This document shows positions 1-64,000 of a stretch of DNA of 64,000 nt, piece after piece (the first letter of the stretch is position 1; each line of letters opens with the position of its first letter). The translations under genes were made by a program, and so were the position numbers. Source of the stretch: a virus; the IMG/VR virus record IMGVR_UViG_3300047678_000239, positions 33,159-97,158 of that record, one strand, 5' to 3'. The notes under the pieces were generated by a model. It worked only from the letters and a program-made list of their open reading frames with translations, searched no databases and was not told the DNA's origin.

Positions 1-293
1 CCCGTCTTTGAGAACATTTTTTCATCCTGTTTGGTTCCCCAACGAATTTCTTTTTTACAAGAAGTGCATCGAACGTTTGTCTCTTCACGAACAATGTCCA
101 TAATTGGAGTGTGAGAGGTCTTTCCATAAGACTTTTGAATCCAAGTTTTACCCTTAGAATCGGTCCAAATTTCTCCTTCTTTTCGTGTGGAATTATCCTC
201 CACACCTTCATAGCCCACTTGAGTAATCGGCCTTTCGCCGTTCAAGTATTGCTGAACCATCTCAATATTCGATTTATTTTTTGCGTGTTTCAT
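1..293 (-). CDS. hypothetical protein, runs off the window's left edge; contains CxxC
   Basis: Manual translation from ATG at 293: MKHAKNKSNIEMVQQYLNGERP...GEIWTDSKGKTWIQK...CTSCKKEIRWG; open to position 1. Confidence 0.75.
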   Translation of the reverse strand, partial: MKHAKNKSNIEMVQQYLNGERPITQVGYEGVEDNSTRKEGEIWTDSKGKTWIQKSYGKTSHTPIMDIVREETNVRCTSCKKEIRWGTKQDEKMFSKT

Positions 294-325
294 AGTTACA
301 ACCGTGTAGTTATATATATGAAAAC

Positions 326-3178
326 TTAGAGGTTATCGCCCGAATTGGTTATTTTTTTATCTAACAAAAACCTCAATAGATAAATGATGTAACTTACTCC
401 CTTATAATTGGTAGAACCAATGGCTTCTTTGAGTTTCTTAAATTTATCTACCACAAACTTTATTTGTTGGTCAGTTTTTTCAGCGGTGTCTGGGTCAACC
501 GTTGGCTTTACTTTTTCCCATTGTTTTAATGTATCCAACAGTTCTTTTGAAGATGTGGCTACGGCATCGCTTGCTCTTTTGCGAATATTTTCCGAATCAA
601 GTCTGTCTCCATTTTCTCTGAGCTCTGCAAATACAGCCAATGCTATTTTATTTAAAGTGACTTCATCTGTTCCAGGCCCAACGGTTTGTCTAGCTGATTG
701 GATAGCCTTGTTTATAGTAGCGGCATGCGTGGTTTTAAATCCAAACACATTCTTCAAAAATTCTCCATCCAATACTTTTTCCAAGTTTCCAAGAGCTTTT
801 CTAGTTCCCCAGGTTTTTTCAGCGATTTGGTGAAATATTTCCGAAGTTCCTTTTATAAAAATATCTTCGTCTGGAAGCCTTATTTTCATCACAACCCCTT
901 CAACTGGATATTTTCCGTCGCCATGAGATAGGAATGAATTGATTTTCTCAGCATATTGATTCAATGAGCCTTGCAATTGCTTTCTAATGGTCAATATCAT
1001 CTTCTTGAGGGCGAGCTTCTCCGGTGTATCCTTCCTCGACCTCAATAATGTCATAGCTCCAGCTAATTTTTTAGGGTCTTCAATGAAATCTTGAACTCCA
1101 CTGAAATCGAATACAAGACCCTCTCTTGAAAGATTTCCATGTTGTAAAATGTTATACACCTTCCACTCCGGGTCTTCGGTGTTGATTATCATATTTAGAA
1201 TTCCATCGGATGTTGTATCTCCATCCTTACTCACAGCTCCAAAGCAAACAAATGCTCCTTTATTTCCCAATTTTGCTCTATTATATTTAGTTGAAGCAAA
1301 CACCACATCACCGAATTCATTTCCCTTGTGAGTCAATACCGGAAACATTTCTGATGTTATTTTGAAAAATCCATATTGCTTAAAGGCGGCCTGTAATCTC
1401 CTTTGGAACGGAACATAACTATTCAAAAACAGTAGTGCTTGATAAAAATGTGAAGTAAATGGATTGTTGAATCGTTCCGCTAAATCTACAGTTATTTCTC
1501 CGCTATTCGCTGATTCGAGATAGAATTTTCCGGATTGATTTAATCCAAACATACATGGTGAACCGTCAAGTTTTTCAGTGACGCTTACATTATCGTTGAC
1601 TGACAAATCCAATTTTCCCGACTTTACAAGAGGCTGAATTTTCTGAAGAAATCTAAGGAAAGCTCCGTCAGACATTTCACTTGTTCCATGAAATCTTTGA
1701 ATAGAAATCTTATCTTCTGTTAAACTCGGATTCTTTGAGTCTGTGTGGGCAGATATGCTTTCTTTGTATCCCTGAATTACTTTATCTCTTATTTCGGGAA
1801 ACTTAAATGAATTCGACTTGAACAGTGCGTAGACTTTTTCGAAGGTATCAATGTCGGAGAACGATTTATCGTCACCAAATAGAAATTTAGAGACAAAATT
1901 CATATCGTCGGATTTGAATTCTCTTGAAATTTCCTTTCTTTTACCCTTTGGAGTGAGTGTAAATTTTTGAAGATAAAAACCTTCTCCTGGGGTCAGCATG
2001 TATTTCTGTTTAACTCCTTCAATTGAGCCCTCATCTTCAATCAATTGAGCGAATATTTCCATTATGAAAAGATTTCTATACTTTGCTTTATATTCACTAC
2101 CTGGAGCTCCACTATACAGTTTATCTCTCCAATTTCTTTTTCCCAACATTATATCAAGTTGAACAAATGGTGTGGCGTCTTCTTTGTCCGCTCCAACAAA
2201 TTCTTGAGGAAATCCATTTGGTTGTTGAGCAATGCCCAATAAATGAATTTGATTTAGGCCTGGTGCAAAAACAAACGACTTTGGTGCTCCAATTTTTTCG
2301 AAATAAGCCTTAATCGCTGGAAACAATTCTTCTTTGGTTGGATTTACTTTTAAAAACTTTGCTAATTCATCTGAATCAATAGCGATGTCAATATCGCCCA
2401 TAATATCTTTTTGATGATTGCCGATTTTCGAATATTGAATTTTGTCCAAACCATATAGTTCGAGGGTATGAGAAATCGTGGAATCTAAATTACTTTGTTT
2501 GACCTGCGACACTCCTTGGTCAAACATGTTTCCACCTTCTTTCAGAGGAATCTTTTTTTCTGATTGGCTAAATTTCTTAAACATCAAATCTGACAATTTT
2601 AAATCATACCATCCAAATATCTGTTTAAATAAAGTCGGAGAATTTTGTGTGGCTATTAAATTTCGTATTTCCGTTCCGCTTAGTTCTCTACCAGAAACCT
2701 TAATAGAAGTGTGTGGTAACGTGAGAACATATCCATGTTTTTTGAAACCTTGTAAATTGTTTTTGTTTTTCTCATAATCTTGAAGATAGGTGGCCTCGCC
2801 GCTTTTCTTCGTTCCAATTACCAGTCTACCAGCATCCTTTTCACCAAATCCAAAAACAATAGCTGTGTCATCGCTTAGTTTTTCCGTTATTTCGACAGCT
2901 GAATATGGGCTCTTTGTTTGAATAATTTTATTTGCAGGAACTCCATACTTCATCCAAATTTTCTTTTTATCATCAAAATTAAGCGGACTCTTCGCTGGGT
3001 CGGTTAAATTTGATGTAGCGACGAATACGTTGTTGGCTCCAAATTTCGATACTAACCATTTATACGTTTCAAAATGGTGTAAGCCCGCAGGCTGAAATCG
3101 TCCAGGATAAATAGCGACAACTTTATCAGCGCCCATTTCCTCAATTAGAGATTCAATCAAACTGTCGGATAACGTCAT
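326..3178 (-). CDS. three-domain protein: HIGH-family cytidylyltransferase-like, Pol-beta nucleotidyltransferase-like and RNA-ligase-like domains
   Basis: YPGRFQPAGLHH...LSGTEIR; MGDIDIAID...VQLDIM; TEKLDGSP...SEMF...FVCF...VEGVVMK...IKG (ligase motifs I, III, IIIa, IV, V). Confidence 0.7.
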   Translation of the reverse strand: MTLSDSLIESLIEEMGADKVVAIYPGRFQPAGLHHFETYKWLVSKFGANNVFVATSNLTDPAKSPLNFDDKKKIWMKYGVPANKIIQTKSPYSAVEITEKLSDDTAIVFGFGEKDAGRLVIGTKKSGEATYLQDYEKNKNNLQGFKKHGYVLTLPHTSIKVSGRELSGTEIRNLIATQNSPTLFKQIFGWYDLKLSDLMFKKFSQSEKKIPLKEGGNMFDQGVSQVKQSNLDSTISHTLELYGLDKIQYSKIGNHQKDIMGDIDIAIDSDELAKFLKVNPTKEELFPAIKAYFEKIGAPKSFVFAPGLNQIHLLGIAQQPNGFPQEFVGADKEDATPFVQLDIMLGKRNWRDKLYSGAPGSEYKAKYRNLFIMEIFAQLIEDEGSIEGVKQKYMLTPGEGFYLQKFTLTPKGKRKEISREFKSDDMNFVSKFLFGDDKSFSDIDTFEKVYALFKSNSFKFPEIRDKVIQGYKESISAHTDSKNPSLTEDKISIQRFHGTSEMSDGAFLRFLQKIQPLVKSGKLDLSVNDNVSVTEKLDGSPCMFGLNQSGKFYLESANSGEITVDLAERFNNPFTSHFYQALLFLNSYVPFQRRLQAAFKQYGFFKITSEMFPVLTHKGNEFGDVVFASTKYNRAKLGNKGAFVCFGAVSKDGDTTSDGILNMIINTEDPEWKVYNILQHGNLSREGLVFDFSGVQDFIEDPKKLAGAMTLLRSRKDTPEKLALKKMILTIRKQLQGSLNQYAEKINSFLSHGDGKYPVEGVVMKIRLPDEDIFIKGTSEIFHQIAEKTWGTRKALGNLEKVLDGEFLKNVFGFKTTHAATINKAIQSARQTVGPGTDEVTLNKIALAVFAELRENGDRLDSENIRKRASDAVATSSKELLDTLKQWEKVKPTVDPDTAEKTDQQIKFVVDKFKKLKEAIGSTNYKGVSYIIYLLRFLLDKKITNSGDNL

Positions 3179-3181
3179 GAC

Positions 3182-3189
3182 TATAAATA
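3182..3189 (-). promoter_or_regulatory. late-promoter-like motif TATTTATA (coding strand)
   Basis: 3 nt upstream of the ATG at 3178; the motif recurs before more than 10 genes. Confidence 0.6.
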
Positions 3190-3369
3190 TTAAATAGGGT
3201 CTGACTTCGGTGGAGTTTGTTCTGGCTGAGACATAGCTAACTTAATTAGACTATCCACACATTGAATCGCTCCCTCTATGGCAATTGCAGTATTAGCAGC
3301 GTTTCTCTGTTGAGTCTGATAATTCTTTTTGATTTCAATTAATTCTTGAAGTGAGATTGTTTTTTCCAT
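3190..3369 (-). CDS. small hypothetical protein (59 aa)
   Basis: Manual translation MEKTISLQELIEIKKNYQTQQ...PKSDPI; fills the gap and is preceded by ATATTTATTT. Confidence 0.6.
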   Translation of the reverse strand: MEKTISLQELIEIKKNYQTQQRNAANTAIAIEGAIQCVDSLIKLAMSQPEQTPPKSDPI

Positions 3370-3409
3370 ACAAATAAATATATACAGAATTCAGAATAGA
3401 CCATTATAA

Positions 3410-3598
3410 TTAGGTATTGTCCGCTTCAAGAATGATTGTTGCGCCCGTTACATACGAAGCATCTGATGCTCTTCTCAATTCAACAAACAAAGTAGTTGAA
3501 CGGAATTGACCCAACGGAGCGGTTCTTCCCCAAGAACGGTCAAATGAAAGACTCATCCACGTATTGATAAGAGCCTGATGCTTTGAAGGATAACTCAT
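3410..3598 (-). CDS. small hypothetical protein, possibly fibre-associated
   Basis: 62-aa ORF starting 3 nt after the fibre gene's stop. Confidence 0.55.
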   Translation of the reverse strand: MSYPSKHQALINTWMSLSFDRSWGRTAPLGQFRSTTLFVELRRASDASYVTGATIILEADNT

Positions 3599-3601
3599 AC
3601 A

Positions 3602-6600
3602 TTATAGGCAAAGTCCATTGTAACTGTCTTGAACTATAATATCGATTCCAACAGTTGCTATATTGTTGTTAGCATCAGTGACGGTGACTTCAACAGGAAT
3701 TGTGTAATCGTCTCGACATGAGATACCAACACGGAACTTGGTCGTAGCAGATGTTGGAGAAACGGCCGGACCTGTCCATAGATATGTGTATGGAGCAACC
3801 CCATTGTGAGGAGTTGCTGTAACAGAAGCGGTATCATTTTCACAATATCCTCCAGCTGTATAACATCCAGCAAACAATGAAGATTGGTTAAGTGTGACTG
3901 ACAACGGAACTGGAGTAGGCGTTGGTGTCGGTGTTGGAGTAGGTGTTGGAGTAGGTGTTGGAGTTGGTCCAGGCGTAGAAGTAGGCGTAGGTGTCGGAGT
4001 AGGAGTTGGAGCTCCAGGCGTAGGCGTTGGAGTAGGAGTTGCCGTAGGTGTAGGTGTAGGTGTCGCCGGGACCACACTGTATTGATACCAAATATCTCCA
4101 TCACTTCCTCCTGATGGAGCTGAAGTTGAGATAAATCTGTTTCCTGTTGAATTGCTTCCAATCAGAGTTGTTCCGCCATCAATTGATACACCCGTAGTTG
4201 TTATTCTAAATCTTTCAACGCTTCCTGAGAAAACTCCCGAAGAAGAAAATGCACTATTTGAGTAGAATCTAAACGACCCCGTTCCGGATTGTATAAAGTC
4301 AAAGTGTCCGTCTTTACCAGCTCTTCTCAAAATGCGAGATTCACCATCAAGAAGTCTATTCGTTGAGTGGAAATCAATCCAAGTTGGAAATTGAGTATAA
4401 GATGTTTGTAATCCTCCAATTTCAAATCCAATACCACCCTGGTCAACACTTCCGGTTGGATTCTGTTCAAAGTTTGAATATGCTAGATTTACATTACCAC
4501 CATTTGTAACTACGAGCTGTCCACCGTTGATAGCAGAACCGAATACATTTCCAGCATTTATTGTAGCAGCATTTAATACAAGAGAAACGTTTACAGTTCC
4601 AGCATTGATTTTAGAAGCATCGATGTTTCTAATGTATGCCTGGTCCATATAAACTCCAGCTCCATCTACTGTAAATGGTGCTGTGTTTTGGGTTCCGGAA
4701 GCATTTACTATTTGAAATTTATCAACTTGAATAACAAAAGCTGACGCACTTCCTGCTCCACCAGCATTTGTCAAACGGAAACCAGCCACTCTGTTTCCAG
4801 CAGTTACGTTCAATACATACTCAGATGCTACAGAGCCACTCAACGTGGCTACAGCTGTTGAGGTTACGCTTACACTGGCCGAAGCATTGTTTGCCACAGC
4901 AGATACCGTTGATATTGATTGAGCTGCTGATGAACTATTTGATACAACTGTTCCTTGAAGAGTTGTTATTGTGGATGCTAGAGAAGATGAATTTGATGTA
5001 GCCGTTGCCGTCATCGTATCCATTCTCGACGCTTCCGACGAACTGTTTGTTGTGACGGTTCCCTTTAAAGTTGTGAACGTGCTTGAGAACGAAGAAGAGT
5101 TGTTTACAACACTGCTGTTGATTGTATCCATTCTTGTAGCGGCCGAAGAAGAATTGGATACAACCGTGTTAGCAATTGTTGCCATTGAGGCAGAATTGTT
5201 ATTTACAGTAGATGAAAGAGACGTTATTGTTGTAGCAAAAGACGAGGAATTCGATGATATTGTCGAATTCGTTGAAGTTATTGCGCTTGAAAATGAAGAT
5301 GAATTGGTCGTTACTGAGCTTCTAATTGCTGTCTCCGATATAGCAAAAGACGAAGAATTTGAAGTAACTGTGGCACCAAGTGTTACTATAGAAGCGGCCA
5401 GTGAAGACGAATTACTTGTGGCTGTTGACCTGATGGCAGTCTCAGAAACGGCAAATGATGCTGAATTCGAAATTATTGTAGAGTTGGCTGTTACTATACC
5501 GGCCGCTAGAGAAGCCGAAGCGGTAGTTGCGGATGCACTAACCGTTGTAATTGTTCCGGCTAAGGAGGAAGAATTACTTGCAACTGTAACGTTGGTTGAT
5601 GTGAGATTCGAAGAAAATGACGAGCTATTCGTGGTTACAGAGCTTCGTAGAGCAGTTTCTGAAGTTGAGAATGATTGAGAAACTGTTGTTATTGTTCCCT
5701 GAGTAGTTACTATTGAACTTGCCAGAGAAGCCGAGCCGCTGGTGTATGTAGAACTAATTACATCCATTCTCAAAGCGGCCGAGGACGAATTGGAAACTAC
5801 AGTTGAATTTGTCGTAGTCAGAGCACTTGAGAATGACGCTGAATTTGTCGTCGCTGCGCTTCTGATAGCTGTTTCGGACACAGCGAACGAAGACGAAACA
5901 TTAGTAACTGTTGCATTTGTTATAGCCAACGATGATGAAAATGATGCTGAATTGGTTACTACCGTTGAACTCAACGTATCAATTCTTCCAGCCAAAGACT
6001 GCGATGTGCTTGTGGCTGTTGTGTTCGTAGTGGTTATGGCACTTGAGAACGATGACGAATTGCTTGTCGCTGTGCTTCTTATAGCCGTTTCCGATGTGGC
6101 AAATGATTGAGAAACGGTCGTTATGGTGCCTTGAGTGGTTACAATACTTGCAGCCAAGGAGGCTGAACCGCTTGTGTAAGTTGCACTGATACTATCCAAT
6201 CTTCCCGCGGCAGAAGATGACGCTGTTGTAGCAGCCAAAGAAACGGTTGTTATTGATGCGGCTAATGAGGATGAATTGGTTGTTACATTTGAACTAATTG
6301 TATCCATTCTCGCCGCTGCTGAGGACGAGTTTGTGGTAACAGTCGAATTTAAAGTAGAAACGGTAGCAGCGTTGTTGTTGACCGTAGAGGTTAGAGCATT
6401 GACTGTTGTTGTAAACGAAGCTGAATTAGTCACCACAGCAGAGTTAACCGTTGTTATACTTGCAGCTAATGATGAAGAATTTGTGACTACCGAAGCACTT
6501 AGAGTAGTCGCTACCGTTGCTGCTGATGATGAATTTGACGCAATTGTTCCAGCTTGAGTGGTTATCAGTGATGAGAACGAAGAAGAATCTGATATAGCGT

Positions 6601-9600
6601 TTGCACTTAAAGTTGTTATTCTCGTAGAAACGGACGAACTTAGAGTCGTAGCCGCTGCTTGAGTTGTAACAATACTTGCTGCCAATGAGGCTGAAGCTGA
6701 GGTTGTTGAGGCTGACAGTGAATCGACTCTTCCAGCTAACGAGGACGAGGTTGTTGTTAACGAACCTTGAACAGAAATTATACTTGATACGAAAGAAGCT
6801 GACGCAATTGCTGTCGAACTACTGAGTGTAGATATGGATTGAGCCAAAGACGATGAATTTGATACAACGGTTCCTTGAGTGGTTGTGATACTTGCCGCCA
6901 AAGAAGATGAAGCGGTTGTTATACTCGACGCCAAAGTATCCAATCTAGTCGCAGCAGATGAAGAATTTGTGGTTACTGTAGCTTGTAAGGTGGTTATAAC
7001 CGCTGCAGCGGATGAGGAATTGGCCGTAACGGAACTTCTTAACGCCGTTTCAGAAACAGCAAATGACTGAGAAACGGTTGTTATAGTTCCTTGTGTTACT
7101 CCGATACTTGAAGATAACGAAGATGATGCCAATGCTATACTTGATGCCAAACTATCTTCACGAACCGCCACTGATGAAGAGTTGGTTATAACAGTTGATG
7201 ATAGACTTACAATTGAGGCTGCTAAAGAAGAAGAAGCATTTACCAAAGAGCCGCTAGTGGAAGTGATTCTTGTGGCTAATGAAGATGACGTTATTGTTAA
7301 CGTTGTGTTCGTAGTTACTATAGAAGCTGCCAACGAAGATGAATTGCTGGTCGCGGTTGAAGCGACTCCATCCAATCTAGAAGCAGCTGAAGATGACGCT
7401 GTTGTAGCAGCCAAAGAAACGGTTGTTATTGATGCAGCTAATGAGGATGAATTGGTTGTTTGTGTGGATGATAACGTGTCAATTCTTCCGGCCAGAGATG
7501 ACGATGCCGTTGTCTGTGCCAGCTGAACGTTTGTGATGTTTGCAGATATTGATGCAGAATCTAGTCCGATATATGATGCGGAAAGTGTCGATACTCTCAA
7601 GGCGATTGAGCTTGAGTTGGTAGAAATTGTTGTTGACAAGTTACCAATCGAAGAACTAAACGAAGAAGAAGAGGCCAAATACGAGCTATTCAATGTCGTA
7701 ACGGATAGAGCAATTGAACTAGAGTTCGTTGAAATTGCTGTAGATAATCCACCAATCGAAGAACTGAAAGAAGAAGAGGCCGTTGTATATGAACTGTTGA
7801 GGTTGGAAACAACAGCCGCAATTGAGCTCGAATTATTCGTAATTGTGGTTGTGAGAGAACCAACTGATGAACTAAACGAAGCAGAAGCGGCCACATACGA
7901 ACTGTTCAGGTTTGTTACAGTTAGAGCCACAGATGCCGAATTTGTTGTAATCGTTGTTGTAAGAGAACCAACCGATGAGCTGAATGACGCTGATGCGGCC
8001 ACATACGAACTGTTTAATGTGGTGACTCTGGCCGCCATAGAGCTCGAATTGTTAGTATCCGTTGTCGCCAAGGTTCCAATCGAAGAACTAAACGACGATG
8101 ATGCTGCCTGATAAGAGCTATTGAGGCTCGTAAATACAGACGCAATTGAAGATGAATTCGTTGTTACAGTTGTTGAAAGATTACCAATCGAAGAACTAAA
8201 CGACGATGATGCGGCAGTAAAGGAACTGTTCAAACTCGTTACAACAATTGCCGCGGAACTTGAGTTTGTGGCTATAGTCGAACTCAATGTATTAATTGAT
8301 GAACTTAGTGACGATGACGCGGCTAAATAAGAGCTATTGAGATTGGATACAACAAGAGCAATTGAACTAGAATTTGTCGTTACACTTGTCGTTAATGAAC
8401 CAATTGAGGAACTGAATGAAGAAGATGCCGCTGTGTAAGATGTATTTAGATTTGATACAACCAACGCGACGGATGCTGAATTCGTTGTTATCGTGGTGGA
8501 TAGACTTCCAATCGAAGAGCTAAATGAAGATGATGCTGTTGTATAAGAACTATTCAAAGTTGTTACACGGAGAGCCATCGAACTTGAATTATTGGTATCG
8601 GTTGTAATCAACGAACCAACGGAAGAACTAAGTGAAGATGAGGCGGCTAAATATGAGCTATTTAGGCTTGTGAACACAGCAGCAATTGACGATGAATTAT
8701 TCGTAATTGTGGTTGTGAGAGAACCAACTGATGAACTCAATGATGCTGAGGCGGCTAGGTAAGAAGAATTTATGTTATCCGTCTTCAATGCCATCGATTG
8801 AGAAAAGGTCGTCTGGGTCGAATTTGTTGAGGTTATCGACGCTGCAAGAGATGAAGAATCTGTGGTTACTCTTGATGAAAGATTGTTGAATTGTGAAGCA
8901 AGAGATGATGATGTATCAGTCAACTGCTGTTGAATATTCAAAACTTGTGTTTCAATTGAACCTGAGTTGGTTGAGAAAGAACCAGACAACAACGTAATCT
9001 GCAAAGCTAGAGAAGCTGATTGGGTTGTGAAAACTCCTTGCATCGTTGTCATGGATGCAGCCAATGACGCTGATGTGGTGGTGGTTGTGGCCGAAATTGA
9101 ATCTGCTCTACCAGCAAAAGAAGAACTGTTTGTTATTATCGTTCCTTGAACCGTGCTAATGGATGCGGATTGATTTAACAGAGAACTTGATTGAATAATT
9201 ACACTTCCCGACAATCTCGATAACGACGAACTGACTATTGAGAGAGACGATGAAGTGGTCGTAGTAATTGCCGTCAATGAGCTAGAAACGGTTGTTAATA
9301 GCGAAGCGGACGCTCCAGCAGCTGCTCCAAGAACAGACAGCCCGGTTGCCAATGAAGATGAAATAGTAACTAATGATGCTGATGTCTCTGTTGAGTTTAT
9401 GCTCACCGACGAAAGAGAAGAAGATATGGCCGTGGATGCTATAGAAGTCGAAGACGACACCGCTAAGCTTGTTGCTGTCAAGGACGAAGACAGAGACGTT
9501 CTAGCCGTTGAATCTGATGCGGACAATGACGTTACCGCTGCAGATGTTGAGGAGGATATAGCAGAATTCGTGACGGTCAACGAAGACGATAGAGAAGCCA

Positions 9601-10201
9601 ACGAAATGTTTACCGACGATGAAATTGAACTTACGTTAAACGTTATTGAAGCTAAAGACTGAGAAATCGATGAGGATAAAATCGTATTAGCTGTAGAAAA
9701 CGAAGATGATAGAAGTTCATTAGCCGAAGAAAACGAAGAAGAATTTCCGGTGAACGTCGATGAAAACGACGATGAGACAGCCTCCACAGTCGTTACCAAG
9801 GACGAAGACACATTTTGAATCGAAGAATTAAACGACTGAGTGGCAAAATTCAACGACGCTGACGTAGCGTTTATAGAAGAGTAAACATTGGCAAGGTTTG
9901 TTGTAAACGATGCTGAAGTTGATACAAAGCTAGCAGATATTAATGCCGTGGCAAATTGAATATTTTGATTTGACGAAGACAACGCTTCTACCGAACCAGT
10001 CAATGCTGCAATTGAGCTGGTCATTGCGTTTATCAAAGGAACATTTACTGTGTATGGGAGACTTGTCCAGGTTCTAACTCCATCACCGAATTTTATGTTC
10101 TGTGTGTCGGTTTCAATACCTTGTTCTCCAAGACGCAATATCGGATTGACAAAAATCCATTCTGCTGCTGTTCCTCTACGAACTTGAATTGTCATTCCCA
10201 T
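3602..10201 (-). CDS. giant tail fibre / host-specificity protein (Mtd_N-like N-terminus, S/T-rich coiled coil, DUF1983/J-like block, Pro-Thr linker, Ig/SprB-like C-terminus)
   Basis: IQVRRGTAAEW..NPIL..GE.GIETDT..IKFGDG; about 1700 aa of 11- and 18-residue S-x-S repeats; YVLNVTAGNRVAGF...FVIQVDKFQI...APFTVDGAGVYMDQAYI; (PT)n; GVAPYTYLW. Confidence 0.8.
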   Translation of the reverse strand: MGMTIQVRRGTAAEWIFVNPILRLGEQGIETDTQNIKFGDGVRTWTSLPYTVNVPLINAMTSSIAALTGSVEALSSSNQNIQFATALISASFVSTSASFTTNLANVYSSINATSASLNFATQSFNSSIQNVSSSLVTTVEAVSSSFSSTFTGNSSSFSSANELLSSSFSTANTILSSSISQSLASITFNVSSISSSVNISLASLSSSLTVTNSAISSSTSAAVTSLSASDSTARTSLSSSLTATSLAVSSSTSIASTAISSSLSSVSINSTETSASLVTISSSLATGLSVLGAAAGASASLLTTVSSSLTAITTTTSSSLSIVSSSLSRLSGSVIIQSSSLLNQSASISTVQGTIITNSSSFAGRADSISATTTTTSASLAASMTTMQGVFTTQSASLALQITLLSGSFSTNSGSIETQVLNIQQQLTDTSSSLASQFNNLSSRVTTDSSSLAASITSTNSTQTTFSQSMALKTDNINSSYLAASASLSSSVGSLTTTITNNSSSIAAVFTSLNSSYLAASSSLSSSVGSLITTDTNNSSSMALRVTTLNSSYTTASSSFSSSIGSLSTTITTNSASVALVVSNLNTSYTAASSSFSSSIGSLTTSVTTNSSSIALVVSNLNSSYLAASSSLSSSINTLSSTIATNSSSAAIVVTSLNSSFTAASSSFSSSIGNLSTTVTTNSSSIASVFTSLNSSYQAASSSFSSSIGTLATTDTNNSSSMAARVTTLNSSYVAASASFSSSVGSLTTTITTNSASVALTVTNLNSSYVAASASFSSSVGSLTTTITNNSSSIAAVVSNLNSSYTTASSSFSSSIGGLSTAISTNSSSIALSVTTLNSSYLASSSSFSSSIGNLSTTISTNSSSIALRVSTLSASYIGLDSASISANITNVQLAQTTASSSLAGRIDTLSSTQTTNSSSLAASITTVSLAATTASSSAASRLDGVASTATSNSSSLAASIVTTNTTLTITSSSLATRITSTSGSLVNASSSLAASIVSLSSTVITNSSSVAVREDSLASSIALASSSLSSSIGVTQGTITTVSQSFAVSETALRSSVTANSSSAAAVITTLQATVTTNSSSAATRLDTLASSITTASSSLAASITTTQGTVVSNSSSLAQSISTLSSSTAIASASFVSSIISVQGSLTTTSSSLAGRVDSLSASTTSASASLAASIVTTQAAATTLSSSVSTRITTLSANAISDSSSFSSLITTQAGTIASNSSSAATVATTLSASVVTNSSSLAASITTVNSAVVTNSASFTTTVNALTSTVNNNAATVSTLNSTVTTNSSSAAARMDTISSNVTTNSSSLAASITTVSLAATTASSSAAGRLDSISATYTSGSASLAASIVTTQGTITTVSQSFATSETAIRSTATSNSSSFSSAITTTNTTATSTSQSLAGRIDTLSSTVVTNSASFSSSLAITNATVTNVSSSFAVSETAIRSAATTNSASFSSALTTTNSTVVSNSSSAALRMDVISSTYTSGSASLASSIVTTQGTITTVSQSFSTSETALRSSVTTNSSSFSSNLTSTNVTVASNSSSLAGTITTVSASATTASASLAAGIVTANSTIISNSASFAVSETAIRSTATSNSSSLAASIVTLGATVTSNSSSFAISETAIRSSVTTNSSSFSSAITSTNSTISSNSSSFATTITSLSSTVNNNSASMATIANTVVSNSSSAATRMDTINSSVVNNSSSFSSTFTTLKGTVTTNSSSEASRMDTMTATATSNSSSLASTITTLQGTVVSNSSSAAQSISTVSAVANNASASVSVTSTAVATLSGSVASEYVLNVTAGNRVAGFRLTNAGGAGSASAFVIQVDKFQIVNASGTQNTAPFTVDGAGVYMDQAYIRNIDASKINAGTVNVSLVLNAATINAGNVFGSAINGGQLVVTNGGNVNLAYSNFEQNPTGSVDQGGIGFEIGGLQTSYTQFPTWIDFHSTNRLLDGESRILRRAGKDGHFDFIQSGTGSFRFYSNSAFSSSGVFSGSVERFRITTTGVSIDGGTTLIGSNSTGNRFISTSAPSGGSDGDIWYQYSVVPATPTPTPTATPTPTPTPGAPTPTPTPTPTSTPGPTPTPTPTPTPTPTPTPTPVPLSVTLNQSSLFAGCYTAGGYCENDTASVTATPHNGVAPYTYLWTGPAVSPTSATTKFRVGISCRDDYTIPVEVTVTDANNNIATVGIDIIVQDSYNGLCL
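3909..4066. repeat. 6-bp degenerate tandem repeat encoding a Pro-Thr linker
   Basis: (GGNGTN)n on the + strand. Confidence 0.9.
4900..9900. repeat. degenerate 54/108-bp coding repeats (18/36-aa coiled-coil units)
   Basis: Units such as SSSLAASITTVSLAATTA; near-identical DNA copies at ~6213-6284 and ~7389-7460, and at ~7831-7873 and ~8695-8737. Confidence 0.8.
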
Positions 10202-11805
10202 TATGGGGTTCCTCCGTCAATTAAAATATCTCCGATAACAGTTCCTACCAACTGCTCTGTCCATCCTTGAGGGTCGGCATATAAATGAGTTTTGATGGGT
10301 TCTGCACAATAACTTCCAACCGAATCAAATAATTCTCCTATTATTTCAATTTTTTCATTTTGAAGAAGTGGAGTAAATGGAATATCAACGATAAAAGAAT
10401 CCAATGCGTAATTAATGTCCTTGTAGGCCTTCATAGAAACGTTTGCTATAGCAATTGTATTGATTCTCTTTGGAACAATAATCACTGTTCCAAACATTGT
10501 TTTATTTGCGTAAAATTTGTTGATATAAGTTCCGTTATATGTAGTTGCTGTATCCTTGTCTAGTTCGCCAAGAAGTAATTTTTGAGTAGACCCCTGTATA
10601 GTCGTGGTCACAAAATATATCGAAACTTTGTAATCAGAGTCTATTGGTTTGATGTTTGCCCAATCGATAGAAAATTGATACAAGGTGTTCTTCAAAAGTT
10701 TCAGAGGATTGCTGTTTAATATGGCTCCGTTGTTCACAACTTCGATTGAGCTCGTATATGGCAACAATCTTGGGCTAGCAACTGAACAACTATAATACGT
10801 ATTTGGTTCTTTTTCAAAGTTTGGAAATAGCTGTGGAGAAGTATACCAGGCGGAGCTTGTTATGTAGGTGTTTGGAACGTATGTGGAATTTCGTCCAACT
10901 TCTCCAGAATTTTCTTTATAGATGACGTAGGCAGTCTCCGAATCATTTGCAGCACCGGCCGTGTTCAATGTTATTGAATCAATCAATATGGTTGGTGTGT
11001 GGGTATAAGTTAATCCACTTGACGCTAGCCAATAGGTTTGAGCGTGTAAGGATGTATAAAACTTTCCACCATTGATGAAATCTACATTTGCGTTGTTTGT
11101 CAAAAACAACTCTTTTGGTTCAACCCTTCCTGTAGCCATTGTAACAAAACTTTCAGGAGTATTTGAACTCCTCTTCAATATCCTGAATGTGTCGGGAGAA
11201 GAAGACACCTTTAGATTTTTGAAAGTTAGGGATACCAGCGAACTAACTCTCAACGAATTGGTCATTAACGATGTATCAATTCTTGGAGAATGAACTATCT
11301 CATAAGAACCGTTCTTAATATTCGTAACATAATACTCTTCAAAATTTTCAAAATATGGAGAGTCTTCCCTCTTAGCTCCAGTTTCCAGAGAAACATTTGA
11401 AATTACAATTGGTTTGTCAATTCTTAATGAAGTAGATGTGTTTACTTCTTTGATTTTTGCAATAAAATCTGTGTTTGTTGTTCCAACAAACGTGCTTGAT
11501 TTTCCATTTTTACTTGCATAAGAAAGAGAATCAATATCAAGATTGGAAAAACGAATCAACGCTCCAACCATTGAGGACGAAAAAGAAGCACCTGATTTAG
11601 AGAAAATCGAATATTCAGTGTTGGCCGGCGCTGAACTTATTTTAGTTCCGTGTGTTGGATTCACCGCAACACCATAAAAACTTCCAGACTCAAGTTTATT
11701 GCCGCACAACGGTCTGTGCATCAATGAATAGATTCTCGACTCAACCGATAGTTCGGGAGGGTCAAAAATGCTTATGCTGGATTGAATTTCACCTATATTT
11801 GCCAT
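10201..11805 (-). CDS. putative virion (tail) structural protein
   Basis: 534 aa, beta-rich, ends IDGGTP; TAATG overlap with the fibre gene; late motif at 11823-11830. Confidence 0.55.
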   Translation of the reverse strand: MANIGEIQSSISIFDPPELSVESRIYSLMHRPLCGNKLESGSFYGVAVNPTHGTKISSAPANTEYSIFSKSGASFSSSMVGALIRFSNLDIDSLSYASKNGKSSTFVGTTNTDFIAKIKEVNTSTSLRIDKPIVISNVSLETGAKREDSPYFENFEEYYVTNIKNGSYEIVHSPRIDTSLMTNSLRVSSLVSLTFKNLKVSSSPDTFRILKRSSNTPESFVTMATGRVEPKELFLTNNANVDFINGGKFYTSLHAQTYWLASSGLTYTHTPTILIDSITLNTAGAANDSETAYVIYKENSGEVGRNSTYVPNTYITSSAWYTSPQLFPNFEKEPNTYYSCSVASPRLLPYTSSIEVVNNGAILNSNPLKLLKNTLYQFSIDWANIKPIDSDYKVSIYFVTTTIQGSTQKLLLGELDKDTATTYNGTYINKFYANKTMFGTVIIVPKRINTIAIANVSMKAYKDINYALDSFIVDIPFTPLLQNEKIEIIGELFDSVGSYCAEPIKTHLYADPQGWTEQLVGTVIGDILIDGGTP

Positions 11806-11884
11806 AGTATATACTACTATGGTATAAATATCGGTTACTTTGAGTTATCAATCTTGGAGAATCCGTTTTCCTTGGTAATCTATA

Positions 11885-12611
11885 TCAATACTCTTTTAGT
11901 TCTCCAGACTTTTCATTATACCGCAAAAATTTGCATTTTAGCAAAGATTTTATATTGTCCATTCGTTTCACATCTTTTTGTCTCAACTCATTTCTAACAT
12001 AATGTCTGGGTTCATCATATTCTACAACAATATTTTTGATTGGCTCGTAGTAATCAAGCGAATATCCAAACTCTGTCAAGACATATTGAATTCCATTTTT
12101 TCCATAAAAAATTCCATTCCAATCAAACTCCATTTCCATTTTAGTAAAATATTCGGATTCATTTTTTACCAACGTTAGCTCCACCTTTCAACAAGGCTCG
12201 AGTTAATGCAGCCTTTCTCATCTTTATTTTACTTTTTTCTGAATGATTTTTGCCATAGAAAGGATTGTCTTCTCCGCATCTATAAATTCCAAACATTCCA
12301 TTTCCTTTTCCCGACATCTTCTTTTTTGTTCCGTCTGAATGTTTTCTTCCCAATTGGGAACGTGACATTCTTCGCTTAGTTTCAATTGATGGTATTCTTC
12401 CAGAATTAACACCTATAGACGCACATTTTTTGCATTTAGTATTCTTTCTTATTGCTCGAAGATAATCAATATAATATTTGTAATCAACAACCGACTGGCA
12501 CCTAGCACATTTTCTTTTTTCTAAATTTCCAATATCGCTGCATTCTATCTTCGCAAATTTTTTTCCTGTTTCTATCATAATATGCTTTAGATTTTCTTCT
12601 GTTACATTCAT
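11885..12611 (-). pseudogene. homing endonuclease-like gene (CxxC + NUMOD3 + DUF559/Vsr-like PD-(D/E)xK), frameshifted
   Basis: HSDGTKKKMS and NPFYGKNHSEKSKIKMR in the 5' ORF; YSLDYY...NIVVEYDEPRHY in the 3' ORF; removing one A from the A6 run at ~12162-12167 joins them. Confidence 0.7.
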
Positions 12612-12651
12612 TTCTTTCTTCCTTTGTATGATATAATTTTTTTCTTCCCAT
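12502..12651 (-). CDS. small basic protein overlapping the endonuclease start
   Basis: MGRKKLYHTKEERNECNRRKSKAYYDRN...; GGAGG Shine-Dalgarno upstream. Confidence 0.5.
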   Translation of the reverse strand: MGRKKLYHTKEERNECNRRKSKAYYDRNRKKICEDRMQRYWKFRKKKMC

Positions 12652-12699
12652 GTTTCCTCCTTTATAAGTATAAATGTAATAACATAAAAGTAACGACAA

Positions 12700-15600
12700 T
12701 CAAATATTTATGTAAGAAAATCCGTCTTTTTTTGTTATTTCTAGTTGCTTTCCAACCATGTCTCTCATCACATCCAAGTGACTTATTATAATAACAAACT
12801 CAAAGGTTGTTTTCATGTAACTGAAAAAGGCGGCCATCATTGGCATATTAGTGGAATCCAATGCCGACATCCCTTCATCTATCACCATGAAGTTCGCTCT
12901 CGGTAGATTGCTTACGTTAATAAGAGCAACTCTTAAAGCTAACGAAGCAATAAATTTTTCCATACCTGAACACAATTCAAGAGGCCATTTCTTATCTTCG
13001 TAATTGATATATACGTTAACGTTCTTTCCGTCCGTTTCAATTGACATTCCAAAGTCTACAATTTGAGTCAATATGTTATTGACTTCGACTTCAATCTGAG
13101 GAATTACATCTGAAATAATTTGATAAGGAATGCCGTTTGGTCCAATTGCCTGAGAATAATATTCAAACGCGGAGAACTCATTTTCAAATAATTCAATTTC
13201 TTCAATTCGTGTTTTGATTGTTTGAATTTGGTCTGAAATTGAAGTCATTCTCGCATAATCCTTAATATATTCGTCTTCCATTTTCTTCAATACAATTGTC
13301 TTGTTCTTTAGCTCCTGATTCAAGGATTCCAATGTCAAGCGAACCGACTTGTTTACTTCGATGATTTCTTTAGATTTCTCATACAGTTCTATATCAGATT
13401 CAATTTCAGAAATTCTTGCTTTGGATTTTTCAATGGATGAAACCAAGCTGTTGAGTTTCAATTCTCTGGTGGACAGCTTATTTTCCAACACAGGCAGTTC
13501 AGCAACCAACTGGTCACGAGAAATTTTCTTCTGTCTAAACGGTTCTAATTCGGCTAATCTTACCTTGTATTCGGAAATAGATTCAATAAGCTTCTTAGCG
13601 GATTCTTTATCAGCGTTCAAACTCTCTCTCGTGGAGATAGCATCTTTAACGAAAATGTTGTCCATACAATATGAGCAATTTGGGTCATATTGATGTTTAT
13701 CGAGGTGCTCCAATTTTTTTATCTTTTCTTGGACGAGAGTCTTCAATTTCTCCATACCACGGTCAGCCTTATCCTTCATGGATAATATACTGTTTGCCTC
13801 AGCTTCTTTTTCATCAAGATTTTCCGAATTATAACCTGTTACGGAATCTTTTCTATCTTGAATCATGGATTTTAAATCGGGAATCTCAGAGCGTATTGAT
13901 TCGGACAATGCCTCATTTTGCTTAATTGTTTTTGTGAGAGTTTCTTTCTCACTGTTCAACGATTCTACATTGGCAGGAACACTCACCAAATTGACAATCT
14001 TCTTTGATTCTTCGTTGATAAGATTGGTGGTGGTTGACAACGAATCTTTTGTAGTAGTAATACTCTTCGTCAAATCAGCAAGTTTCCCTTGAAGCATGTC
14101 AATTTCATTAGCCATATCGGCTGATTTCTTTGTATTGTCTTCTTTATTGAAAGCTTTAATTGCTCCTGAAATTTCTTTGATTCTATCAGAAGAAATGAGG
14201 GCCAATTTTTCAAATAAATTCAATCCGATGAACTGTGATAGAAGTTCTTTTCTTTCCGATTGGCCCATGTCGATAAACGACCCACCGTTACCTTGAAGTG
14301 AGAGAGTGGTCAAAATAAAATCATCATAGGTTCCAACATAATCACGAATGATTTCGTTTGTGCTCCTACGAGCTTCAGCGTTAAGAGGAACCTTTTCGTC
14401 TTTTTCCATCTTGTAAAAATTAACCTCAACTTTTACATTTCCCTTCTTATCTCTGGCGCCACTTCTTTCGATAAAATAATCAACGCCATTAATTTCAAAA
14501 TTGAACTTACAACTGAAAGACATTTTTTCGGAGTTGATTATCTGAGATGCCTTAAAGGCTCTGGCAGACTTGTCAAAGATACAAAAACTCAAAGCATCCA
14601 TCAAAGATGATTTTCCACTTGCGTTTGAAGCAAATACTCCGTAAACATCGTTGAGTTTGGTAAAGTCAATTACGTTATTTTCACCATATGAGAACATGTT
14701 TGAGAATTCAAACTTCTTAGGCTTCCAACGAATATTTTTGCTCTGGTCATCCTTACTCAAATTGTCATTAAGCGTTTTGTTAATGTCAACGATGGCGTCC
14801 AAGGTAGATTCATCAATTTCTGGATATTTTTCTTTCAAGAAATCCAGTATCAAAGTGTTCTGATAATCTACATTACTTATTTGTGTCAGATTGGCAATCG
14901 ACTGAGAACTTGCTTTCTTTTGTTGAGAATCTGAGTCAACACGAACATATACCAAATCGGTTATGTCGCAGATTTTTCTTATCTCCGTCACAATCTGCTT
15001 AACCTCTGTGGCAACAGTTCCTTTGCATCTTACTCGAAGCTTTGGCTTAGCTGGAATATTGGATATGTCTGTAATCAACTTTCCATCTTCAACATCGATT
15101 GTATAATAACAATAATCGTTAGGAACTTCAACGTGAATATGTTTTCTAGTATCAACATTCCACACCGTATAACCATGTCCTTCCAAATTCTCTCCGTGAT
15201 TCTGCATAATCATAGAACCAGCGTATCGAATAATTGGCTTGTTATCTGCCGGACTGTATTTTTGTAAATCTTGTATTAAATGAATGTCGCCCAACATCGC
15301 AATGTCGTGGCCATCGAACAATGAGGTAGTGATTGTGCGATTGTTGATTTTATACCCAATCTCAGTTTCTGCATCGTGAACTGGACCGTGAAATAAGGCG
15401 ACCGTGCAATTGTATTTGTTTTTGACGCTCTTAACAACGTCCTTCATCGCCAAATATTTTGTCGAATCATCAAACACGCTCATGTTGTTTATGAGTATGT
15501 TGCCAGCTCCATATAACTTGGATTCTTTCAAATAGAACAAATTTTTGTGAGCCAAATTGTTTACAATTGGAGACAAACTATCGAGTCTCTGTGAATTGGT

Positions 15601-15903
15601 AAGAAGACAGTCATGGTTTCCGGCAATCAAAATTGTCGGTCTGAGGTCTGCCAGTGACTTCAAAAATTCGCTAGCGATTTGAATTGCTTCTGGGCTCAAG
15701 TCAACCTTGGAGTGGAAAGTATCTCCCGTATTGATGATGACGGTATTTGGCGGAGTCTTTTTGATTCCCTCATAAACTTTTTGAAACGCCTCACGATATT
15801 CCTCATGTCTTTTCGTAAGGCGGATGTGAACATCTGATAGATGCACCACACACTTAACCGTGTCAAATCCAATATCTAATTTTTCGACTGTATCAATTTC
15901 CAT
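12700..15903 (-). CDS. fused SbcD/Mre11 nuclease - SbcC/Rad50 ATPase (gp47-gp46-like)
   Basis: SDVH, TGD, GNHD, GDIH phosphoesterase motifs; Walker A ASNASGKSS, zinc hook CSYC, signature LCSGME, Walker B VIDEG, ISH. Confidence 0.9.
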   Translation of the reverse strand: MEIDTVEKLDIGFDTVKCVVHLSDVHIRLTKRHEEYREAFQKVYEGIKKTPPNTVIINTGDTFHSKVDLSPEAIQIASEFLKSLADLRPTILIAGNHDCLLTNSQRLDSLSPIVNNLAHKNLFYLKESKLYGAGNILINNMSVFDDSTKYLAMKDVVKSVKNKYNCTVALFHGPVHDAETEIGYKINNRTITTSLFDGHDIAMLGDIHLIQDLQKYSPADNKPIIRYAGSMIMQNHGENLEGHGYTVWNVDTRKHIHVEVPNDYCYYTIDVEDGKLITDISNIPAKPKLRVRCKGTVATEVKQIVTEIRKICDITDLVYVRVDSDSQQKKASSQSIANLTQISNVDYQNTLILDFLKEKYPEIDESTLDAIVDINKTLNDNLSKDDQSKNIRWKPKKFEFSNMFSYGENNVIDFTKLNDVYGVFASNASGKSSLMDALSFCIFDKSARAFKASQIINSEKMSFSCKFNFEINGVDYFIERSGARDKKGNVKVEVNFYKMEKDEKVPLNAEARRSTNEIIRDYVGTYDDFILTTLSLQGNGGSFIDMGQSERKELLSQFIGLNLFEKLALISSDRIKEISGAIKAFNKEDNTKKSADMANEIDMLQGKLADLTKSITTTKDSLSTTTNLINEESKKIVNLVSVPANVESLNSEKETLTKTIKQNEALSESIRSEIPDLKSMIQDRKDSVTGYNSENLDEKEAEANSILSMKDKADRGMEKLKTLVQEKIKKLEHLDKHQYDPNCSYCMDNIFVKDAISTRESLNADKESAKKLIESISEYKVRLAELEPFRQKKISRDQLVAELPVLENKLSTRELKLNSLVSSIEKSKARISEIESDIELYEKSKEIIEVNKSVRLTLESLNQELKNKTIVLKKMEDEYIKDYARMTSISDQIQTIKTRIEEIELFENEFSAFEYYSQAIGPNGIPYQIISDVIPQIEVEVNNILTQIVDFGMSIETDGKNVNVYINYEDKKWPLELCSGMEKFIASLALRVALINVSNLPRANFMVIDEGMSALDSTNMPMMAAFFSYMKTTFEFVIIISHLDVMRDMVGKQLEITKKDGFSYINI

Positions 15904-15906
15904 GAT

Positions 15907-16842
15907 TTAGAATCCCAATCTTAATCTCATAATGCGGCTAAAGTCAAGATATTCCGTTTCTTTAATTGACTGAGTTATTTTTTGGAAACCCAACGAACCG
16001 GCGTCTTCGTCTCCCTTTATTTCAACCAATTTTGTCTTCAGCCCAATTGAAATAAGAAAATCTGCGATTTGAAGAGAATGTTTTATTGCATCCGGGTCGA
16101 GAATGATATTAACATCGGGCTTATGTTGAATTAACTCCGTCTTCAATTTTGTGCTTGGGTATGTTCCAAATAAAGGAATAACGTTTCTTTTCACCGATAT
16201 AGCATCCAAAGGCCCCTCGACCAAATTGATTGGGTAATGAAAATCCACCATATTCTCAAAACCGATTATGTCTCTTGGGGCATCGCAGTTATCATACTTC
16301 AAATACACATCATCATAATAGCTTCTTCCGGTAAAGAAATTAAGTTGATTGTTTTTATCATAAGAAGGAAAAATCAAACGATTTCTGTATCGACCTTCCG
16401 TGCAATAACCGATGTTGTGCTTCACTACATCAAATGGGGTTATGCCACGCTTTACGGCATAACGAATTGCTTCACGATATTCTCTTGAACCGTCATTGAT
16501 AGTCAAACTCTTGAATTCTTGAGGCAACGTTAAGACCTTCTCACTTTCTGTTGTTTCCTTTGGTCTATAAGATTCTTCCTTAATTCCAGTTTTTTCGAGC
16601 TCTTTAAAACTTGATTCCGGGGCATTGATTCTCTTTAAAAGATAACGAACACCATTTCCCTTTTCGTGACACACCCAACATTGCCACGGATACGGAGATT
16701 CCAAACAAATTTCCAACTTCCTTTTTCTGTGATTACAAAAAGGACAATGATACTGTAGATTATTACCCTTTCTCAGTCGCCCATTTTCTTTTAAAACCTT
16801 ATCTAGCAGGCCAGTGAGTTCGGATTGAACAAGAAGACTCAT
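15907..16842 (-). CDS. DNA primase (Zn finger + TOPRIM)
   Basis: CPFCNH...WQCWVC; RLIFPSY..FFTGR; VEGPLDA; LDPDA. Confidence 0.85.
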   Translation of the reverse strand: MSLLVQSELTGLLDKVLKENGRLRKGNNLQYHCPFCNHRKRKLEICLESPYPWQCWVCHEKGNGVRYLLKRINAPESSFKELEKTGIKEESYRPKETTESEKVLTLPQEFKSLTINDGSREYREAIRYAVKRGITPFDVVKHNIGYCTEGRYRNRLIFPSYDKNNQLNFFTGRSYYDDVYLKYDNCDAPRDIIGFENMVDFHYPINLVEGPLDAISVKRNVIPLFGTYPSTKLKTELIQHKPDVNIILDPDAIKHSLQIADFLISIGLKTKLVEIKGDEDAGSLGFQKITQSIKETEYLDFSRIMRLRLGF

Positions 16843-16973
16843 TTCCACGACGATACTTTATAACCACTTGACCGTCAACATAAAATAACTGTTATTATAA
16901 TGATAGTGCTTGATGGTTTGACCAATCACCAGTCAACCATACACTTCCACCATTTCAATCGTTCTAGAGACGA

Positions 16974-17483
16974 TTAAACCTTGCTCCACAAGGCAATTAC
17001 AACGGCGTCACGAACATCTTCCATTCGTTTATCTGGCTCGCCCTTCTTATTTTTAATTTCCCAAGGAGACAAATCATATAATTTGTCCATTTTCATTTTA
17101 ACAAATTCCTTTGGTTTGATTCCATCAAGTCGAGCCGCTCCCAGAACTTTTTTTCTAGCGGTTTGAGCTCCGACCAAATTTATCTTTCTTTTGAAATGGT
17201 CTTCCAAAGCGTATTCAAATACTGCGTTCCAACGAGCCAGCATAACAACAACGGTTCTACTCGATGGGCCAGCAAAACCGCTCAGAGAGCCTTCGAGATT
17301 TATATCCGCGACCTTTTCAATCAGAGGATTTTCTTGAAGTTTTCCAATGACATAAGCCGCTTTTTCACGGTTCCCTTCAATATCTTTTATATTGAAAAAA
17401 CCAGCATCCAATATCTCTTCATCTTCGGTGAAGGCGTATCCTACAGTGGTTGTGCTGGCATCTAATCCAAGATTCATATCCAA
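16974..17483 (-). CDS. RuvC-like Holliday junction resolvase
   Basis: LGLDASTTTVGYA, INLEG, ARK, DVRDAVVIA. Confidence 0.75.
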   Translation of the reverse strand: MDMNLGLDASTTTVGYAFTEDEEILDAGFFNIKDIEGNREKAAYVIGKLQENPLIEKVADINLEGSLSGFAGPSSRTVVVMLARWNAVFEYALEDHFKRKINLVGAQTARKKVLGAARLDGIKPKEFVKMKMDKLYDLSPWEIKNKKGEPDKRMEDVRDAVVIALWSKV

Positions 17484-17502
17484 TATATATGGACTAAAAA
17501 TC

Positions 17503-17853
17503 TCAACCCTTGTATTTTAGAACACTAATCTTGTATTGCTTTGCAGCGTAATCCAAAGCGCTTGGCTTAAAAGAAGACACGCCACGTTGTGCAAATGCAC
17601 GAAATTCGTTTTGAACCGTATTTCCTACGTCTATCAAATCGGATACTTTTGGTTTAGCTCCACCAGCATCTTTCGAACCCAACCCAAATCCCTTGGTGTT
17701 ATTATAACGAGCTGCCAAGTCGTTTGTTGGAGTATATGTTCCTCGCCCAGCGCGAGTGGCGGCACCCATTCCAAATTGTCCGCCCGCGGCGTAACGTTGC
17801 TCATCAGTCAAAGTGAGTGATGTTCTGTCGATTGGTTTTAGTGGGTCTGCCAT
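17503..17853 (-). CDS. hypothetical late protein
   Basis: 116 aa; AAGGAGA Shine-Dalgarno; late motif at 17872-17879. Confidence 0.65.
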   Translation of the reverse strand: MADPLKPIDRTSLTLTDEQRYAAGGQFGMGAATRAGRGTYTPTNDLAARYNNTKGFGLGSKDAGGAKPKVSDLIDVGNTVQNEFRAFAQRGVSSFKPSALDYAAKQYKISVLKYKG

Positions 17854-17884
17854 GATGTGTTATCTCCTTTCTATAAATATAATG

Positions 17885-20800
17885 TTAGGTGTCAAAACGG
17901 ACGATAATGTTCACCGGCCAGTCGATAAGATTTTTGATTGGTTTTCCCAATTTTCCGACCAAGAGAAGTTCTCCTGAATCATTGTATAATCCAATTGTTG
18001 TAATATATGGAGCCAAGTAAGAACCCGTTGGGTCAAATGAAGAAGATTCGATGAAATTCAAGAAATTCTTGTTCACTTCAAATTTCTTCTTTCCACTGAA
18101 CATGTCGATGTAATTCTTTACATCGTTATAATATTTTCTTGTTGAATTTGAATTTATGAACGTCGCTAATTTTGAATCCGTAAGAGTTCCCATGAAGTAA
18201 TTAAGCAATAATCCTCCATCACGAATATCAATGATTCCATCTCCATCAATATCCAACACCATGTTATCAATCAAATTGGACTTTATGAATCCGTATATGT
18301 CTGGAGTCAAAAATTCATCGAACTGAGTAACAGCCGTTCCAGCAACTCCAGCCAATGTTTCAAGATACAACACATCTTCCGATTCTGTTTGTAAAACATC
18401 ATTGTTCCACCAACTTTCGTCTTTGAGAGTGTCTTGTTCGAGAACAATTCCATTATCGTCTGTATCTTGGACAGTGTAAAATCTTTGCTTATTTAAAAAT
18501 CTCAAAATAAGGTCAACGTCTTTTATATCAAATACGCCGTCTTGATTAACATCAAAAAGCATCGGATAATTGGCCAACGAAGAAGGTGAAGTAGAATAAT
18601 TGAATTGGCTAGGAGCTATGCTGACCAAATATTCATGTTCGTAAATAGTGTGAGTGCCTTGATACTTTAGAGAAAATCCTCTTGAACCAGTGGATGACAT
18701 TATTGTTTTGTAATTTTGCTCTGTTGAAGTTACAACCAACTGACCGTTCTTGTAAAATACATTTCCGATTTTTGGATTCTTCTCAAAATTACTTACATTG
18801 TAAACATAAGTTGCTCCGTGATTACTTGCTGATATAAAAGTATTGTTGTTGAGACTGGATGTGATGATATAATTGAAAGTAGAAAGATTTTGTGGGTAGT
18901 TGAAAACCGGACTTCCTACTGCCAAATACATTGAACCAGAATATGAGTCTGACAGAGCTGTAGAATAACCGTAATGATAGTGTGGTAGATTATTCTCTTT
19001 GTTTCTCTTCATCGTTCTAATCAAATCCCACGATGTATTTTGAGCATTGTAAGAGAATAAGGACACTCTTCCCAATACGAACTCTTGGTCTGTGGAACTT
19101 GTTGAATATGTTTGCCATTCCTCGATTCCGAACGATGCTCCATTGTATGAACCTGTGTAATAAGCCTTGTCGGAACCATATCCAACAGAAGCATACCCAC
19201 TACTTACAGAAACACTTCTAGCGAAATTACTATTCTTAGTTACAGTTCTGTCTCCAAATGTCTTGTGTCTCAAAGCACAATCGTAAACAGAACAATCTTC
19301 ATCTGTTCCAAAGCTGTAGAAATAAACTGCGCCCAATGATTGTGTTACTTGAGACGATGAATATGGGGTAAATCCCTTATCATAAAACGAGCATATTGCC
19401 AAGTGGTCGCCATCAATAGAAACTTTGTATCCAAATCCATCAACCGGCAAATCAACCTGAACAAAGTTAAATGGAGCGTTTCGATTTAAATCCGCCCACT
19501 CTTCGTTGCCAACAAATGTCTTGTATCTTGACCAAGAAGCGGTGGGACATGGTGAGCCAGAATAAGAAGCAGTAAACAACGAAGCGTATCCGGCTCCTGT
19601 GGTTATTCTTGTTCCAACCAAAATTTTATCGGACGAAACAGATACAGAAGAACCAAAATAATCACCAGCTGTGCTGGATGTGATGACCGTCTCCAACTCC
19701 CAACTGTAGTTTCCTGATATGAAATATGGGGCACTTTGTTCATTGTAAATTTCCATACTTCCAGATTCAGCTATAATTGTGGTGCATTCGCCATCTTCCG
19801 ACGAAATTTTTTGCCAAAATGATTGTGTAGGAATTCCTGAACATCCCAACGAACCATATTGCTTCTGTCTATAAACATACACGGCTCCAGCATTGTTGTT
19901 TAATCCTGGAGCACCAATAGCCATAATACCTCTGTCGTGACTTATCGCTGCACCAAATTGTGCATTGGAACCAGAACCTTCCAAAATATTAACCATTCCC
20001 CAATGGTCTGGTCCACCGGCATATTTGTGGTAAACATAAACCATTCCAGACCCAGTTTGTGTGGCACAAGCATCTTCGGTCAATGAACCAATAGCAGCAA
20101 AATCATCTCTAACGGATACACTTGCCCCAAATCCATCTTGATAGCTTGTGGTAAATGGAGAACGGAAAGTCTTAACCAATCTGTGCTGATTATATTCAGG
20201 GTCAAACTTGTAAATGTCGGCGCGTCCGTTCTTCTTAACAGCAACCGTTCTAATATCAGTTGGAGAGCCTACCAAAACGTATTTATACCAAGCTGATACA
20301 GAATATCCGAATCTTTCGTTTTCTGGTTTAAAAATTGAACCGGTTGTTACATATTTCCAAGAATCTGATGATGGAATGTAATCAATCAATCCTCCAGAGT
20401 TCTTAATGTCTTGTGCTTGAGCGTATGTGATTTCTTCTCCGTTGTAGTAGAATTGACCTGAGCCAGAGTCCCAAAATGAACGACTCTCTTCGCTGTTGTA
20501 TGGGAACAATTCGTTCGTAGAAGGAAAGTGACTACCGCTAACGAATAAATTGGTGAATCCATCGTCACATATCAACATCTCTTCATGAGGGCTTGAATAG
20601 TCGTATAATCTTACACTTTTTGGGTTTATTTTCTCTCCCCAAAAATCTTTATCAATTCTACCGACAAAAACTCTATCAGAAATTTTTCTAACTTCTTTTT
20701 CTTTTGTTATTGGGTTTTCTCCAACAAACTCAACTCCAAATTGATTGAGTGGATTGTCTTGATTTCTATAAAAAAGAGCATCTGTGGATGAATATGTCAA

Positions 20801-21037
20801 TCTCTTATATTCTCCAGATGAATTCACTGGCTCTTTTGATGCATCGTAATAATCGCTGCTCGATGGATAGAAGCTTCCTGAAATATTCAATCCCTCATTG
20901 ACCACCATTTTATCCGCATAATAGGTGGAGTCTCCAAATGTATCTACGCTAGCGCTATCAATGCTTTGTAATGTCCAATTTTTGTATGTCTTAAATGGAC
21001 GAACCGTTATGTCGCTCTGCGTAAATTTCTTTTGCAT
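17885..21037 (-). CDS. baseplate/tail protein with FG-GAP beta-propeller and dockerin/EF-hand-like repeats
   Basis: FGYSVS, FGASVS, FGAAIS, FGSSVS, GAVYVY; DVNQDGVFDIKD and DIDGDGIIDIRD; C-terminal YITTIGLYNDSGELLLVGKL...IIVRFD. Confidence 0.7.
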   Translation of the reverse strand: MQKKFTQSDITVRPFKTYKNWTLQSIDSASVDTFGDSTYYADKMVVNEGLNISGSFYPSSSDYYDASKEPVNSSGEYKRLTYSSTDALFYRNQDNPLNQFGVEFVGENPITKEKEVRKISDRVFVGRIDKDFWGEKINPKSVRLYDYSSPHEEMLICDDGFTNLFVSGSHFPSTNELFPYNSEESRSFWDSGSGQFYYNGEEITYAQAQDIKNSGGLIDYIPSSDSWKYVTTGSIFKPENERFGYSVSAWYKYVLVGSPTDIRTVAVKKNGRADIYKFDPEYNQHRLVKTFRSPFTTSYQDGFGASVSVRDDFAAIGSLTEDACATQTGSGMVYVYHKYAGGPDHWGMVNILEGSGSNAQFGAAISHDRGIMAIGAPGLNNNAGAVYVYRQKQYGSLGCSGIPTQSFWQKISSEDGECTTIIAESGSMEIYNEQSAPYFISGNYSWELETVITSSTAGDYFGSSVSVSSDKILVGTRITTGAGYASLFTASYSGSPCPTASWSRYKTFVGNEEWADLNRNAPFNFVQVDLPVDGFGYKVSIDGDHLAICSFYDKGFTPYSSSQVTQSLGAVYFYSFGTDEDCSVYDCALRHKTFGDRTVTKNSNFARSVSVSSGYASVGYGSDKAYYTGSYNGASFGIEEWQTYSTSSTDQEFVLGRVSLFSYNAQNTSWDLIRTMKRNKENNLPHYHYGYSTALSDSYSGSMYLAVGSPVFNYPQNLSTFNYIITSSLNNNTFISASNHGATYVYNVSNFEKNPKIGNVFYKNGQLVVTSTEQNYKTIMSSTGSRGFSLKYQGTHTIYEHEYLVSIAPSQFNYSTSPSSLANYPMLFDVNQDGVFDIKDVDLILRFLNKQRFYTVQDTDDNGIVLEQDTLKDESWWNNDVLQTESEDVLYLETLAGVAGTAVTQFDEFLTPDIYGFIKSNLIDNMVLDIDGDGIIDIRDGGLLLNYFMGTLTDSKLATFINSNSTRKYYNDVKNYIDMFSGKKKFEVNKNFLNFIESSSFDPTGSYLAPYITTIGLYNDSGELLLVGKLGKPIKNLIDWPVNIIVRFDT

Positions 21038-21053
21038 ATACTACTATAAATAT

Positions 21054-21890
21054 TCAGACCGATGCTTTATTGGTTGTCTTCAACACCTTCATTTCTTTCA
21101 ATTTATCCTCTATGATTGATATGTTCTTTTTTATATCAGATTCCCAAAATCGAATAACTTCATAACCTCTAACTTTGGCCATATCTTCTTTAAGTCTGTC
21201 CTTGATTCTTGCTTTTTCGGCTCCCCAAAAATGATGCTTTGTGTTAGGATTTCCGTGCCAATAATCTCCATCAATCTCTATAATGATAGGTTTGTTTTTC
21301 AACTTGAAGTCGTAAGAACCACATGTTTTTCCGTCGTGGATGAAAAATCCATAGTGATACTTAATACCCAGCCTATCTAACTCATTTGACACTTTTGTTT
21401 CCAGTTTATTCTTACTACGAAGAGACATCATTTTTTCGACGGCTTCTGGAGTGTGAGTTTTACCGAACATTGGATTTTTCTCACCAGCGGAAAGGCCGTT
21501 CTTTATTCTCGTTGCTGAGATTTTGGCTCGGACCTCTGGTCGAGTTGATGAATTATTTTGGCCCATGTTATCCGGTCTCGGGTGGCTATTTGCTGAGCCT
21601 ATTTTTTTCTTCGTTTCATCGCTCAGCTCGGCGCCGGTTCTATGAGACTTTACTCCCGTCCATGTTTTTCTCATTTCACGGAGGCACTCTTTCGAACAAG
21701 AATTTCCCTTTTTTGCCTTAGACTTTGTTATTTTTCCACAAATCTCACACTCAACCCATCCCAAAAATCTAAAGTCATCAATATTTTCTTCAACATATTC
21801 CTGGAATACTTTTCCGTGACTTTTCAAGTGCATCGGAAACGCTTTTGGATGAATTTCCCTCTTACAAATCTTACAGGTTATGTTGCTCAT
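21054..21890 (-). CDS. putative homing endonuclease (Zn finger + NUMOD3 + DUF559/Vsr-like)
   Basis: CKIC..H, LSDETKKKIG, NPMFGKTHTPE, YDFKL..IIIEIDGDYWHGNP, IRFWESD. Confidence 0.75.
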   Translation of the reverse strand: MSNITCKICKREIHPKAFPMHLKSHGKVFQEYVEENIDDFRFLGWVECEICGKITKSKAKKGNSCSKECLREMRKTWTGVKSHRTGAELSDETKKKIGSANSHPRPDNMGQNNSSTRPEVRAKISATRIKNGLSAGEKNPMFGKTHTPEAVEKMMSLRSKNKLETKVSNELDRLGIKYHYGFFIHDGKTCGSYDFKLKNKPIIIEIDGDYWHGNPNTKHHFWGAEKARIKDRLKEDMAKVRGYEVIRFWESDIKKNISIIEDKLKEMKVLKTTNKASV

Positions 21891-21953
21891 AACCATAAAT
21901 ATCAAACCAAATCACCAAAATGCTCACTATCCAGTCATATATTAATCAACACC

Positions 21954-23081
21954 TCAAACATCAAGGCGAATTTTTATAAGAGTTTCATTAGAAAAATTCT
22001 TGAGCGCAGCTTGGCTTAACTTAGCTACGGCTACAAGGTCGTTGTTTTCATTGTAAAGACCAACTGTGGTGATGTAAACTTGAGGGTCGGTCGAGAAGCT
22101 AGAGAATCTCAATTTACCAACATCACCCGAATCAATTACTCCAGCATCTGCTTCAGCTTGAGTGTAGACAAAGGTTGGGTTGTTTGAATAATTAAACTCT
22201 TGATTCTTAACTCTAATAAAATAATGACGAGCTGGAACGTATTCAGTAACTCTAGCTCGGATGGAACCGGTGTGGTTATTGATGATGCAATTTGCAAATC
22301 TGTTATGCATCAAAGCGTATGAATTATTTGTTCCAAGACTGCTTGTTGGAGTGGATAAAGCTCTACCTGTAGGAGACGTTCCCACAATGGAACTGATTAC
22401 CGATGGGTTCAAGATTACCAACCCGAGGTCAGGATACATTGAACCTGCTCCAGAATACACAACTTGACCGAGACTGTTTAGATTTGCTCCACCAGCCAAT
22501 GTTCCTTGAACAATGTTGTAACGTTTTCCACCAGCGGTTCCGGATGGTGTCTTATTATAACGTGAATCATCAATGAAAGTGAATGTTCCCTTAGAACCAA
22601 CCAAAGTTAGTTCAAATTGACCTGGGTCAAGTCTATCCTTAACTTTAGCTCCGGAGAAATTGATGGAATAAATGTCAACTGAGTTTACTTCTGATGTAGC
22701 AGAACCGGTGTAGAAAGTGAACAAAGCGTCATCTGGAATCAACAAGAAGTTTCTATATTGATTGTAAACCGCTTGAGTTGGTTTCAACAAGCTTCCGTTT
22801 GATGTATTCAAGTCAAAACCAGAAGAACCAGAACCAGCATAATGACCATAAGCTACAGACAAATATACTTCGGATGAAGCGGAGCCGGTTGGTTGGTCAT
22901 AAAGATTGATATAATACAATCCATTTAGAGGAACCAAAGCAGACGAACCGGTGATTTTTGCTTGAGCACTTGAAGTGTAGAACGCTGTCCATTGTGACTG
23001 CCCACCGGAAAACATTCCGGTAGATACTTGTTGGACTCTACCCGAAACAACGTCAGTTTGGTCAAAATTCTTAAAAATCAT
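21954..23081 (-). CDS. baseplate/tail structural protein
   Basis: Shares C-terminal FNYS.NP...YITTVGLYNENNDLVAVAKLS...KIRLD with 17885..21037. Confidence 0.65.
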   Translation of the reverse strand: MIFKNFDQTDVVSGRVQQVSTGMFSGGQSQWTAFYTSSAQAKITGSSALVPLNGLYYINLYDQPTGSASSEVYLSVAYGHYAGSGSSGFDLNTSNGSLLKPTQAVYNQYRNFLLIPDDALFTFYTGSATSEVNSVDIYSINFSGAKVKDRLDPGQFELTLVGSKGTFTFIDDSRYNKTPSGTAGGKRYNIVQGTLAGGANLNSLGQVVYSGAGSMYPDLGLVILNPSVISSIVGTSPTGRALSTPTSSLGTNNSYALMHNRFANCIINNHTGSIRARVTEYVPARHYFIRVKNQEFNYSNNPTFVYTQAEADAGVIDSGDVGKLRFSSFSTDPQVYITTVGLYNENNDLVAVAKLSQAALKNFSNETLIKIRLDV

Positions 23082-23089
23082 GGTCTAAA

Positions 23090-23713
23090 TTATTTAACAG
23101 TAACGGTGACAGGAATAGAAACAGAACCACCACTTTCATTTCCAACGATTGTCAAACGTGTCGTTGTTGTGGTAGTCAAAGAGGCGTTTGGAACAAAGCG
23201 GAATCTCAAACCAAGAGCAACTTGTGCCGTTGTTGAAGAAACGTCACCAATGAACGTAGGAATGGTAGCGTTCGTTGATTGCAATTGCTCTCCAATAATT
23301 GTTCCTGCATTCTTGTTGGATAGAATTGCTGTGTATCCAAGTGTTGTGTTGTAAAGAGGATTGGTCGATGGAACAATGATAACTTCACCCTTATAATCGC
23401 TGGTGACATTGATTGAACTTTGTCCAAGACTAATAACTGGAATAGCAGAAACTCCTGATGGGAGTGTGACGAGCTTATACTTCAAAACTTGTGTTTCATC
23501 AGTGAACGCTTCCAAAATTGGTGTGTTTCTGATTGCTAAATCGTAGTAAGCTGAACCTTGTGGGTGGGCTGGTTGATAAAGCTTGTAGTCGATTTCGTCG
23601 TCCGACAGTGCAAACGATGTGATGTTCAATCCGCCTTGAGTGGCCAAAAGCTCACGACCCTTTTTGGTTAGGACGGCATCTACGGTCACGGTTACATTGT
23701 TGAGATAACTCAT
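23090..23713 (-). CDS. virion structural protein (tail-collar/baseplate-like)
   Basis: MSYLNN..VTVDAVLTKKGRELLA...ITSFALSDDEIDY; late motif at 23731-23738. Confidence 0.6.
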   Translation of the reverse strand: MSYLNNVTVTVDAVLTKKGRELLATQGGLNITSFALSDDEIDYKLYQPAHPQGSAYYDLAIRNTPILEAFTDETQVLKYKLVTLPSGVSAIPVISLGQSSINVTSDYKGEVIIVPSTNPLYNTTLGYTAILSNKNAGTIIGEQLQSTNATIPTFIGDVSSTTAQVALGLRFRFVPNASLTTTTTTRLTIVGNESGGSVSIPVTVTVK

Positions 23714-23767
23714 ATTTCTATTCCTTTCCACATAAATATAAGGGTGTTTGACATTTTTCAGTAATTT

Positions 23768-26700
23768 TTAGGTTGTGACAGAACTAATAATAACTGGCAA
23801 GGAATTATCCAAAATACCACTTCCAGACTGTATTGTGGTTCTTTCTGTCTGTAGTCCCTTTTTGAAGATTCCCGATGGCCTGCTATAGTTGTCCAAAGTA
23901 ACCATTGGATTACGGTTATTTAGGGATTTTTTATATTTGTAATGGGTTCCATAGTATCCGTTAAGTGGATAGGAATTTAATGGGGAGTTCTGTGAGGACA
24001 AATTGTGTCTATATGAATACGCTGAGTCTCTGATTCTGCTAAAGAAGAATCCACTTGCATTTCCAACAAGAATATCAAACAAAGAAGTATCAGAGTCGAG
24101 CGATGATAGGCTTGCTGTCATCATTCCGTTCAACAGATACACCTGATAGTTGCTATTATATACGTCGATAGCATTAACTTGAAAATTTGAGCCAGAGCGA
24201 ATTGTTGCCGTAATTCCCAATCTTACGTTCGCTGAACCACTGACCAAGCTGCTGGACACCATATTTGCATCCAGTCCATAATTTTGGAAGCTTCCCACCA
24301 ACGTAACATCGTTGGATACCGGACCAGACAGATAATTTCCTCCGGACAATGTAATACCGCTAATAGAACCAATGAAATTCATATTGGCTGCAATAATTTT
24401 GAAATCTGGAATGGTTGTTACTGTTGGAAACTTAGAAATATTAACCTGCTCGTAAGGGTGGATAATCGTTTTAAATTCTCCTCTGTTCGTAGCGTATGCC
24501 TCTGCGTCTGACATAGAAGAGGTAGGTTTGTTCTTATTTCTTACGGAATAAGATTTATCAATTGGAATAACCTCAACACGCCAATAGTCGTCTTTATAAT
24601 ATGTGACACCATCTTTTGCAAGGATTTCAAATCCAAATGGCTCCAATCTGTCTGGGAAAAAGAATCCTTCCGAATCTTCATATAGAGACGTTCCTGTTAC
24701 AATAGTTTTGATGGATTGCGTCAATTGAGGAACCAATTCACTTGGAACATCCTTTGAAACAAACATTAAATCAGCAACATTGATGTTAACCGTTTCCTGA
24801 ACGATTGGTTTCAACTGAATTTTTGGTCTTTCAAGGATGGACGGTTCTATCAACAATCCGTCTACAAGCTTGGCTCTAACAGGAACCAATTTTTTAATAT
24901 ACTTGAATAGAGACTTATCAAAGTAAGCTCTAACCAAATTCATGAAGCTTTGATAATCAACTTGTCCAAATCCTTGACTGTAAAATACCTCTTTAAACTT
25001 TTCAAATCTTCCATAGGTTCTCTCATATACATCAGACGGCTTTCCAATCAAGTCTCCAAATTCAAAATTACCAAAGAACTTGATTATTTCGAGATTTATC
25101 TGCTCTGTAGGTGAGAAAAATATTCCAAGTTTATTTGTATCAACGGTGGAGTCTTCTGTGGCTCTTAGCGTAGAACGACTGTCAGGCGACAGGTTGGACG
25201 ATAGAATCTGTTGTTTGTAATTTACTTTATTACTTCTGAACTTATTCGAACCAAAATTTGGCAGATTCATTGTCTGCCTTGTCTCAAACTTCTTGAATTG
25301 ATATGGGAAGGTTGGAGTAGCAGTGTAAGTATCACACTCAACAGAATTCAATATTTGGGAACCGGCGAATGGAAAATTAGACGCGGAGATTTCTGAGGAC
25401 ATTGTTCTAAACGCAGAGTTTTGAATTGTCAGATTTCCGGAGCCTGTATTTAGATTTATAGGGGTAGAGAACGAAATTCTTACCAAGTTTTTTTCAACCA
25501 TCGACTGTGGGTTATCTGTGTCATACGCTCCTTTGAATGATGCGTGGTGATTGAATCTGGTCGTTGATAAGAAATTTTCCCATATCTTGATTTCATCAAT
25601 TGTTCCAAAGAAAGCCTCTGGGTCCAAACTCAACGAGGATGTGTTTTGCTGGTAATTTCCAAGATACAAACGAGTCGGCTGTCTAAAAGATGTATTATAG
25701 CTTCCGCTCAAAAACATGCTGGCGGATGCTTGGAAAGTTGTTCTCGAATCTTCATTTCTGCGAACCAAAACACTGTATCTTTGTGGGTAGTTATCGATGG
25801 TCGCTATTGAAGCTGTTGGACTTATGTTGAAATCAGCACTTACTTTCGATTTTCTCAATACCAGAGAATATACGTCTCCATTAAAGAATGGTGCTCTTTC
25901 AGTCATCGCTGTTAGGGTGTTGCTTCCGGTGTTTTGAATTGTGAAAAATGCCTTACCCCAATCGTTACCCTTCTCCTTAACAATACCAATAGCCCAATTG
26001 GTTCCACCAACTGCCAATCTAAAAATCTTTCCCTCATCACTTGTTTTATTTGGTTCAAAAGAGAAATTGAATTCGAGGGATTGAGCACTTCCCGTCCAAG
26101 GAACGTTGAAGTATTCCCCACTTCCGCTGAAGTATGGCGAATATTTTGTCTCATCAATAATGTATAGTGAATTTTGGTCTAGTTCCGTTGTATATTCAAC
26201 TCCACCATATTCTTTGATTTGAATGATGTTTCTTGGAATTCCATAGCAACTAATCAAAGCGTTTATAGCAGCCTCAGTTCCCTTGGACTTCAATATGAAT
26301 GGAAGGCTGTTTAGGATTCTCTTCCATATGAACTTGTTTCTATCGTCTTCTGACATATCTCCAACCTTGTCATATAGCGGAGAATCTACATCAAAATCGC
26401 TCTTGGAAAACGACGCTAGTATCAGCGGAAGGTTTTCTCTACCAATTTCTGGCTCCCAACCGAGAGAAGACAACATGTTATAAACAACGTCTTTCGAAAT
26501 TCCTTCTATTTCCGAGCTAGAAGCGTCATTCTTTTCAGTAAATTGAGTGATGTATAGAGTTAAGTTGTCAAAGTAATGACCAATCAAGTTCACAAATCTG
26601 ACATACTCGTAGTTTTCCGCAACTTCAATTACACTTGACGGAAGATTGTTTTGCAAACTGTCTCCATTATCTCTGTCATATCTTGAGCCAGAAGACATTC

Positions 26701-28423
26701 CACTATAAACTCTCGTGTGTTCTGAGAACCAATTTGGATTGTTATATAGGAAATTTTCATATCCATCCATAGACGATTCTAGAGAATTCCATTCGGCATT
26801 TAAGTCCGACTTCTCTTTGATAAGAAATTCGTCAGTTGGTAACAGAACCAACTTCACATCAATGTCAGCTATCAAAGAACGAATTTCTTCAATTCGGTTT
26901 TGTTTGTATTCGAACACCCCCAATCTCTCTTCAACAGAAGAGAATTTTACAAAGTTTTCAAAATATCTGTAGTCTACGTTTGTTGGAGCTTTTTCTTCAA
27001 TCTTATAACGAAGTTTTGAATACAATTCGTCATACAAAGAACCAGACTCTCCTACAATGCTTTCTAGAGAATGTTCAACGGTTGAATTTCCTTCATTTTC
27101 CAACTTGATGTTGAAATTTGGTCCCTTAATTGGTATTGTGACAACCGCCTGATTTGAAAAGAAGTATAAATCTTGAAGAATCGGAGAACTTACCGAAATG
27201 TTGCTAATCCAAAGATTGTCGCCCACGGAGTAACCATCTGGCAAGGTGTCTCTCAATTTCAAAATCAATCGGCTATGGGTTGATTCATCAGTAGATGGAA
27301 CCACGCCCGTTCTTACAATTGGAAGAATTGTTCCATCTCCAAAGTTGATGACGTTCTTTAAGTATCCTGAGAAATTGTCTTTGTATCGATTTTCTATAAA
27401 ATTGATTGATGGAACGAATATTGAATCGAAATATATCTGTCTAAAGAAAGAAACTATATCGTCATAATTTTGAGGACGATTGTTTGTTATTTGATTGAGC
27501 TCTTGATTTAAAATGTAAGAGAATAGCGTATAAAAATAATCTTGAATTTCATCAAACGTTGTGATTGATTCATAGTTCTCAAACAAGAAGTTTTTAAATT
27601 GGTCAAGGATACCAAATACATTTCTTGTGCTGACCATTCCGCCACTCTTTAATGAACCTTTCTGGACTCCGTAATATGTGTCTGTGATGAAATTTACCAC
27701 ATCTATATCAGTCTTCAATGAATAGAAAAATTTGATAGATTGGTCTGTGTCTGGATTTTTCTTTGCTATGTCAATGTATGTTGTGTAAAGTTGGACCTTC
27801 TCTAAAGATTCTATCAAATCGTCTATGATGTATTTGGGCTGAATTTTTGAATTGGAAAATAGGTCAAATTCCTGATTCAACTTAATATCGACTGGATTGG
27901 TAGATTGAACCAAAACATGAGGTATCACAGCAATTTCTGTTCTACTTGGAGAAATCTCATCAATGACCAACTTTTGAGAAGAATCAAATGGATTTCCTAC
28001 GACATTTCTAACCGGAAGAATTCCAATCTTGTAATTACCTTCTTGAATAGAAAGTGATTTCAATACATCTTGAACATTCATTACAATGCTTTGAGTATTT
28101 TCATTTCCAACTACTGCAAAATTGCTCTGATATTTTGAATATGAATAAACTCTCGTGCTGTTGGTTACGTCAACATACGAACGAGTAAATGGGGTGTATT
28201 TACCTTTACTACCGTTCACTGATGCATCAAAATAAGAAGACGTAACCAAGTCACCTTCTGTAGAAAATACAGTTACCTCAACCAAATCTTTATCACTCTC
28301 TCCAAATGGGAAGCTTTTAACCTCACCAACTGTTAAAAATGACAATTCATCCGCTGTATAGAAGTATGCGGTGCTTAGAGAAGCAGTTTCCTTTGCAAAG
28401 GCTTTGAAACTTGAATAATTCAT
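23768..28423 (-). CDS. large baseplate wedge protein with LamG-like insert
   Basis: LPFILKSKGTEAAINALISCYGI (tail-formation/gp7-like), GTIDEIKIWE, IEPSILERPK. Confidence 0.65.
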   Translation of the reverse strand: MNYSSFKAFAKETASLSTAYFYTADELSFLTVGEVKSFPFGESDKDLVEVTVFSTEGDLVTSSYFDASVNGSKGKYTPFTRSYVDVTNSTRVYSYSKYQSNFAVVGNENTQSIVMNVQDVLKSLSIQEGNYKIGILPVRNVVGNPFDSSQKLVIDEISPSRTEIAVIPHVLVQSTNPVDIKLNQEFDLFSNSKIQPKYIIDDLIESLEKVQLYTTYIDIAKKNPDTDQSIKFFYSLKTDIDVVNFITDTYYGVQKGSLKSGGMVSTRNVFGILDQFKNFLFENYESITTFDEIQDYFYTLFSYILNQELNQITNNRPQNYDDIVSFFRQIYFDSIFVPSINFIENRYKDNFSGYLKNVINFGDGTILPIVRTGVVPSTDESTHSRLILKLRDTLPDGYSVGDNLWISNISVSSPILQDLYFFSNQAVVTIPIKGPNFNIKLENEGNSTVEHSLESIVGESGSLYDELYSKLRYKIEEKAPTNVDYRYFENFVKFSSVEERLGVFEYKQNRIEEIRSLIADIDVKLVLLPTDEFLIKEKSDLNAEWNSLESSMDGYENFLYNNPNWFSEHTRVYSGMSSGSRYDRDNGDSLQNNLPSSVIEVAENYEYVRFVNLIGHYFDNLTLYITQFTEKNDASSSEIEGISKDVVYNMLSSLGWEPEIGRENLPLILASFSKSDFDVDSPLYDKVGDMSEDDRNKFIWKRILNSLPFILKSKGTEAAINALISCYGIPRNIIQIKEYGGVEYTTELDQNSLYIIDETKYSPYFSGSGEYFNVPWTGSAQSLEFNFSFEPNKTSDEGKIFRLAVGGTNWAIGIVKEKGNDWGKAFFTIQNTGSNTLTAMTERAPFFNGDVYSLVLRKSKVSADFNISPTASIATIDNYPQRYSVLVRRNEDSRTTFQASASMFLSGSYNTSFRQPTRLYLGNYQQNTSSLSLDPEAFFGTIDEIKIWENFLSTTRFNHHASFKGAYDTDNPQSMVEKNLVRISFSTPINLNTGSGNLTIQNSAFRTMSSEISASNFPFAGSQILNSVECDTYTATPTFPYQFKKFETRQTMNLPNFGSNKFRSNKVNYKQQILSSNLSPDSRSTLRATEDSTVDTNKLGIFFSPTEQINLEIIKFFGNFEFGDLIGKPSDVYERTYGRFEKFKEVFYSQGFGQVDYQSFMNLVRAYFDKSLFKYIKKLVPVRAKLVDGLLIEPSILERPKIQLKPIVQETVNINVADLMFVSKDVPSELVPQLTQSIKTIVTGTSLYEDSEGFFFPDRLEPFGFEILAKDGVTYYKDDYWRVEVIPIDKSYSVRNKNKPTSSMSDAEAYATNRGEFKTIIHPYEQVNISKFPTVTTIPDFKIIAANMNFIGSISGITLSGGNYLSGPVSNDVTLVGSFQNYGLDANMVSSSLVSGSANVRLGITATIRSGSNFQVNAIDVYNSNYQVYLLNGMMTASLSSLDSDTSLFDILVGNASGFFFSRIRDSAYSYRHNLSSQNSPLNSYPLNGYYGTHYKYKKSLNNRNPMVTLDNYSRPSGIFKKGLQTERTTIQSGSGILDNSLPVIISSVTT

Positions 28424-28650
28424 TTTACTGTGAACTCACGAATGACTGTATCATATTTTTCTTCAACTTTCGTAGGGCTGAAAAACAACACATTGATTGG
28501 GATTGAAATCGAGCTGCTGCTGGCTGGTTTGGCAAAATAATCGATTAAAAGATTGCCGGACGAATCATAACTAGAAGACACAGACCCCGATGTAACAATA
28601 TTCTGAGCGTCTTCGTTTGAATATTGACTTAAATATACATTTGGTTTCAT
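28420..28650 (-). CDS. small hypothetical structural protein
   Basis: 76 aa with ATGA overlaps on both sides. Confidence 0.6.
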   Translation of the reverse strand: MKPNVYLSQYSNEDAQNIVTSGSVSSSYDSSGNLLIDYFAKPASSSSISIPINVLFFSPTKVEEKYDTVIREFTVK

Positions 28651-30572
28651 CGAGAAATCTTAAATGTTACTGGGCTGCTGAATGTAGAAATTGAACCACT
28701 GATTTCTGACCTAATATCAACCGAGTAATATCTCTCTTGTGGAAGACCTGTAGTGTCTAGCATAAAATAGTTTCCGTCTGCATCAGAACTCAATTTTGTA
28801 TATCCATCAAACGCCATCACTGTTTCTTCGGTTTCAGCATCTTTGATAGAATAATAACTCTCTTCTGGTAGATACATTGGTTCAATGTAATCGGAAACTC
28901 TGTTTGTAAATGTCTTGGTTGGATATTTTGGTCTTCCTAAAACATTGATTCTAACAATCGACCCACGCTTATAATCTTTATTTAGGTTTACCGATATTAC
29001 GGATGATTTTGATGTATCCACCAATCTCAACGATGTTCCATCAGATGCCGTTGGAGACAACGAAACATCTGCCCACATAACATCTAAATGTGGTTGATAG
29101 ATGGTGTTACTTTCTTTGGAAAAGAATCTTAGCTTACCAAAATCATAACTGCTAGTTTCATTGCTATGCATCAAAATAAATCCGTAATTTGGTATGGAGT
29201 TGTATATCCAAGCTAAAACAGTATTCGTAACATCCATATAAATGTCGGACGACTGATTATCGAAATATTGAACCGATGCGTAGCTTCCAGACGAAACAGT
29301 ATAAGGAATTGTATTTAGTGGAGCGTCAGTGGACAATCCGATTTCATAAGAACCAGATGTTCCCAATGAAGCGGTAGATGACATCATTATTTGACTGGTT
29401 GTGCCGGTGAATCTCCAAAGGCCCACAGGGTTTATTGAGAGATTTGCGTTGTCCGTTCCTATGATTGTAGTATTCAATACCGAACTTGTGACGTAAGAGC
29501 CCCCCAAATACTTTGCATAAATACTTGTTCCACCAGCCGAAGCTGAAGAATACATGTCAACTGCGATTGATAATGGGTGGCTTCCCGAAACAGAAGAAGT
29601 GTAAGGCGAAAAGCCCTTTAGCACAGCATCACCAAGCAAAGATTTCAGTGGAGTTGTGTTCGTTCCATGTCCATTAACTAACACAGCGCTTCCACTTAAA
29701 TGACCGTCAATGGTCAATGTGCTGTCTAGAAAATTTCCTGTTGTAGAAGAACCAATCAATTTCAATGTTCTTGGAAATGAGCCAGAAGGAACGTTGTAAG
29801 AGCCACTTGGAAAATAACCAATACCGTCTCCGGACGCTGTAGCGACCAAGGTTCCTTGGTCATACAATTCTATTTTGTATGTGGTTGGAGCTGGAGTGGC
29901 TCCTGAATTTCCTTTAACAAACGAGCTAAAATTAATCGTGGAACCCGAATAAATCTTAACCTCAAGAGAAGAAGAGTTTGTTGAATTAACAATCATTCCA
30001 CCCGCCTGAACAACGGTGAATCTTCCAGCGTTTGGAATGTAATTACAATCTGGAAAAGGGTTGAAAGGATTTGGACTTACAAATGGAGCCTCAGCATATC
30101 CAGAACCAGAACCCAATAGACTCGAAGAAACAAACCAAATTCCTCCTCCATCACAATTTGAAGAAGTGGCTGGAGTATACCATTTTATGCTTCCAGAATC
30201 AGAATATCTCCAACTTGCTCCATCTGAGGTCGTGGCTCCATCGTATTTGTAGCCGGTTCCGTTGTCCCAACACATAGCCAGAGGATATGCGGCGACATTA
30301 TAAGCTTTTGGAACCTCAATGGATTCAGCTACTTTCAAAGACAAATAAAACCTTGGATTAGAAATTCTTCCAAGTGCAATTGACCTAGAAATTTCTGCTA
30401 GATTGAATTGGATTAACGCTCTTGAAAGAACAGCGCCTCGTCCACCTGAACAAGCTTCGTTTTGAATTGTTTTTTCAACTTCCAGTATTTCATCGTGGCC
30501 CATGTTCTTAAACAAAAGGCTCGGCTGATTAGATATGGTGGTGTCTTTTGTTGGGTATAAGAAATAATGCAT
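28647..30572 (-). CDS. baseplate-associated protein with DNRLRE-like domain and central insert
   Basis: KDTTI, SRALIQFNL, MDVTNTVLAW...NYGFIL, FFSKE...PHLDVMW. Confidence 0.55.
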   Translation of the reverse strand: MHYFLYPTKDTTISNQPSLLFKNMGHDEILEVEKTIQNEACSGGRGAVLSRALIQFNLAEISRSIALGRISNPRFYLSLKVAESIEVPKAYNVAAYPLAMCWDNGTGYKYDGATTSDGASWRYSDSGSIKWYTPATSSNCDGGGIWFVSSSLLGSGSGYAEAPFVSPNPFNPFPDCNYIPNAGRFTVVQAGGMIVNSTNSSSLEVKIYSGSTINFSSFVKGNSGATPAPTTYKIELYDQGTLVATASGDGIGYFPSGSYNVPSGSFPRTLKLIGSSTTGNFLDSTLTIDGHLSGSAVLVNGHGTNTTPLKSLLGDAVLKGFSPYTSSVSGSHPLSIAVDMYSSASAGGTSIYAKYLGGSYVTSSVLNTTIIGTDNANLSINPVGLWRFTGTTSQIMMSSTASLGTSGSYEIGLSTDAPLNTIPYTVSSGSYASVQYFDNQSSDIYMDVTNTVLAWIYNSIPNYGFILMHSNETSSYDFGKLRFFSKESNTIYQPHLDVMWADVSLSPTASDGTSLRLVDTSKSSVISVNLNKDYKRGSIVRINVLGRPKYPTKTFTNRVSDYIEPMYLPEESYYSIKDAETEETVMAFDGYTKLSSDADGNYFMLDTTGLPQERYYSVDIRSEISGSISTFSSPVTFKISR

Positions 30573-30640
30573 GATATGAGTCGCTTTCTACTCATAAATA
30601 TAATATTCCCCTGCTATTTCTCCGAAATATATACAGAAGA

Positions 30641-32539
30641 TTACAAGCACTTACCCACAACGTCTTTGGTTGGAAATCTTACTTCAAATACACATGGGTC
30701 TATTGAAGGATAAACAATCTTATTTTGAGTGGCTCTCTCAATGTCATATTCGTATTGAGAATAATCACCGTCTTTGGAAGTTAGATTTTTTAGTTTCAAG
30801 TAAGAAACACTTTGAACTCCGTCAATTTTAGCAATTTCCAATTCCAGTCTACTCAAATTGATTGGTTGACTGAATTGCATGTTGTCAATTGACAAGTAAT
30901 TCTTAACTGTATCAAGGCAGTTAGCTAAAACATCTCGTTTGTTATAGTTTTTATACGCAACAATTCCAAATTCGACTCCAATGTTAATGATAAATCCATC
31001 CAACAAATTAACACTGTCAGTCAACAGTCTATATTGATTTAAATAGTTTCTTAGATTGTAGCGAAGTGCTGGATTTGTATTTATCAAACGATTGTTGCTA
31101 TCGTTAGAAAGAATGTATAAGTTGATGGCAAATGGATTATTGTTAGCACCATCTGTCGAAGACGAGGAATTTAAACTATTTTCTGAAGCTACATAAGCTT
31201 TAGAAATTGAACCATACTTGGAAGACATGGAATAAGCTCTCACAACATAATCTTGTGCTGTAACTGCTCTGTTTTGTGCAGAGAAATTGGCTAGTCCATT
31301 GTTCTTAATTTCTTGGTTTGTTTCTGCATCCTTCCCACCCACGGCAGGAATTGGATTGTTGACTTTTAGAGTGCTACGAATCAAATCGGTTACTCTCTTA
31401 TCATTTACACCCAATTCTGTCAAATCACCAAAATAGTCAGCCGAAACTACATTCTTAATTGAATTAGCATTTACGTTGCTCTTAGTTCCACCACCAACGA
31501 TGTATCTGACGGTCAATGTTGTATTGGCTGGGGCTTGACCAAATGCTTTAGATTTTAGAAAATTGGCTGGGTCATACGAAACCGAAGAATTCTTGAATGT
31601 TCCTGATTGAGACAAAACTTTATTGCTCGGAACCACCAATTCGTCGTCTTGCGAATTTACGCCAGCTCCAAATTCAATGATGGTTTTATTCGAAGCATCG
31701 ACGGTTGTAACAAAACGTCGAGAAGTTTTAAGGAACTTCATGATAAATGGAACCGTGTCTCTATTTTGATAGAAATCATTGTCGTTTTTGAAAATGTTTT
31801 CACTATCAATTGGAACCAAGTCCTGGGCCAAATAGTCTGTTTCATACCAACGATTGCCATCCGAATCCATCATATCAATGATTTCGACTACGTTGGTATC
31901 ATCCAAAGAAATTTGATAAAATGCTGAGGGATTTCCTACATCAAAAGTTTTTGAAACAATTTGGCCGGCCGAAGCATCAACTTGCTTCTTCAAAACATAA
32001 AAGTCAGGCTGACCACTTGAGTTTCTTTGAAATACGGAAATTTCTAGCGGATTGTTTTTTGTATCAACAGTAAAATCAACCGGGTCATTTGTCACGAAGT
32101 TTATTCCGGTGTCACTGACAGTGACCATGCCAGGCTTTATGACTTGGCAATATTGTAAATCTGGAGAAAATGTTCCATCCGAATTCAACTTAGAAGGGAC
32201 AAGTTGATACACATCAAGCTTAGTTACCGAAGGAGTCGTTGCCTTGACTTTGTATCCGAGGTATCTAGCCAACGAAATAATGTTCTTTCTCTCTTCAGCA
32301 TTTATCAACAAGGATTCTTTAAATTGATAATCCGTGTAATAAGATAGAACATCTCCGACATAAGCGGCCATTTCAATGAACATCATACCAGCGCTCGCGT
32401 CATTAAAATCCTTATATGTGTTTGGATAATAAACCTTGGCAAAATCAACCAGAGATTTTTTTAATTGACCAAAATCCCTGCTTAGATACTTAATATCTTT
32501 TTTACCGGGTTGAAAGGACTTTTGTATGTCTAAAATCAT
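30641..32539 (-). CDS. baseplate wedge protein (T4 gp6 / baseplate J-like)
   Basis: YLSRDF..LK..L, EMAAYVGDVLSYY, GGKDAET..EIK, RAVTAQDY. Confidence 0.85.
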   Translation of the reverse strand: MILDIQKSFQPGKKDIKYLSRDFGQLKKSLVDFAKVYYPNTYKDFNDASAGMMFIEMAAYVGDVLSYYTDYQFKESLLINAEERKNIISLARYLGYKVKATTPSVTKLDVYQLVPSKLNSDGTFSPDLQYCQVIKPGMVTVSDTGINFVTNDPVDFTVDTKNNPLEISVFQRNSSGQPDFYVLKKQVDASAGQIVSKTFDVGNPSAFYQISLDDTNVVEIIDMMDSDGNRWYETDYLAQDLVPIDSENIFKNDNDFYQNRDTVPFIMKFLKTSRRFVTTVDASNKTIIEFGAGVNSQDDELVVPSNKVLSQSGTFKNSSVSYDPANFLKSKAFGQAPANTTLTVRYIVGGGTKSNVNANSIKNVVSADYFGDLTELGVNDKRVTDLIRSTLKVNNPIPAVGGKDAETNQEIKNNGLANFSAQNRAVTAQDYVVRAYSMSSKYGSISKAYVASENSLNSSSSTDGANNNPFAINLYILSNDSNNRLINTNPALRYNLRNYLNQYRLLTDSVNLLDGFIINIGVEFGIVAYKNYNKRDVLANCLDTVKNYLSIDNMQFSQPINLSRLELEIAKIDGVQSVSYLKLKNLTSKDGDYSQYEYDIERATQNKIVYPSIDPCVFEVRFPTKDVVGKCL

Positions 32540-32540
32540 A

Positions 32541-32942
32541 TTATTGGTTGAATGAGAGAATTACTTCTTGAGGTTGGGTTATTCCCAACGTATCAATTGT
32601 GAAAATTACAGAAACGTTCACTCTATAAGTATCCTTATCTTCATTTGTTGCCTCAATTTTTATATCGTTTATGTTCAAAAATGGCATCCATCTTTGAACG
32701 TCTCTGGTTATTATATTGGTAACAACAGGCTGTAGGTCTTCATCATTGAATTGAAAAAGAACGCTGTATAAGTCTGACCCAAAGGCTGGATTCATTCTCC
32801 TTTCTCCTTTCTTGGTCTTTAACAATGTAATCAAATTGAACTTTGTTTGTTCAATTATGTCATAGGACTGGGCAAAATAACCAGAATCCCCTCTTTGAAG
32901 AGGAAGGCTTATTCCATATGGATTTCTGGTTGGGAGAGGCAT
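32541..32942 (-). CDS. baseplate protein, gp25-like
   Basis: NLITLLKTKKGERRMNPAFGSDL...WMP. Confidence 0.85.
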   Translation of the reverse strand: MPLPTRNPYGISLPLQRGDSGYFAQSYDIIEQTKFNLITLLKTKKGERRMNPAFGSDLYSVLFQFNDEDLQPVVTNIITRDVQRWMPFLNINDIKIEATNEDKDTYRVNVSVIFTIDTLGITQPQEVILSFNQ

Positions 32943-33376
32943 TATGGTCTATTTTTCTTAGCCTTCTCATCAGCTGCTCTGATTAGAGCTCTATAATCTC
33001 TTCCCAACGCCTTGACCACACCTTGAACCTCTGTATTTTCTGTTAACATTTTTTCTGGAATGTGGGCGGTTAGGTCTGGTGCGCTTGCCAAAACCTGCTG
33101 TTCCGTTGGAATTCCGCCACTTGTTTCATTTAAAATATCATTCAAAATTGGATTGGTTGAATACTTTTTCTTTTCTTTTGGTTGAGATGGAGCTTGTGGA
33201 GCCTTTCTCACTTCTTGAATACCAACCACCCTCGAAGGCTTGGTTGATTCGGTGAGAGGTTGTTTTTCTCCACTAAGAGATTCAAGCAAAGCTTCACGAA
33301 CAAGAGTTGGTCCAATGACTCGCAACTCTGCTTTTACAACTTCTCTGATAATTTCGATTAGTTCTGATTTTTGCAT
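32942..33376 (-). CDS. hypothetical late protein with several I/L-x-E motifs
   Basis: IIREVVKAEL, LLES, LTES, ILNET; late motif at 33390-33397. Confidence 0.6.
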   Translation of the reverse strand: MQKSELIEIIREVVKAELRVIGPTLVREALLESLSGEKQPLTESTKPSRVVGIQEVRKAPQAPSQPKEKKKYSTNPILNDILNETSGGIPTEQQVLASAPDLTAHIPEKMLTENTEVQGVVKALGRDYRALIRAADEKAKKNRP

Positions 33377-33410
33377 ATATACTTCCTTCTATAAATATAA
33401 CGATTGTGAG

Positions 33411-33923
33411 TTAAATGAAACCACTCGGTAAATTGGTAGTTGATGATTGTATGGTATTTGATGCCACCGATTTAGCCGCATCAACCACACCAGCCGTCAA
33501 ATCGGACACACTTGGTATTTTTGGAATAGCAGGCAACTCAGGAAGGTCAGGAATAGACGGTAAAGTTGGTGGCTCTGGTGGCTTAGGAATCTTGAAAGGT
33601 ATTGGTTTTACCGAAACAAGCTCCATCTCAGGTAAAGAAACCTTTGGAAGAGACATTTTAGGAACCGAAAAACCTTCAATACCTTTGGTTGCTGAACTGA
33701 TGGCAGAGCTTATTGGTTTGGTTGCTCCCGACATAATTCCTCCAATTCCTTTACCAACACTTTGAATTTTTGAAGCAGCCGGCGATGCTACTTCTTTTAA
33801 CTTATTGGTAGCTGTTGGAATTGCTGTTTTCAGAGCTTCTTTCGAAGATTCTTTAACAGAACTGACGACTGCTCCTTTGATGGAGGTCGAGCTTATAGAT
33901 GGTATGCTTCCGAGTAATCCCAT
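33411..33923 (-). CDS. low-complexity S/K/P-rich hypothetical protein
   Basis: ATG 1 nt after the upstream stop; PxxP repeats. Confidence 0.55.
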   Translation of the reverse strand: MGLLGSIPSISSTSIKGAVVSSVKESSKEALKTAIPTATNKLKEVASPAASKIQSVGKGIGGIMSGATKPISSAISSATKGIEGFSVPKMSLPKVSLPEMELVSVKPIPFKIPKPPEPPTLPSIPDLPELPAIPKIPSVSDLTAGVVDAAKSVASNTIQSSTTNLPSGFI

Positions 33924-33924
33924 A

Positions 33925-35466
33925 TTATTTTCCGTCGTGTCCAGGCGCACCTCCGCCTCCGGTTGTGAATACTCTATTACTCATTAAATGAGGTAAAGAA
34001 TCTCTTAATTCTTCAAGTTGCTTTCTGGTCTGAGTTAAAGAATCTATATACTTGCTAATTTGGCTCGTCCAATCCGGCGTTGGTGTTCCGGTTTTTCCAA
34101 GAGAATCAAAATGAATGTGACTCTGTTGACATTTTGCCAATCCAATTTGAATATCCGTTTGATTAATCATCCAATTACATAACGTGTATAACCAAAGAAC
34201 AGACGTTCTTCCCAATAAAACAGGTTCATTCTTTTCATCATATTCACCAAGAAAAATCTGAGGAGAGTTGATTGTTGTAGAAACGTTCGATGTTAAGATG
34301 GCTCGGCCTGCCACATCTGTTCTATAATCTCCTCCAACTGTAGCAACCATTTGCTTTTTTACATCCATCGTATATTCGTCATCAGTGACAATGGAAAATC
34401 TCCTCTTCGAATAGTGAATTGTTTCGCCAGCTTTTGATGAAAAAATTAAGCGGTCGCTGTTAATAACAATCTGGTCTCCGGACAATTCCGGAATCTTAAA
34501 TTCAGTTTCTTTTGGTGGTAAGAAATTTGATTGTTCGTCTAGATTATCACTTTGTAAAATGGTCTTCTCAATTGTAGGAACAAATTGAGTTATTGTTTTT
34601 CCAGATGTTATCTGAATCGATGAACCATCCTTATTTATATCTTCGAGAATATATCCCTTATTGAACTTAACAGAATTTTCTGTTTCTGTTTCTACCGATT
34701 TCTGTCTGTTTCTGATAAGAACCATCGGGTTCCCACCACCATCAGAATAATCATTCAAGCCACTATCATTATCTCTATTTGAATCATATGCTCCAAAACG
34801 AATACTCGAACCAAATCGAGATTCTATTACTGTATCTCCTTCAAATCTTTTGATAGCACGTATTTTTGAATTGAATTTGAAATATCTTCCCAACGCTCCT
34901 GTGTTTATTTCTTCAATCTTTTTGGCCGACATTTCGGATATTGGTCCCTTAAATAAGTCGGTGGTTCCTTCTTCTGTGTTTCCTTTAACCAAACCATAAA
35001 CTCTTTCGAGATTGAAATCTGCGTTTGCATTAATCAAACTCTTAATATTCAATTTTCTTGTATAGAAATAGCTATTAAAATACTTAACAACAATTACAAC
35101 TTCATTGACCAAAGGTAGCTCAGATACTCCGGTATTTTCCAACGGAGCAGCCCATGCCAAAAGTTCCTTATCTACTCCATTTTGACTATAAACCATTCTG
35201 ACCTTTGCTCTACCAATCCAAGAATAATTTGGGTCGTCAAAAGTTGGCTTGGAACCATCTGCGTTTACTGGATAATCATCCGCATCCAATGTTTTGTTTT
35301 TAAATGCTGGATGAGTGTCATCTAAAATTACATCCAAAACAACGGCGGGCTCAAACTCATAAAAAAGTGTGCTCTCTGGCTTACGCTCCATCGCAGAACG
35401 ATTCGAACTAAGCATATTGTCCTGCTTAGCCACAGATTCGTTTCTACGTTCAAATACCTTATACAT
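33925..35466 (-). CDS. baseplate hub/central spike (gp5/gpV-like)
   Basis: PLVNEVV, GDTVIESRFGSSIRFG, QIVINSDRLIF, EPVLLG, HIH. Confidence 0.7.
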   Translation of the reverse strand: MYKVFERRNESVAKQDNMLSSNRSAMERKPESTLFYEFEPAVVLDVILDDTHPAFKNKTLDADDYPVNADGSKPTFDDPNYSWIGRAKVRMVYSQNGVDKELLAWAAPLENTGVSELPLVNEVVIVVKYFNSYFYTRKLNIKSLINANADFNLERVYGLVKGNTEEGTTDLFKGPISEMSAKKIEEINTGALGRYFKFNSKIRAIKRFEGDTVIESRFGSSIRFGAYDSNRDNDSGLNDYSDGGGNPMVLIRNRQKSVETETENSVKFNKGYILEDINKDGSSIQITSGKTITQFVPTIEKTILQSDNLDEQSNFLPPKETEFKIPELSGDQIVINSDRLIFSSKAGETIHYSKRRFSIVTDDEYTMDVKKQMVATVGGDYRTDVAGRAILTSNVSTTINSPQIFLGEYDEKNEPVLLGRTSVLWLYTLCNWMINQTDIQIGLAKCQQSHIHFDSLGKTGTPTPDWTSQISKYIDSLTQTRKQLEELRDSLPHLMSNRVFTTGGGGAPGHDGK

Positions 35467-35869
35467 TGTCGGTCTTCTTGTCTTTAATTTCAGCTATCTG
35501 CTTTGATTTGTCGGGAATATCCGTATTCATATTTTTTACCGTATCTTCAACCGCTGTTAGCAATTGCTTCTTCTCTTCTTCGGTTAGTGTCAAAGCTCCG
35601 CCTCCGTCTTCTCCGCCGACTTTACCGCTTATTATTCTTTGAATGATAGCGGCTAATTTGATAATCTGTTCATCATTTCTTATACCAATGTCGTAGTATT
35701 CTTTCAACAAAGGAACCACAGTCATGGCGTCTTGCACAGTCTTAATCATACTGCGCAAGTCAGAAATCAGAATATCTACCTGATTCTTCTTATCCTCGGA
35801 GTTCTTCACAATGTCCTTACACAGTGAAGAAAACGATTTTCCCTTATATATCTCAAAGTCGATGTCCAT
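35459..35869 (-). CDS. helical hypothetical protein
   Basis: 136 aa overlapping the hub gene start. Confidence 0.65.
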   Translation of the reverse strand: MDIDFEIYKGKSFSSLCKDIVKNSEDKKNQVDILISDLRSMIKTVQDAMTVVPLLKEYYDIGIRNDEQIIKLAAIIQRIISGKVGGEDGGGALTLTEEEKKQLLTAVEDTVKNMNTDIPDKSKQIAEIKDKKTDNV

Positions 35870-35918
35870 ATCTATAATTATAATCTACCCTATAGAATTT
35901 GGGTCAGCCGAGGTTAAA

Positions 35919-36845
35919 TTAACCGTTGGAGTTGATGTAACCTTTAGATAAATACTCTTCTAAAATACTCTTCTGAGCATCTTTCATTCGATTGATAACT
36001 TTGGTGATGTGTTGGGTTTGACAATCCGCAATTTCACGAATGTATAGATACAATGCCTTCTTGTTGAATACATCGATTCTGTCTGCATTTCTGAAAATTT
36101 CAATGACTGCATTGGCTATTTCCAAGTCTCTATCTTTGTTAAAATAAGTTCCAACATTTTTATCCCAATACTCAACCATCAGTTTGATGAACTCTCGTGT
36201 TTCATTTTCCTTTCTTTCATGTTCTGGCTCTACAACAAACTCTCCAATCTCTCCAGGTTGCTCGCTGATAGTGGTGTGCTTCTTAAATCTTCTATAGTTG
36301 TTATTATTCTCAAGAATAAACCAGTGCTTAGCTACAATTGAAAAATAGCTGAAAGCCTTTCCCTTATCTTTTTCATACTTCTCAATATTTGCTACCATGT
36401 GGGACACAGCTTCTTGTTGAACTTTATCCGGACTTACTTCATTATAACTGAATTTGAAGGTGTTGAAAATGTTTTCAGCAATCTTCTCAAAAGCAAATCG
36501 TATTTTTTCATTGTAAATCTTATTCTTTTCCAAGCTGTCATGGGTCAAATTATATTTGACGATAGCATCCTCAGTATCTTTTGTAAAATACATGATGGCA
36601 CCAGTTCCTCTCTTTGCTCGCGGCGCCTTAACTGCCGGGCGTGTTTCTACCAACTCATTGACGACAATGGCTTCGTCTGGAATTGAGTCAACTATTTCCA
36701 AAGATATTTCTTTTATTATTTCCTTTGGAGCTATTTTTTTCGGAGCTTTCTTTTCTATCTTCTTTACTACCTTTTTGTTTTTCGGCTTCTTAGCGGTTAT
36801 TGTCTTCTTCTTCGTTTTCTTTGAAATCTTTTTGGTCCTTGGCAT
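35919..36845 (-). CDS. late-transcription sigma-like factor (gp55-like) with Lys-rich N-terminus
   Basis: YFTKDTEDAI, KIAENI, KYEKDKGKAFSYFSIVAK (region-2-like). Confidence 0.6.
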   Translation of the reverse strand: MPRTKKISKKTKKKTITAKKPKNKKVVKKIEKKAPKKIAPKEIIKEISLEIVDSIPDEAIVVNELVETRPAVKAPRAKRGTGAIMYFTKDTEDAIVKYNLTHDSLEKNKIYNEKIRFAFEKIAENIFNTFKFSYNEVSPDKVQQEAVSHMVANIEKYEKDKGKAFSYFSIVAKHWFILENNNNYRRFKKHTTISEQPGEIGEFVVEPEHERKENETREFIKLMVEYWDKNVGTYFNKDRDLEIANAVIEIFRNADRIDVFNKKALYLYIREIADCQTQHITKVINRMKDAQKSILEEYLSKGYINSNG

Positions 36846-36846
36846 T

Positions 36847-37098
36847 TTATTTTATTCTCTTGTTGAACTCATCAACTATTTTAAGCAAATCTTCAAACAC
36901 AAACCCAACATCATCATCTTTTTCAAAGAGATTTTTTTCATCAACCTCTTTCAAACGAACATAGACCTTTTCCACTTCACTTCGGAAAAAATCAACCCAC
37001 TCTTCATAAACCTCAAGTTTGTTTAAGAGGTTAAATATGATGTAAGTCGCTACACCAAGTAAGACGGACAATACGCCTATGATAATATACTCAATCAT
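36847..37098 (-). CDS. small membrane-anchored protein
   Basis: N-terminal TM helix; FEKDDDVG. Confidence 0.65.
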   Translation of the reverse strand: MIEYIIIGVLSVLLGVATYIIFNLLNKLEVYEEWVDFFRSEVEKVYVRLKEVDEKNLFEKDDDVGFVFEDLLKIVDEFNKRIK

Positions 37099-37289
37099 TA
37101 ATAGCCCTCTTCGTTTTCAGTTTCTTCGTCTTCCCTATCTCTTGGAGAAACATAATCAATTTTCTCCTCAATATCTAACTGCTCATTAATCATCTCGACT
37201 ACCTCACAAACATCCGTCCAATCTTTATGCTTAATGGCGTATCTTAAAATTTCTTTTATCTCAAGTATGAATTCTTCGTTTGGGGTCAT
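37098..37289 (-). CDS. small acidic hypothetical protein
   Basis: ATGA and TAATG overlaps with its neighbours. Confidence 0.6.
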   Translation of the reverse strand: MTPNEEFILEIKEILRYAIKHKDWTDVCEVVEMINEQLDIEEKIDYVSPRDREDEETENEEGY

Positions 37290-37906
37290 AGGATTGTCCA
37301 CCCTTCTTTCTCAACAAATTCCAAAGCGTGTTTATACTTCAAATATTTTGTATCGGTTCCTTTGCTAATCATGACTTTATCATTTCGTCCATGTTTAACT
37401 TCAGCCTTCTTTGGTGGAAGAATAACTCTGATTCCATTGTCAATCATAAGTCTGCCGTATAGATGGTCTATCTCATGTTGAACACAAACTGCCTTGAGAA
37501 GTCCTTCATCTGTAGAAACGGAGTCTCTCGTAACAGGAATCACATCAGCACCAAATGGAATTGGATTTGCGTGATTAAGAGTCGAAACTACAATTTTAGA
37601 TGAGCGAATTGTTGAAGTAGTTTTTCCTGGAATACTCAAACAGCCTTCCAAGTAAATTACTTTTTCAGGACTTCTTTCTGTAATTTGTGGATTGATTAGA
37701 ATGAGAGGTTCTTCATCTTTCTTGATTTTAATAATTGATACACTTTTTGAAATTCCGATTTGATTGGCCGATAGACCAATTCCGAACTTTATTTCATTAA
37801 GGGCTTCAATGAGCTGAGCTGCAATTGCCATACCTTCTTCAACGGTTGTGACCGGAGTTGTTGGGCGGTGCAAATAGTCTTTATTGGTAACGATTTTGTA
37901 TTTCAT
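37286..37906 (-). CDS. def: peptide deformylase
   Basis: GIGLSANQIG, EGCLS, QHEIDHL. Confidence 0.95.
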   Translation of the reverse strand: MKYKIVTNKDYLHRPTTPVTTVEEGMAIAAQLIEALNEIKFGIGLSANQIGISKSVSIIKIKKDEEPLILINPQITERSPEKVIYLEGCLSIPGKTTSTIRSSKIVVSTLNHANPIPFGADVIPVTRDSVSTDEGLLKAVCVQHEIDHLYGRLMIDNGIRVILPPKKAEVKHGRNDKVMISKGTDTKYLKYKHALEFVEKEGWTIL

Positions 37907-38109
37907 CCTTTGAACAGTTATTTAACTGTAGACATATATACAAGTTAGAAAAGTTTTGTCAATGTAAAAAAACGATTATCTCGTTGGTGAGTGGTATATT
38001 TCGTGGTCACGGAGGCCATGATTATCTTGTGTAAGTTGGACCTGCGATGCGTCACTTTGTCCAATTGGACTTTCTACAACAACCTTTTCCTCAACCAAAC
38101 CAACCTCAG

Positions 38110-39024
38110 TTACTTTTTTTTTTCTTCACTCGATTCCGTTGAAGGATTCATAGCTTTTTCCTCTAAAGCGGAGAGTTCTTCCCAAGTGGTATTGGATAAT
38201 TTGGACTTTGATTTTTCGTCTTCTTTGAGTTTAGCTATAGCAACATTGTAAGCCAGAATCAAACTGATTGCCAGTGGGTCGAACACCAATATGATTGCTA
38301 ATATGAACCATTTGACCGTAGATGTTAAATCCAGTCCGAGAGCGTCTGCTACAAACTTAAATGTTATAACATCTTTTGATTTTATAGTTTCTAACTTGGC
38401 GTCTGAAATCTTCTTATCAAACTCAATTGAATCCGATAAAATTTTAGAATATCTCGTTTTTTCGTTGTTTATTTCAACATCCGTTTGACGAATCAATTGA
38501 TTGTTCTGCTCTTGTATTTGTCTCAATTGTGTTGGATTTCTCAACAAAGCCTCGTTATTCAAAGCATCGGAGTTTCTCTTTTCCTGCTCTCTACGATTGG
38601 CCATCAAATCGTCAATACGTTGTTTGGATACAAACACCTGGGACTGTATTTGAGATTTTTGTTCCCCCATTACAGAAATTTGTTGTTGAGAAATTTCATA
38701 TTTCAATGAAGAGCTTTGATAAGCTGAACTCAGCCATCCAAAAATGCCGAGAGATGTTATTCCCATCAAAACAAGAATTGCAATAGCTAAATAAACCTTC
38801 AAAAAGCTCTTAGCGGTATTCCAATAACGATATAAAAATGTGGTGGCTGTTAACTTTCCCAATTCAAGAGACGATGCCATCAAAATAGCAGAAAACGTTG
38901 CGCCGGAGAACAACATGCCTATACCCATCACAGAAAAGAAGGCTGCGATACCAGCCACGAATAGAGCGGAGAAGCCCAATATCAGTGAGAACAAATTTTC
39001 ATTTTTTATACCAAATATTTCCAT
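38110..39024 (-). CDS. membrane protein with coiled coil (DUF4407-like architecture)
   Basis: Three N-terminal TMs, LELGKL, coiled coil, C-terminal TM ILVFDPLAI; possible -1 extension to 37976. Confidence 0.7.
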   Translation of the reverse strand: MEIFGIKNENLFSLILGFSALFVAGIAAFFSVMGIGMLFSGATFSAILMASSLELGKLTATTFLYRYWNTAKSFLKVYLAIAILVLMGITSLGIFGWLSSAYQSSSLKYEISQQQISVMGEQKSQIQSQVFVSKQRIDDLMANRREQEKRNSDALNNEALLRNPTQLRQIQEQNNQLIRQTDVEINNEKTRYSKILSDSIEFDKKISDAKLETIKSKDVITFKFVADALGLDLTSTVKWFILAIILVFDPLAISLILAYNVAIAKLKEDEKSKSKLSNTTWEELSALEEKAMNPSTESSEEKKK

Positions 39025-39065
39025 AGAGTAAGTGTAACTGATAAATATATCATCAATCACTAATT

Positions 39066-39931
39066 TTATATATATTTGTGAGTTATTGGGTCTCGTTTAC
39101 GTCCTATTTGCCAAGAAGACATCTTGCAGCGTGTTTCTTCTGTTATGTTTTTCTTTGCTATAGACATTTTCGTCCGTGTTTCTTTAGACATTTTCTTTCC
39201 TCTCAAAGAATTTCCTATCTTCCTACGACATTCTTCAGTCAAAGACTTTCCAGTTTGAGCAATTGACATTCTTTTTTTGGTTTGTTCTGAAAATTTTCTG
39301 CCTGTATTGGCCAGGGATATTTTCCAATTGTATTTTGCTGTGAATCTAACGGCTCTGAGGATTCTCAAAGGGTCTTCACCAAAAATAACGTCGGGGTCTA
39401 AAGGAGTTCTGATAATTCCAGCCTTAATGTCTTCTTTACCCATTCCGGTTAAATCTAAAGTTTCTCCGGTTGTCAGGTCGTGGAGAAGACTGTTGGCGGT
39501 AAAATCTCTGCGCTTAACATCATCTTCGAGCTCGCCACCAGAAACCTCAGGCTTTCTACTTCCTGGTGTGTATTTTTCTTTTCTAGGAGCGACGGCTTCA
39601 ATGTCAATTTCACTCAAATCGTGACCTTTGTAATTGACTCCCTTTAAAGTAAATTTAGCAGTTCCGTATGTTGGATAAATTACAGGATTCGAACCTTCTT
39701 TGTAATTTCCAATTTCCTTCGCAGCCTATGTTGCAAAATTGATACCGGCATTTACGTCACCTTTGACAACCACATCCAAATCCTTTGGGTCAGCCCCAAG
39801 TTGCATGTCGCGGGTGCGCCGCCGGCCAGATAAACCTTTCCCTTGAAAGGACCTTTCTTGACTAAATCGGACAGAAATTCAAGAGCCACCTTATCACGTA
39901 AGGCTTCTTGAAGTATGCTTTTAAGTTTCAT
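39066..39931 (-). pseudogene. CCA-adding enzyme / poly(A) polymerase head domain, disrupted and fused to NUMOD3 repeats
   Basis: YLAGGA(P)RD...KDLDVV, DVKRRDFTANSL, DPLRILRAVRF; frameshift near 39812, in-frame TAG at 39726-39728; C-terminus replaced by SEQTKKRMS-type repeats. Confidence 0.8.
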
Positions 39932-39956
39932 TGGTAATAAATATTGAATCCTGTCT

Positions 39957-39985
39957 AAAAAACAACCCCCAACTTTCGTTGAGGG
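39957..39985 (-). terminator. intrinsic terminator
   Basis: CCCTCAAC-GAAA-GTTGGGGG then TTGTTTTTT on the minus strand. Confidence 0.75.
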
Positions 39986-40093
39986 TCATTTAGGGGTGAT
40001 GGACCGTTAGTTCAGTCACCCTCCACCAGTATCATTTTATAAGGTCGATACAACCTCGGGACGAGCCGACCAACTTCCTTTTCTAAGGGAAGT
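39986..40093. ncRNA. candidate structured RNA (unassigned)
   Basis: Three consecutive stems plus a possible GTATC/GATAC pseudoknot in an intergenic gap. Confidence 0.4.
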
Positions 40094-40096
40094 AAT

Positions 40097-40255
40097 TTAT
40101 CGAAGCCATAAAGCCAATGCAGCAAATATTACTGTGGCTATGGTTCCATACAGTCGAACTGCAAATTTTCCTGGATTGGTCATTGTCGTCGGCGACCACA
40201 CTGCTAGTGCGGTTAATCCGGCCAATCCCCAAAAAAATGTAGAAGCTAATGTCAT
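40097..40255 (-). CDS. small two-TM membrane protein
   Basis: MTLASTFFWGLAGLTALAVW...IATVIFAALALWLR. Confidence 0.6.
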   Translation of the reverse strand: MTLASTFFWGLAGLTALAVWSPTTMTNPGKFAVRLYGTIATVIFAALALWLR

Positions 40256-40256
40256 G

Positions 40257-40931
40257 TTATTGTTGTTTTTTCCACTGGTCGTATTCAGAGTGACATGCGA
40301 GGAAATCACCCGAATGAATGATGTATGGAAGATTTGTTCTCAGCTGTTGGTCAGGGTTGTATCCTTTGAGATAAAATGCATTCCCCTCATTGTAAAGACC
40401 ATCGGACAATTTGATTGCCAATGTTTCTTTCCAAGTCAACACGATTTGATGACGCTGAAGAACATACAAAGCGTTATCGGTGACTTCCCAAAATTGACAC
40501 TTTGGATTATGCTTGAACATTTCACCACGCTTGTCACGGGCCCAAGCTTCTGTTTGAGGAACGTAATATTCTCCATTTTCATTACCAAGTTTTCCGAGGT
40601 CATGGTGCAATGCTGCAAAAATACGCTCTTCTTCGGTGAAATCAACCGTTCCACCCATTGCTTCGTAAACCTTTTGACAACCCTTGGATGCTTTTTCAAC
40701 ATTTGCAATATGTTGCAGGTATCCGCCAATGTGAGCCAAATGGAAATGAACCTTACCAGCCGCTGGAGCGGTTGCGAGTCTGATTCCATATTTGTCTTCC
40801 GAATATAGGTCAAGCAACTTCGCTAGCCTATCTCCTTCAAATGTTTCTTTTAGAAACCCAATGAAGGTTTCGTAGTTCTCGCCAATTTCTTGTTCTGTAA
40901 GTTCAGAACCTTGGTGTAGTTTCATCGACAT
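40257..40931 (-). CDS. HD-domain phosphohydrolase
   Basis: TAPA...HLAHIGG..QH, ALHHDLGKLG, IHSGD. Confidence 0.8.
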   Translation of the reverse strand: MSMKLHQGSELTEQEIGENYETFIGFLKETFEGDRLAKLLDLYSEDKYGIRLATAPAAGKVHFHLAHIGGYLQHIANVEKASKGCQKVYEAMGGTVDFTEEERIFAALHHDLGKLGNENGEYYVPQTEAWARDKRGEMFKHNPKCQFWEVTDNALYVLQRHQIVLTWKETLAIKLSDGLYNEGNAFYLKGYNPDQQLRTNLPYIIHSGDFLACHSEYDQWKKQQ

Positions 40932-40965
40932 AAGATAAGACTACATAAGCGATTTTGAAAGTCAA
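40932..40965 (-). promoter_or_regulatory. sigma70-like promoter, leaderless arrangement
   Basis: TTGACT-N16-TAGTCT-N6-ATG. Confidence 0.6.
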
Positions 40966-40967
40966 CT

Positions 40968-42053
40968 TTATAATAAGACAGATACGCAATCAAGAGCACT
41001 TTTTATAACGTTGTGCATATCGTAGTATTTATATTCGGCAAGACGACCACCAAATATAACATTTTTATGAAGCTCTGCCTCTTTCTTATATTTCGATAAT
41101 ATCTCCATATTCTGTGCATCATTAACAGGATAATATGGTTCCGTTTTTCCGGCTACATATTCAATTGGAGTTTCCCAACTCACCCAAGTTGTATCTGTTT
41201 GAGCCTTTTCAAAATGTTTATGTTCTATGACTCTTGTATGTGAAACGTGTTTGTCAGTGTAATTTATTACTGCTACTCCCTGATAATTTGGAACTTCAAT
41301 ATGCTTGTGCTCCAACTTGACAGTTTTGTATTCGAGGTTTCCATATTTGTAATTGAAAAACTTATCGATTGGTCCAGTGTAGATAATCTTGTCATGTTCT
41401 GGCAGTTCCACATTGAAAAAATCGGTATTAGTTCTCACTTCAATTCCGTCGAGAAGTTTTTCAAATATTTTGGTATATCCCCCAATTGGAATTCCTTGAT
41501 ATTTGTCGTTGAAATAATTGTTATCGAACGTGTATCTTACAACCAACCTCTTTACGATTTCCTTCGGTAATTCAGTCGCTGGTTTTCTCCATTGTTTTTC
41601 CGTATAACCTTTGATAAGTCGGTAATATATGTCAGAGCCGACCATTTTGATTGCTTGTTCTTCAAGATTTTTTGGGTCTTCTATATGGAAAGATTGATTG
41701 GCGATGATAGCTTTCGCCTGCTCCTCTGTCTGGCATCCCCAAAGTTGATTGAATGTCCACATGTTAAATGGTAAAGAATAAATCTTATCACCAAACGATG
41801 CTAAGGGAGTATAGATGAAGTTATTAAACGAAGTATATTGGTTAATCCACGACCACACTTCCTCATTGGACGTATGGAATATGTGAGGTCCATACATGTG
41901 CAAGTTTATACCATTCCTCTCTTCCGTATAGCAGTTTCCAGCTATGTGTGGACGAGATTCTAAGACCAAGACCTTTTTGCCAGCCTTGTGAAGTTCGTGA
42001 GCACAGATGGAACCAAAAAAGCCGGCTCCTACAATAATATAATCATATTTCAT
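40968..42053 (-). CDS. glf: UDP-galactopyranose mutase
   Basis: IVGAGFFG, HMYGPHIFHT, YTEKQW, YFNDKYQGIP, EPYYPVN, GRLAEYKYYDM. Confidence 0.95.
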   Translation of the reverse strand: MKYDYIIVGAGFFGSICAHELHKAGKKVLVLESRPHIAGNCYTEERNGINLHMYGPHIFHTSNEEVWSWINQYTSFNNFIYTPLASFGDKIYSLPFNMWTFNQLWGCQTEEQAKAIIANQSFHIEDPKNLEEQAIKMVGSDIYYRLIKGYTEKQWRKPATELPKEIVKRLVVRYTFDNNYFNDKYQGIPIGGYTKIFEKLLDGIEVRTNTDFFNVELPEHDKIIYTGPIDKFFNYKYGNLEYKTVKLEHKHIEVPNYQGVAVINYTDKHVSHTRVIEHKHFEKAQTDTTWVSWETPIEYVAGKTEPYYPVNDAQNMEILSKYKKEAELHKNVIFGGRLAEYKYYDMHNVIKSALDCVSVLL

Positions 42054-43222
42054 TCAAACTGCTGTAGAAGATTTTCCCACATTCCCCCAATCTTGGGAAC
42101 ATTAAAACTGTCTATAACATACCTTGAAGCTTCATTTGATTTGGAATCTCTGAGAACCGTATCCTTTTCCAGCTCAACAATTTTCTTAACCAGTGGCTCC
42201 GATGTATTGAATCTTCCATCTTTTGTTAGTGGGGTGTTCTGTATGTCATTAATATCGGTTCCTTCCGGAAATTCACACCAATGACAATATTTCTCATAAT
42301 ACTCAGGAAGAGCGGCTATTGGATAAGTAACAACGTTTGTTTTCAATGCCAACGCTTCAGCTACAACACATGAAAATGTATCTTTATGAACATCGTTGTA
42401 TGGGGTGTAAAGCGGGTAGATGAAATATTCCGCTTCAGCTATATGTTTAAAAAGAGTTTGTTTATCAACTCCCATGTGCATGACAAAATATGGGTCTTTG
42501 TGGTCATGAATTGTCATGAGATAATCAAATGCATGAAACTCTGGATTGTCCCATTTCAAATCTCTTACCGTTTGGATTGCTACATTCCCACCTCTTGCCC
42601 AAGAAGCATGAAATACAACTTTATGTTTCTTTTTTGGAATTTGTTGAGAAAGAATATTTTCAATTTCATCAGTTAGTATTGGATTTGGAATCATCGTTTT
42701 GAATCCTTTTCCACCAACACCTTCAAAAATAGAATTCATGACTCCGAGGTTATTCTTCCTCTCCCATTCTGAAATGTTTACAAACGCAAGTTTCAGATTT
42801 TTTTCATTAACAAACTTTACTATTTCTCCAGAACCATATATCCATTGCATATGGCACCAATAAATCAAACCCTTAGTTACCGTTATTGGTAATTGAGAAT
42901 ACGCACTGAACCAAAGACTATTAACAAGAATGTCGAAGTTTCTATTTTCAATTCCATCAAAGTTAAAATTGGTGTAAGCCACTCCTCTTACTTTCTGTCC
43001 AGGAACAAACACTCGGCCCATACTTTCGTATTTGGCAAGTAGAGGCGGTTCCAGTGGGTCAACGGTTATAACAACATCGTGGCCCTTAGAAGCTAAATGC
43101 TCAGCAATCAATATTGTGCTTGTATCTGTTCCTGACGCTCCGGCTCCGCCGGTTCTAATGGTGTCTCCGTTTAGAAAATTACTGCGTCTGCTGTTTCCTA
43201 ATACGGTAAATGCAATTCTCAT
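42050..43222 (-). CDS. GT-B (GT4-like) glycosyltransferase
   Basis: GASGTD, LASKGHDV, IPNPI, DTFSCVVAEALA, ALPE. Confidence 0.75.
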   Translation of the reverse strand: MRIAFTVLGNSRRSNFLNGDTIRTGGAGASGTDTSTILIAEHLASKGHDVVITVDPLEPPLLAKYESMGRVFVPGQKVRGVAYTNFNFDGIENRNFDILVNSLWFSAYSQLPITVTKGLIYWCHMQWIYGSGEIVKFVNEKNLKLAFVNISEWERKNNLGVMNSIFEGVGGKGFKTMIPNPILTDEIENILSQQIPKKKHKVVFHASWARGGNVAIQTVRDLKWDNPEFHAFDYLMTIHDHKDPYFVMHMGVDKQTLFKHIAEAEYFIYPLYTPYNDVHKDTFSCVVAEALALKTNVVTYPIAALPEYYEKYCHWCEFPEGTDINDIQNTPLTKDGRFNTSEPLVKKIVELEKDTVLRDSKSNEASRYVIDSFNVPKIGGMWENLLQQFE

Positions 43223-44472
43223 AGTTTCTTTTCGTAGCGTTTAGACCAACCATTTTTAGTGCTGTATCCATACATGACAATTTTTGAAGGAGGCGTATCC
43301 GCTATAACATCTACCTCAACGGAATTTCTCGCATAGTTAAATATTTCTGGATGAGTCGATGGCTTGAAGTCTTCTCTAAATAAATTGGTTTCAAATTTAT
43401 CAACCACTCCAAAGGTTATGAATTCATAATCTCCAGTATCTTGTGATTTAAAAAATTCAACGTCCCAGTCAATTTTCATCTTTAATTTTTCTTTCTTGAA
43501 CTGTTCCTCCCAATCAATAGGATTTGGTGGTTCTCTAACCAACATAGTATAATCTTGAATTAAACATTTCTTGAAATCAAATCCACCAAAAACCTCATAA
43601 TCATGAACAGTTCTTTCTGTTCCCAATCCATAAGCTCCTAAATCAATTCCATAATCATCTTGTCCGAATAATTGGCGAGTTTTTTGTCTAGCAAAAATAT
43701 CTCTTTCGCCACTTGTCTTTTTGGTTTCACTCTTAATTCCGTGGTCTTCCCAATGTTTAGGACGATATTTTCTGGTGTATTCGTGCCACATTAACATTCG
43801 GTATGGACTGAAGAAATCATAACCCTTTGTATAAGCACGAATGCTCATTGTTGTTTCTTCTGTGTATCCTCCAAAATAAATGTCTGGGTCATATGGAACT
43901 TCATTGATAAAATTTCCTTCTACAAAATAGAAATGACCGCTGATTGTTCTAGCACGAATAACGTGTTTTCTTGTCTTAAAATCGGTAATATAAGCTGGTT
44001 TACTCATTAACAATTTGTCCGAGCTAAATTCGTATTGGGACATTAGTGTTGGCGTTTGCCCAGCTTTTTCCACCGGTTCTTTTGTATCAAACGGCGTGCA
44101 GTAAGTGGTTATCACTGGCTTCTTGGCCACCAACAATGCTTGTTGATAATCTTCCATCAACATAACATCCCAATTTTTAACAAATCGATGGTGGCTATCC
44201 AATTGCAATGTGTATTTTTCACCACGATATAATTTGTTGGTAACATTTCTCGCCCAACCCAAGCCTTGGCTTTGAGTATAGCTGTATTCTTCTACTCTAA
44301 CTCTTGGGTCGTTCGCAAATTCTTCAAGAGATTCAGTTTCATCTCTCTGCCAGCAAATTCCAAAAGTAAATCTTTCAGGATATTTCGCTTTGTCTAATAA
44401 ATCTCTAATCGTTGGAACGAGTTCTGGGTCTCGATACGATGCAATTTGAACAAATATTTTATCGTCAGTCAT
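43219..44472 (-). CDS. GT60-like polypeptide N-acetylglucosaminyltransferase (Skp1/mucin GlcNAc-T family)
   Basis: IFVQIASYRDPEL, GLGWARN, LQLDSHHRF (DxH), VPYDP..YF.GEE-like, WHEY. Confidence 0.8.
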   Translation of the reverse strand: MTDDKIFVQIASYRDPELVPTIRDLLDKAKYPERFTFGICWQRDETESLEEFANDPRVRVEEYSYTQSQGLGWARNVTNKLYRGEKYTLQLDSHHRFVKNWDVMLMEDYQQALLVAKKPVITTYCTPFDTKEPVEKAGQTPTLMSQYEFSSDKLLMSKPAYITDFKTRKHVIRARTISGHFYFVEGNFINEVPYDPDIYFGGYTEETTMSIRAYTKGYDFFSPYRMLMWHEYTRKYRPKHWEDHGIKSETKKTSGERDIFARQKTRQLFGQDDYGIDLGAYGLGTERTVHDYEVFGGFDFKKCLIQDYTMLVREPPNPIDWEEQFKKEKLKMKIDWDVEFFKSQDTGDYEFITFGVVDKFETNLFREDFKPSTHPEIFNYARNSVEVDVIADTPPSKIVMYGYSTKNGWSKRYEKKL

Positions 44473-44534
44473 AGTCTTTCCGTATATATAACGAAAAAAC
44501 GAATAATCCTACAATATAAATATGTTAAAATAAC

Positions 44535-46211
44535 TTAACAAGGTGTGCCAACTGTAGAAAGTGTGAGCGGTGCTCCGATACCGCCAGTGTATGTGATTGA
44601 AACATCTGATGGTAAACATCTGTCTTCTAAATAAGTTGTTGCATTGGTTGCTGGTGGAGAAACGTTTCTCGAAACCAATTCACTGCCGCTTGTTCCAGCT
44701 CCAACCGAAGACCAATTAAATGCCAATTCAATTGCTCCGTTTGAAACTGCTGCTCCCGTTTTCTTTCCATAGAAGCTATAAACTTGATATGGATATGATG
44801 TAGCACTGTAGGATGGATGTGTAAATCCTACTGAAATTGGGAGTATTTCAAGATACCCAATGTTGTTGATAGAAGGCGCGGAACCGACTCCATCATCAAC
44901 CGTTGTCATATTCTTTATTCCAGAAGAATCTGTGATTGTATTTGAATCAAAGTTATTTGAAGTATTCGTAGCATTGCGAATGTTGTAGTGATATTGAGAA
45001 CCATTTTGGATTCCTACTACACTCATGGACAATGCATTCGATGGGCTTATCAAACATTGACCAGCTCCAAATATGAATTTTCCTCCAGATACTCTTGTTA
45101 TAGATGCTGTGATTGTATTTGGAGTTAGAGAATCTGGGCAACTTACTATCAATGCAAAACGATTGTTTGCTATAGGCAACGTTAGGCTGTGATTTACAAT
45201 TGTTGCGCTTGTCACAGAAGTTGTCCACAAGTTAGAGTTTGCAACTATGTCTCTCAAGGTTATTGTTGCTGGGCGAGCGCCGTCAACCGTTGTAGCAGCT
45301 GTTAAGTCGATGAATAGAGATACATTTGATACAGCATTTGGTTGAACTATAACTTGTAAATCGTTGTTTCCGCCAGTTCTTGTATTTCCAGTCACCGAAG
45401 CATATGTGAATTCAAATGATGGTGATGGGTTTAAAACTGCAGTCGGCGTTATTACTATATTTGTGGCTGGCATCAAAATAGTATTAGGATTTGTGTTTGT
45501 TCCATTTTGTAGATAAAACACATCACCAGACCAAGCGTTGAAAGTGTATCCACCTGCTACACCAGCTCCAACAGAAACGTATGTTCCAGCAGGATATGCT
45601 CCAGTTCCATACGTAGATGTAATTCCCGCCTGACCACCATTTACAGCCAATGTGTATGTTGTAGGTGCAGGAGTTGGAGTAGGTGTTGGTGTAGGAGTAG
45701 GAGTAGCTCCACCTGGTGTTGGTGTAGGTGTTGGAGTGGCTGTTGGAGGAATTGGCGTAGGAGTAGGAGTAGGCGTAGGTGTTGGAACACTGCCAGCAAC
45801 TACATTCTGAGTATAATTCAAAGTTCCAATTCCGCCGGAGCCTGATACTATCAGTGTTGAGTATCCTGTTCCCTCTGTTCCATCATATGATGCCGTTATA
45901 TAGAATATAGAATCTGGTGGAATGGTTATTCTTGAATTATTGGCAATTGTCGATGGGTTTTTGAAAGAACTTCCTGCTGGGCCCGTGACGATATTCAAAT
46001 TTAGAGAAACGGAAAAATCCAAATTCGGATTATAAATTCCTCTTGCTTCTGAACCAGGAGTAAACTGAGCAAAATTAACTACGTTTGTTATCAGTCCACC
46101 GGATGACCAATAAATTGGCGAAGGTGTTGATGGAGATACCGCAGCTGGTATCGCTTGGAAATCACTTCCTATATCCCCAACCTCAACTAATCCAATGTAT
46201 TCGTTATTCAT
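44535..46211 (-). CDS. virion-type beta-rich protein with Pro-Thr linker and InlB B-repeat-like domain
   Basis: (PT)n; YTLAVNGG..GTGAYPAGTYV...GYTFNAWSGD. Confidence 0.65.
   Translation of the reverse strand: MNNEYIGLVEVGDIGSDFQAIPAAVSPSTPSPIYWSSGGLITNVVNFAQFTPGSEARGIYNPNLDFSVSLNLNIVTGPAGSSFKNPSTIANNSRITIPPDSIFYITASYDGTEGTGYSTLIVSGSGGIGTLNYTQNVVAGSVPTPTPTPTPTPIPPTATPTPTPTPGGATPTPTPTPTPTPAPTTYTLAVNGGQAGITSTYGTGAYPAGTYVSVGAGVAGGYTFNAWSGDVFYLQNGTNTNPNTILMPATNIVITPTAVLNPSPSFEFTYASVTGNTRTGGNNDLQVIVQPNAVSNVSLFIDLTAATTVDGARPATITLRDIVANSNLWTTSVTSATIVNHSLTLPIANNRFALIVSCPDSLTPNTITASITRVSGGKFIFGAGQCLISPSNALSMSVVGIQNGSQYHYNIRNATNTSNNFDSNTITDSSGIKNMTTVDDGVGSAPSINNIGYLEILPISVGFTHPSYSATSYPYQVYSFYGKKTGAAVSNGAIELAFNWSSVGAGTSGSELVSRNVSPPATNATTYLEDRCLPSDVSITYTGGIGAPLTLSTVGTPC
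45662..45788. repeat. 6-bp repeat encoding a Pro-Thr linker
   Basis: (GGNGTN)n. Confidence 0.9.
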
Positions 46212-46213
46212 AA

Positions 46214-47530
46214 TTAGTTACATAGTGATGGCCATGTATCGTGAATATTGATATAAGCAAACGCTTCAAAGTTATATCCAAGATTATCTGTAATTGTGCA
46301 AGAAATTGGGAATGTTCCGAAATCACCACATATAATGTCAACTGAGAACGTCGTTGTTGGGTTCGTTGGGTCGTCAGATGGAAATTCCCATAGATAAGTG
46401 TATGGAGCCGTTCCACCAAATGCTGTGACTGTGATTGGGTTTGTTGTAGCTCTACATACAGAACCGTGAGAATTGCAACCAACATTCGTTAATCCAGGAG
46501 CTATCGAACCAGACAAAGGTGGAGCGGTTGGTGTTGGAGTAGGAGTTGGAGTATCTGTTGGGGCAGGCGTAGGTGTAGGAGTTGGCGTAGACGGTATAGG
46601 AGTTGGCGTTGGTGTCGCCGTCGGAGGAACCGGAGTTGGTGTAGGCGTAGCGGTCGGCCCACCAGGCGTTGGTGTAGGCGTCGGCGTCGGCGTAACTGTT
46701 GGAGTCGAGGTCGGAGTTGGTGTTGGAGTAGCCGTTGGCCCAACTGGGGTCGGTGTAGGTGTAGGCGTAGGCGTTGGAGTGGTAGTTGGTGTAGGTGTTG
46801 GCGTAGGCGGCGGAGCGACCAACGAATATCCAGAAAACACCTTTTCTCCACCAGCCTTAAATACCGAATAATTATTTGTAGAATCCGACTGTAGATTAAA
46901 ATAATAATTTGGATTGTTTCCAGTTGGAGTTATCTGATTTGTTACATCAACAAATCTTCCTTTTCCTCTTCCATATGGGTTTGTATTATAAACCTTTAAA
47001 TACAATTTATCAGACGGACTAATTTTTCCAAATCCCTGAGCAGAGTCAAATGGAAGACCAAAACCACCAACTTTGGTAACGGTGATGGTCATTGTTATTT
47101 TCTCACTACTTCTAGCAGAACATCTGATAGTATGTATTCCAGCCGACAGAGATGGGGTGATAAATGAGCCAGAGCTTCCTGAATTTTGAGTCATTACGGT
47201 CACACCATTTAACTGGACAAGAAGTTCTTTTCCAGAACTGAATGTATTATTCTCACAAGATACTTCAACCCTAGCCACAGCAGTTCCTGATGGAATTCTG
47301 AATTTTAGTATTGGAGCATCTATCGCAGTGTCTCCAAACTGGCTATTTGCCGTAAATGAGACTTTTTCAAATATGAGTGTTTCCGCTGTTGGAATTCTAG
47401 TCCAACCAACATTTGTTCCTGAATCGCTGTTCTTTAAGAACGCGTGGCCACCATCTGTGGTGATTAAGTCTCCTTGAACACCGAAGATTTTGTTTTCTGG
47501 CTCATCATGTGTTGGTAATCCACGATTCAT
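46214..47530 (-). CDS. virion-type protein with long Pro-Thr linker and SprB/Ig-like C-terminus
   Basis: N-terminus paralogous to 47536..49821; about 95-aa PT linker; [10 protein letters not shown]. Confidence 0.65.
46520..46812. repeat. 6-bp repeat encoding a Pro-Thr linker
   Basis: (GGNGTN)n. Confidence 0.9.
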
Positions 47531-47535
47531 TTAAA

Positions 47536-49821
47536 TTATGGGGAGAATTGAGCGCCAGCTGTTTTATTACCATCTATGAAGATGGTTGTGGTCGAAGAAC
47601 CAGCATCTGTAATAGCGGATGAATTATTAACACCTGCTCCGGAAGAGCTCCAACTGTCGAAGAAGTCGAATCCATTGACCGCTGTAATTGTTGGGAACGT
47701 TCCAGCTGCTTTAGAGCCTCCACCGAATACACTACCATCTCCAGAAGCAGATGTTGAGAGTGTATAATTAGGTGTAGCTGGATTTGCTGGAGAATATGAT
47801 GAAACATCAATTTCTAAATCAGATTCACCTTCCGTTGACCTTCCGGCATAGAAAGTAGCTGATGTTCCTGATGGAACCACATTTGTCAACGCTGTTCCAT
47901 CTGGAGCTGCTCCGTCGAGGTCTATCCCATAAGAAAGGACATTTACAGACAATGGATTTGTCCAGCTCTTAGCATATCCTCCCATTGTATTATCAATAAC
48001 TGCGACATATGGAATTGTGCATCCACTTGGCATACCACTCAAGACGATGTTTGCATCGAATCCAGCTCCTCCACCAATCCAATTTCTTGCACCGTATCTC
48101 AATGAAGCATCATTGAATACACCAGGTCCAGACTTCGTAACAGTTGTTTTTGTGTTTGGATTTCCACTTCCAACACTAACATGCATTTGAATGTTGAATG
48201 AAGAACCATCCGTTACTTCGGATGTTGTTAAGTTAAATGTGAATGGACCATAACCGGACACATTTCTAATGATTGAACCATTCTTAGTCAAAGTGATGGT
48301 CATACTATTAATGAACACTCCACCAATTTGTCCAGCATCTTCAACAACAACTTGAACCGTTGTTGAGCCAGCTGTTCCGGTCAATATGAATCCAGGAGAA
48401 CAGGAGTTTGGATAACGTGGTAGATTTCCTCCAATATAGTTTGCACTTCCAAACAACCAACCATTGAATACGCCAGTTGTGTAAGAGAATGGTGGAATTG
48501 GCGTAGGAGTAGGTGTAGCCGTCGGCGGCGGCGGAGTTGGAGTAGGAGTTGGAGTAGGCGTAGGCGTAGGTGTAGCCGTTGGACCCGAAGGGGTTGGAGT
48601 AGGCGTAGGCGTAGGCGTAGAACCAATTGGAGTAGGTGTAGGCGTAGGCGTAGGCGGAATTGGTGTAGGCGTAGGAACAGCCGCGGCGTAAATGAACTGT
48701 TGATAATAACATGCTCCGATGCTCGATACCGCTGACAACACTCTTGGTAATCCTCCAGCAGTTCCAGAAGTTCCATTGTAACTCGATGTAACGTAAACAA
48801 AACTTCCTGCAGGAACCACTACTGAACCGGATGTTGGATTGAAAGTAATACTTGTTGGTCCACCAGCAACTGATAAATTAGCAATAGCAGCAAAATCAGT
48901 ATTACTATTAACCAATCGTGTTATAGAAGATGTAGCATAATTTTCGGTGAACGTATCCGAATACAAGCTCAAACCATTTGCCCATTTCAATGGTGTATAA
49001 GTGGCTGACTTCGATGTATAGACAGTTGGTGGTGTGGAGAAAGCGGTTGTATCTGTGAAATCAACAATTTCCAAGAAACCAATCGTATCACTTGTAAAGA
49101 CTCCAGCGGTTCTTCCTAAACAATTGATTTGTCCGCCGCCTATGAACGTAGCGTAATTGTTAACTCTATCTCCATTCAAATCATAAAAATATAGAGGATT
49201 TGTTGAATTCGGCATGGTGGAATTGGTCGCATCGTAGAATCTAGCCTTGCCGGTCGAAAATTGATTTGTATTATAAACCTGCAACAACATATCGTTGACA
49301 GAATTAATTTTAGCGTAACCTTGTGCGCTTGTGAATTGAGGACCAAAACCACCAACCTTGGTTATCGTAACTGTCAATGAAACTTTTTCGTCGCTTTGGC
49401 AACTTGTTCTAACTTGATGCCAACCTCCACCAAATTCAGAAGTTACAAATGATAGAGAAGAACCAGAAGTCGTTGTGATTGCTGACGCTGAATCAAATTG
49501 AACCCACAGCGGTCTAGCTGCGGTAAACTCGTAACCGGGTGTATTAACCACAACATCAACTTTGACGATTGCCGTTCCACTCAACAATCTGAAGCGTAGG
49601 TCAGATGAGTCAGCGGACGATGTTCCGTATTGAACGGTTGAAGTTAGGGACAAGCTCTCAAATTGGACAACCTCTGGAGAAGGAATTTCAGACCAACCGA
49701 TATTCAACGTGTCATTGAATTGCTTGATGTATGCTTTTCCTTCATCGGTGGAAATAACTGTTCCAATTGTTCCGAAAACATTACCTTCTGGTGAGCCGTG
49801 GCTTGGTAGTCCGTTTGTCAT
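47536..49821 (-). CDS. virion-type protein (putative fibre/decoration) with Pro-Thr linker and C-terminal B-repeat-like domain
   Basis: GSPEGNVFGTIG...AYIK...IGW; (PT)n; YTLSTSASGDGSV.GGG...FDSWS...GNKTAGAQF. Confidence 0.65.
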   Translation of the reverse strand: MTNGLPSHGSPEGNVFGTIGTVISTDEGKAYIKQFNDTLNIGWSEIPSPEVVQFESLSLTSTVQYGTSSADSSDLRFRLLSGTAIVKVDVVVNTPGYEFTAARPLWVQFDSASAITTTSGSSLSFVTSEFGGGWHQVRTSCQSDEKVSLTVTITKVGGFGPQFTSAQGYAKINSVNDMLLQVYNTNQFSTGKARFYDATNSTMPNSTNPLYFYDLNGDRVNNYATFIGGGQINCLGRTAGVFTSDTIGFLEIVDFTDTTAFSTPPTVYTSKSATYTPLKWANGLSLYSDTFTENYATSSITRLVNSNTDFAAIANLSVAGGPTSITFNPTSGSVVVPAGSFVYVTSSYNGTSGTAGGLPRVLSAVSSIGACYYQQFIYAAAVPTPTPIPPTPTPTPTPIGSTPTPTPTPTPSGPTATPTPTPTPTPTPTPPPPTATPTPTPIPPFSYTTGVFNGWLFGSANYIGGNLPRYPNSCSPGFILTGTAGSTTVQVVVEDAGQIGGVFINSMTITLTKNGSIIRNVSGYGPFTFNLTTSEVTDGSSFNIQMHVSVGSGNPNTKTTVTKSGPGVFNDASLRYGARNWIGGGAGFDANIVLSGMPSGCTIPYVAVIDNTMGGYAKSWTNPLSVNVLSYGIDLDGAAPDGTALTNVVPSGTSATFYAGRSTEGESDLEIDVSSYSPANPATPNYTLSTSASGDGSVFGGGSKAAGTFPTITAVNGFDFFDSWSSSGAGVNNSSAITDAGSSTTTIFIDGNKTAGAQFSP
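48491..48677. repeat. 6-bp repeat encoding a Pro-Thr linker
   Basis: (GGNGTN)n. Confidence 0.9.
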
Positions 49822-49822
49822 A

Positions 49823-51031
49823 TTAGTCTCTTATGTAACCTTGAAAATCAAACGAGCATACATTGTCTCCAGACATAGTTACGAATAGTGTTTTGTCAGC
49901 GTGAGCGTTTCCAAGGGTCAATAACTCCAATGTGTTGATTCCATAAGAAGCACTTACAGATGCAACGCGATTATTGAAGAATGACCCCGTTCCACTTGAG
50001 CCAGTTGATGGAGCTGTTGGAGAAGAACCTAACGATAGTAAAGGCTTTGCACTTGAAGAAACGACAGCCGAAGTCAAAACATAATTTCTTGGAAGAACAT
50101 CTCTTGCGGTTCCGTTACCGAGATAGCCAGAAGACGAAACAAAGAATCTTAAATTGAACTCTTTGCGAGGATTTGTTGCCAACGCTCCAGAAACAGGTAA
50201 TAACAAGTGATACCTTCCGCGAGAATCCAACCACTGAGAAGGTTCTGGATTTAAATTGGTTGGAATATAAGAAGCGAGCAATGTCGAATCGGCTTTTGGA
50301 CCTGAGAAGAATAATTCCAATGAACCCGATGGAGTCAATGCTCTCGACCAAATTTGGGCTTCGAAGATTGTGCAAGCAACATTGTTTGTTCCGCGAGATT
50401 GTCCCATTACAACGTAACTTGAACTGATTGCTCCAAGAGACGCTGATGGATTGGTTACTGAGGAGGCAACTGCTGAACCATTGATGAAAAAATAAGGATA
50501 ACCACCTGAGTTAACAAAAGTGATGTGCGTTGTCTTGTCCCAATATCCGTTGAAGAAATTTGGAATGGTTGCTGTCTTTGCAATGGTTCCGTCATTCATA
50601 TAACCAACAAGGTCGGAATTTACGATACCAATGTATGCTGAATTTCCTTGTTGAGCCGAAGTAACCGGACTTGGGCCAACACCAAAAATAACTCGGTGGC
50701 TAGAATCTGAAACGGAGTGTGAACTAGCAAACATTCCTCTTACAGAAAGAGAAAAATCTCCCGTTCCCAATGACCTAAACGGAGAATAACAAGTTAAATT
50801 GTTGGTGTTACCGACCACCGATTCATCGAACCAAAGACCGTTTGAGGTTTGATATGGAGAATAGCTCGGAGAGATTACGGATGCTAAATAAAGGCCGAGA
50901 TTTCCAGCGGTGATATGTTTCGTTTCTCCGGTTGGAGAAGTTGTTGCACTAACGTCAACAAACGGAATCATGTCGCCGGCTGCGACTTCGCTTGGTAGGA
51001 TATTATTTAGTCCGGTAGTTTTGGTATTCAT
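49823..51031 (-). CDS. virion-type protein with LamG/ConA-like domain
   Basis: GDMIPFVDVS..GETKHIT; LGTGDFSL; FINGS; IFEAQIWSRALT; late motif at 51063-51070. Confidence 0.6.
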   Translation of the reverse strand: MNTKTTGLNNILPSEVAAGDMIPFVDVSATTSPTGETKHITAGNLGLYLASVISPSYSPYQTSNGLWFDESVVGNTNNLTCYSPFRSLGTGDFSLSVRGMFASSHSVSDSSHRVIFGVGPSPVTSAQQGNSAYIGIVNSDLVGYMNDGTIAKTATIPNFFNGYWDKTTHITFVNSGGYPYFFINGSAVASSVTNPSASLGAISSSYVVMGQSRGTNNVACTIFEAQIWSRALTPSGSLELFFSGPKADSTLLASYIPTNLNPEPSQWLDSRGRYHLLLPVSGALATNPRKEFNLRFFVSSSGYLGNGTARDVLPRNYVLTSAVVSSSAKPLLSLGSSPTAPSTGSSGTGSFFNNRVASVSASYGINTLELLTLGNAHADKTLFVTMSGDNVCSFDFQGYIRD

Positions 51032-51074
51032 CTTGTCGAGCCTATGATTGGTATTTTACACCAATAAATATGGT

Positions 51075-51839
51075 TCAACTGAGCTTTTTCACCTTTTTTG
51101 TAATGAACCTAACCAGCTTACTTCTTACAATATCTTCCTCTGTAAATTCAAACGTATATATTCCATTCTCTCTACTTTCTTCGTCATTGAACAAATTATA
51201 AACGTCTTTGAAGCCGGAACGGTTAATGTCCGCTTGAGAGGGGTCACCCAACAAAAACAGCTTACTAAATTCTCCAACGCGTGTCATCAGTGTTATGAGC
51301 TCCTTCCTTGTGCAATTCTGCATTTCATCTCCAATGATTGCCATAGCATTCCAATTTAATCCTCTCAAATACCCCACCGGATGTGCTTCAATTCTCTCTT
51401 CATCGTTTAGTTTCTTTACATCTCCAGAAGAAAGAAATTCATCCAATTTATCAACAAGAGGCTGCCTGTATGGAGACATTTTATCATTTTTTTCTCCAGG
51501 TAAAAATCCAAGTTTAACATCACTGCTTTCAACAACGCTTCTGACATAAACAAGGTCACTAACTCTTTGTTTATTCATCAATAGCAGAGAAGCATAAACG
51601 GATAAGAATGTCTTCGACGTTCCTGCTGGGCCGGAGACTACCAACATCTTTACTTTGTTATCTAAAGCTAATTCAACAAACTCTTTTTGTCTTGGTGTAA
51701 GTTCTCGATTGAATATGTTGAGAGGAACTTGTAATTTTGAGTTTTGATGAATAACCGGTGTTTTGTCTACTTTCGCTACACCGGACTTATCTGACTGCGT
51801 TTTTTTCTGTTTTTTATTCTTACCTCGGTTTCTTGCCAT
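51075..51839 (-). CDS. phoH: PhoH-family ATPase
   Basis: GPAGTSKT, LGFLPG, YLRG, DEMQN, TRVG, GDPSQ.D, DIVRS. Confidence 0.9.
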   Translation of the reverse strand: MARNRGKNKKQKKTQSDKSGVAKVDKTPVIHQNSKLQVPLNIFNRELTPRQKEFVELALDNKVKMLVVSGPAGTSKTFLSVYASLLLMNKQRVSDLVYVRSVVESSDVKLGFLPGEKNDKMSPYRQPLVDKLDEFLSSGDVKKLNDEERIEAHPVGYLRGLNWNAMAIIGDEMQNCTRKELITLMTRVGEFSKLFLLGDPSQADINRSGFKDVYNLFNDEESRENGIYTFEFTEEDIVRSKLVRFITKKVKKLS

Positions 51840-51840
51840 A

Positions 51841-52215
51841 TTAGATTAGATTTATTGATTTAAGTTTCTTATCAAATTTTGGTATTTTTATGAGCTGACG
51901 AACTTCGTGGATTTTTCCACACAATTCGTAATTTTCGGTAGACATGGCAACGTCAAATAAATGATTCAAATTTTCCTCATAATCGGTTTTTCGAATCATT
52001 ACGATGTATCCACTACCATCAAATTCAACAACTTCAACGGCGTCGTAATTTTTCTCAATTCCGTATCCTATAAGTTCTACAACTCTATGCATCAATTCAT
52101 TTCTATTTTTGTCGATGAACGTCTCCATCTCGATATTTGCCGATGGTAGAACGAATACGGATGGAATTTTCTTTGCGTCCGTCTTCCTCTTCTTGGAGCT
52201 ACTAGACTTCTTCAT
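51841..52215 (-). CDS. hypothetical protein with UVR-like C-terminal motif
   Basis: AMSTENYELCGKIHE; late motif at 52222-52229. Confidence 0.6.
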   Translation of the reverse strand: MKKSSSSKKRKTDAKKIPSVFVLPSANIEMETFIDKNRNELMHRVVELIGYGIEKNYDAVEVVEFDGSGYIVMIRKTDYEENLNHLFDVAMSTENYELCGKIHEVRQLIKIPKFDKKLKSINLI

Positions 52216-52286
52216 TCTGTCTATAAATATCGAAAATTATCTCTTTAATCTGTTGATAATTAATTTTTGTGATTATACGTATAATA

Positions 52287-52583
52287 ATGGAACAAAACAA
52301 ATCCCCATCTATACTTAATCAAGCTTCAAGTTTAGCAACTGCCGTAATAAATTGGGCCAAAGAAGACTTTGCAAAAGTTCCTGCTGAAGTATTGGAAAGT
52401 AGATTATCGATTTGTCTCCAGTGTCCTCACTGGGACAAATCAGCCTTTGCTGGAATTGGAAAATGTCAAGTATGTGGATGTTCTGCTGGAAAATTATACA
52501 TGCCACATTCCAAATGTCCGTTGCCGGAACCAAAGTGGTTCCCATATCAGGAAAAGAACCAAAGTGGTTCCTTTAGTGTTTGA
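52287..52583 (+). CDS. small Cys-rich (Zn-binding) protein
   Basis: RLSICLQCP...CQVCGC...KL...KCP...KW. Confidence 0.7.
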   Translation: MEQNKSPSILNQASSLATAVINWAKEDFAKVPAEVLESRLSICLQCPHWDKSAFAGIGKCQVCGCSAGKLYMPHSKCPLPEPKWFPYQEKNQSGSFSV

Positions 52584-52749
52584 CCTTCTTCGGACAGGTT
52601 GAACAACTGTTCAACGCTTCAAAACACGGCGTGCAGTATTCTTTGAGAGTTCCTACAACCCCAAACTGCTCATAACTGGTCATGTTTATGACTTTCTTAA
52701 TGTCATAGCACATTGGACAAATGGTTATCAAACCACTCTTAGACCTCAT
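52573..52749 (-). CDS. small Cys-rich hypothetical protein
   Basis: CPMC, CTPC, CSTC. Confidence 0.4.
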   Translation of the reverse strand: MRSKSGLITICPMCYDIKKVINMTSYEQFGVVGTLKEYCTPCFEALNSCSTCPKKVKH

Positions 52750-52792
52750 TATAAATTCGGATTCACAGATAATCACGAATATAAATAGGCAC

Positions 52793-52822
52793 AAAAAATG
52801 GGAGACCAGTTACAGTCTCCCA
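52793..52822 (-). terminator. intrinsic terminator
   Basis: TGGGAGAC-N8-GTCTCCCA followed by a T-run on the minus strand. Confidence 0.7.
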
Positions 52823-52838
52823 TTTAGTTCGAACTTTA

Positions 52839-53090
52839 TCAGTTCAATTTTTTCTTGTTTCCACGCTTTTTCTTCGCGGTCACAACTTCTTCCTCTTCTT
52901 GAGGAGCTACCGGAGCAGCAACTTTAGTGCCCTTAAGCGTATTCAAACGCCTACGAGCGGTATTCTTCCATCCATTGCGGGTGGACTGACTGGCAAACTC
53001 GAAAGTTAGACCAGTGTTAAGAAGGTCAGTGACCTCCGTTTCAGAAGTAGCAATAGCAAGCTTCTGTCTTAGACCGAGTGTATTACTCAT
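52839..53090 (-). CDS. small basic hypothetical protein
   Basis: 83 aa, overlaps the upstream ORF. Confidence 0.65.
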   Translation of the reverse strand: MSNTLGLRQKLAIATSETEVTDLLNTGLTFEFASQSTRNGWKNTARRRLNTLKGTKVAAPVAPQEEEEVVTAKKKRGNKKKLN

Positions 53091-53304
53091 TGTTTACTTC
53101 CTCCGTTTGGACTTCCCTGCGGCGCCATTTCATTTCCCGAATGTGAAGTCGAGAACCATCTGGCCAACTGGTGAGAAGCTTCTTCCAGTAGTCATACTCT
53201 GGACGAGCCTCTGCCTCTGTAGAATACTCCGAATTTGAAACTCGGAAGTCATTCCTAAATACTGCGAAGGTTTTCTCCACAGCATTTTCATTTGGATTAC
53301 TCAT
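53083..53304 (-). CDS. hypothetical protein
   Basis: 73-aa ORF. Confidence 0.65.
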   Translation of the reverse strand: MSNPNENAVEKTFAVFRNDFRVSNSEYSTEAEARPEYDYWKKLLTSWPDGSRLHIREMKWRRREVQTEEVNNE

Positions 53305-53337
53305 TATGTGTATATTGAGTGCTTGGTTTATTTGTTA

Positions 53338-53838
53338 TTAATTGAATTCGTCAAACCACGAAACGAATTCATTAAAATTCTTAACATCAGTCTTGTGTGT
53401 CAGCCCAGCTTTTTCATCAAACCACTGAGCTCCCACAAACTCTCCGCTAACAATAATTGTAACCGTGTGGTATCTGTCTCCATATTGGATATGATATTCA
53501 TTTCCACAAGCACTTTCGCTAGAAACAGTCTGCTGCTTTTCAGCCAAAAATTTTCTAACGTTGGAAAGTGTGGTCAAATGCTCTCCCATTTTTCCTTTGA
53601 TTTTTTCAATTTCCGGCGCTAAGCGAACGGATGGAGGAATGGGTTTGGCCTTTTCATATTCGGCGATGAGCTTACGCTTCAATTCATCATCGGAGATACC
53701 GCCAGCAGCATCAAACTCATTTGTATCAACTGTATTCTTTACAATTTGTAGAACAGCAAAAAGCTGTTTTTCATTCAAACCTAACAAATAATCTTTGATT
53801 AGGTCGGCATACTTACCCTGAATAGATGGATTATTCAT
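53338..53838 (-). CDS. hypothetical protein
   Basis: ATG overlapping the upstream stop. Confidence 0.65.
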   Translation of the reverse strand: MNNPSIQGKYADLIKDYLLGLNEKQLFAVLQIVKNTVDTNEFDAAGGISDDELKRKLIAEYEKAKPIPPSVRLAPEIEKIKGKMGEHLTTLSNVRKFLAEKQQTVSSESACGNEYHIQYGDRYHTVTIIVSGEFVGAQWFDEKAGLTHKTDVKNFNEFVSWFDEFN

Positions 53839-54043
53839 TGTAGTTTCGGTAAGCGAAACTGTCCATACGAACAAGTTCATCTTGAAGGTCGTGTTCCGTT
53901 GGTTGAACTAAGCCGGGAATTCCAACCAACTGTTCAGTTTCAACCTTTTCTTTAACAACTGGCTTTTTCTTTCGAGAAGCCATCGTTTTCTTGACCAATT
54001 CTTTGATAAGTATGGTCTTGTTTTTTGGTTTAATTTTCGCCAT
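53831..54043 (-). CDS. small basic hypothetical protein
   Basis: Preceded by TTGACA-N16-TATATT at 54054-54081. Confidence 0.6.
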   Translation of the reverse strand: MAKIKPKNKTILIKELVKKTMASRKKKPVVKEKVETEQLVGIPGLVQPTEHDLQDELVRMDSFAYRNYNE

Positions 54044-54088
54044 TGTAAGTTTTAATATACCAACAGTTTATAAAATGTCAAGAATTTT

Positions 54089-54367
54089 TTACTCTTTGTC
54101 TAAGAAGTTGTGTATGACCAACATAGATACTGCCAATCCAATCCATGTTTTGAAGTCATAACCCCAAGGAAGACCAAGATGTTGCCCAATCCAAATAAAA
54201 ACGAAGGGCCAAGTGACTGCATTGAACAAACCAACAAAGAGCATCAAAAATATTAACGCTCCCATACTCATACCCTTACCATCAAGCGTCACCGTTAAGA
54301 GAAGCAATTTGAGCTTAACCTTGTCAGGAACCTTGGATTCGCCTTTGTATGTCAATTTCATTCTCAT
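54089..54367 (-). CDS. small membrane protein
   Basis: Hydrophobic segments; TTGACT promoter upstream. Confidence 0.55.
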   Translation of the reverse strand: MRMKLTYKGESKVPDKVKLKLLLLTVTLDGKGMSMGALIFLMLFVGLFNAVTWPFVFIWIGQHLGLPWGYDFKTWIGLAVSMLVIHNFLDKE

Positions 54368-54420
54368 GAATTTGAACCGTTTTTATACAACAGTCAAACA
54401 AAAAGTGAAGATTCGACTTT

Positions 54421-55263
54421 TTATAAAGAATCTGGGATGTAATTTTTTACCAATTCCTGTAGAGCCGGCATTGACGCGTCCTTCTGTGCTTGAAAATCAA
54501 AACCAGGACTTTTCTTCTGCTGGACGCCTTGGAGAGCCGCCAGCTGCTTTTTGGCGAGAGGATTGATGTGTTGTTGTGCCATCAACTCCTTTTGTTCAGC
54601 ATCGCTTCTTGTTTCTCCGTGTTCTCCACTCAATTCGTCATAAGTGTATAAGTGAACTTTATCAAGAAACTCATAAACAATTTCATTTGGTTTCAATCCA
54701 TAAACATCTACGAGTTTAAAAATGGTAGTCAAGTAAGGATATGTTCTTTTCCTATTTGCCCAAAAACTAACCACTCTCTCTTCTACCCAAAATCTTCCCA
54801 TTATAAATCTTGGGTCGGTTTTTGAAATGGCACCATCCAAAGGAATCATTTCATCCATTGTTTGAAGGTAATTAGCCAAATCGTTTGCTCGTTTGATGTT
54901 CAACGTATAAATCTTTCCTTCGGTTGAACCTGGCCCAACATCCACATCAGCAGATGGTTCAAAGCTGGCACCCTTTCCGTCCATCGCATTATACAAATCA
55001 AACTTCTTAGGTCTTCTCCAATAATGGACAATTTGCTCACCCATGTCAGGATGAGTCATAGCGAAATCATCTGAATCAGCATAGAGAATTTCTTTGGCAT
55101 CTGTATCAAGGATAAATGTAATCGCTCCTGGCATATCAAAATAGGCCACTTGCATGTCCCTTGTGTTGAATCCCTTTGCCTTTAAGGTAGTTACTTGCCC
55201 TGGCCCGAGATGAATCCTATTTGGGTCTTCGGTTAGGAGATTCTTGAGAAGCATATCTTTCAT
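54421..55263 (-). CDS. hypothetical late protein, possible head-packaged internal protein
   Basis: N-terminus MKDMLLKNLLTE; late motif at 55272-55279. Confidence 0.65.
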   Translation of the reverse strand: MKDMLLKNLLTEDPNRIHLGPGQVTTLKAKGFNTRDMQVAYFDMPGAITFILDTDAKEILYADSDDFAMTHPDMGEQIVHYWRRPKKFDLYNAMDGKGASFEPSADVDVGPGSTEGKIYTLNIKRANDLANYLQTMDEMIPLDGAISKTDPRFIMGRFWVEERVVSFWANRKRTYPYLTTIFKLVDVYGLKPNEIVYEFLDKVHLYTYDELSGEHGETRSDAEQKELMAQQHINPLAKKQLAALQGVQQKKSPGFDFQAQKDASMPALQELVKNYIPDSL

Positions 55264-55335
55264 GTTATCTCTATAAATATTGTAAATCCTTACATTAGAG
55301 ACAATAAAACACTATCATTTTTATACCTCAAAATC

Positions 55336-55370
55336 TTGACAAATCGGACATATTATGTCAGTCTTTGACA
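55336..55370 (+). promoter_or_regulatory. sigma70-like promoter, leaderless arrangement
   Basis: TTGACA-N17-CAGTCT-N6-ATG. Confidence 0.55.
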
Positions 55371-55591
55371 ATGACTAAAAAAGAAAGATTGAAAAAAGCT
55401 GGACTTTATGCTCTTCTTGGGCTTCCCTTTATGTCCTCTGGCTCATTTGTTTCCTCTCCCATATTTTAAATTTGGGTGAATGGGCTATCATTCCAATGCT
55501 GTTCACCGGCATTGTTTCAGTTATCGCTTCGGTTTTCATTACAGCAAAAATCGGCAGTCAAGATTATCTCGACCTCTGGAGAATTTACTAA
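55371..55591 (+). pseudogene. small membrane protein with one frameshift (or sequencing error)
   Basis: Adding one T at ~55430 gives MTKKERLKKAGLYALLGLPFYVLWLICFLSHILNLGEWAIIPMLFTGIV...DLWRIY. Confidence 0.55.
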
Positions 55592-55834
55592 GTGAAATAT
55601 CACATCGTTCAGAAAGGCCCTCTGTTTTTTCCACAATACAAATACAAGTATTGGCCTTTCTGGCTGTATTTTAAGCCAGAAAACAAGTTTCAAAAGGTTG
55701 GCCGCTTTTCAACGGAGTGGGAAGCGAGCTGTCGTATCAAGTCTGACGCCAACACGAGAAAGCGTCAGGCTGATGCGAAGGTGGTCAAGAAGATTATTCC
55801 GCTTGACCCTTTCAAAGAAGAGAAGAAGGGTTAA
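55592..55834 (+). CDS. hypothetical protein
   Basis: GTG start immediately after the upstream stop; YWPFWLY. Confidence 0.6.
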   Translation: MKYHIVQKGPLFFPQYKYKYWPFWLYFKPENKFQKVGRFSTEWEASCRIKSDANTRKRQADAKVVKKIIPLDPFKEEKKG

Positions 55835-56082
55835 ACCTTCTTTTCGTCTTTCAGAACGCTGCGGCAATATTTGACCGCAGCCCATCCAGACAAGAACGGA
55901 ATCCACAACGGAGACGTTACGGCCAGCGCTACAAACACGCCAAGGAGAAATACTCCGGCGATAATCAATGCCGCAAAAATGGTGGCCATTGAAATAACCA
56001 CACCTTTGATAAGGATAGGTAGAGCGATGATGGAAGCAAGAACTGCTCCGATAATAATGAGGGTTTTGGTGAGTTTAGTCAT
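55831..56082 (-). CDS. small membrane protein
   Basis: Hydrophobic; TSPLWIP. Confidence 0.6.
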   Translation of the reverse strand: MTKLTKTLIIIGAVLASIIALPILIKGVVISMATIFAALIIAGVFLLGVFVALAVTSPLWIPFLSGWAAVKYCRSVLKDEKKV

Positions 56083-56176
56083 ACCATAAGAACACACCAA
56101 ACCCGCGGAAGTTTCAATTAAATAGAGAAACGCCGAGAAGGTTTTTCTCTTATATATAAAGTCCCACGATAACCAA

Positions 56177-56234
56177 TCAAATGTTATCGCTTAAGTCCCA
56201 AAAAGAGGGTTAAGCGTTCAAATGTTATCGCTTA
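56177..56234. repeat. 17-bp direct repeat TCAAATGTTATCGCTTA x2
   Basis: Copies at 56177-56193 and 56218-56234. Confidence 0.8.
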
Positions 56235-56450
56235 TAATACGCCCGGCGACTTGACTGGAGTGATAGGACGGCTCAGAACGGTCTGGTAACCGTTGCGGGC
56301 GTCAATCTTATCCTTGACACCATCAGCGACCAAAGACGCAGCAGCTTGGTTGTAAGTGGGTTTGGTGCGGTAATCCGTTATCATACCATCAACCACTTTT
56401 TTTAACTCAGCCATGTTCACTTTGTTGTTCATGGCTATAAGTATGGTCAA
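56232..56450 (-). CDS. hypothetical protein
   Basis: 72-aa ORF coupled to the HNH gene. Confidence 0.55.
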   Translation of the reverse strand: MTILIAMNNKVNMAELKKVVDGMITDYRTKPTYNQAAASLVADGVKDKIDARNGYQTVLSRPITPVKSPGVL

Positions 56451-57304
56451 ACCTTCAATTTATACATGCCAGTTCCTTCAGCACGTTGAATAAACGAATC
56501 AACACCAAAGCGAGAAATGATGGAATAAATCTTGGTTTGAACCGTATCTGGTTGAACACCCAAATCAGAAGCAGTCTTTTTACAAGCATCTTTCATGCTA
56601 AATGGAATTCCCGGTTTGAAATACTTTGAAAACACCTTCTTACATAAATTATGCATTTCGGCAGAAATGTTATCATAACTACGAGCTTTTGTTTCTTGAA
56701 CACCATTTGTTGTCAGTTCATCAAATTGCTTCTGAGCCTTGTCTAAGATTTCAGCAACAGAGCGAAGATATTTAGATGTAGGATTGCTCAAGGTGAGTTG
56801 AGAAATCACGATATTGGATTTGGTTGTATTTTTCATTTGATTATTGGTTAAATTGTTTAAAATAGAAAGAGGTAAAATCTCAGTGACGTTAAAATTGTTA
56901 GAAAGGATAAAAAGATTGTTTTTACGAATATCAATTTCTTCTTGTTTGGTTAAATTGTATTCTAATAATTCTTTTCTAAAAAACTTATCATTGTTTTTGC
57001 GACCAACATTACAAACATAATGAGTCTGCCTAACATTATTTCCAACATAACCTCCGCCACATTTGATTTGGTCTGCAGAAGTACCGTATGGATGGCGGGG
57101 AACATGATGTTCGTCTTCACTCTTTAACACACCAATAAAAAACGCAATGGTTTTTCCACAAACAGCACAGCGAGAATCCTCTTCCAAAATACATTTTCGG
57201 ATAGATTTCTCAAACGCCTTTTCCTCTGTTTTATAATTTTTATTCGCTTGGCGCCCACTCAATTTTGCTCGAGCGACCATTCGACAAATAAGATTACGAT
57301 TCAT
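56447..57304 (-). CDS. HNH endonuclease-like protein
   Basis: CAVCGK...EHHVP...GGG..GNNVRQTHYVCN. Confidence 0.65.
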   Translation of the reverse strand: MNRNLICRMVARAKLSGRQANKNYKTEEKAFEKSIRKCILEEDSRCAVCGKTIAFFIGVLKSEDEHHVPRHPYGTSADQIKCGGGYVGNNVRQTHYVCNVGRKNNDKFFRKELLEYNLTKQEEIDIRKNNLFILSNNFNVTEILPLSILNNLTNNQMKNTTKSNIVISQLTLSNPTSKYLRSVAEILDKAQKQFDELTTNGVQETKARSYDNISAEMHNLCKKVFSKYFKPGIPFSMKDACKKTASDLGVQPDTVQTKIYSIISRFGVDSFIQRAEGTGMYKLKV

Positions 57305-57444
57305 ATAATATGAATACTATGATATATTTTATCAAAACGTCAACATATAATAAGTCCATTAACCAAAACGGTTAACAAATCAACTTTTAAACCAAAGCGG
57401 TTAAATTAGTTAAACTACTCTTGTTCAAAACATTGTCTAATCCA

Positions 57445-57478
57445 TTGACAAATGAGTTATATTGTTTAAATTGAAGAT
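57445..57478 (+). promoter_or_regulatory. sigma70-like promoter, leaderless arrangement
   Basis: TTGACA-N16-TAAATT-N6-ATG. Confidence 0.6.
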
Positions 57479-57787
57479 ATGAAAACAAAGACATTGGAAG
57501 AACGCTCGGGCAAAGAGGTTTATGACCAAGTTATGAAATATCTCAAAGACCAAGAGGCCAAAGCTCTGGCGGATAAAAAGGCCATTCCTCATCCTTTGAA
57601 TTTCATGTTATCAACCCACGAAGAACAACAAGCGGAAATGCACGCCGTTGAATTGCACAATAGTCGTTGTGAGGCAACTGCCGGCGTTTACAATGATGTG
57701 GCGTATGTGATGCACAACAGTTACATTGAAGCGCCACAGAAGGCTCAAGATGTGATTGATTTAAATCGCTTTGGTTCCGGTATATAA
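57479..57787 (+). CDS. hypothetical protein
   Basis: 102-aa ORF after the promoter. Confidence 0.65.
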   Translation: MKTKTLEERSGKEVYDQVMKYLKDQEAKALADKKAIPHPLNFMLSTHEEQQAEMHAVELHNSRCEATAGVYNDVAYVMHNSYIEAPQKAQDVIDLNRFGSGI

Positions 57788-57839
57788 TAAGAAAACAGGT
57801 GTTGACAAGCGACCCGTTATACTATCTAATTGTTTTACT

Positions 57840-58292
57840 ATGAACGTTGTAAATTGCACCACACGCCTGCCTTCCGTGGCTGGCCCTTATCAAGTTATTG
57901 TCAAGATTGCCGGAACCGCTTATTCTCATAAAGGAATTGCCTCTGGTGTATCATGGAATGGAACCAGTTGGGATGGAGCTGGCACAGATTCAGTGGTTGC
58001 TTGGGTTGACCCGGTCGCCGAAGTGGTCGTGGCACCAAAAGTGGTTGAACAAGCGCCGAGTGAAGACCCAATGAACGCCGCGGTCATCCTCACCGGTTCC
58101 GTCAAGGAACAACGCATCGGCGTCATCAAGCTCGTCCGTGAAATCACGGGTCTAAGCTTGGGTGATTCCAAGACTTTCGTGGACTCTCCGCCAAAAACCA
58201 TCAAGGATGGATTGTCCATTCCAGAAGCCGCCGAGTTGGCCGCTAAGGTTGTTGCGGCCGGGGGCCAAGTGAAGATTGAAGCTATCAAGTGA
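57840..58292 (+). CDS. ribosomal protein bL12 C-terminal domain fused to an unrelated N-terminal domain
   Basis: RIGVIKLVREITGLSLGDSKTFVDSPPKTIKDGLSIPEAAELAAKVVAAGGQVKIE. Confidence 0.85.
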   Translation: MNVVNCTTRLPSVAGPYQVIVKIAGTAYSHKGIASGVSWNGTSWDGAGTDSVVAWVDPVAEVVVAPKVVEQAPSEDPMNAAVILTGSVKEQRIGVIKLVREITGLSLGDSKTFVDSPPKTIKDGLSIPEAAELAAKVVAAGGQVKIEAIK

Positions 58293-58645
58293 TGAACGAA
58301 GATATCCAGAGAATCCTCATTGCAAAGATTTGTGGGCGTAAAACCTACGATGAACTTTCTTTTATGAGGAAACTCTGGCTACACTTTTGCACTCACAACG
58401 AAAGCCCAAATCCAGAAATGGATATGTTGCCGGACTATCTAAATGATTTAAACGCCATTGTTCCTCAGGTGAGAAAACTGAATGAAGAAAAGAGAATCAA
58501 GGTATTGACTTATTTGGATGCAATACACGCTCCTTATGGAGTTGTATCCAGTCTTGATACAATGGCAACCGCTACCAGCACTCCTGCTCAATGGTCAGAA
58601 GCATTTATCAGGGCACATGGATTGTGGGAAGAAACTATAGAATGA
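58292..58645 (+). CDS. hypothetical phage protein
   Basis: LPDYLNDLNA...AQWSEAFIRAHGLW. Confidence 0.65.
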   Translation: MNEDIQRILIAKICGRKTYDELSFMRKLWLHFCTHNESPNPEMDMLPDYLNDLNAIVPQVRKLNEEKRIKVLTYLDAIHAPYGVVSSLDTMATATSTPAQWSEAFIRAHGLWEETIE

Positions 58646-58824
58646 CACCCTTACCTACATTTCCATGCTGGATTCATCATCGTGAAACCAAGACAGTTAT
58701 GCGTCATTGGAGGTTTTACCGTAGGTCTGAGGATGTGAATTGGGAATCTGCCACTCACTGGGAACTTCATACGGAAGGACTGAGTTGGGATGAAGGAATT
58801 CCCAAGGTCAATCCTGAACTATAA
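58642..58824 (+). CDS. small Trp-rich hypothetical protein
   Basis: ATGA overlap; LPTFPCW...ATHW. Confidence 0.55.
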   Translation: MTPLPTFPCWIHHRETKTVMRHWRFYRRSEDVNWESATHWELHTEGLSWDEGIPKVNPEL

Positions 58825-58829
58825 GATAT

Positions 58830-59024
58830 ATGCGAATATTCAGACCTAAATTAAAGAGGCTCAGATTCAAAATGAATCGAAAGAAGGCAATTGAGAGATT
58901 GACCAATGCTGGATATTCAATTTCTCTGATTGCTGGAAAGACTGATTATGAACTAAGATGTATGATAAGACGATTTGGGCCAGCACCCATACCAGCCGCT
59001 AGGCCCCTTTCTTATCGAAGATAA
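58830..59024 (+). CDS. small basic hypothetical protein
   Basis: 64-aa ORF in the operon. Confidence 0.5.
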   Translation: MRIFRPKLKRLRFKMNRKKAIERLTNAGYSISLIAGKTDYELRCMIRRFGPAPIPAARPLSYRR

Positions 59025-59031
59025 TAGAGTT

Positions 59032-59244
59032 ATGCCCATTAAAAAGACATTTGTAAAAAACCGTTGGAATCGACATATGATTTCTATTGGGAAAGACAGT
59101 CTTCAAAAGAGAAATGAGCAGAGAGAACGAGAAAATCTACTTGATTCTATATGCACAACCGAAGAGAATATACATTTTGCTGTTTATGGGGAACATTCTA
59201 TAGAATTTTCTAAGTCAATTAGAGCGGTTTCATCTCTAATATAA
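59032..59244 (+). CDS. hypothetical protein
   Basis: ATG 7 nt after the upstream stop. Confidence 0.4.
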   Translation: MPIKKTFVKNRWNRHMISIGKDSLQKRNEQRERENLLDSICTTEENIHFAVYGEHSIEFSKSIRAVSSLI

Positions 59245-59889
59245 TTTAAGAGGTATTCGTTTTTCCCAGTCGTTCGGAATTCCATCCGGAACTTCTATTT
59301 TCATTTCGTATATTTTCTTTACGACTGACTCTCTTGCCACTCTTTCCTTCTCCGAAAATTCGTCCCTTGACCATTTTGCTGTGCTTTTTCTATCTCTTTC
59401 CATAGAGTAATATTTTAGAGAAGGAACTTTCATTTCTTCTAGAAAAAGTTTTAAGGTTAGATTTTCAAATTTTCTGACATTCTTAACTTCGGTGGAGAGC
59501 TCTTTGGAAATTTCTTCTGTGTTTTCTGCAAATGAAACAAAGTCTTTATATTTCTGCATCATGTTTTCATCTAAAACACCAACCATAGGGTTTAGTTTTT
59601 CCGGATATTTTACAAGAATCTTCGCACGACCCACCAAGTTTCCTATTTCTGTTTTTACATGATTTGCAGAATAATAACCTTTTCCCCCAAAAGCCTCTCG
59701 TATCATGTCCATAAAATTGATGTGCTTGGCCAATCCCCTAAACAACGTTTTATCTGAAAAATGTATATGGGTATATGGTCGTGTTTCTTGAGTTTCCACA
59801 TTCAAGAGAACTCTATTTTTTGAATCAAATATCCAACCATTTTGAGGAAAAATTGTATTATTCATGGTTCTGAGCATATCCAAATACAC
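59236..59889 (-). CDS. hypothetical protein
   Basis: 217-aa ORF. Confidence 0.65.
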   Translation of the reverse strand: MYLDMLRTMNNTIFPQNGWIFDSKNRVLLNVETQETRPYTHIHFSDKTLFRGLAKHINFMDMIREAFGGKGYYSANHVKTEIGNLVGRAKILVKYPEKLNPMVGVLDENMMQKYKDFVSFAENTEEISKELSTEVKNVRKFENLTLKLFLEEMKVPSLKYYSMERDRKSTAKWSRDEFSEKERVARESVVKKIYEMKIEVPDGIPNDWEKRIPLKLY

Positions 59890-59912
59890 TAAAAAGTCAA
59901 TGTTATATACAC

Positions 59913-59949
59913 AAAAGCTCGGATGAAAATCCGGGCTTTTTTATTTTTT
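59913..59949 (+). terminator. intrinsic terminator, possibly bidirectional
   Basis: AAAAGCTCGGAT-GAAA-ATCCGGGCTTTT then TTATTTTTT. Confidence 0.75.
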
Positions 59950-60344
59950 AGATTTGAAGGTCGAAGAGTCGAAAATCTGGACAGGCAAAAGTGAATTTTT
60001 GGGATATAAGGGAAAGCCGATGTGCTTTCGTATATATAAAAAACTGGATAAAAATTCCAGGGCAAACACTAAAACAGGTGTCCACGACCCCCATAGGGCC
60101 TGGGGTCCCCCACTCAGAAGATGCCACCTAAACCCGGCCTAAACTGCCCCCTAACGAGGGGTCCAGATGCCCGTTTAAATGACGGTCCCACACCCCACGG
60201 CAGGGGGTGGCGTTCACCGCTTATACGGCCACAGTCCAGCAGCCCTTCGGCCATCATACCATGCCAACACACACAGACAAGCTGCGGCAATGGAATAGGA
60301 GATTGTGATTGACCAACCAATCCCTTTGTATAATAGTTCTTCGC

Positions 60345-60617
60345 TCACCATACATAAGTCTCCCAGAACCACTCCTTGTAACCGAAGTGCTTGCGACCAT
60401 AAGCATCAGCCTTCTTGCAGAAGCGCTTGACCTCGTTGGAATACTTCTTCAGCATCTTCTTTTGTTCATCGTATGACCATGAAGGTGTAGCGCGGTCAAT
60501 GTCATACGAATGGTCGGAGCGCCAGTTCAGTTCAATACGAACGGTGGCCTTCAGCGTGACGAAGCGATGGGTGAGAGCCTTGTGCTCCTTGAGGAGATTC
60601 TTTAATGTCTTGTCCAT
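60345..60617 (-). CDS. hypothetical early protein
   Basis: MDKTLKNLLKEH...; ATG 1 nt after the upstream stop. Confidence 0.6.
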   Translation of the reverse strand: MDKTLKNLLKEHKALTHRFVTLKATVRIELNWRSDHSYDIDRATPSWSYDEQKKMLKKYSNEVKRFCKKADAYGRKHFGYKEWFWETYVW

Positions 60618-60618
60618 G

Positions 60619-61062
60619 TTATGTAAAGTAGATTGCCGAAGGAGTGGGAGGAACGTCGCGGAAGCCGAGGTCAACTGTGGGGTATTGGTCGCGGAACTTC
60701 TCAATGAGACGATAGAAGTTCAGATGTAAGGGAGAGCGAAGGACGGGGCCGAAACAATACATGGTGTTCACATCGCCAGGCTTGGGCGTATAGGGCTGAT
60801 AATAAAGGTCATTGTCCCATTGACCATTTTGTAAATAGCCTTCGATACGCGGGATAAGAAGGTCAAGAGCCCATACCCCATTATAGAAAGTCTCCACATG
60901 CATCTTACCGTCAACGAAGACGACGAGTTGGAACTGCTTATTATGTTTCTCTGCGATGAACACCTTCGACTCATTGAAGCCGATGCAGTGATTCTTCAGA
61001 TACGCGATGACGTTCTTACGACTCGGTAAGCTCTTGGAATTCTGCTTGGGGAGGAGATTCAT
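60619..61062 (-). CDS. hypothetical early protein
   Basis: 147 aa directly after a promoter. Confidence 0.65.
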   Translation of the reverse strand: MNLLPKQNSKSLPSRKNVIAYLKNHCIGFNESKVFIAEKHNKQFQLVVFVDGKMHVETFYNGVWALDLLIPRIEGYLQNGQWDNDLYYQPYTPKPGDVNTMYCFGPVLRSPLHLNFYRLIEKFRDQYPTVDLGFRDVPPTPSAIYFT

Positions 61063-61097
61063 ATTGAAAGAATGGATTGACTAATTATAAATGTCAA
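61063..61097 (-). promoter_or_regulatory. early promoter TTGACA-TTTATAA type, leaderless
   Basis: TTGACA-N17-CATTCT-N6-ATG. Confidence 0.65.
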
Positions 61098-61104
61098 CTC
61101 ATTA

Positions 61105-61389
61105 TTAGCGTCCATAAACAGACTTTGTGAGGAAGGACATGGTTTGGTCAACATCGTTACGGAGGTCGGCGAGGACGTTGCACGTGTAGCGTTCGAGTGT
61201 ATCCTTGGACAGACCGAGCATAAAGTTCTTTATGTTGTTCTCGTTACGGTCAAGGTCATAAGACTCATTGAGGATACCGTGAATGCATTCGGCCTTGGAG
61301 GATTCATAAGAATCATACTCCAGCTCCATTTCCCAAAGGAGATGTTCTTTGAGGGCGCGGGGAAGTTGACTGAAGCAAATGTCGCTCAT
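61105..61389 (-). CDS. hypothetical early protein
   Basis: 94-aa ORF. Confidence 0.6.
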   Translation of the reverse strand: MSDICFSQLPRALKEHLLWEMELEYDSYESSKAECIHGILNESYDLDRNENNIKNFMLGLSKDTLERYTCNVLADLRNDVDQTMSFLTKSVYGR

Positions 61390-61395
61390 GTTATT

Positions 61396-61629
61396 TTAAA
61401 GCTTCGCCCACTTCTTGATGTAAATGGAGTTTCCGCCGGTGGTGCCGTCATCGTGACAGATAACATGGCCGGTGCAAGTCAGCCAATAGACGGTAGCGAC
61501 ATTATCGCCGAAAGGCGTCTTGTGCATAACGGTGTAATAGACTTTGCCTTCGAAGTCTCGTAGAGCGATAACCGTGCCTCGGGTGATAAAGGCGGAGACG
61601 GTCAGTAAAGGATGGCTGAATAGTTTCAT
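61396..61629 (-). CDS. hypothetical early protein
   Basis: 77-aa ORF. Confidence 0.6.
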   Translation of the reverse strand: MKLFSHPLLTVSAFITRGTVIALRDFEGKVYYTVMHKTPFGDNVATVYWLTCTGHVICHDDGTTGGNSIYIKKWAKL

Positions 61630-61632
61630 GTT

Positions 61633-61938
61633 TTAATAGGTTGAGCCACGCTGAGAGTCGAAATCTTCGTCACGCGTCAGCAACCGTGAACGGTTGGGGA
61701 TATTATAAACCTTGGCCCATTGAGTGTCGGCCAAGCGAAGGGTGCGGTCGAACGATTCAAAATCATCCTCTACCTTGAGGAAATGAAGAGCCGCCTTGTC
61801 GAGGACAGTGGCGAGGCTCCAAGCCCGATAGGACTTGAGACAGATGAAGAAGCGTTTCCACGACGCGACAGCCGCAATGTCATCACAGTGGAGTTTGCGA
61901 GTGTCGGAACCAAACCAAGCGGGGGAAGTTGCGTTCAT
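61633..61938 (-). CDS. hypothetical early protein
   Basis: 101-aa ORF. Confidence 0.55.
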   Translation of the reverse strand: MNATSPAWFGSDTRKLHCDDIAAVASWKRFFICLKSYRAWSLATVLDKAALHFLKVEDDFESFDRTLRLADTQWAKVYNIPNRSRLLTRDEDFDSQRGSTY

Positions 61939-62169
61939 AAAATTAGTCTCCGTGATGATATTACCACTGTCTTCCGGCAGTCCTTCCGACTTGGCGGTGA
62001 CAACTTAATTATAAATGTCAAGAGTATCGTGTGCCAATCATTACCCAAGTGAACCACAAAGGATGCTTGTCATCTGCGGGATTGTTCTTAGGATGGTCAT
62101 AGTAACCCAAGGGATTGTTGAGAAATCGTTGATAGAATCACGGAGAACGTAAATGGTTCGTTTAGCCAT

Positions 62170-62203
62170 GACCCTACAATGGAGGATATATTATAAAAGT
62201 CAA
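62170..62203 (-). promoter_or_regulatory. early promoter TTGACT-TTTATAA type, leaderless
   Basis: TTGACT-N16-CATTGT-N6-ATG. Confidence 0.65.
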
Positions 62204-62206
62204 GCC

Positions 62207-62374
62207 TTACTCTTCGCTCTGTAAGTCCTTGATATAGAACTCCATATCTTGACACCAATGAGTCAAGTGCTTCTTGACCTTACGGCTCACTTTCTTCTTG
62301 GCTTTGAGGCCCTTTCTTATAATCTCAACGACCTCCGCCAAATGCTCCTCAGGAACGTGTAGTGCTTTGGTCAT
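62207..62374 (-). CDS. small basic hypothetical protein (55 aa)
   Basis: Manual translation MTKALHVPEEHLAEVVEIIRKGLKAKKK... Confidence 0.6.
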   Translation of the reverse strand: MTKALHVPEEHLAEVVEIIRKGLKAKKKVSRKVKKHLTHWCQDMEFYIKDLQSEE

Positions 62375-62942
62375 TTATCGTTTGAAGTAAAGGACAACGG
62401 CAATGGTGACAACAAGAAGCACAATCCCACCAACGACCCAGCAAGTGACAATCCAAACAGAGGAGTCGTGAGCGTCAGCGGAATGGTCAACAACGCCATT
62501 GGCGTCTGTAGTATAAGTCTTGACGACATTGTTGGATGGTTCCACCGTTTGAGGAGCGGCGCCGGTTGCAGGAAGTTGATTATTTATAACCGTGGGGTCG
62601 GTTGGGAAGGACGAGTCACTTGCCAAAACATCCACCAATGCAACAGCGACGGAGACGAATCACGATAAATGACGGTTGGCTGACGAGGAGCGCTGTTGTA
62701 AATATTGGTGACGGAAGGCTTCGGCTTGGGCTTACTTGGAGTATTGTAAACCTTGGGAGGAGTGACCGGAGTATAAACCTTCGGGGTGAAAGGACGGCTT
62801 GGAGCCGGGCGAGGAGTGATACGAACCGGAACGTGAATGTGGGGAATTACACGAATCGGGGTGTGATGTGATGTGGTGTAACGTGGACTGCACCAAACGA
62901 AGTGGTCAACAGTGCCAAAAACAGCAGAATATACTTCTTCAT
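62375..62942 (-). pseudogene. Pro-rich exported, membrane-anchored protein with two apparent frameshifts
   Basis: Signal peptide MKKYILLFLALLTTSFGA; adding one C at the G4 runs near 62860 and 62595 restores a ~190-aa ORF ending in a TM helix + KR. Confidence 0.6.
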
Positions 62943-62943
62943 G

Positions 62944-63210
62944 TTAGAACTTGGTGTAATCCTCAAAATAGAGGAATGAGTTGCGGGTCAGGGCGCGGTC
63001 AGCGCTCTGGATTCCAGCCGCGTATATCGCGTCGTCGAGTTGGTTGAAAATGTGACGGGGTGAAGCGCCAGGGCTGCCGCCGACACATTGACAAAGACCA
63101 CGTAGAGCTTCGGCGTCTTTCTTGGTGAGGTCAAGCGTAATGCGAATGACCGGAGCGTTTTTGGGAGTGAGGCCAGTGGCCTTGACTTTGGAGGGTGAGG
63201 CGGATTTCAT
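62944..63210 (-). CDS. hypothetical early protein
   Basis: 88-aa ORF. Confidence 0.6.
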   Translation of the reverse strand: MKSASPSKVKATGLTPKNAPVIRITLDLTKKDAEALRGLCQCVGGSPGASPRHIFNQLDDAIYAAGIQSADRALTRNSFLYFEDYTKF

Positions 63211-63332
63211 ATTTTAAAGGTGAATTAGAGTGTAGATGGCGAGAGCGTGGACGAGATACTGATTCAGGTCTTTCTTGTCGAAGTTGGTGACGCCGGTGCC
63301 ACCACATGTCCAGTGATAATGATTGAGAGTTT

Positions 63333-63569
63333 TCATAGAGTTTCAGGGTAAGTGTAAAGATTGCCGTCACGATGTTCGTAGAGATAGACGGTGTATTTTC
63401 CGCCCATCGTCATGTCGTAATACTGTTCTGCGGTCACAGGCATTTCCTTGACACGCGGAGAAAGACCTTCATCTTCAAATCGCATGACGACAGTGAACTT
63501 AGTGCTGAACCAACCCTCTCGACGATTTTTGTCGATAACGGTAGCGGAGAATCCAAAACGGCGTGACAT
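63333..63569 (-). CDS. hypothetical early protein (OB-like beta pattern)
   Basis: ATVIDK...VTAEQYYDM..G..YTVY. Confidence 0.55.
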   Translation of the reverse strand: MSRRFGFSATVIDKNRREGWFSTKFTVVMRFEDEGLSPRVKEMPVTAEQYYDMTMGGKYTVYLYEHRDGNLYTYPETL

Positions 63570-63570
63570 G

Positions 63571-63792
63571 TTAAGCGGTGGCCGTCTCATGGACGGGCAT
63601 GGGAGAAGGACGCTGATTGAAGGTGGAGACGTTGGAGAACCACATTTCCCAATGGATGATACGAATGACCGTGAACGACTGCTTGTTCTTGCCCGTGCCC
63701 ATGTTCAGCTTGGAATAAGCGACGAGGAACAGCCACAGAAAGTAACAGCGGTAGGACTTCTCGAGGGTGAACGAAGCGTTGACAGATTTCAT
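63571..63792 (-). CDS. hypothetical early protein
   Basis: 73 aa directly after a promoter. Confidence 0.5.
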   Translation of the reverse strand: MKSVNASFTLEKSYRCYFLWLFLVAYSKLNMGTGKNKQSFTVIRIIHWEMWFSNVSTFNQRPSPMPVHETATA

Positions 63793-63826
63793 GGTCTTAG
63801 AGTGACAGTATTTTTATAAATGTCAA
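63793..63826 (-). promoter_or_regulatory. early promoter TTGACA-TTTATAA type, leaderless
   Basis: TTGACA-N16-CACTCT-N6-ATG. Confidence 0.65.
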
Positions 63827-63886
63827 GCCTTCACATCAAAGATACGACGAGTTCCCCAAGTGACAGGTCAATAGGTGGAATAGTGC

Positions 63887-64000
63887 TCATCGGCCATATC
63901 CCAGAGCGTAGTAAATGACGTAGAACCAACCAAACATGGCGTGAAGGATACACCACAGGATTGACTTGTTCACAGACCACGAAATGACAGCGGCAACAAT
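63887..64000 (-). CDS. small membrane protein, 5'-truncated by the window edge
   Basis: ...AAVISWSVNKSILWCILHAMFGWFYVIYYALGYGR*. Confidence 0.6.
   Translation of the reverse strand: MVAAVISWSVNKSILWCILHAMFGWFYVIYYALGYGR

Follow-up and report, generated by a model that had tools for sequence, protein, structure and literature searches.

A candidate phage-encoded O-glycosylation module located beside genes for Pro-Thr linker proteins

The window (the whole stretch of DNA analysed, 64,000 nucleotides) comes from an uncultured phage with a genome of about 200 kb, and the 97-kb record that contains it is about 45% complete. Genes for a LamG-like protein, three proteins with Pro-Thr (PT) linkers, a GT60-like transferase, a GT4-like transferase and Glf form one minus-strand block. 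The features that we refer to are the following.

51075..51839, minus strand: PhoH gene, which bounds the accessory module on the upstream side in related phages.
51064..51071, minus strand: ATATTTAT motif, candidate phage promoter of the fibre-like block, 32 nt upstream of the LamG-like start codon.
49823..51031, minus strand: LamG/concanavalin-like protein (PF13385 Laminin_G_3), 402 aa, first gene of the block, without a PT linker.
47536..49821, minus strand: modular protein, 761 aa, with a PT linker and adhesin-like domains; proposed acceptor.
46214..47530, minus strand: 438-aa protein with a PT linker and a SprB/PKD-like end domain; proposed acceptor.
44535..46211, minus strand: 558-aa protein with a PT linker and an InlB B-repeat-like domain; proposed acceptor.
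44516..44523, minus strand: ATATTTAT(A) motif, 43 nt upstream of the GT60-like gene.
43219..44472, minus strand: GT-A glycosyltransferase, 417 aa (PF11397, CAZy GT60-like); proposed initiating polypeptide O-glycosyltransferase.
42050..43222, minus strand: GT-B glycosyltransferase by fold model, 390 aa, GT4-like; proposed extending sugar transferase.
40968..42053, minus strand: Glf, UDP-galactopyranose mutase (PF03275), 361 aa.
40257..40931, minus strand: HD-like conserved protein, 224 aa, with an invariant HHDLGK; downstream boundary of the module.
3602..10201, minus strand: giant fibre, 2199 aa, with a Mtd_N-like start and a PT linker; candidate fourth acceptor.

A preliminary description of this DNA had proposed such a co-oriented block, and we found every gene that it named where it had been placed, on the minus strand. 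The last three genes had been described as chained by ATGA overlaps, and both overlaps are present. The Laminin_G_3 match of the first protein is borderline because its 27.2 bits (E 4.8e-6) fall just under the 27.6 cut-off. Homologues of this protein (38–74% identity) lie upstream of PT genes and the glycosyltransferase (GT) gene in related loci. The enzymes and PT proteins all read as soluble, with no membrane segment, signal-like start or hydrophobic stretch, and we found no membrane anchor, flippase, polymerase or initiating phosphotransferase within the operon.

A late-type motif had also been described at 44515-44522. The motif is real, but TATAAATA occurs there on the plus strand only, and the gene strand reads ATATTTAT(A). 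The description was wrong in this detail: what lies on the gene strand is the T4 late promoter in reverse complement. The window has 16 copies of ATATTTAT(A) against 4.3 expected, and 15 of the 16 are on the gene strand. The same motif precedes the LamG-led fibre-like genes and the enzyme operon alike, which we take as support for co-regulation.

The PT linkers of the three block proteins are 51–106 residues long. The linker of the 761-aa protein (residues 379–449, window positions 48475-48687) has 25 Thr and 30 Pro; the part before it is beta-rich and the distal part ends with an InlB B-repeat-like domain. The longest linker, in the 438-aa protein (residues 235–340, 46511-46828), has 41 Thr and 43 Pro. 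The N-terminal 230 aa of that protein are 42% identical to the 761-aa protein, and its SprB/PKD-like end domain and that of the giant fibre also share 42% identity. In the 558-aa protein the linker (residues 140–190, 45642-45794) is followed by the InlB B-repeat-like domain (E 6.6e-8), and residues 6–142 resemble residues 247–382 of the 761-aa protein. A fourth PT linker had been noted in the giant fibre. It is there (residues 2042–2104, 3890-4078), in front of the end domain in common with the 438-aa protein and 34 kb from the enzyme genes. There are no other PT linkers in the 97-kb record. Ser and Thr together make up 25–26% of the PT proteins and 43% of the giant fibre. No structural-family match was found for the three PT proteins or their counterparts; their adhesin-type domains, and an end domain in common with a Mtd_N-type fibre, lead us to infer that they are located in the virion.

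By its profile match and its fold model, the lead enzyme truly belongs to the GT-A enzymes of PF11397/GT60 type. It had been called GT60-like in the preliminary description, and it matches PF11397 far above the cut-off of 21 bits (211.1 bits, E 4e-62, confirmed on the genome). D92-S93-H94, E206 and H230 are invariant among 27 homologues with 33–74% identity. A DxH in place of the DxD metal-binding motif is specific to GT27 and GT60 (PMC7185993). In its AlphaFold2 model (pLDDT 92.8), the best 46 Foldseek matches listed are polypeptide GalNAc-transferases. The top 29 VIA entries are also all ppGalNAc-Ts (Z 18.6–22.6, about 277 residues, rmsd about 3.5 A), while other GT-A enzymes reach Z ≤17.5 over about 186–253 residues. 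Sequence identity to the GT27 structures is 13–17%, and a HMMER search of the PDB with this protein gave no match. Nothing in the enzyme corresponds to the Pfam model between positions 45 and 94, and at its C-terminus it has a conserved extra beta domain (approximately residues 325–417).

GT27 enzymes initiate mucin-type O-glycosylation; they sit in the Golgi as type-II membrane proteins and carry a ricin-type lectin domain. Those of animals and apicomplexans are the nearest solved structures to the phage enzyme and have in common with it the DxH, the later His, and the order of domains, with the catalytic one first and an accessory one at the C-terminus. The phage enzyme differs in being soluble, and its accessory domain is the beta domain described above. 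CAZy GT60 includes protist polypeptide alpha-GlcNAc-transferases: the Trypanosoma cruzi mucin enzyme, the Dictyostelium Golgi enzyme and cytoplasmic Gnt1. These belong to the same Pfam family by profile and likewise have a GT-A fold with DxH replacing DxD. Gnt1, which acts on Skp1 hydroxyproline, resembles the phage enzyme further, as the latter is also predicted to be soluble and cytoplasmic. Unlike the protist enzymes, the phage enzyme is virus-encoded, has the extra beta domain and is missing model positions 45–94. The T. cruzi enzyme initiates O-glycans on Thr-rich mucin repeats, and some T. cruzi strains add galactofuranose (Galf) to the mucin GlcNAc, a parallel to the pairing of GT60 and Glf here.

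The second enzyme had been called a GT4-like transferase, and this held for the fold but not for the sequence profiles, whose weak GT4/GT1 matches (E 2e-3 and 5e-3) stay under their cut-offs (PF13692 18.8 bits against 27; PF13439 17.3 against 28.5). It matches PHROG 2170, "glycosyltransferase" (E 3.5e-7). The model is a GT-B fold with two Rossmann domains (pLDDT 92.3, pTM 0.92), nearest to GT4 enzymes: its best matches are PimA 2gej (TM 0.65), tll1591, MshA, BshA, PglA and WaaG. At the place expected for E-x7-E in the C-terminal domain, which we take to be the GT4 family motif, there is an invariant D281-x7-E289, a conservative variant whose placement was judged by eye. A tblastn search with this protein in 50,697 phage records gave no match.

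The third gene is glf, as had been claimed: PF03275 matches with E 2.1e-72 over 202 of 203 profile positions, the N-terminus has an FAD-binding Rossmann motif (NAD_binding_8, E 8.6e-21), and the protein is 55% identical to an annotated Glf. At three related loci GT60 and GT4 occur with no glf within 10 kb. No obvious Galf transferase had been noticed, and in agreement with this we did not find the Galf-transferase family GT2 in the record. The search for DUF4422 was uninformative because, like the record, the control genomes gave no match.

Phage Glf has been connected with DNA. In Rhizobium phage RL38J1, Glf and GT-B transferases, both phage-encoded, are assigned to a galactose-glucose decoration of 5-hydroxycytosine (PMC13326640), so the enzymes here could glycosylate hydroxylated pyrimidines of the phage DNA in the same way. 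In favour of this, the two Glf proteins are 43.5% identical, the RL38J1-study GT-B enzymes and our GT4-like model match the same PDB entries (2gej, 7fg9, 3c4q, 3mbo), and Glf is present in 90 cultured phage records. However, the RL38J1 cassette includes a 5-hydroxy-dCMP synthase, while the one here comes with neither a ThyA-like synthase nor a nucleotide kinase. Neither a ThyA (PF00303) nor a ThyX (PF02511) homologue was found in the 97-kb record (about 45% complete), which thus offers no supplier of the hydroxylated base that would be needed; two 100%-complete GT60-positive genomes, 297 kb and 197 kb long, lack ThyA as well. The GT-A fold of the lead enzyme is GT27-like, the GT4-like protein has no match among the phage records searched by tblastn, and the cassette lies among fibre-like genes and not among nucleotide-metabolism genes. 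DNA glycosylation by this cassette is thus unlikely, and we give it very little weight.

Since the enzymes lie directly behind genes for fibre-like proteins with PT linkers, the phage probably sugar-coats those linkers. An association of the transferase with PT-linker genes had been set as a test of this idea, and it is present in phages and weaker in bacteria. We scored PT neighbours in 83 viral loci around a GT60-type gene. A PT linker is present in 23/81 of the genes directly upstream of the GT and in 13/76 of those one place further, against 0–9% at other positions. With the PT tract masked, 15 homology groups can be told apart among the PT neighbours. When genes are collapsed to families, PT is found in 27/156 families close to the GT and in 15/458 distant ones (odds ratio 6.2, p 4e-8). 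Around bacterial chromosomal homologues, a PT gene lies at most 3 genes away in 9/388 cases against 0/310 at 4–6 genes. We then used the HD-like neighbouring gene as a neutral anchor and fetched 75 loci through it: 14 had both GT and PT, 20 GT only, none PT only and 41 neither (p 2.5e-6). LamG, PT and GT genes come or go together in the phoH-to-HD interval. For the reverse test we selected 68 IMG/VR records solely by a (PT)6 DNA pattern, and PF11397 was in 11 of them, among them all five of at least 100 kb. PF11397 and the PT feature are both absent from two large records of related phages (279 kb and 133 kb). Counting against the link, five complete phages of 36–80 kb with PT tracts are without the family, and the GT-positive genome G004 (97% complete) has no strict (PT)4 tract. 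These statistics overstate independence because many of the loci have common ancestry.

The GT60-like enzyme could also modify protein elsewhere, with the PT linkers as bystanders: it may act on hydroxyproline (as in Skp1), on a host protein, or on Ser/Thr outside the PT tracts, for example in the fibre shaft, which is rich in these residues. GT60 does take in the Skp1 hydroxyproline GlcNAc-transferase, the Ser and Thr contents given above offer many other sites, and 20 of the 34 GT-positive HD-anchored loci have no PT gene within 10 kb. No prolyl-hydroxylase-type PF13640 was found in the 97-kb record, about 45% complete, and the association concerns PT tracts in particular. We consider such targets improbable.

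Somewhat more serious, though still doubtful in our judgement, is remodelling of the host envelope. Here the three enzymes would act on a lipid-linked or surface glycan (LPS O-antigen, capsule or S-layer glycan), which could block superinfection or keep released virions from sticking, and they would lie near fibre genes only because fibre regions gather accessory genes. The module is indeed an accessory insert, 44 of the 83 GT60 loci have no PT gene within 3 genes, and the GT4-like model has WaaG, PglA and PimA among the structures that it matches best. Enzymes of the GT4 type, Glf and the GT25-like and GT11-like genes of relatives (the latter two recognised from N-terminal motifs read by eye) are typical of O-antigen and capsule; that such enzymes are also standard in LPS and capsule pathways counts against an action on the phage's own linkers. 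On the other hand, the family closest to the lead enzyme is GT27, which modifies proteins, and not the polysaccharide family GT2, and the operon has none of the four components looked for above. PT-linker genes are specifically enriched beside the GT in 15 neighbour groups between which no homology was detectable, they never occur without the GT in the HD-anchored loci, and the GT is strongly enriched in records picked by PT DNA alone.

Our best explanation, to which we give a probability of roughly 0.55, is a phage-encoded cytoplasmic protein O-glycosylation module that acts on the phage's own PT linkers. It builds on the observed gene content, folds, catalytic motifs, solubility and enzyme/PT association, and includes a module that, to judge from the compared loci, is probably gained or lost as one unit between phoH and the HD-like gene. 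Late in infection, two copies of ATATTTAT would switch on both the fibre-like block and the operon of three enzymes. The GT60-like enzyme, a presumed retaining, metal-dependent GT-A enzyme, would initiate the glycan, taking a sugar from a UDP-sugar and attaching it to threonines in the PT linkers. By family precedent this sugar would be a HexNAc, probably alpha-GlcNAc. The GT4-like GT-B enzyme would attach a second sugar, and Glf would produce UDP-galactofuranose as donor. The linkers appear to join anchoring and adhesin-like domains of the phage's modular proteins, the distant 2199-aa fibre included, and the outcome would be mucin-like stalks that are stiff, extended, protease-resistant and antigenically masked. 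For GT60 members from prokaryotes and phages, no measured glycan, acceptor or donor is known to us.

Xanthomonas jumbo phage XacN1 is a cultured phage with similar features. Its ORF334 is 34% identical to the lead enzyme over 99% of the query. Five of its ORFs have PT tracts, including ORF325 (3313 aa), which adjoins baseplate wedge genes 9 kb from ORF334. XacN1 virions have at least two Schiff-stained glycoproteins, whose bands were not identified and were not tied by the authors to ORF334 (PMC5852040). XacN1 differs in phage lineage and host, and the neighbours of ORF334 are a carbamoyltransferase and a GT9-like gene instead of GT4 and Glf. Because XacN1 can be grown and its virion proteomics data are public (PXD008065), the idea is testable now.

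Mycobacteriophages and chlorovirus PBCV-1 decorate their own structural proteins in the host cytoplasm with virus-encoded glycosyltransferases, and the proposed benefit is shielding. As summarised in PMC12619734 (citing Freeman et al. 2023), the mycobacteriophage glycans are at the C-termini of capsid and tail-tube subunits; going by that summary, our case differs in the proposed acceptors, which are PT linkers internal to fibre-like proteins, and in the GT60-like initiator.

The prokaryotic and viral members of PF11397 form 4397 clusters at 50% identity and occur on at least 590 IMG/VR contigs. To our knowledge, no function is known for these thousands of enzymes, and phage virion glycosylation has been shown experimentally for a few actinobacteriophages only. 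We tentatively suggest, as a possibility somewhat short of an even chance, that PF11397/GT60 enzymes are dedicated PT-linker glycosyltransferases throughout phages and bacteria (Acidobacteriota, Verrucomicrobiota and Alphaproteobacteria), and so a cytoplasmic prokaryotic and viral form of mucin-type O-glycosylation. If true, this would assign non-protist GT60 a first function, and the eukaryotic mucin initiators GT27 and GT60 would have a prokaryotic root, with mucin-type initiation originating in prokaryotes or their viruses. The enzyme and its tag would be a soluble, portable pair for bacterial glycoengineering. Many "unstructured" PT linkers of environmental phage fibres would be glycan-coated stalks, and a widespread group of large aquatic phages would build mucin-like stalks on their appendages, which would bear on adsorption, resistance to proteases and antibodies, the stickiness of particles in water, and the design of particles for phage display and therapy.

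Our preferred reading of the block between phoH and the HD-like gene, to which we give a probability of roughly 0.55, is a phage-encoded cytoplasmic module for protein O-glycosylation that acts on long Pro-Thr (PT) linkers. The window covers bases 33159-97158 of a 97-kb IMG/VR record that is about 45% complete by CheckV. It carries baseplate-wedge, primase, fused SbcCD and phoH genes and a fibre of 2199 aa that starts with Mtd_N, and the closest cultured relative via SbcCD is Microcystis phage Mel-JY01 (37% identity), so we take the source to be an uncultured myophage of about 200 kb. Megablast with the 10-kb region had no match among 50,697 phage records. The genes that matter here are:

3602-10201, minus strand, giant fibre, 2199 aa
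40257-40931, minus strand, HD-like gene, downstream module boundary
40968-42053, minus strand, Glf
42050-43222, minus strand, GT4-like enzyme
43219-44472, minus strand, GT60-like enzyme (the GT), 417 aa
44535-46211, minus strand, PT protein, 558 aa
46214-47530, minus strand, PT protein, 438 aa
47536-49821, minus strand, PT protein, 761 aa
49823-51031, minus strand, LamG gene, 402 aa
51075-51839, minus strand, phoH, upstream module boundary

The gene set named in the preliminary description is all present on the minus strand. The 402-aa opening gene matches Laminin_G_3 slightly below the cut-off. PT linkers of 71, 106 and 51 residues are found in the 761-, 438- and 558-aa proteins, respectively, the fourth linker is indeed in the giant fibre (63 residues, near the end of the protein), and the whole record has no tracts of this type beyond these four. 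The DNA of the tracts is made of imperfect repeats, 66–86% matching, so recent slippage is not their origin. The GT60-like gene matches PF11397 (E 4e-62), Glf is matched at E 2e-72, ATGA overlaps do join the three enzyme genes, and no prominent intrinsic terminator or sigma-70 promoter was found within the block.

Two other features of the window deserve mention. The G+C content is 0.48–0.49 at 60001-64000 and about 0.38 elsewhere. A 183-aa ORF (39066-39617, minus strand) has the C-terminal part of a PolyA_pol/tRNA nucleotidyltransferase head domain and a NUMOD3 homing-endonuclease motif. Two related loci have ORFs of about 430 aa as positional counterparts (L004 12335-13627 and L006 7985-9286), so this may be a CCA-enzyme gene broken by a mobile endonuclease.

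Close homologues of the GT60-like protein number more than 6000 in metagenomes, some of them on contigs as long as 293 kb, and there are 4397 clusters at 50% identity. Many of the family's top representatives (P0121-P0136) are giant proteins of 800–2461 aa that have the domain two to four times in tandem. In an alignment of 27 full-length homologues D92-S93-H94, E206, R212 and H230 are invariant and the C-terminal part is conserved. Replacement of DxD by DxH is specific to GT27 and GT60, and GT60 has been described only in prokaryotes and protists (PMC7185993). Neither transferase had a meaningful HMMER match among PDB sequences, whether the query was the single protein or a profile, so fold comparison was required for both. 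With the AlphaFold model of the GT60-like enzyme (pLDDT 92.8), all of the best 46 Foldseek PDB matches listed are polypeptide GalNAc-transferases. These aligned in VIA-align with Z of 18.6–22.6 (rmsd 3.5 A, about 277 residues), and GT2-type and other GT-A enzymes had Z of at most 17.5. The nearest BFVD models are proteins named 'Glycosyltransferase, GlcNAc' from uncultured tailed phages and giant viruses. For the second transferase, the GT4-like assignment holds at the level of fold, with a confident GT-B model closest to PimA, tll1591, MshA, BshA, PglA and WaaG and an invariant D-x7-E at the E-x7-E position of GT4 enzymes, but the sequence match to GT4/GT1 is weak. A tblastn search with this protein against cultured phages found no match.

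It had been remarked that the window has no obvious Galf transferase, and a search for GT2 found no such gene in the record. A DUF4422 search of the record had no match either, but control genomes were unmatched too, so that absence carries no weight. Since the GT60-like and GT4-like enzymes are the only transferases in the window and in its nearest relative, UDP-Galf may be used by either of them, by an enzyme encoded in the half of the genome that the record lacks, or for another purpose. Three related loci with GT60 and GT4 have no glf within 10 kb. Glf and GT-B transferases have been assigned to galactose-glucose decoration of 5-hydroxycytosine in phage RL38J1 (a 2026 paper, PMC13326640), and the enzymes of the window could in principle glycosylate DNA likewise. 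We consider this very improbable: neither ThyA nor ThyX has a homologue in the record, two 100%-complete GT60-positive genomes lack ThyA too, and here a GT27-like lead enzyme stands among fibre-like genes.

By profile scan, the PF11397 family is in at least 590 contigs of IMG/VR, from which we retrieved 80 loci. Across 83 loci, a PT linker is found in 28% of the genes immediately upstream of the GT, in 17% of those one position further and in 0–9% at other positions out to ten genes; 44 of the 83 loci lack a PT gene at a distance of three genes or less from the GT. With the tract masked, the PT neighbours form 15 homology groups, of which 10 are singletons. Shared ancestry inflates GT/PT counts, and it is lessened, not abolished, by the anchor-based tests and by collapsing families, which gave PT families as 27/156 within two genes vs 15/458 farther away (odds ratio 6.2, p 4e-8), with a similar result when limited to proteins of at least 250 aa. 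The association of the GT with PT-linker genes that had been proposed is thus present in viral loci. The gene order in relatives at 72–76% identity is PT protein, GT60, GT4, at times one or two extra transferases, and Glf. The additional genes that separate the GT4-like gene from glf (related loci L005 12423-13922, L006 4497-6016 and L007 11245-13098) are GT25-like and GT11-like by N-terminal motifs read by eye, and one relative has the GT4-like gene fused to an extra domain (617 aa), so the glycan has probably diversified among close phages. GT4, Glf and these GT25-like and GT11-like genes are standard polysaccharide enzymes, and for this reason we keep remodelling of the host envelope as a rival. 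It is an unlikely one, as it leaves unexplained why PT tracts specifically track the enzyme.

As a neutral anchor we used the HD-like gene beside the module, for which a single-sequence scan found no relatives and loci were collected by an alignment-based scan. The SbcCD-anchored set has fragments only and was excluded from co-occurrence. Among 75 HD-anchored loci, 14 have both GT and PT, 20 have GT alone, none has PT alone and 41 have neither (p 2.5e-6). PT genes are found only with the GT and the GT is found also without PT nearby, which is the pattern that would arise if the linkers depend on the enzyme and it can act on distant substrates; in the window the PT-bearing fibre is 34 kb away. 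The complete phoH-to-HD interval is available for 45 loci. The GT is present in 12 of them, with PT genes in 9 of the 12, and one of the three GT loci that lack PT has a PTS-rich tract slightly under the threshold. The remaining 33 have neither GT nor PT, and their interval is mostly down to one small gene. Present or absent jointly, the LamG, PT and GT genes are one accessory module that is gained and lost together.

The interval (L321-L395 in relatives; window 40932-51074) is a hot spot for accessory DNA. In most relatives it is 0.5–3 kb long with one to six small genes, five have an unrelated ten-gene block of about 8.7 kb, and twelve have the LamG/PT/GT module.

Going in the reverse direction, we found PF11397 in 11 of 68 viral records chosen solely for a (PT)6 DNA pattern, and in 5/5 of those of at least 100 kb, against an IMG/VR background on the order of 590 contigs per 2.9 million, which is a lower bound. 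In several of the 11 a PT gene is a few genes from the GT. PT tract and GT are both missing from two related large records of 279 kb and 133 kb. There are exceptions: one GT-positive genome that is 97% complete lacks a strict (PT)4 tract, and five complete phages of 36–80 kb have PT tracts and no GT. Full-length homologues at 34–43% identity are common in bacterial chromosomes (Acidobacteriaceae, Verrucomicrobia, Alphaproteobacteria and others), where PT genes are within three genes in 9/388 cases vs 0/310 at four to six genes.

The preliminary description had read the block as placing a GlcNAc-linked, possibly Galf-containing glycan on virion appendages. The fold and family and the PT association support that interpretation in part; GlcNAc as the first sugar, threonine in place of hydroxyproline as the acceptor and a role for Glf in this glycan are its putative parts. 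A hydroxyproline target of the Skp1 type, or another protein target, seems to us quite improbable, and no prolyl hydroxylase (PF13640) was found in the incomplete (~45%) record.

The PT proteins, which the O-glycosylation module would modify, are related to each other. The 438- and 761-aa proteins have their first 230 residues in common (42% identity), and a further stretch of the 761-aa protein, residues 247-382, has its match in residues 6-142 of the 558-aa protein. Together, then, the 438- and 558-aa proteins repeat these two regions within 44535-49821, as if a gene had been duplicated and the copy split when a cassette consisting of a PT linker and an Ig-like domain inserted into it. The 438-aa protein and the giant fibre have end domains that are 42% identical, and a PT linker immediately precedes both. 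Domains after the linkers are of adhesin type (SprB/PKD-like, InlB B-repeat-like). Neither the PT proteins nor the enzymes have hydrophobic segments; an adjacent control membrane protein reached 2.67 on the same scale. The LamG and PT proteins matched no structural phage family in PHROGs or Pfam, and ten PT neighbours from other loci had no structural annotation there; the whole set gave one LamG match, one VWA match and one PHROG without an assigned function. An ESM Atlas search found only weak Ig-like similarities (TM at most 0.31). From the end domain shared with the fibre and the gene context, we infer that the PT proteins are in the virion.

The octamer at 44515-44522, which had been called a late-type motif, exists, but it reads TATAAATA on the plus strand only and the gene strand has ATATTTAT(A). 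A T4-type late promoter is ruled out, as the motif on the gene strand is the reverse complement of TATAAATA, the word of that promoter. The window has 16 copies of ATATTTAT(A) where 4.3 are expected, 15 of the 16 on the gene strand, and they are about 3–43 nt before start codons of tail, fibre and other genes (for example 3183-3190, 11824-11831, 21046-21053, 23732-23739, 33391-33398, 52223-52230 and 55273-55280). Several are only 3–8 nt before the start codon, so their transcripts would have hardly any leader or none; 'late' is an interpretive label for the motif. One copy is 43 nt ahead of the GT60-like gene and a second 32 nt ahead of the LamG gene, so the LamG/PT block of fibre-like genes and the enzyme operon probably share regulation.

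In the 50,697 phage records, the cultured phages with a GT homologue are four jumbo phages of Xanthomonas and Stenotrophomonas and no others. The homologue in the Xanthomonas phage XacN1, ORF334, is 34% identical. XacN1 virions were reported to contain at least two glycoproteins, visible as Schiff-stained bands, and the authors suggested that phage glycosyltransferases make the virion glycoproteins (PMC5852040). Five XacN1 genes, ORF325, ORF384, ORF232, ORF236 and ORF237, have (PT)4 tracts. One of them, ORF325 (3313 aa), comes straight after the baseplate wedge genes at a distance of 9 kb from the GT, and its tract is near the C-terminus as in the giant fibre of the window. The two genes are at 203370-213311 (ORF325) and 222135-223508 (ORF334) of AP018399.1, and a carbamoyltransferase comes next after ORF334. 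A full-text literature search found no paper that ties GT60/PF11397 to phage PT linkers. Glycosylation of phage virions as such is already known.
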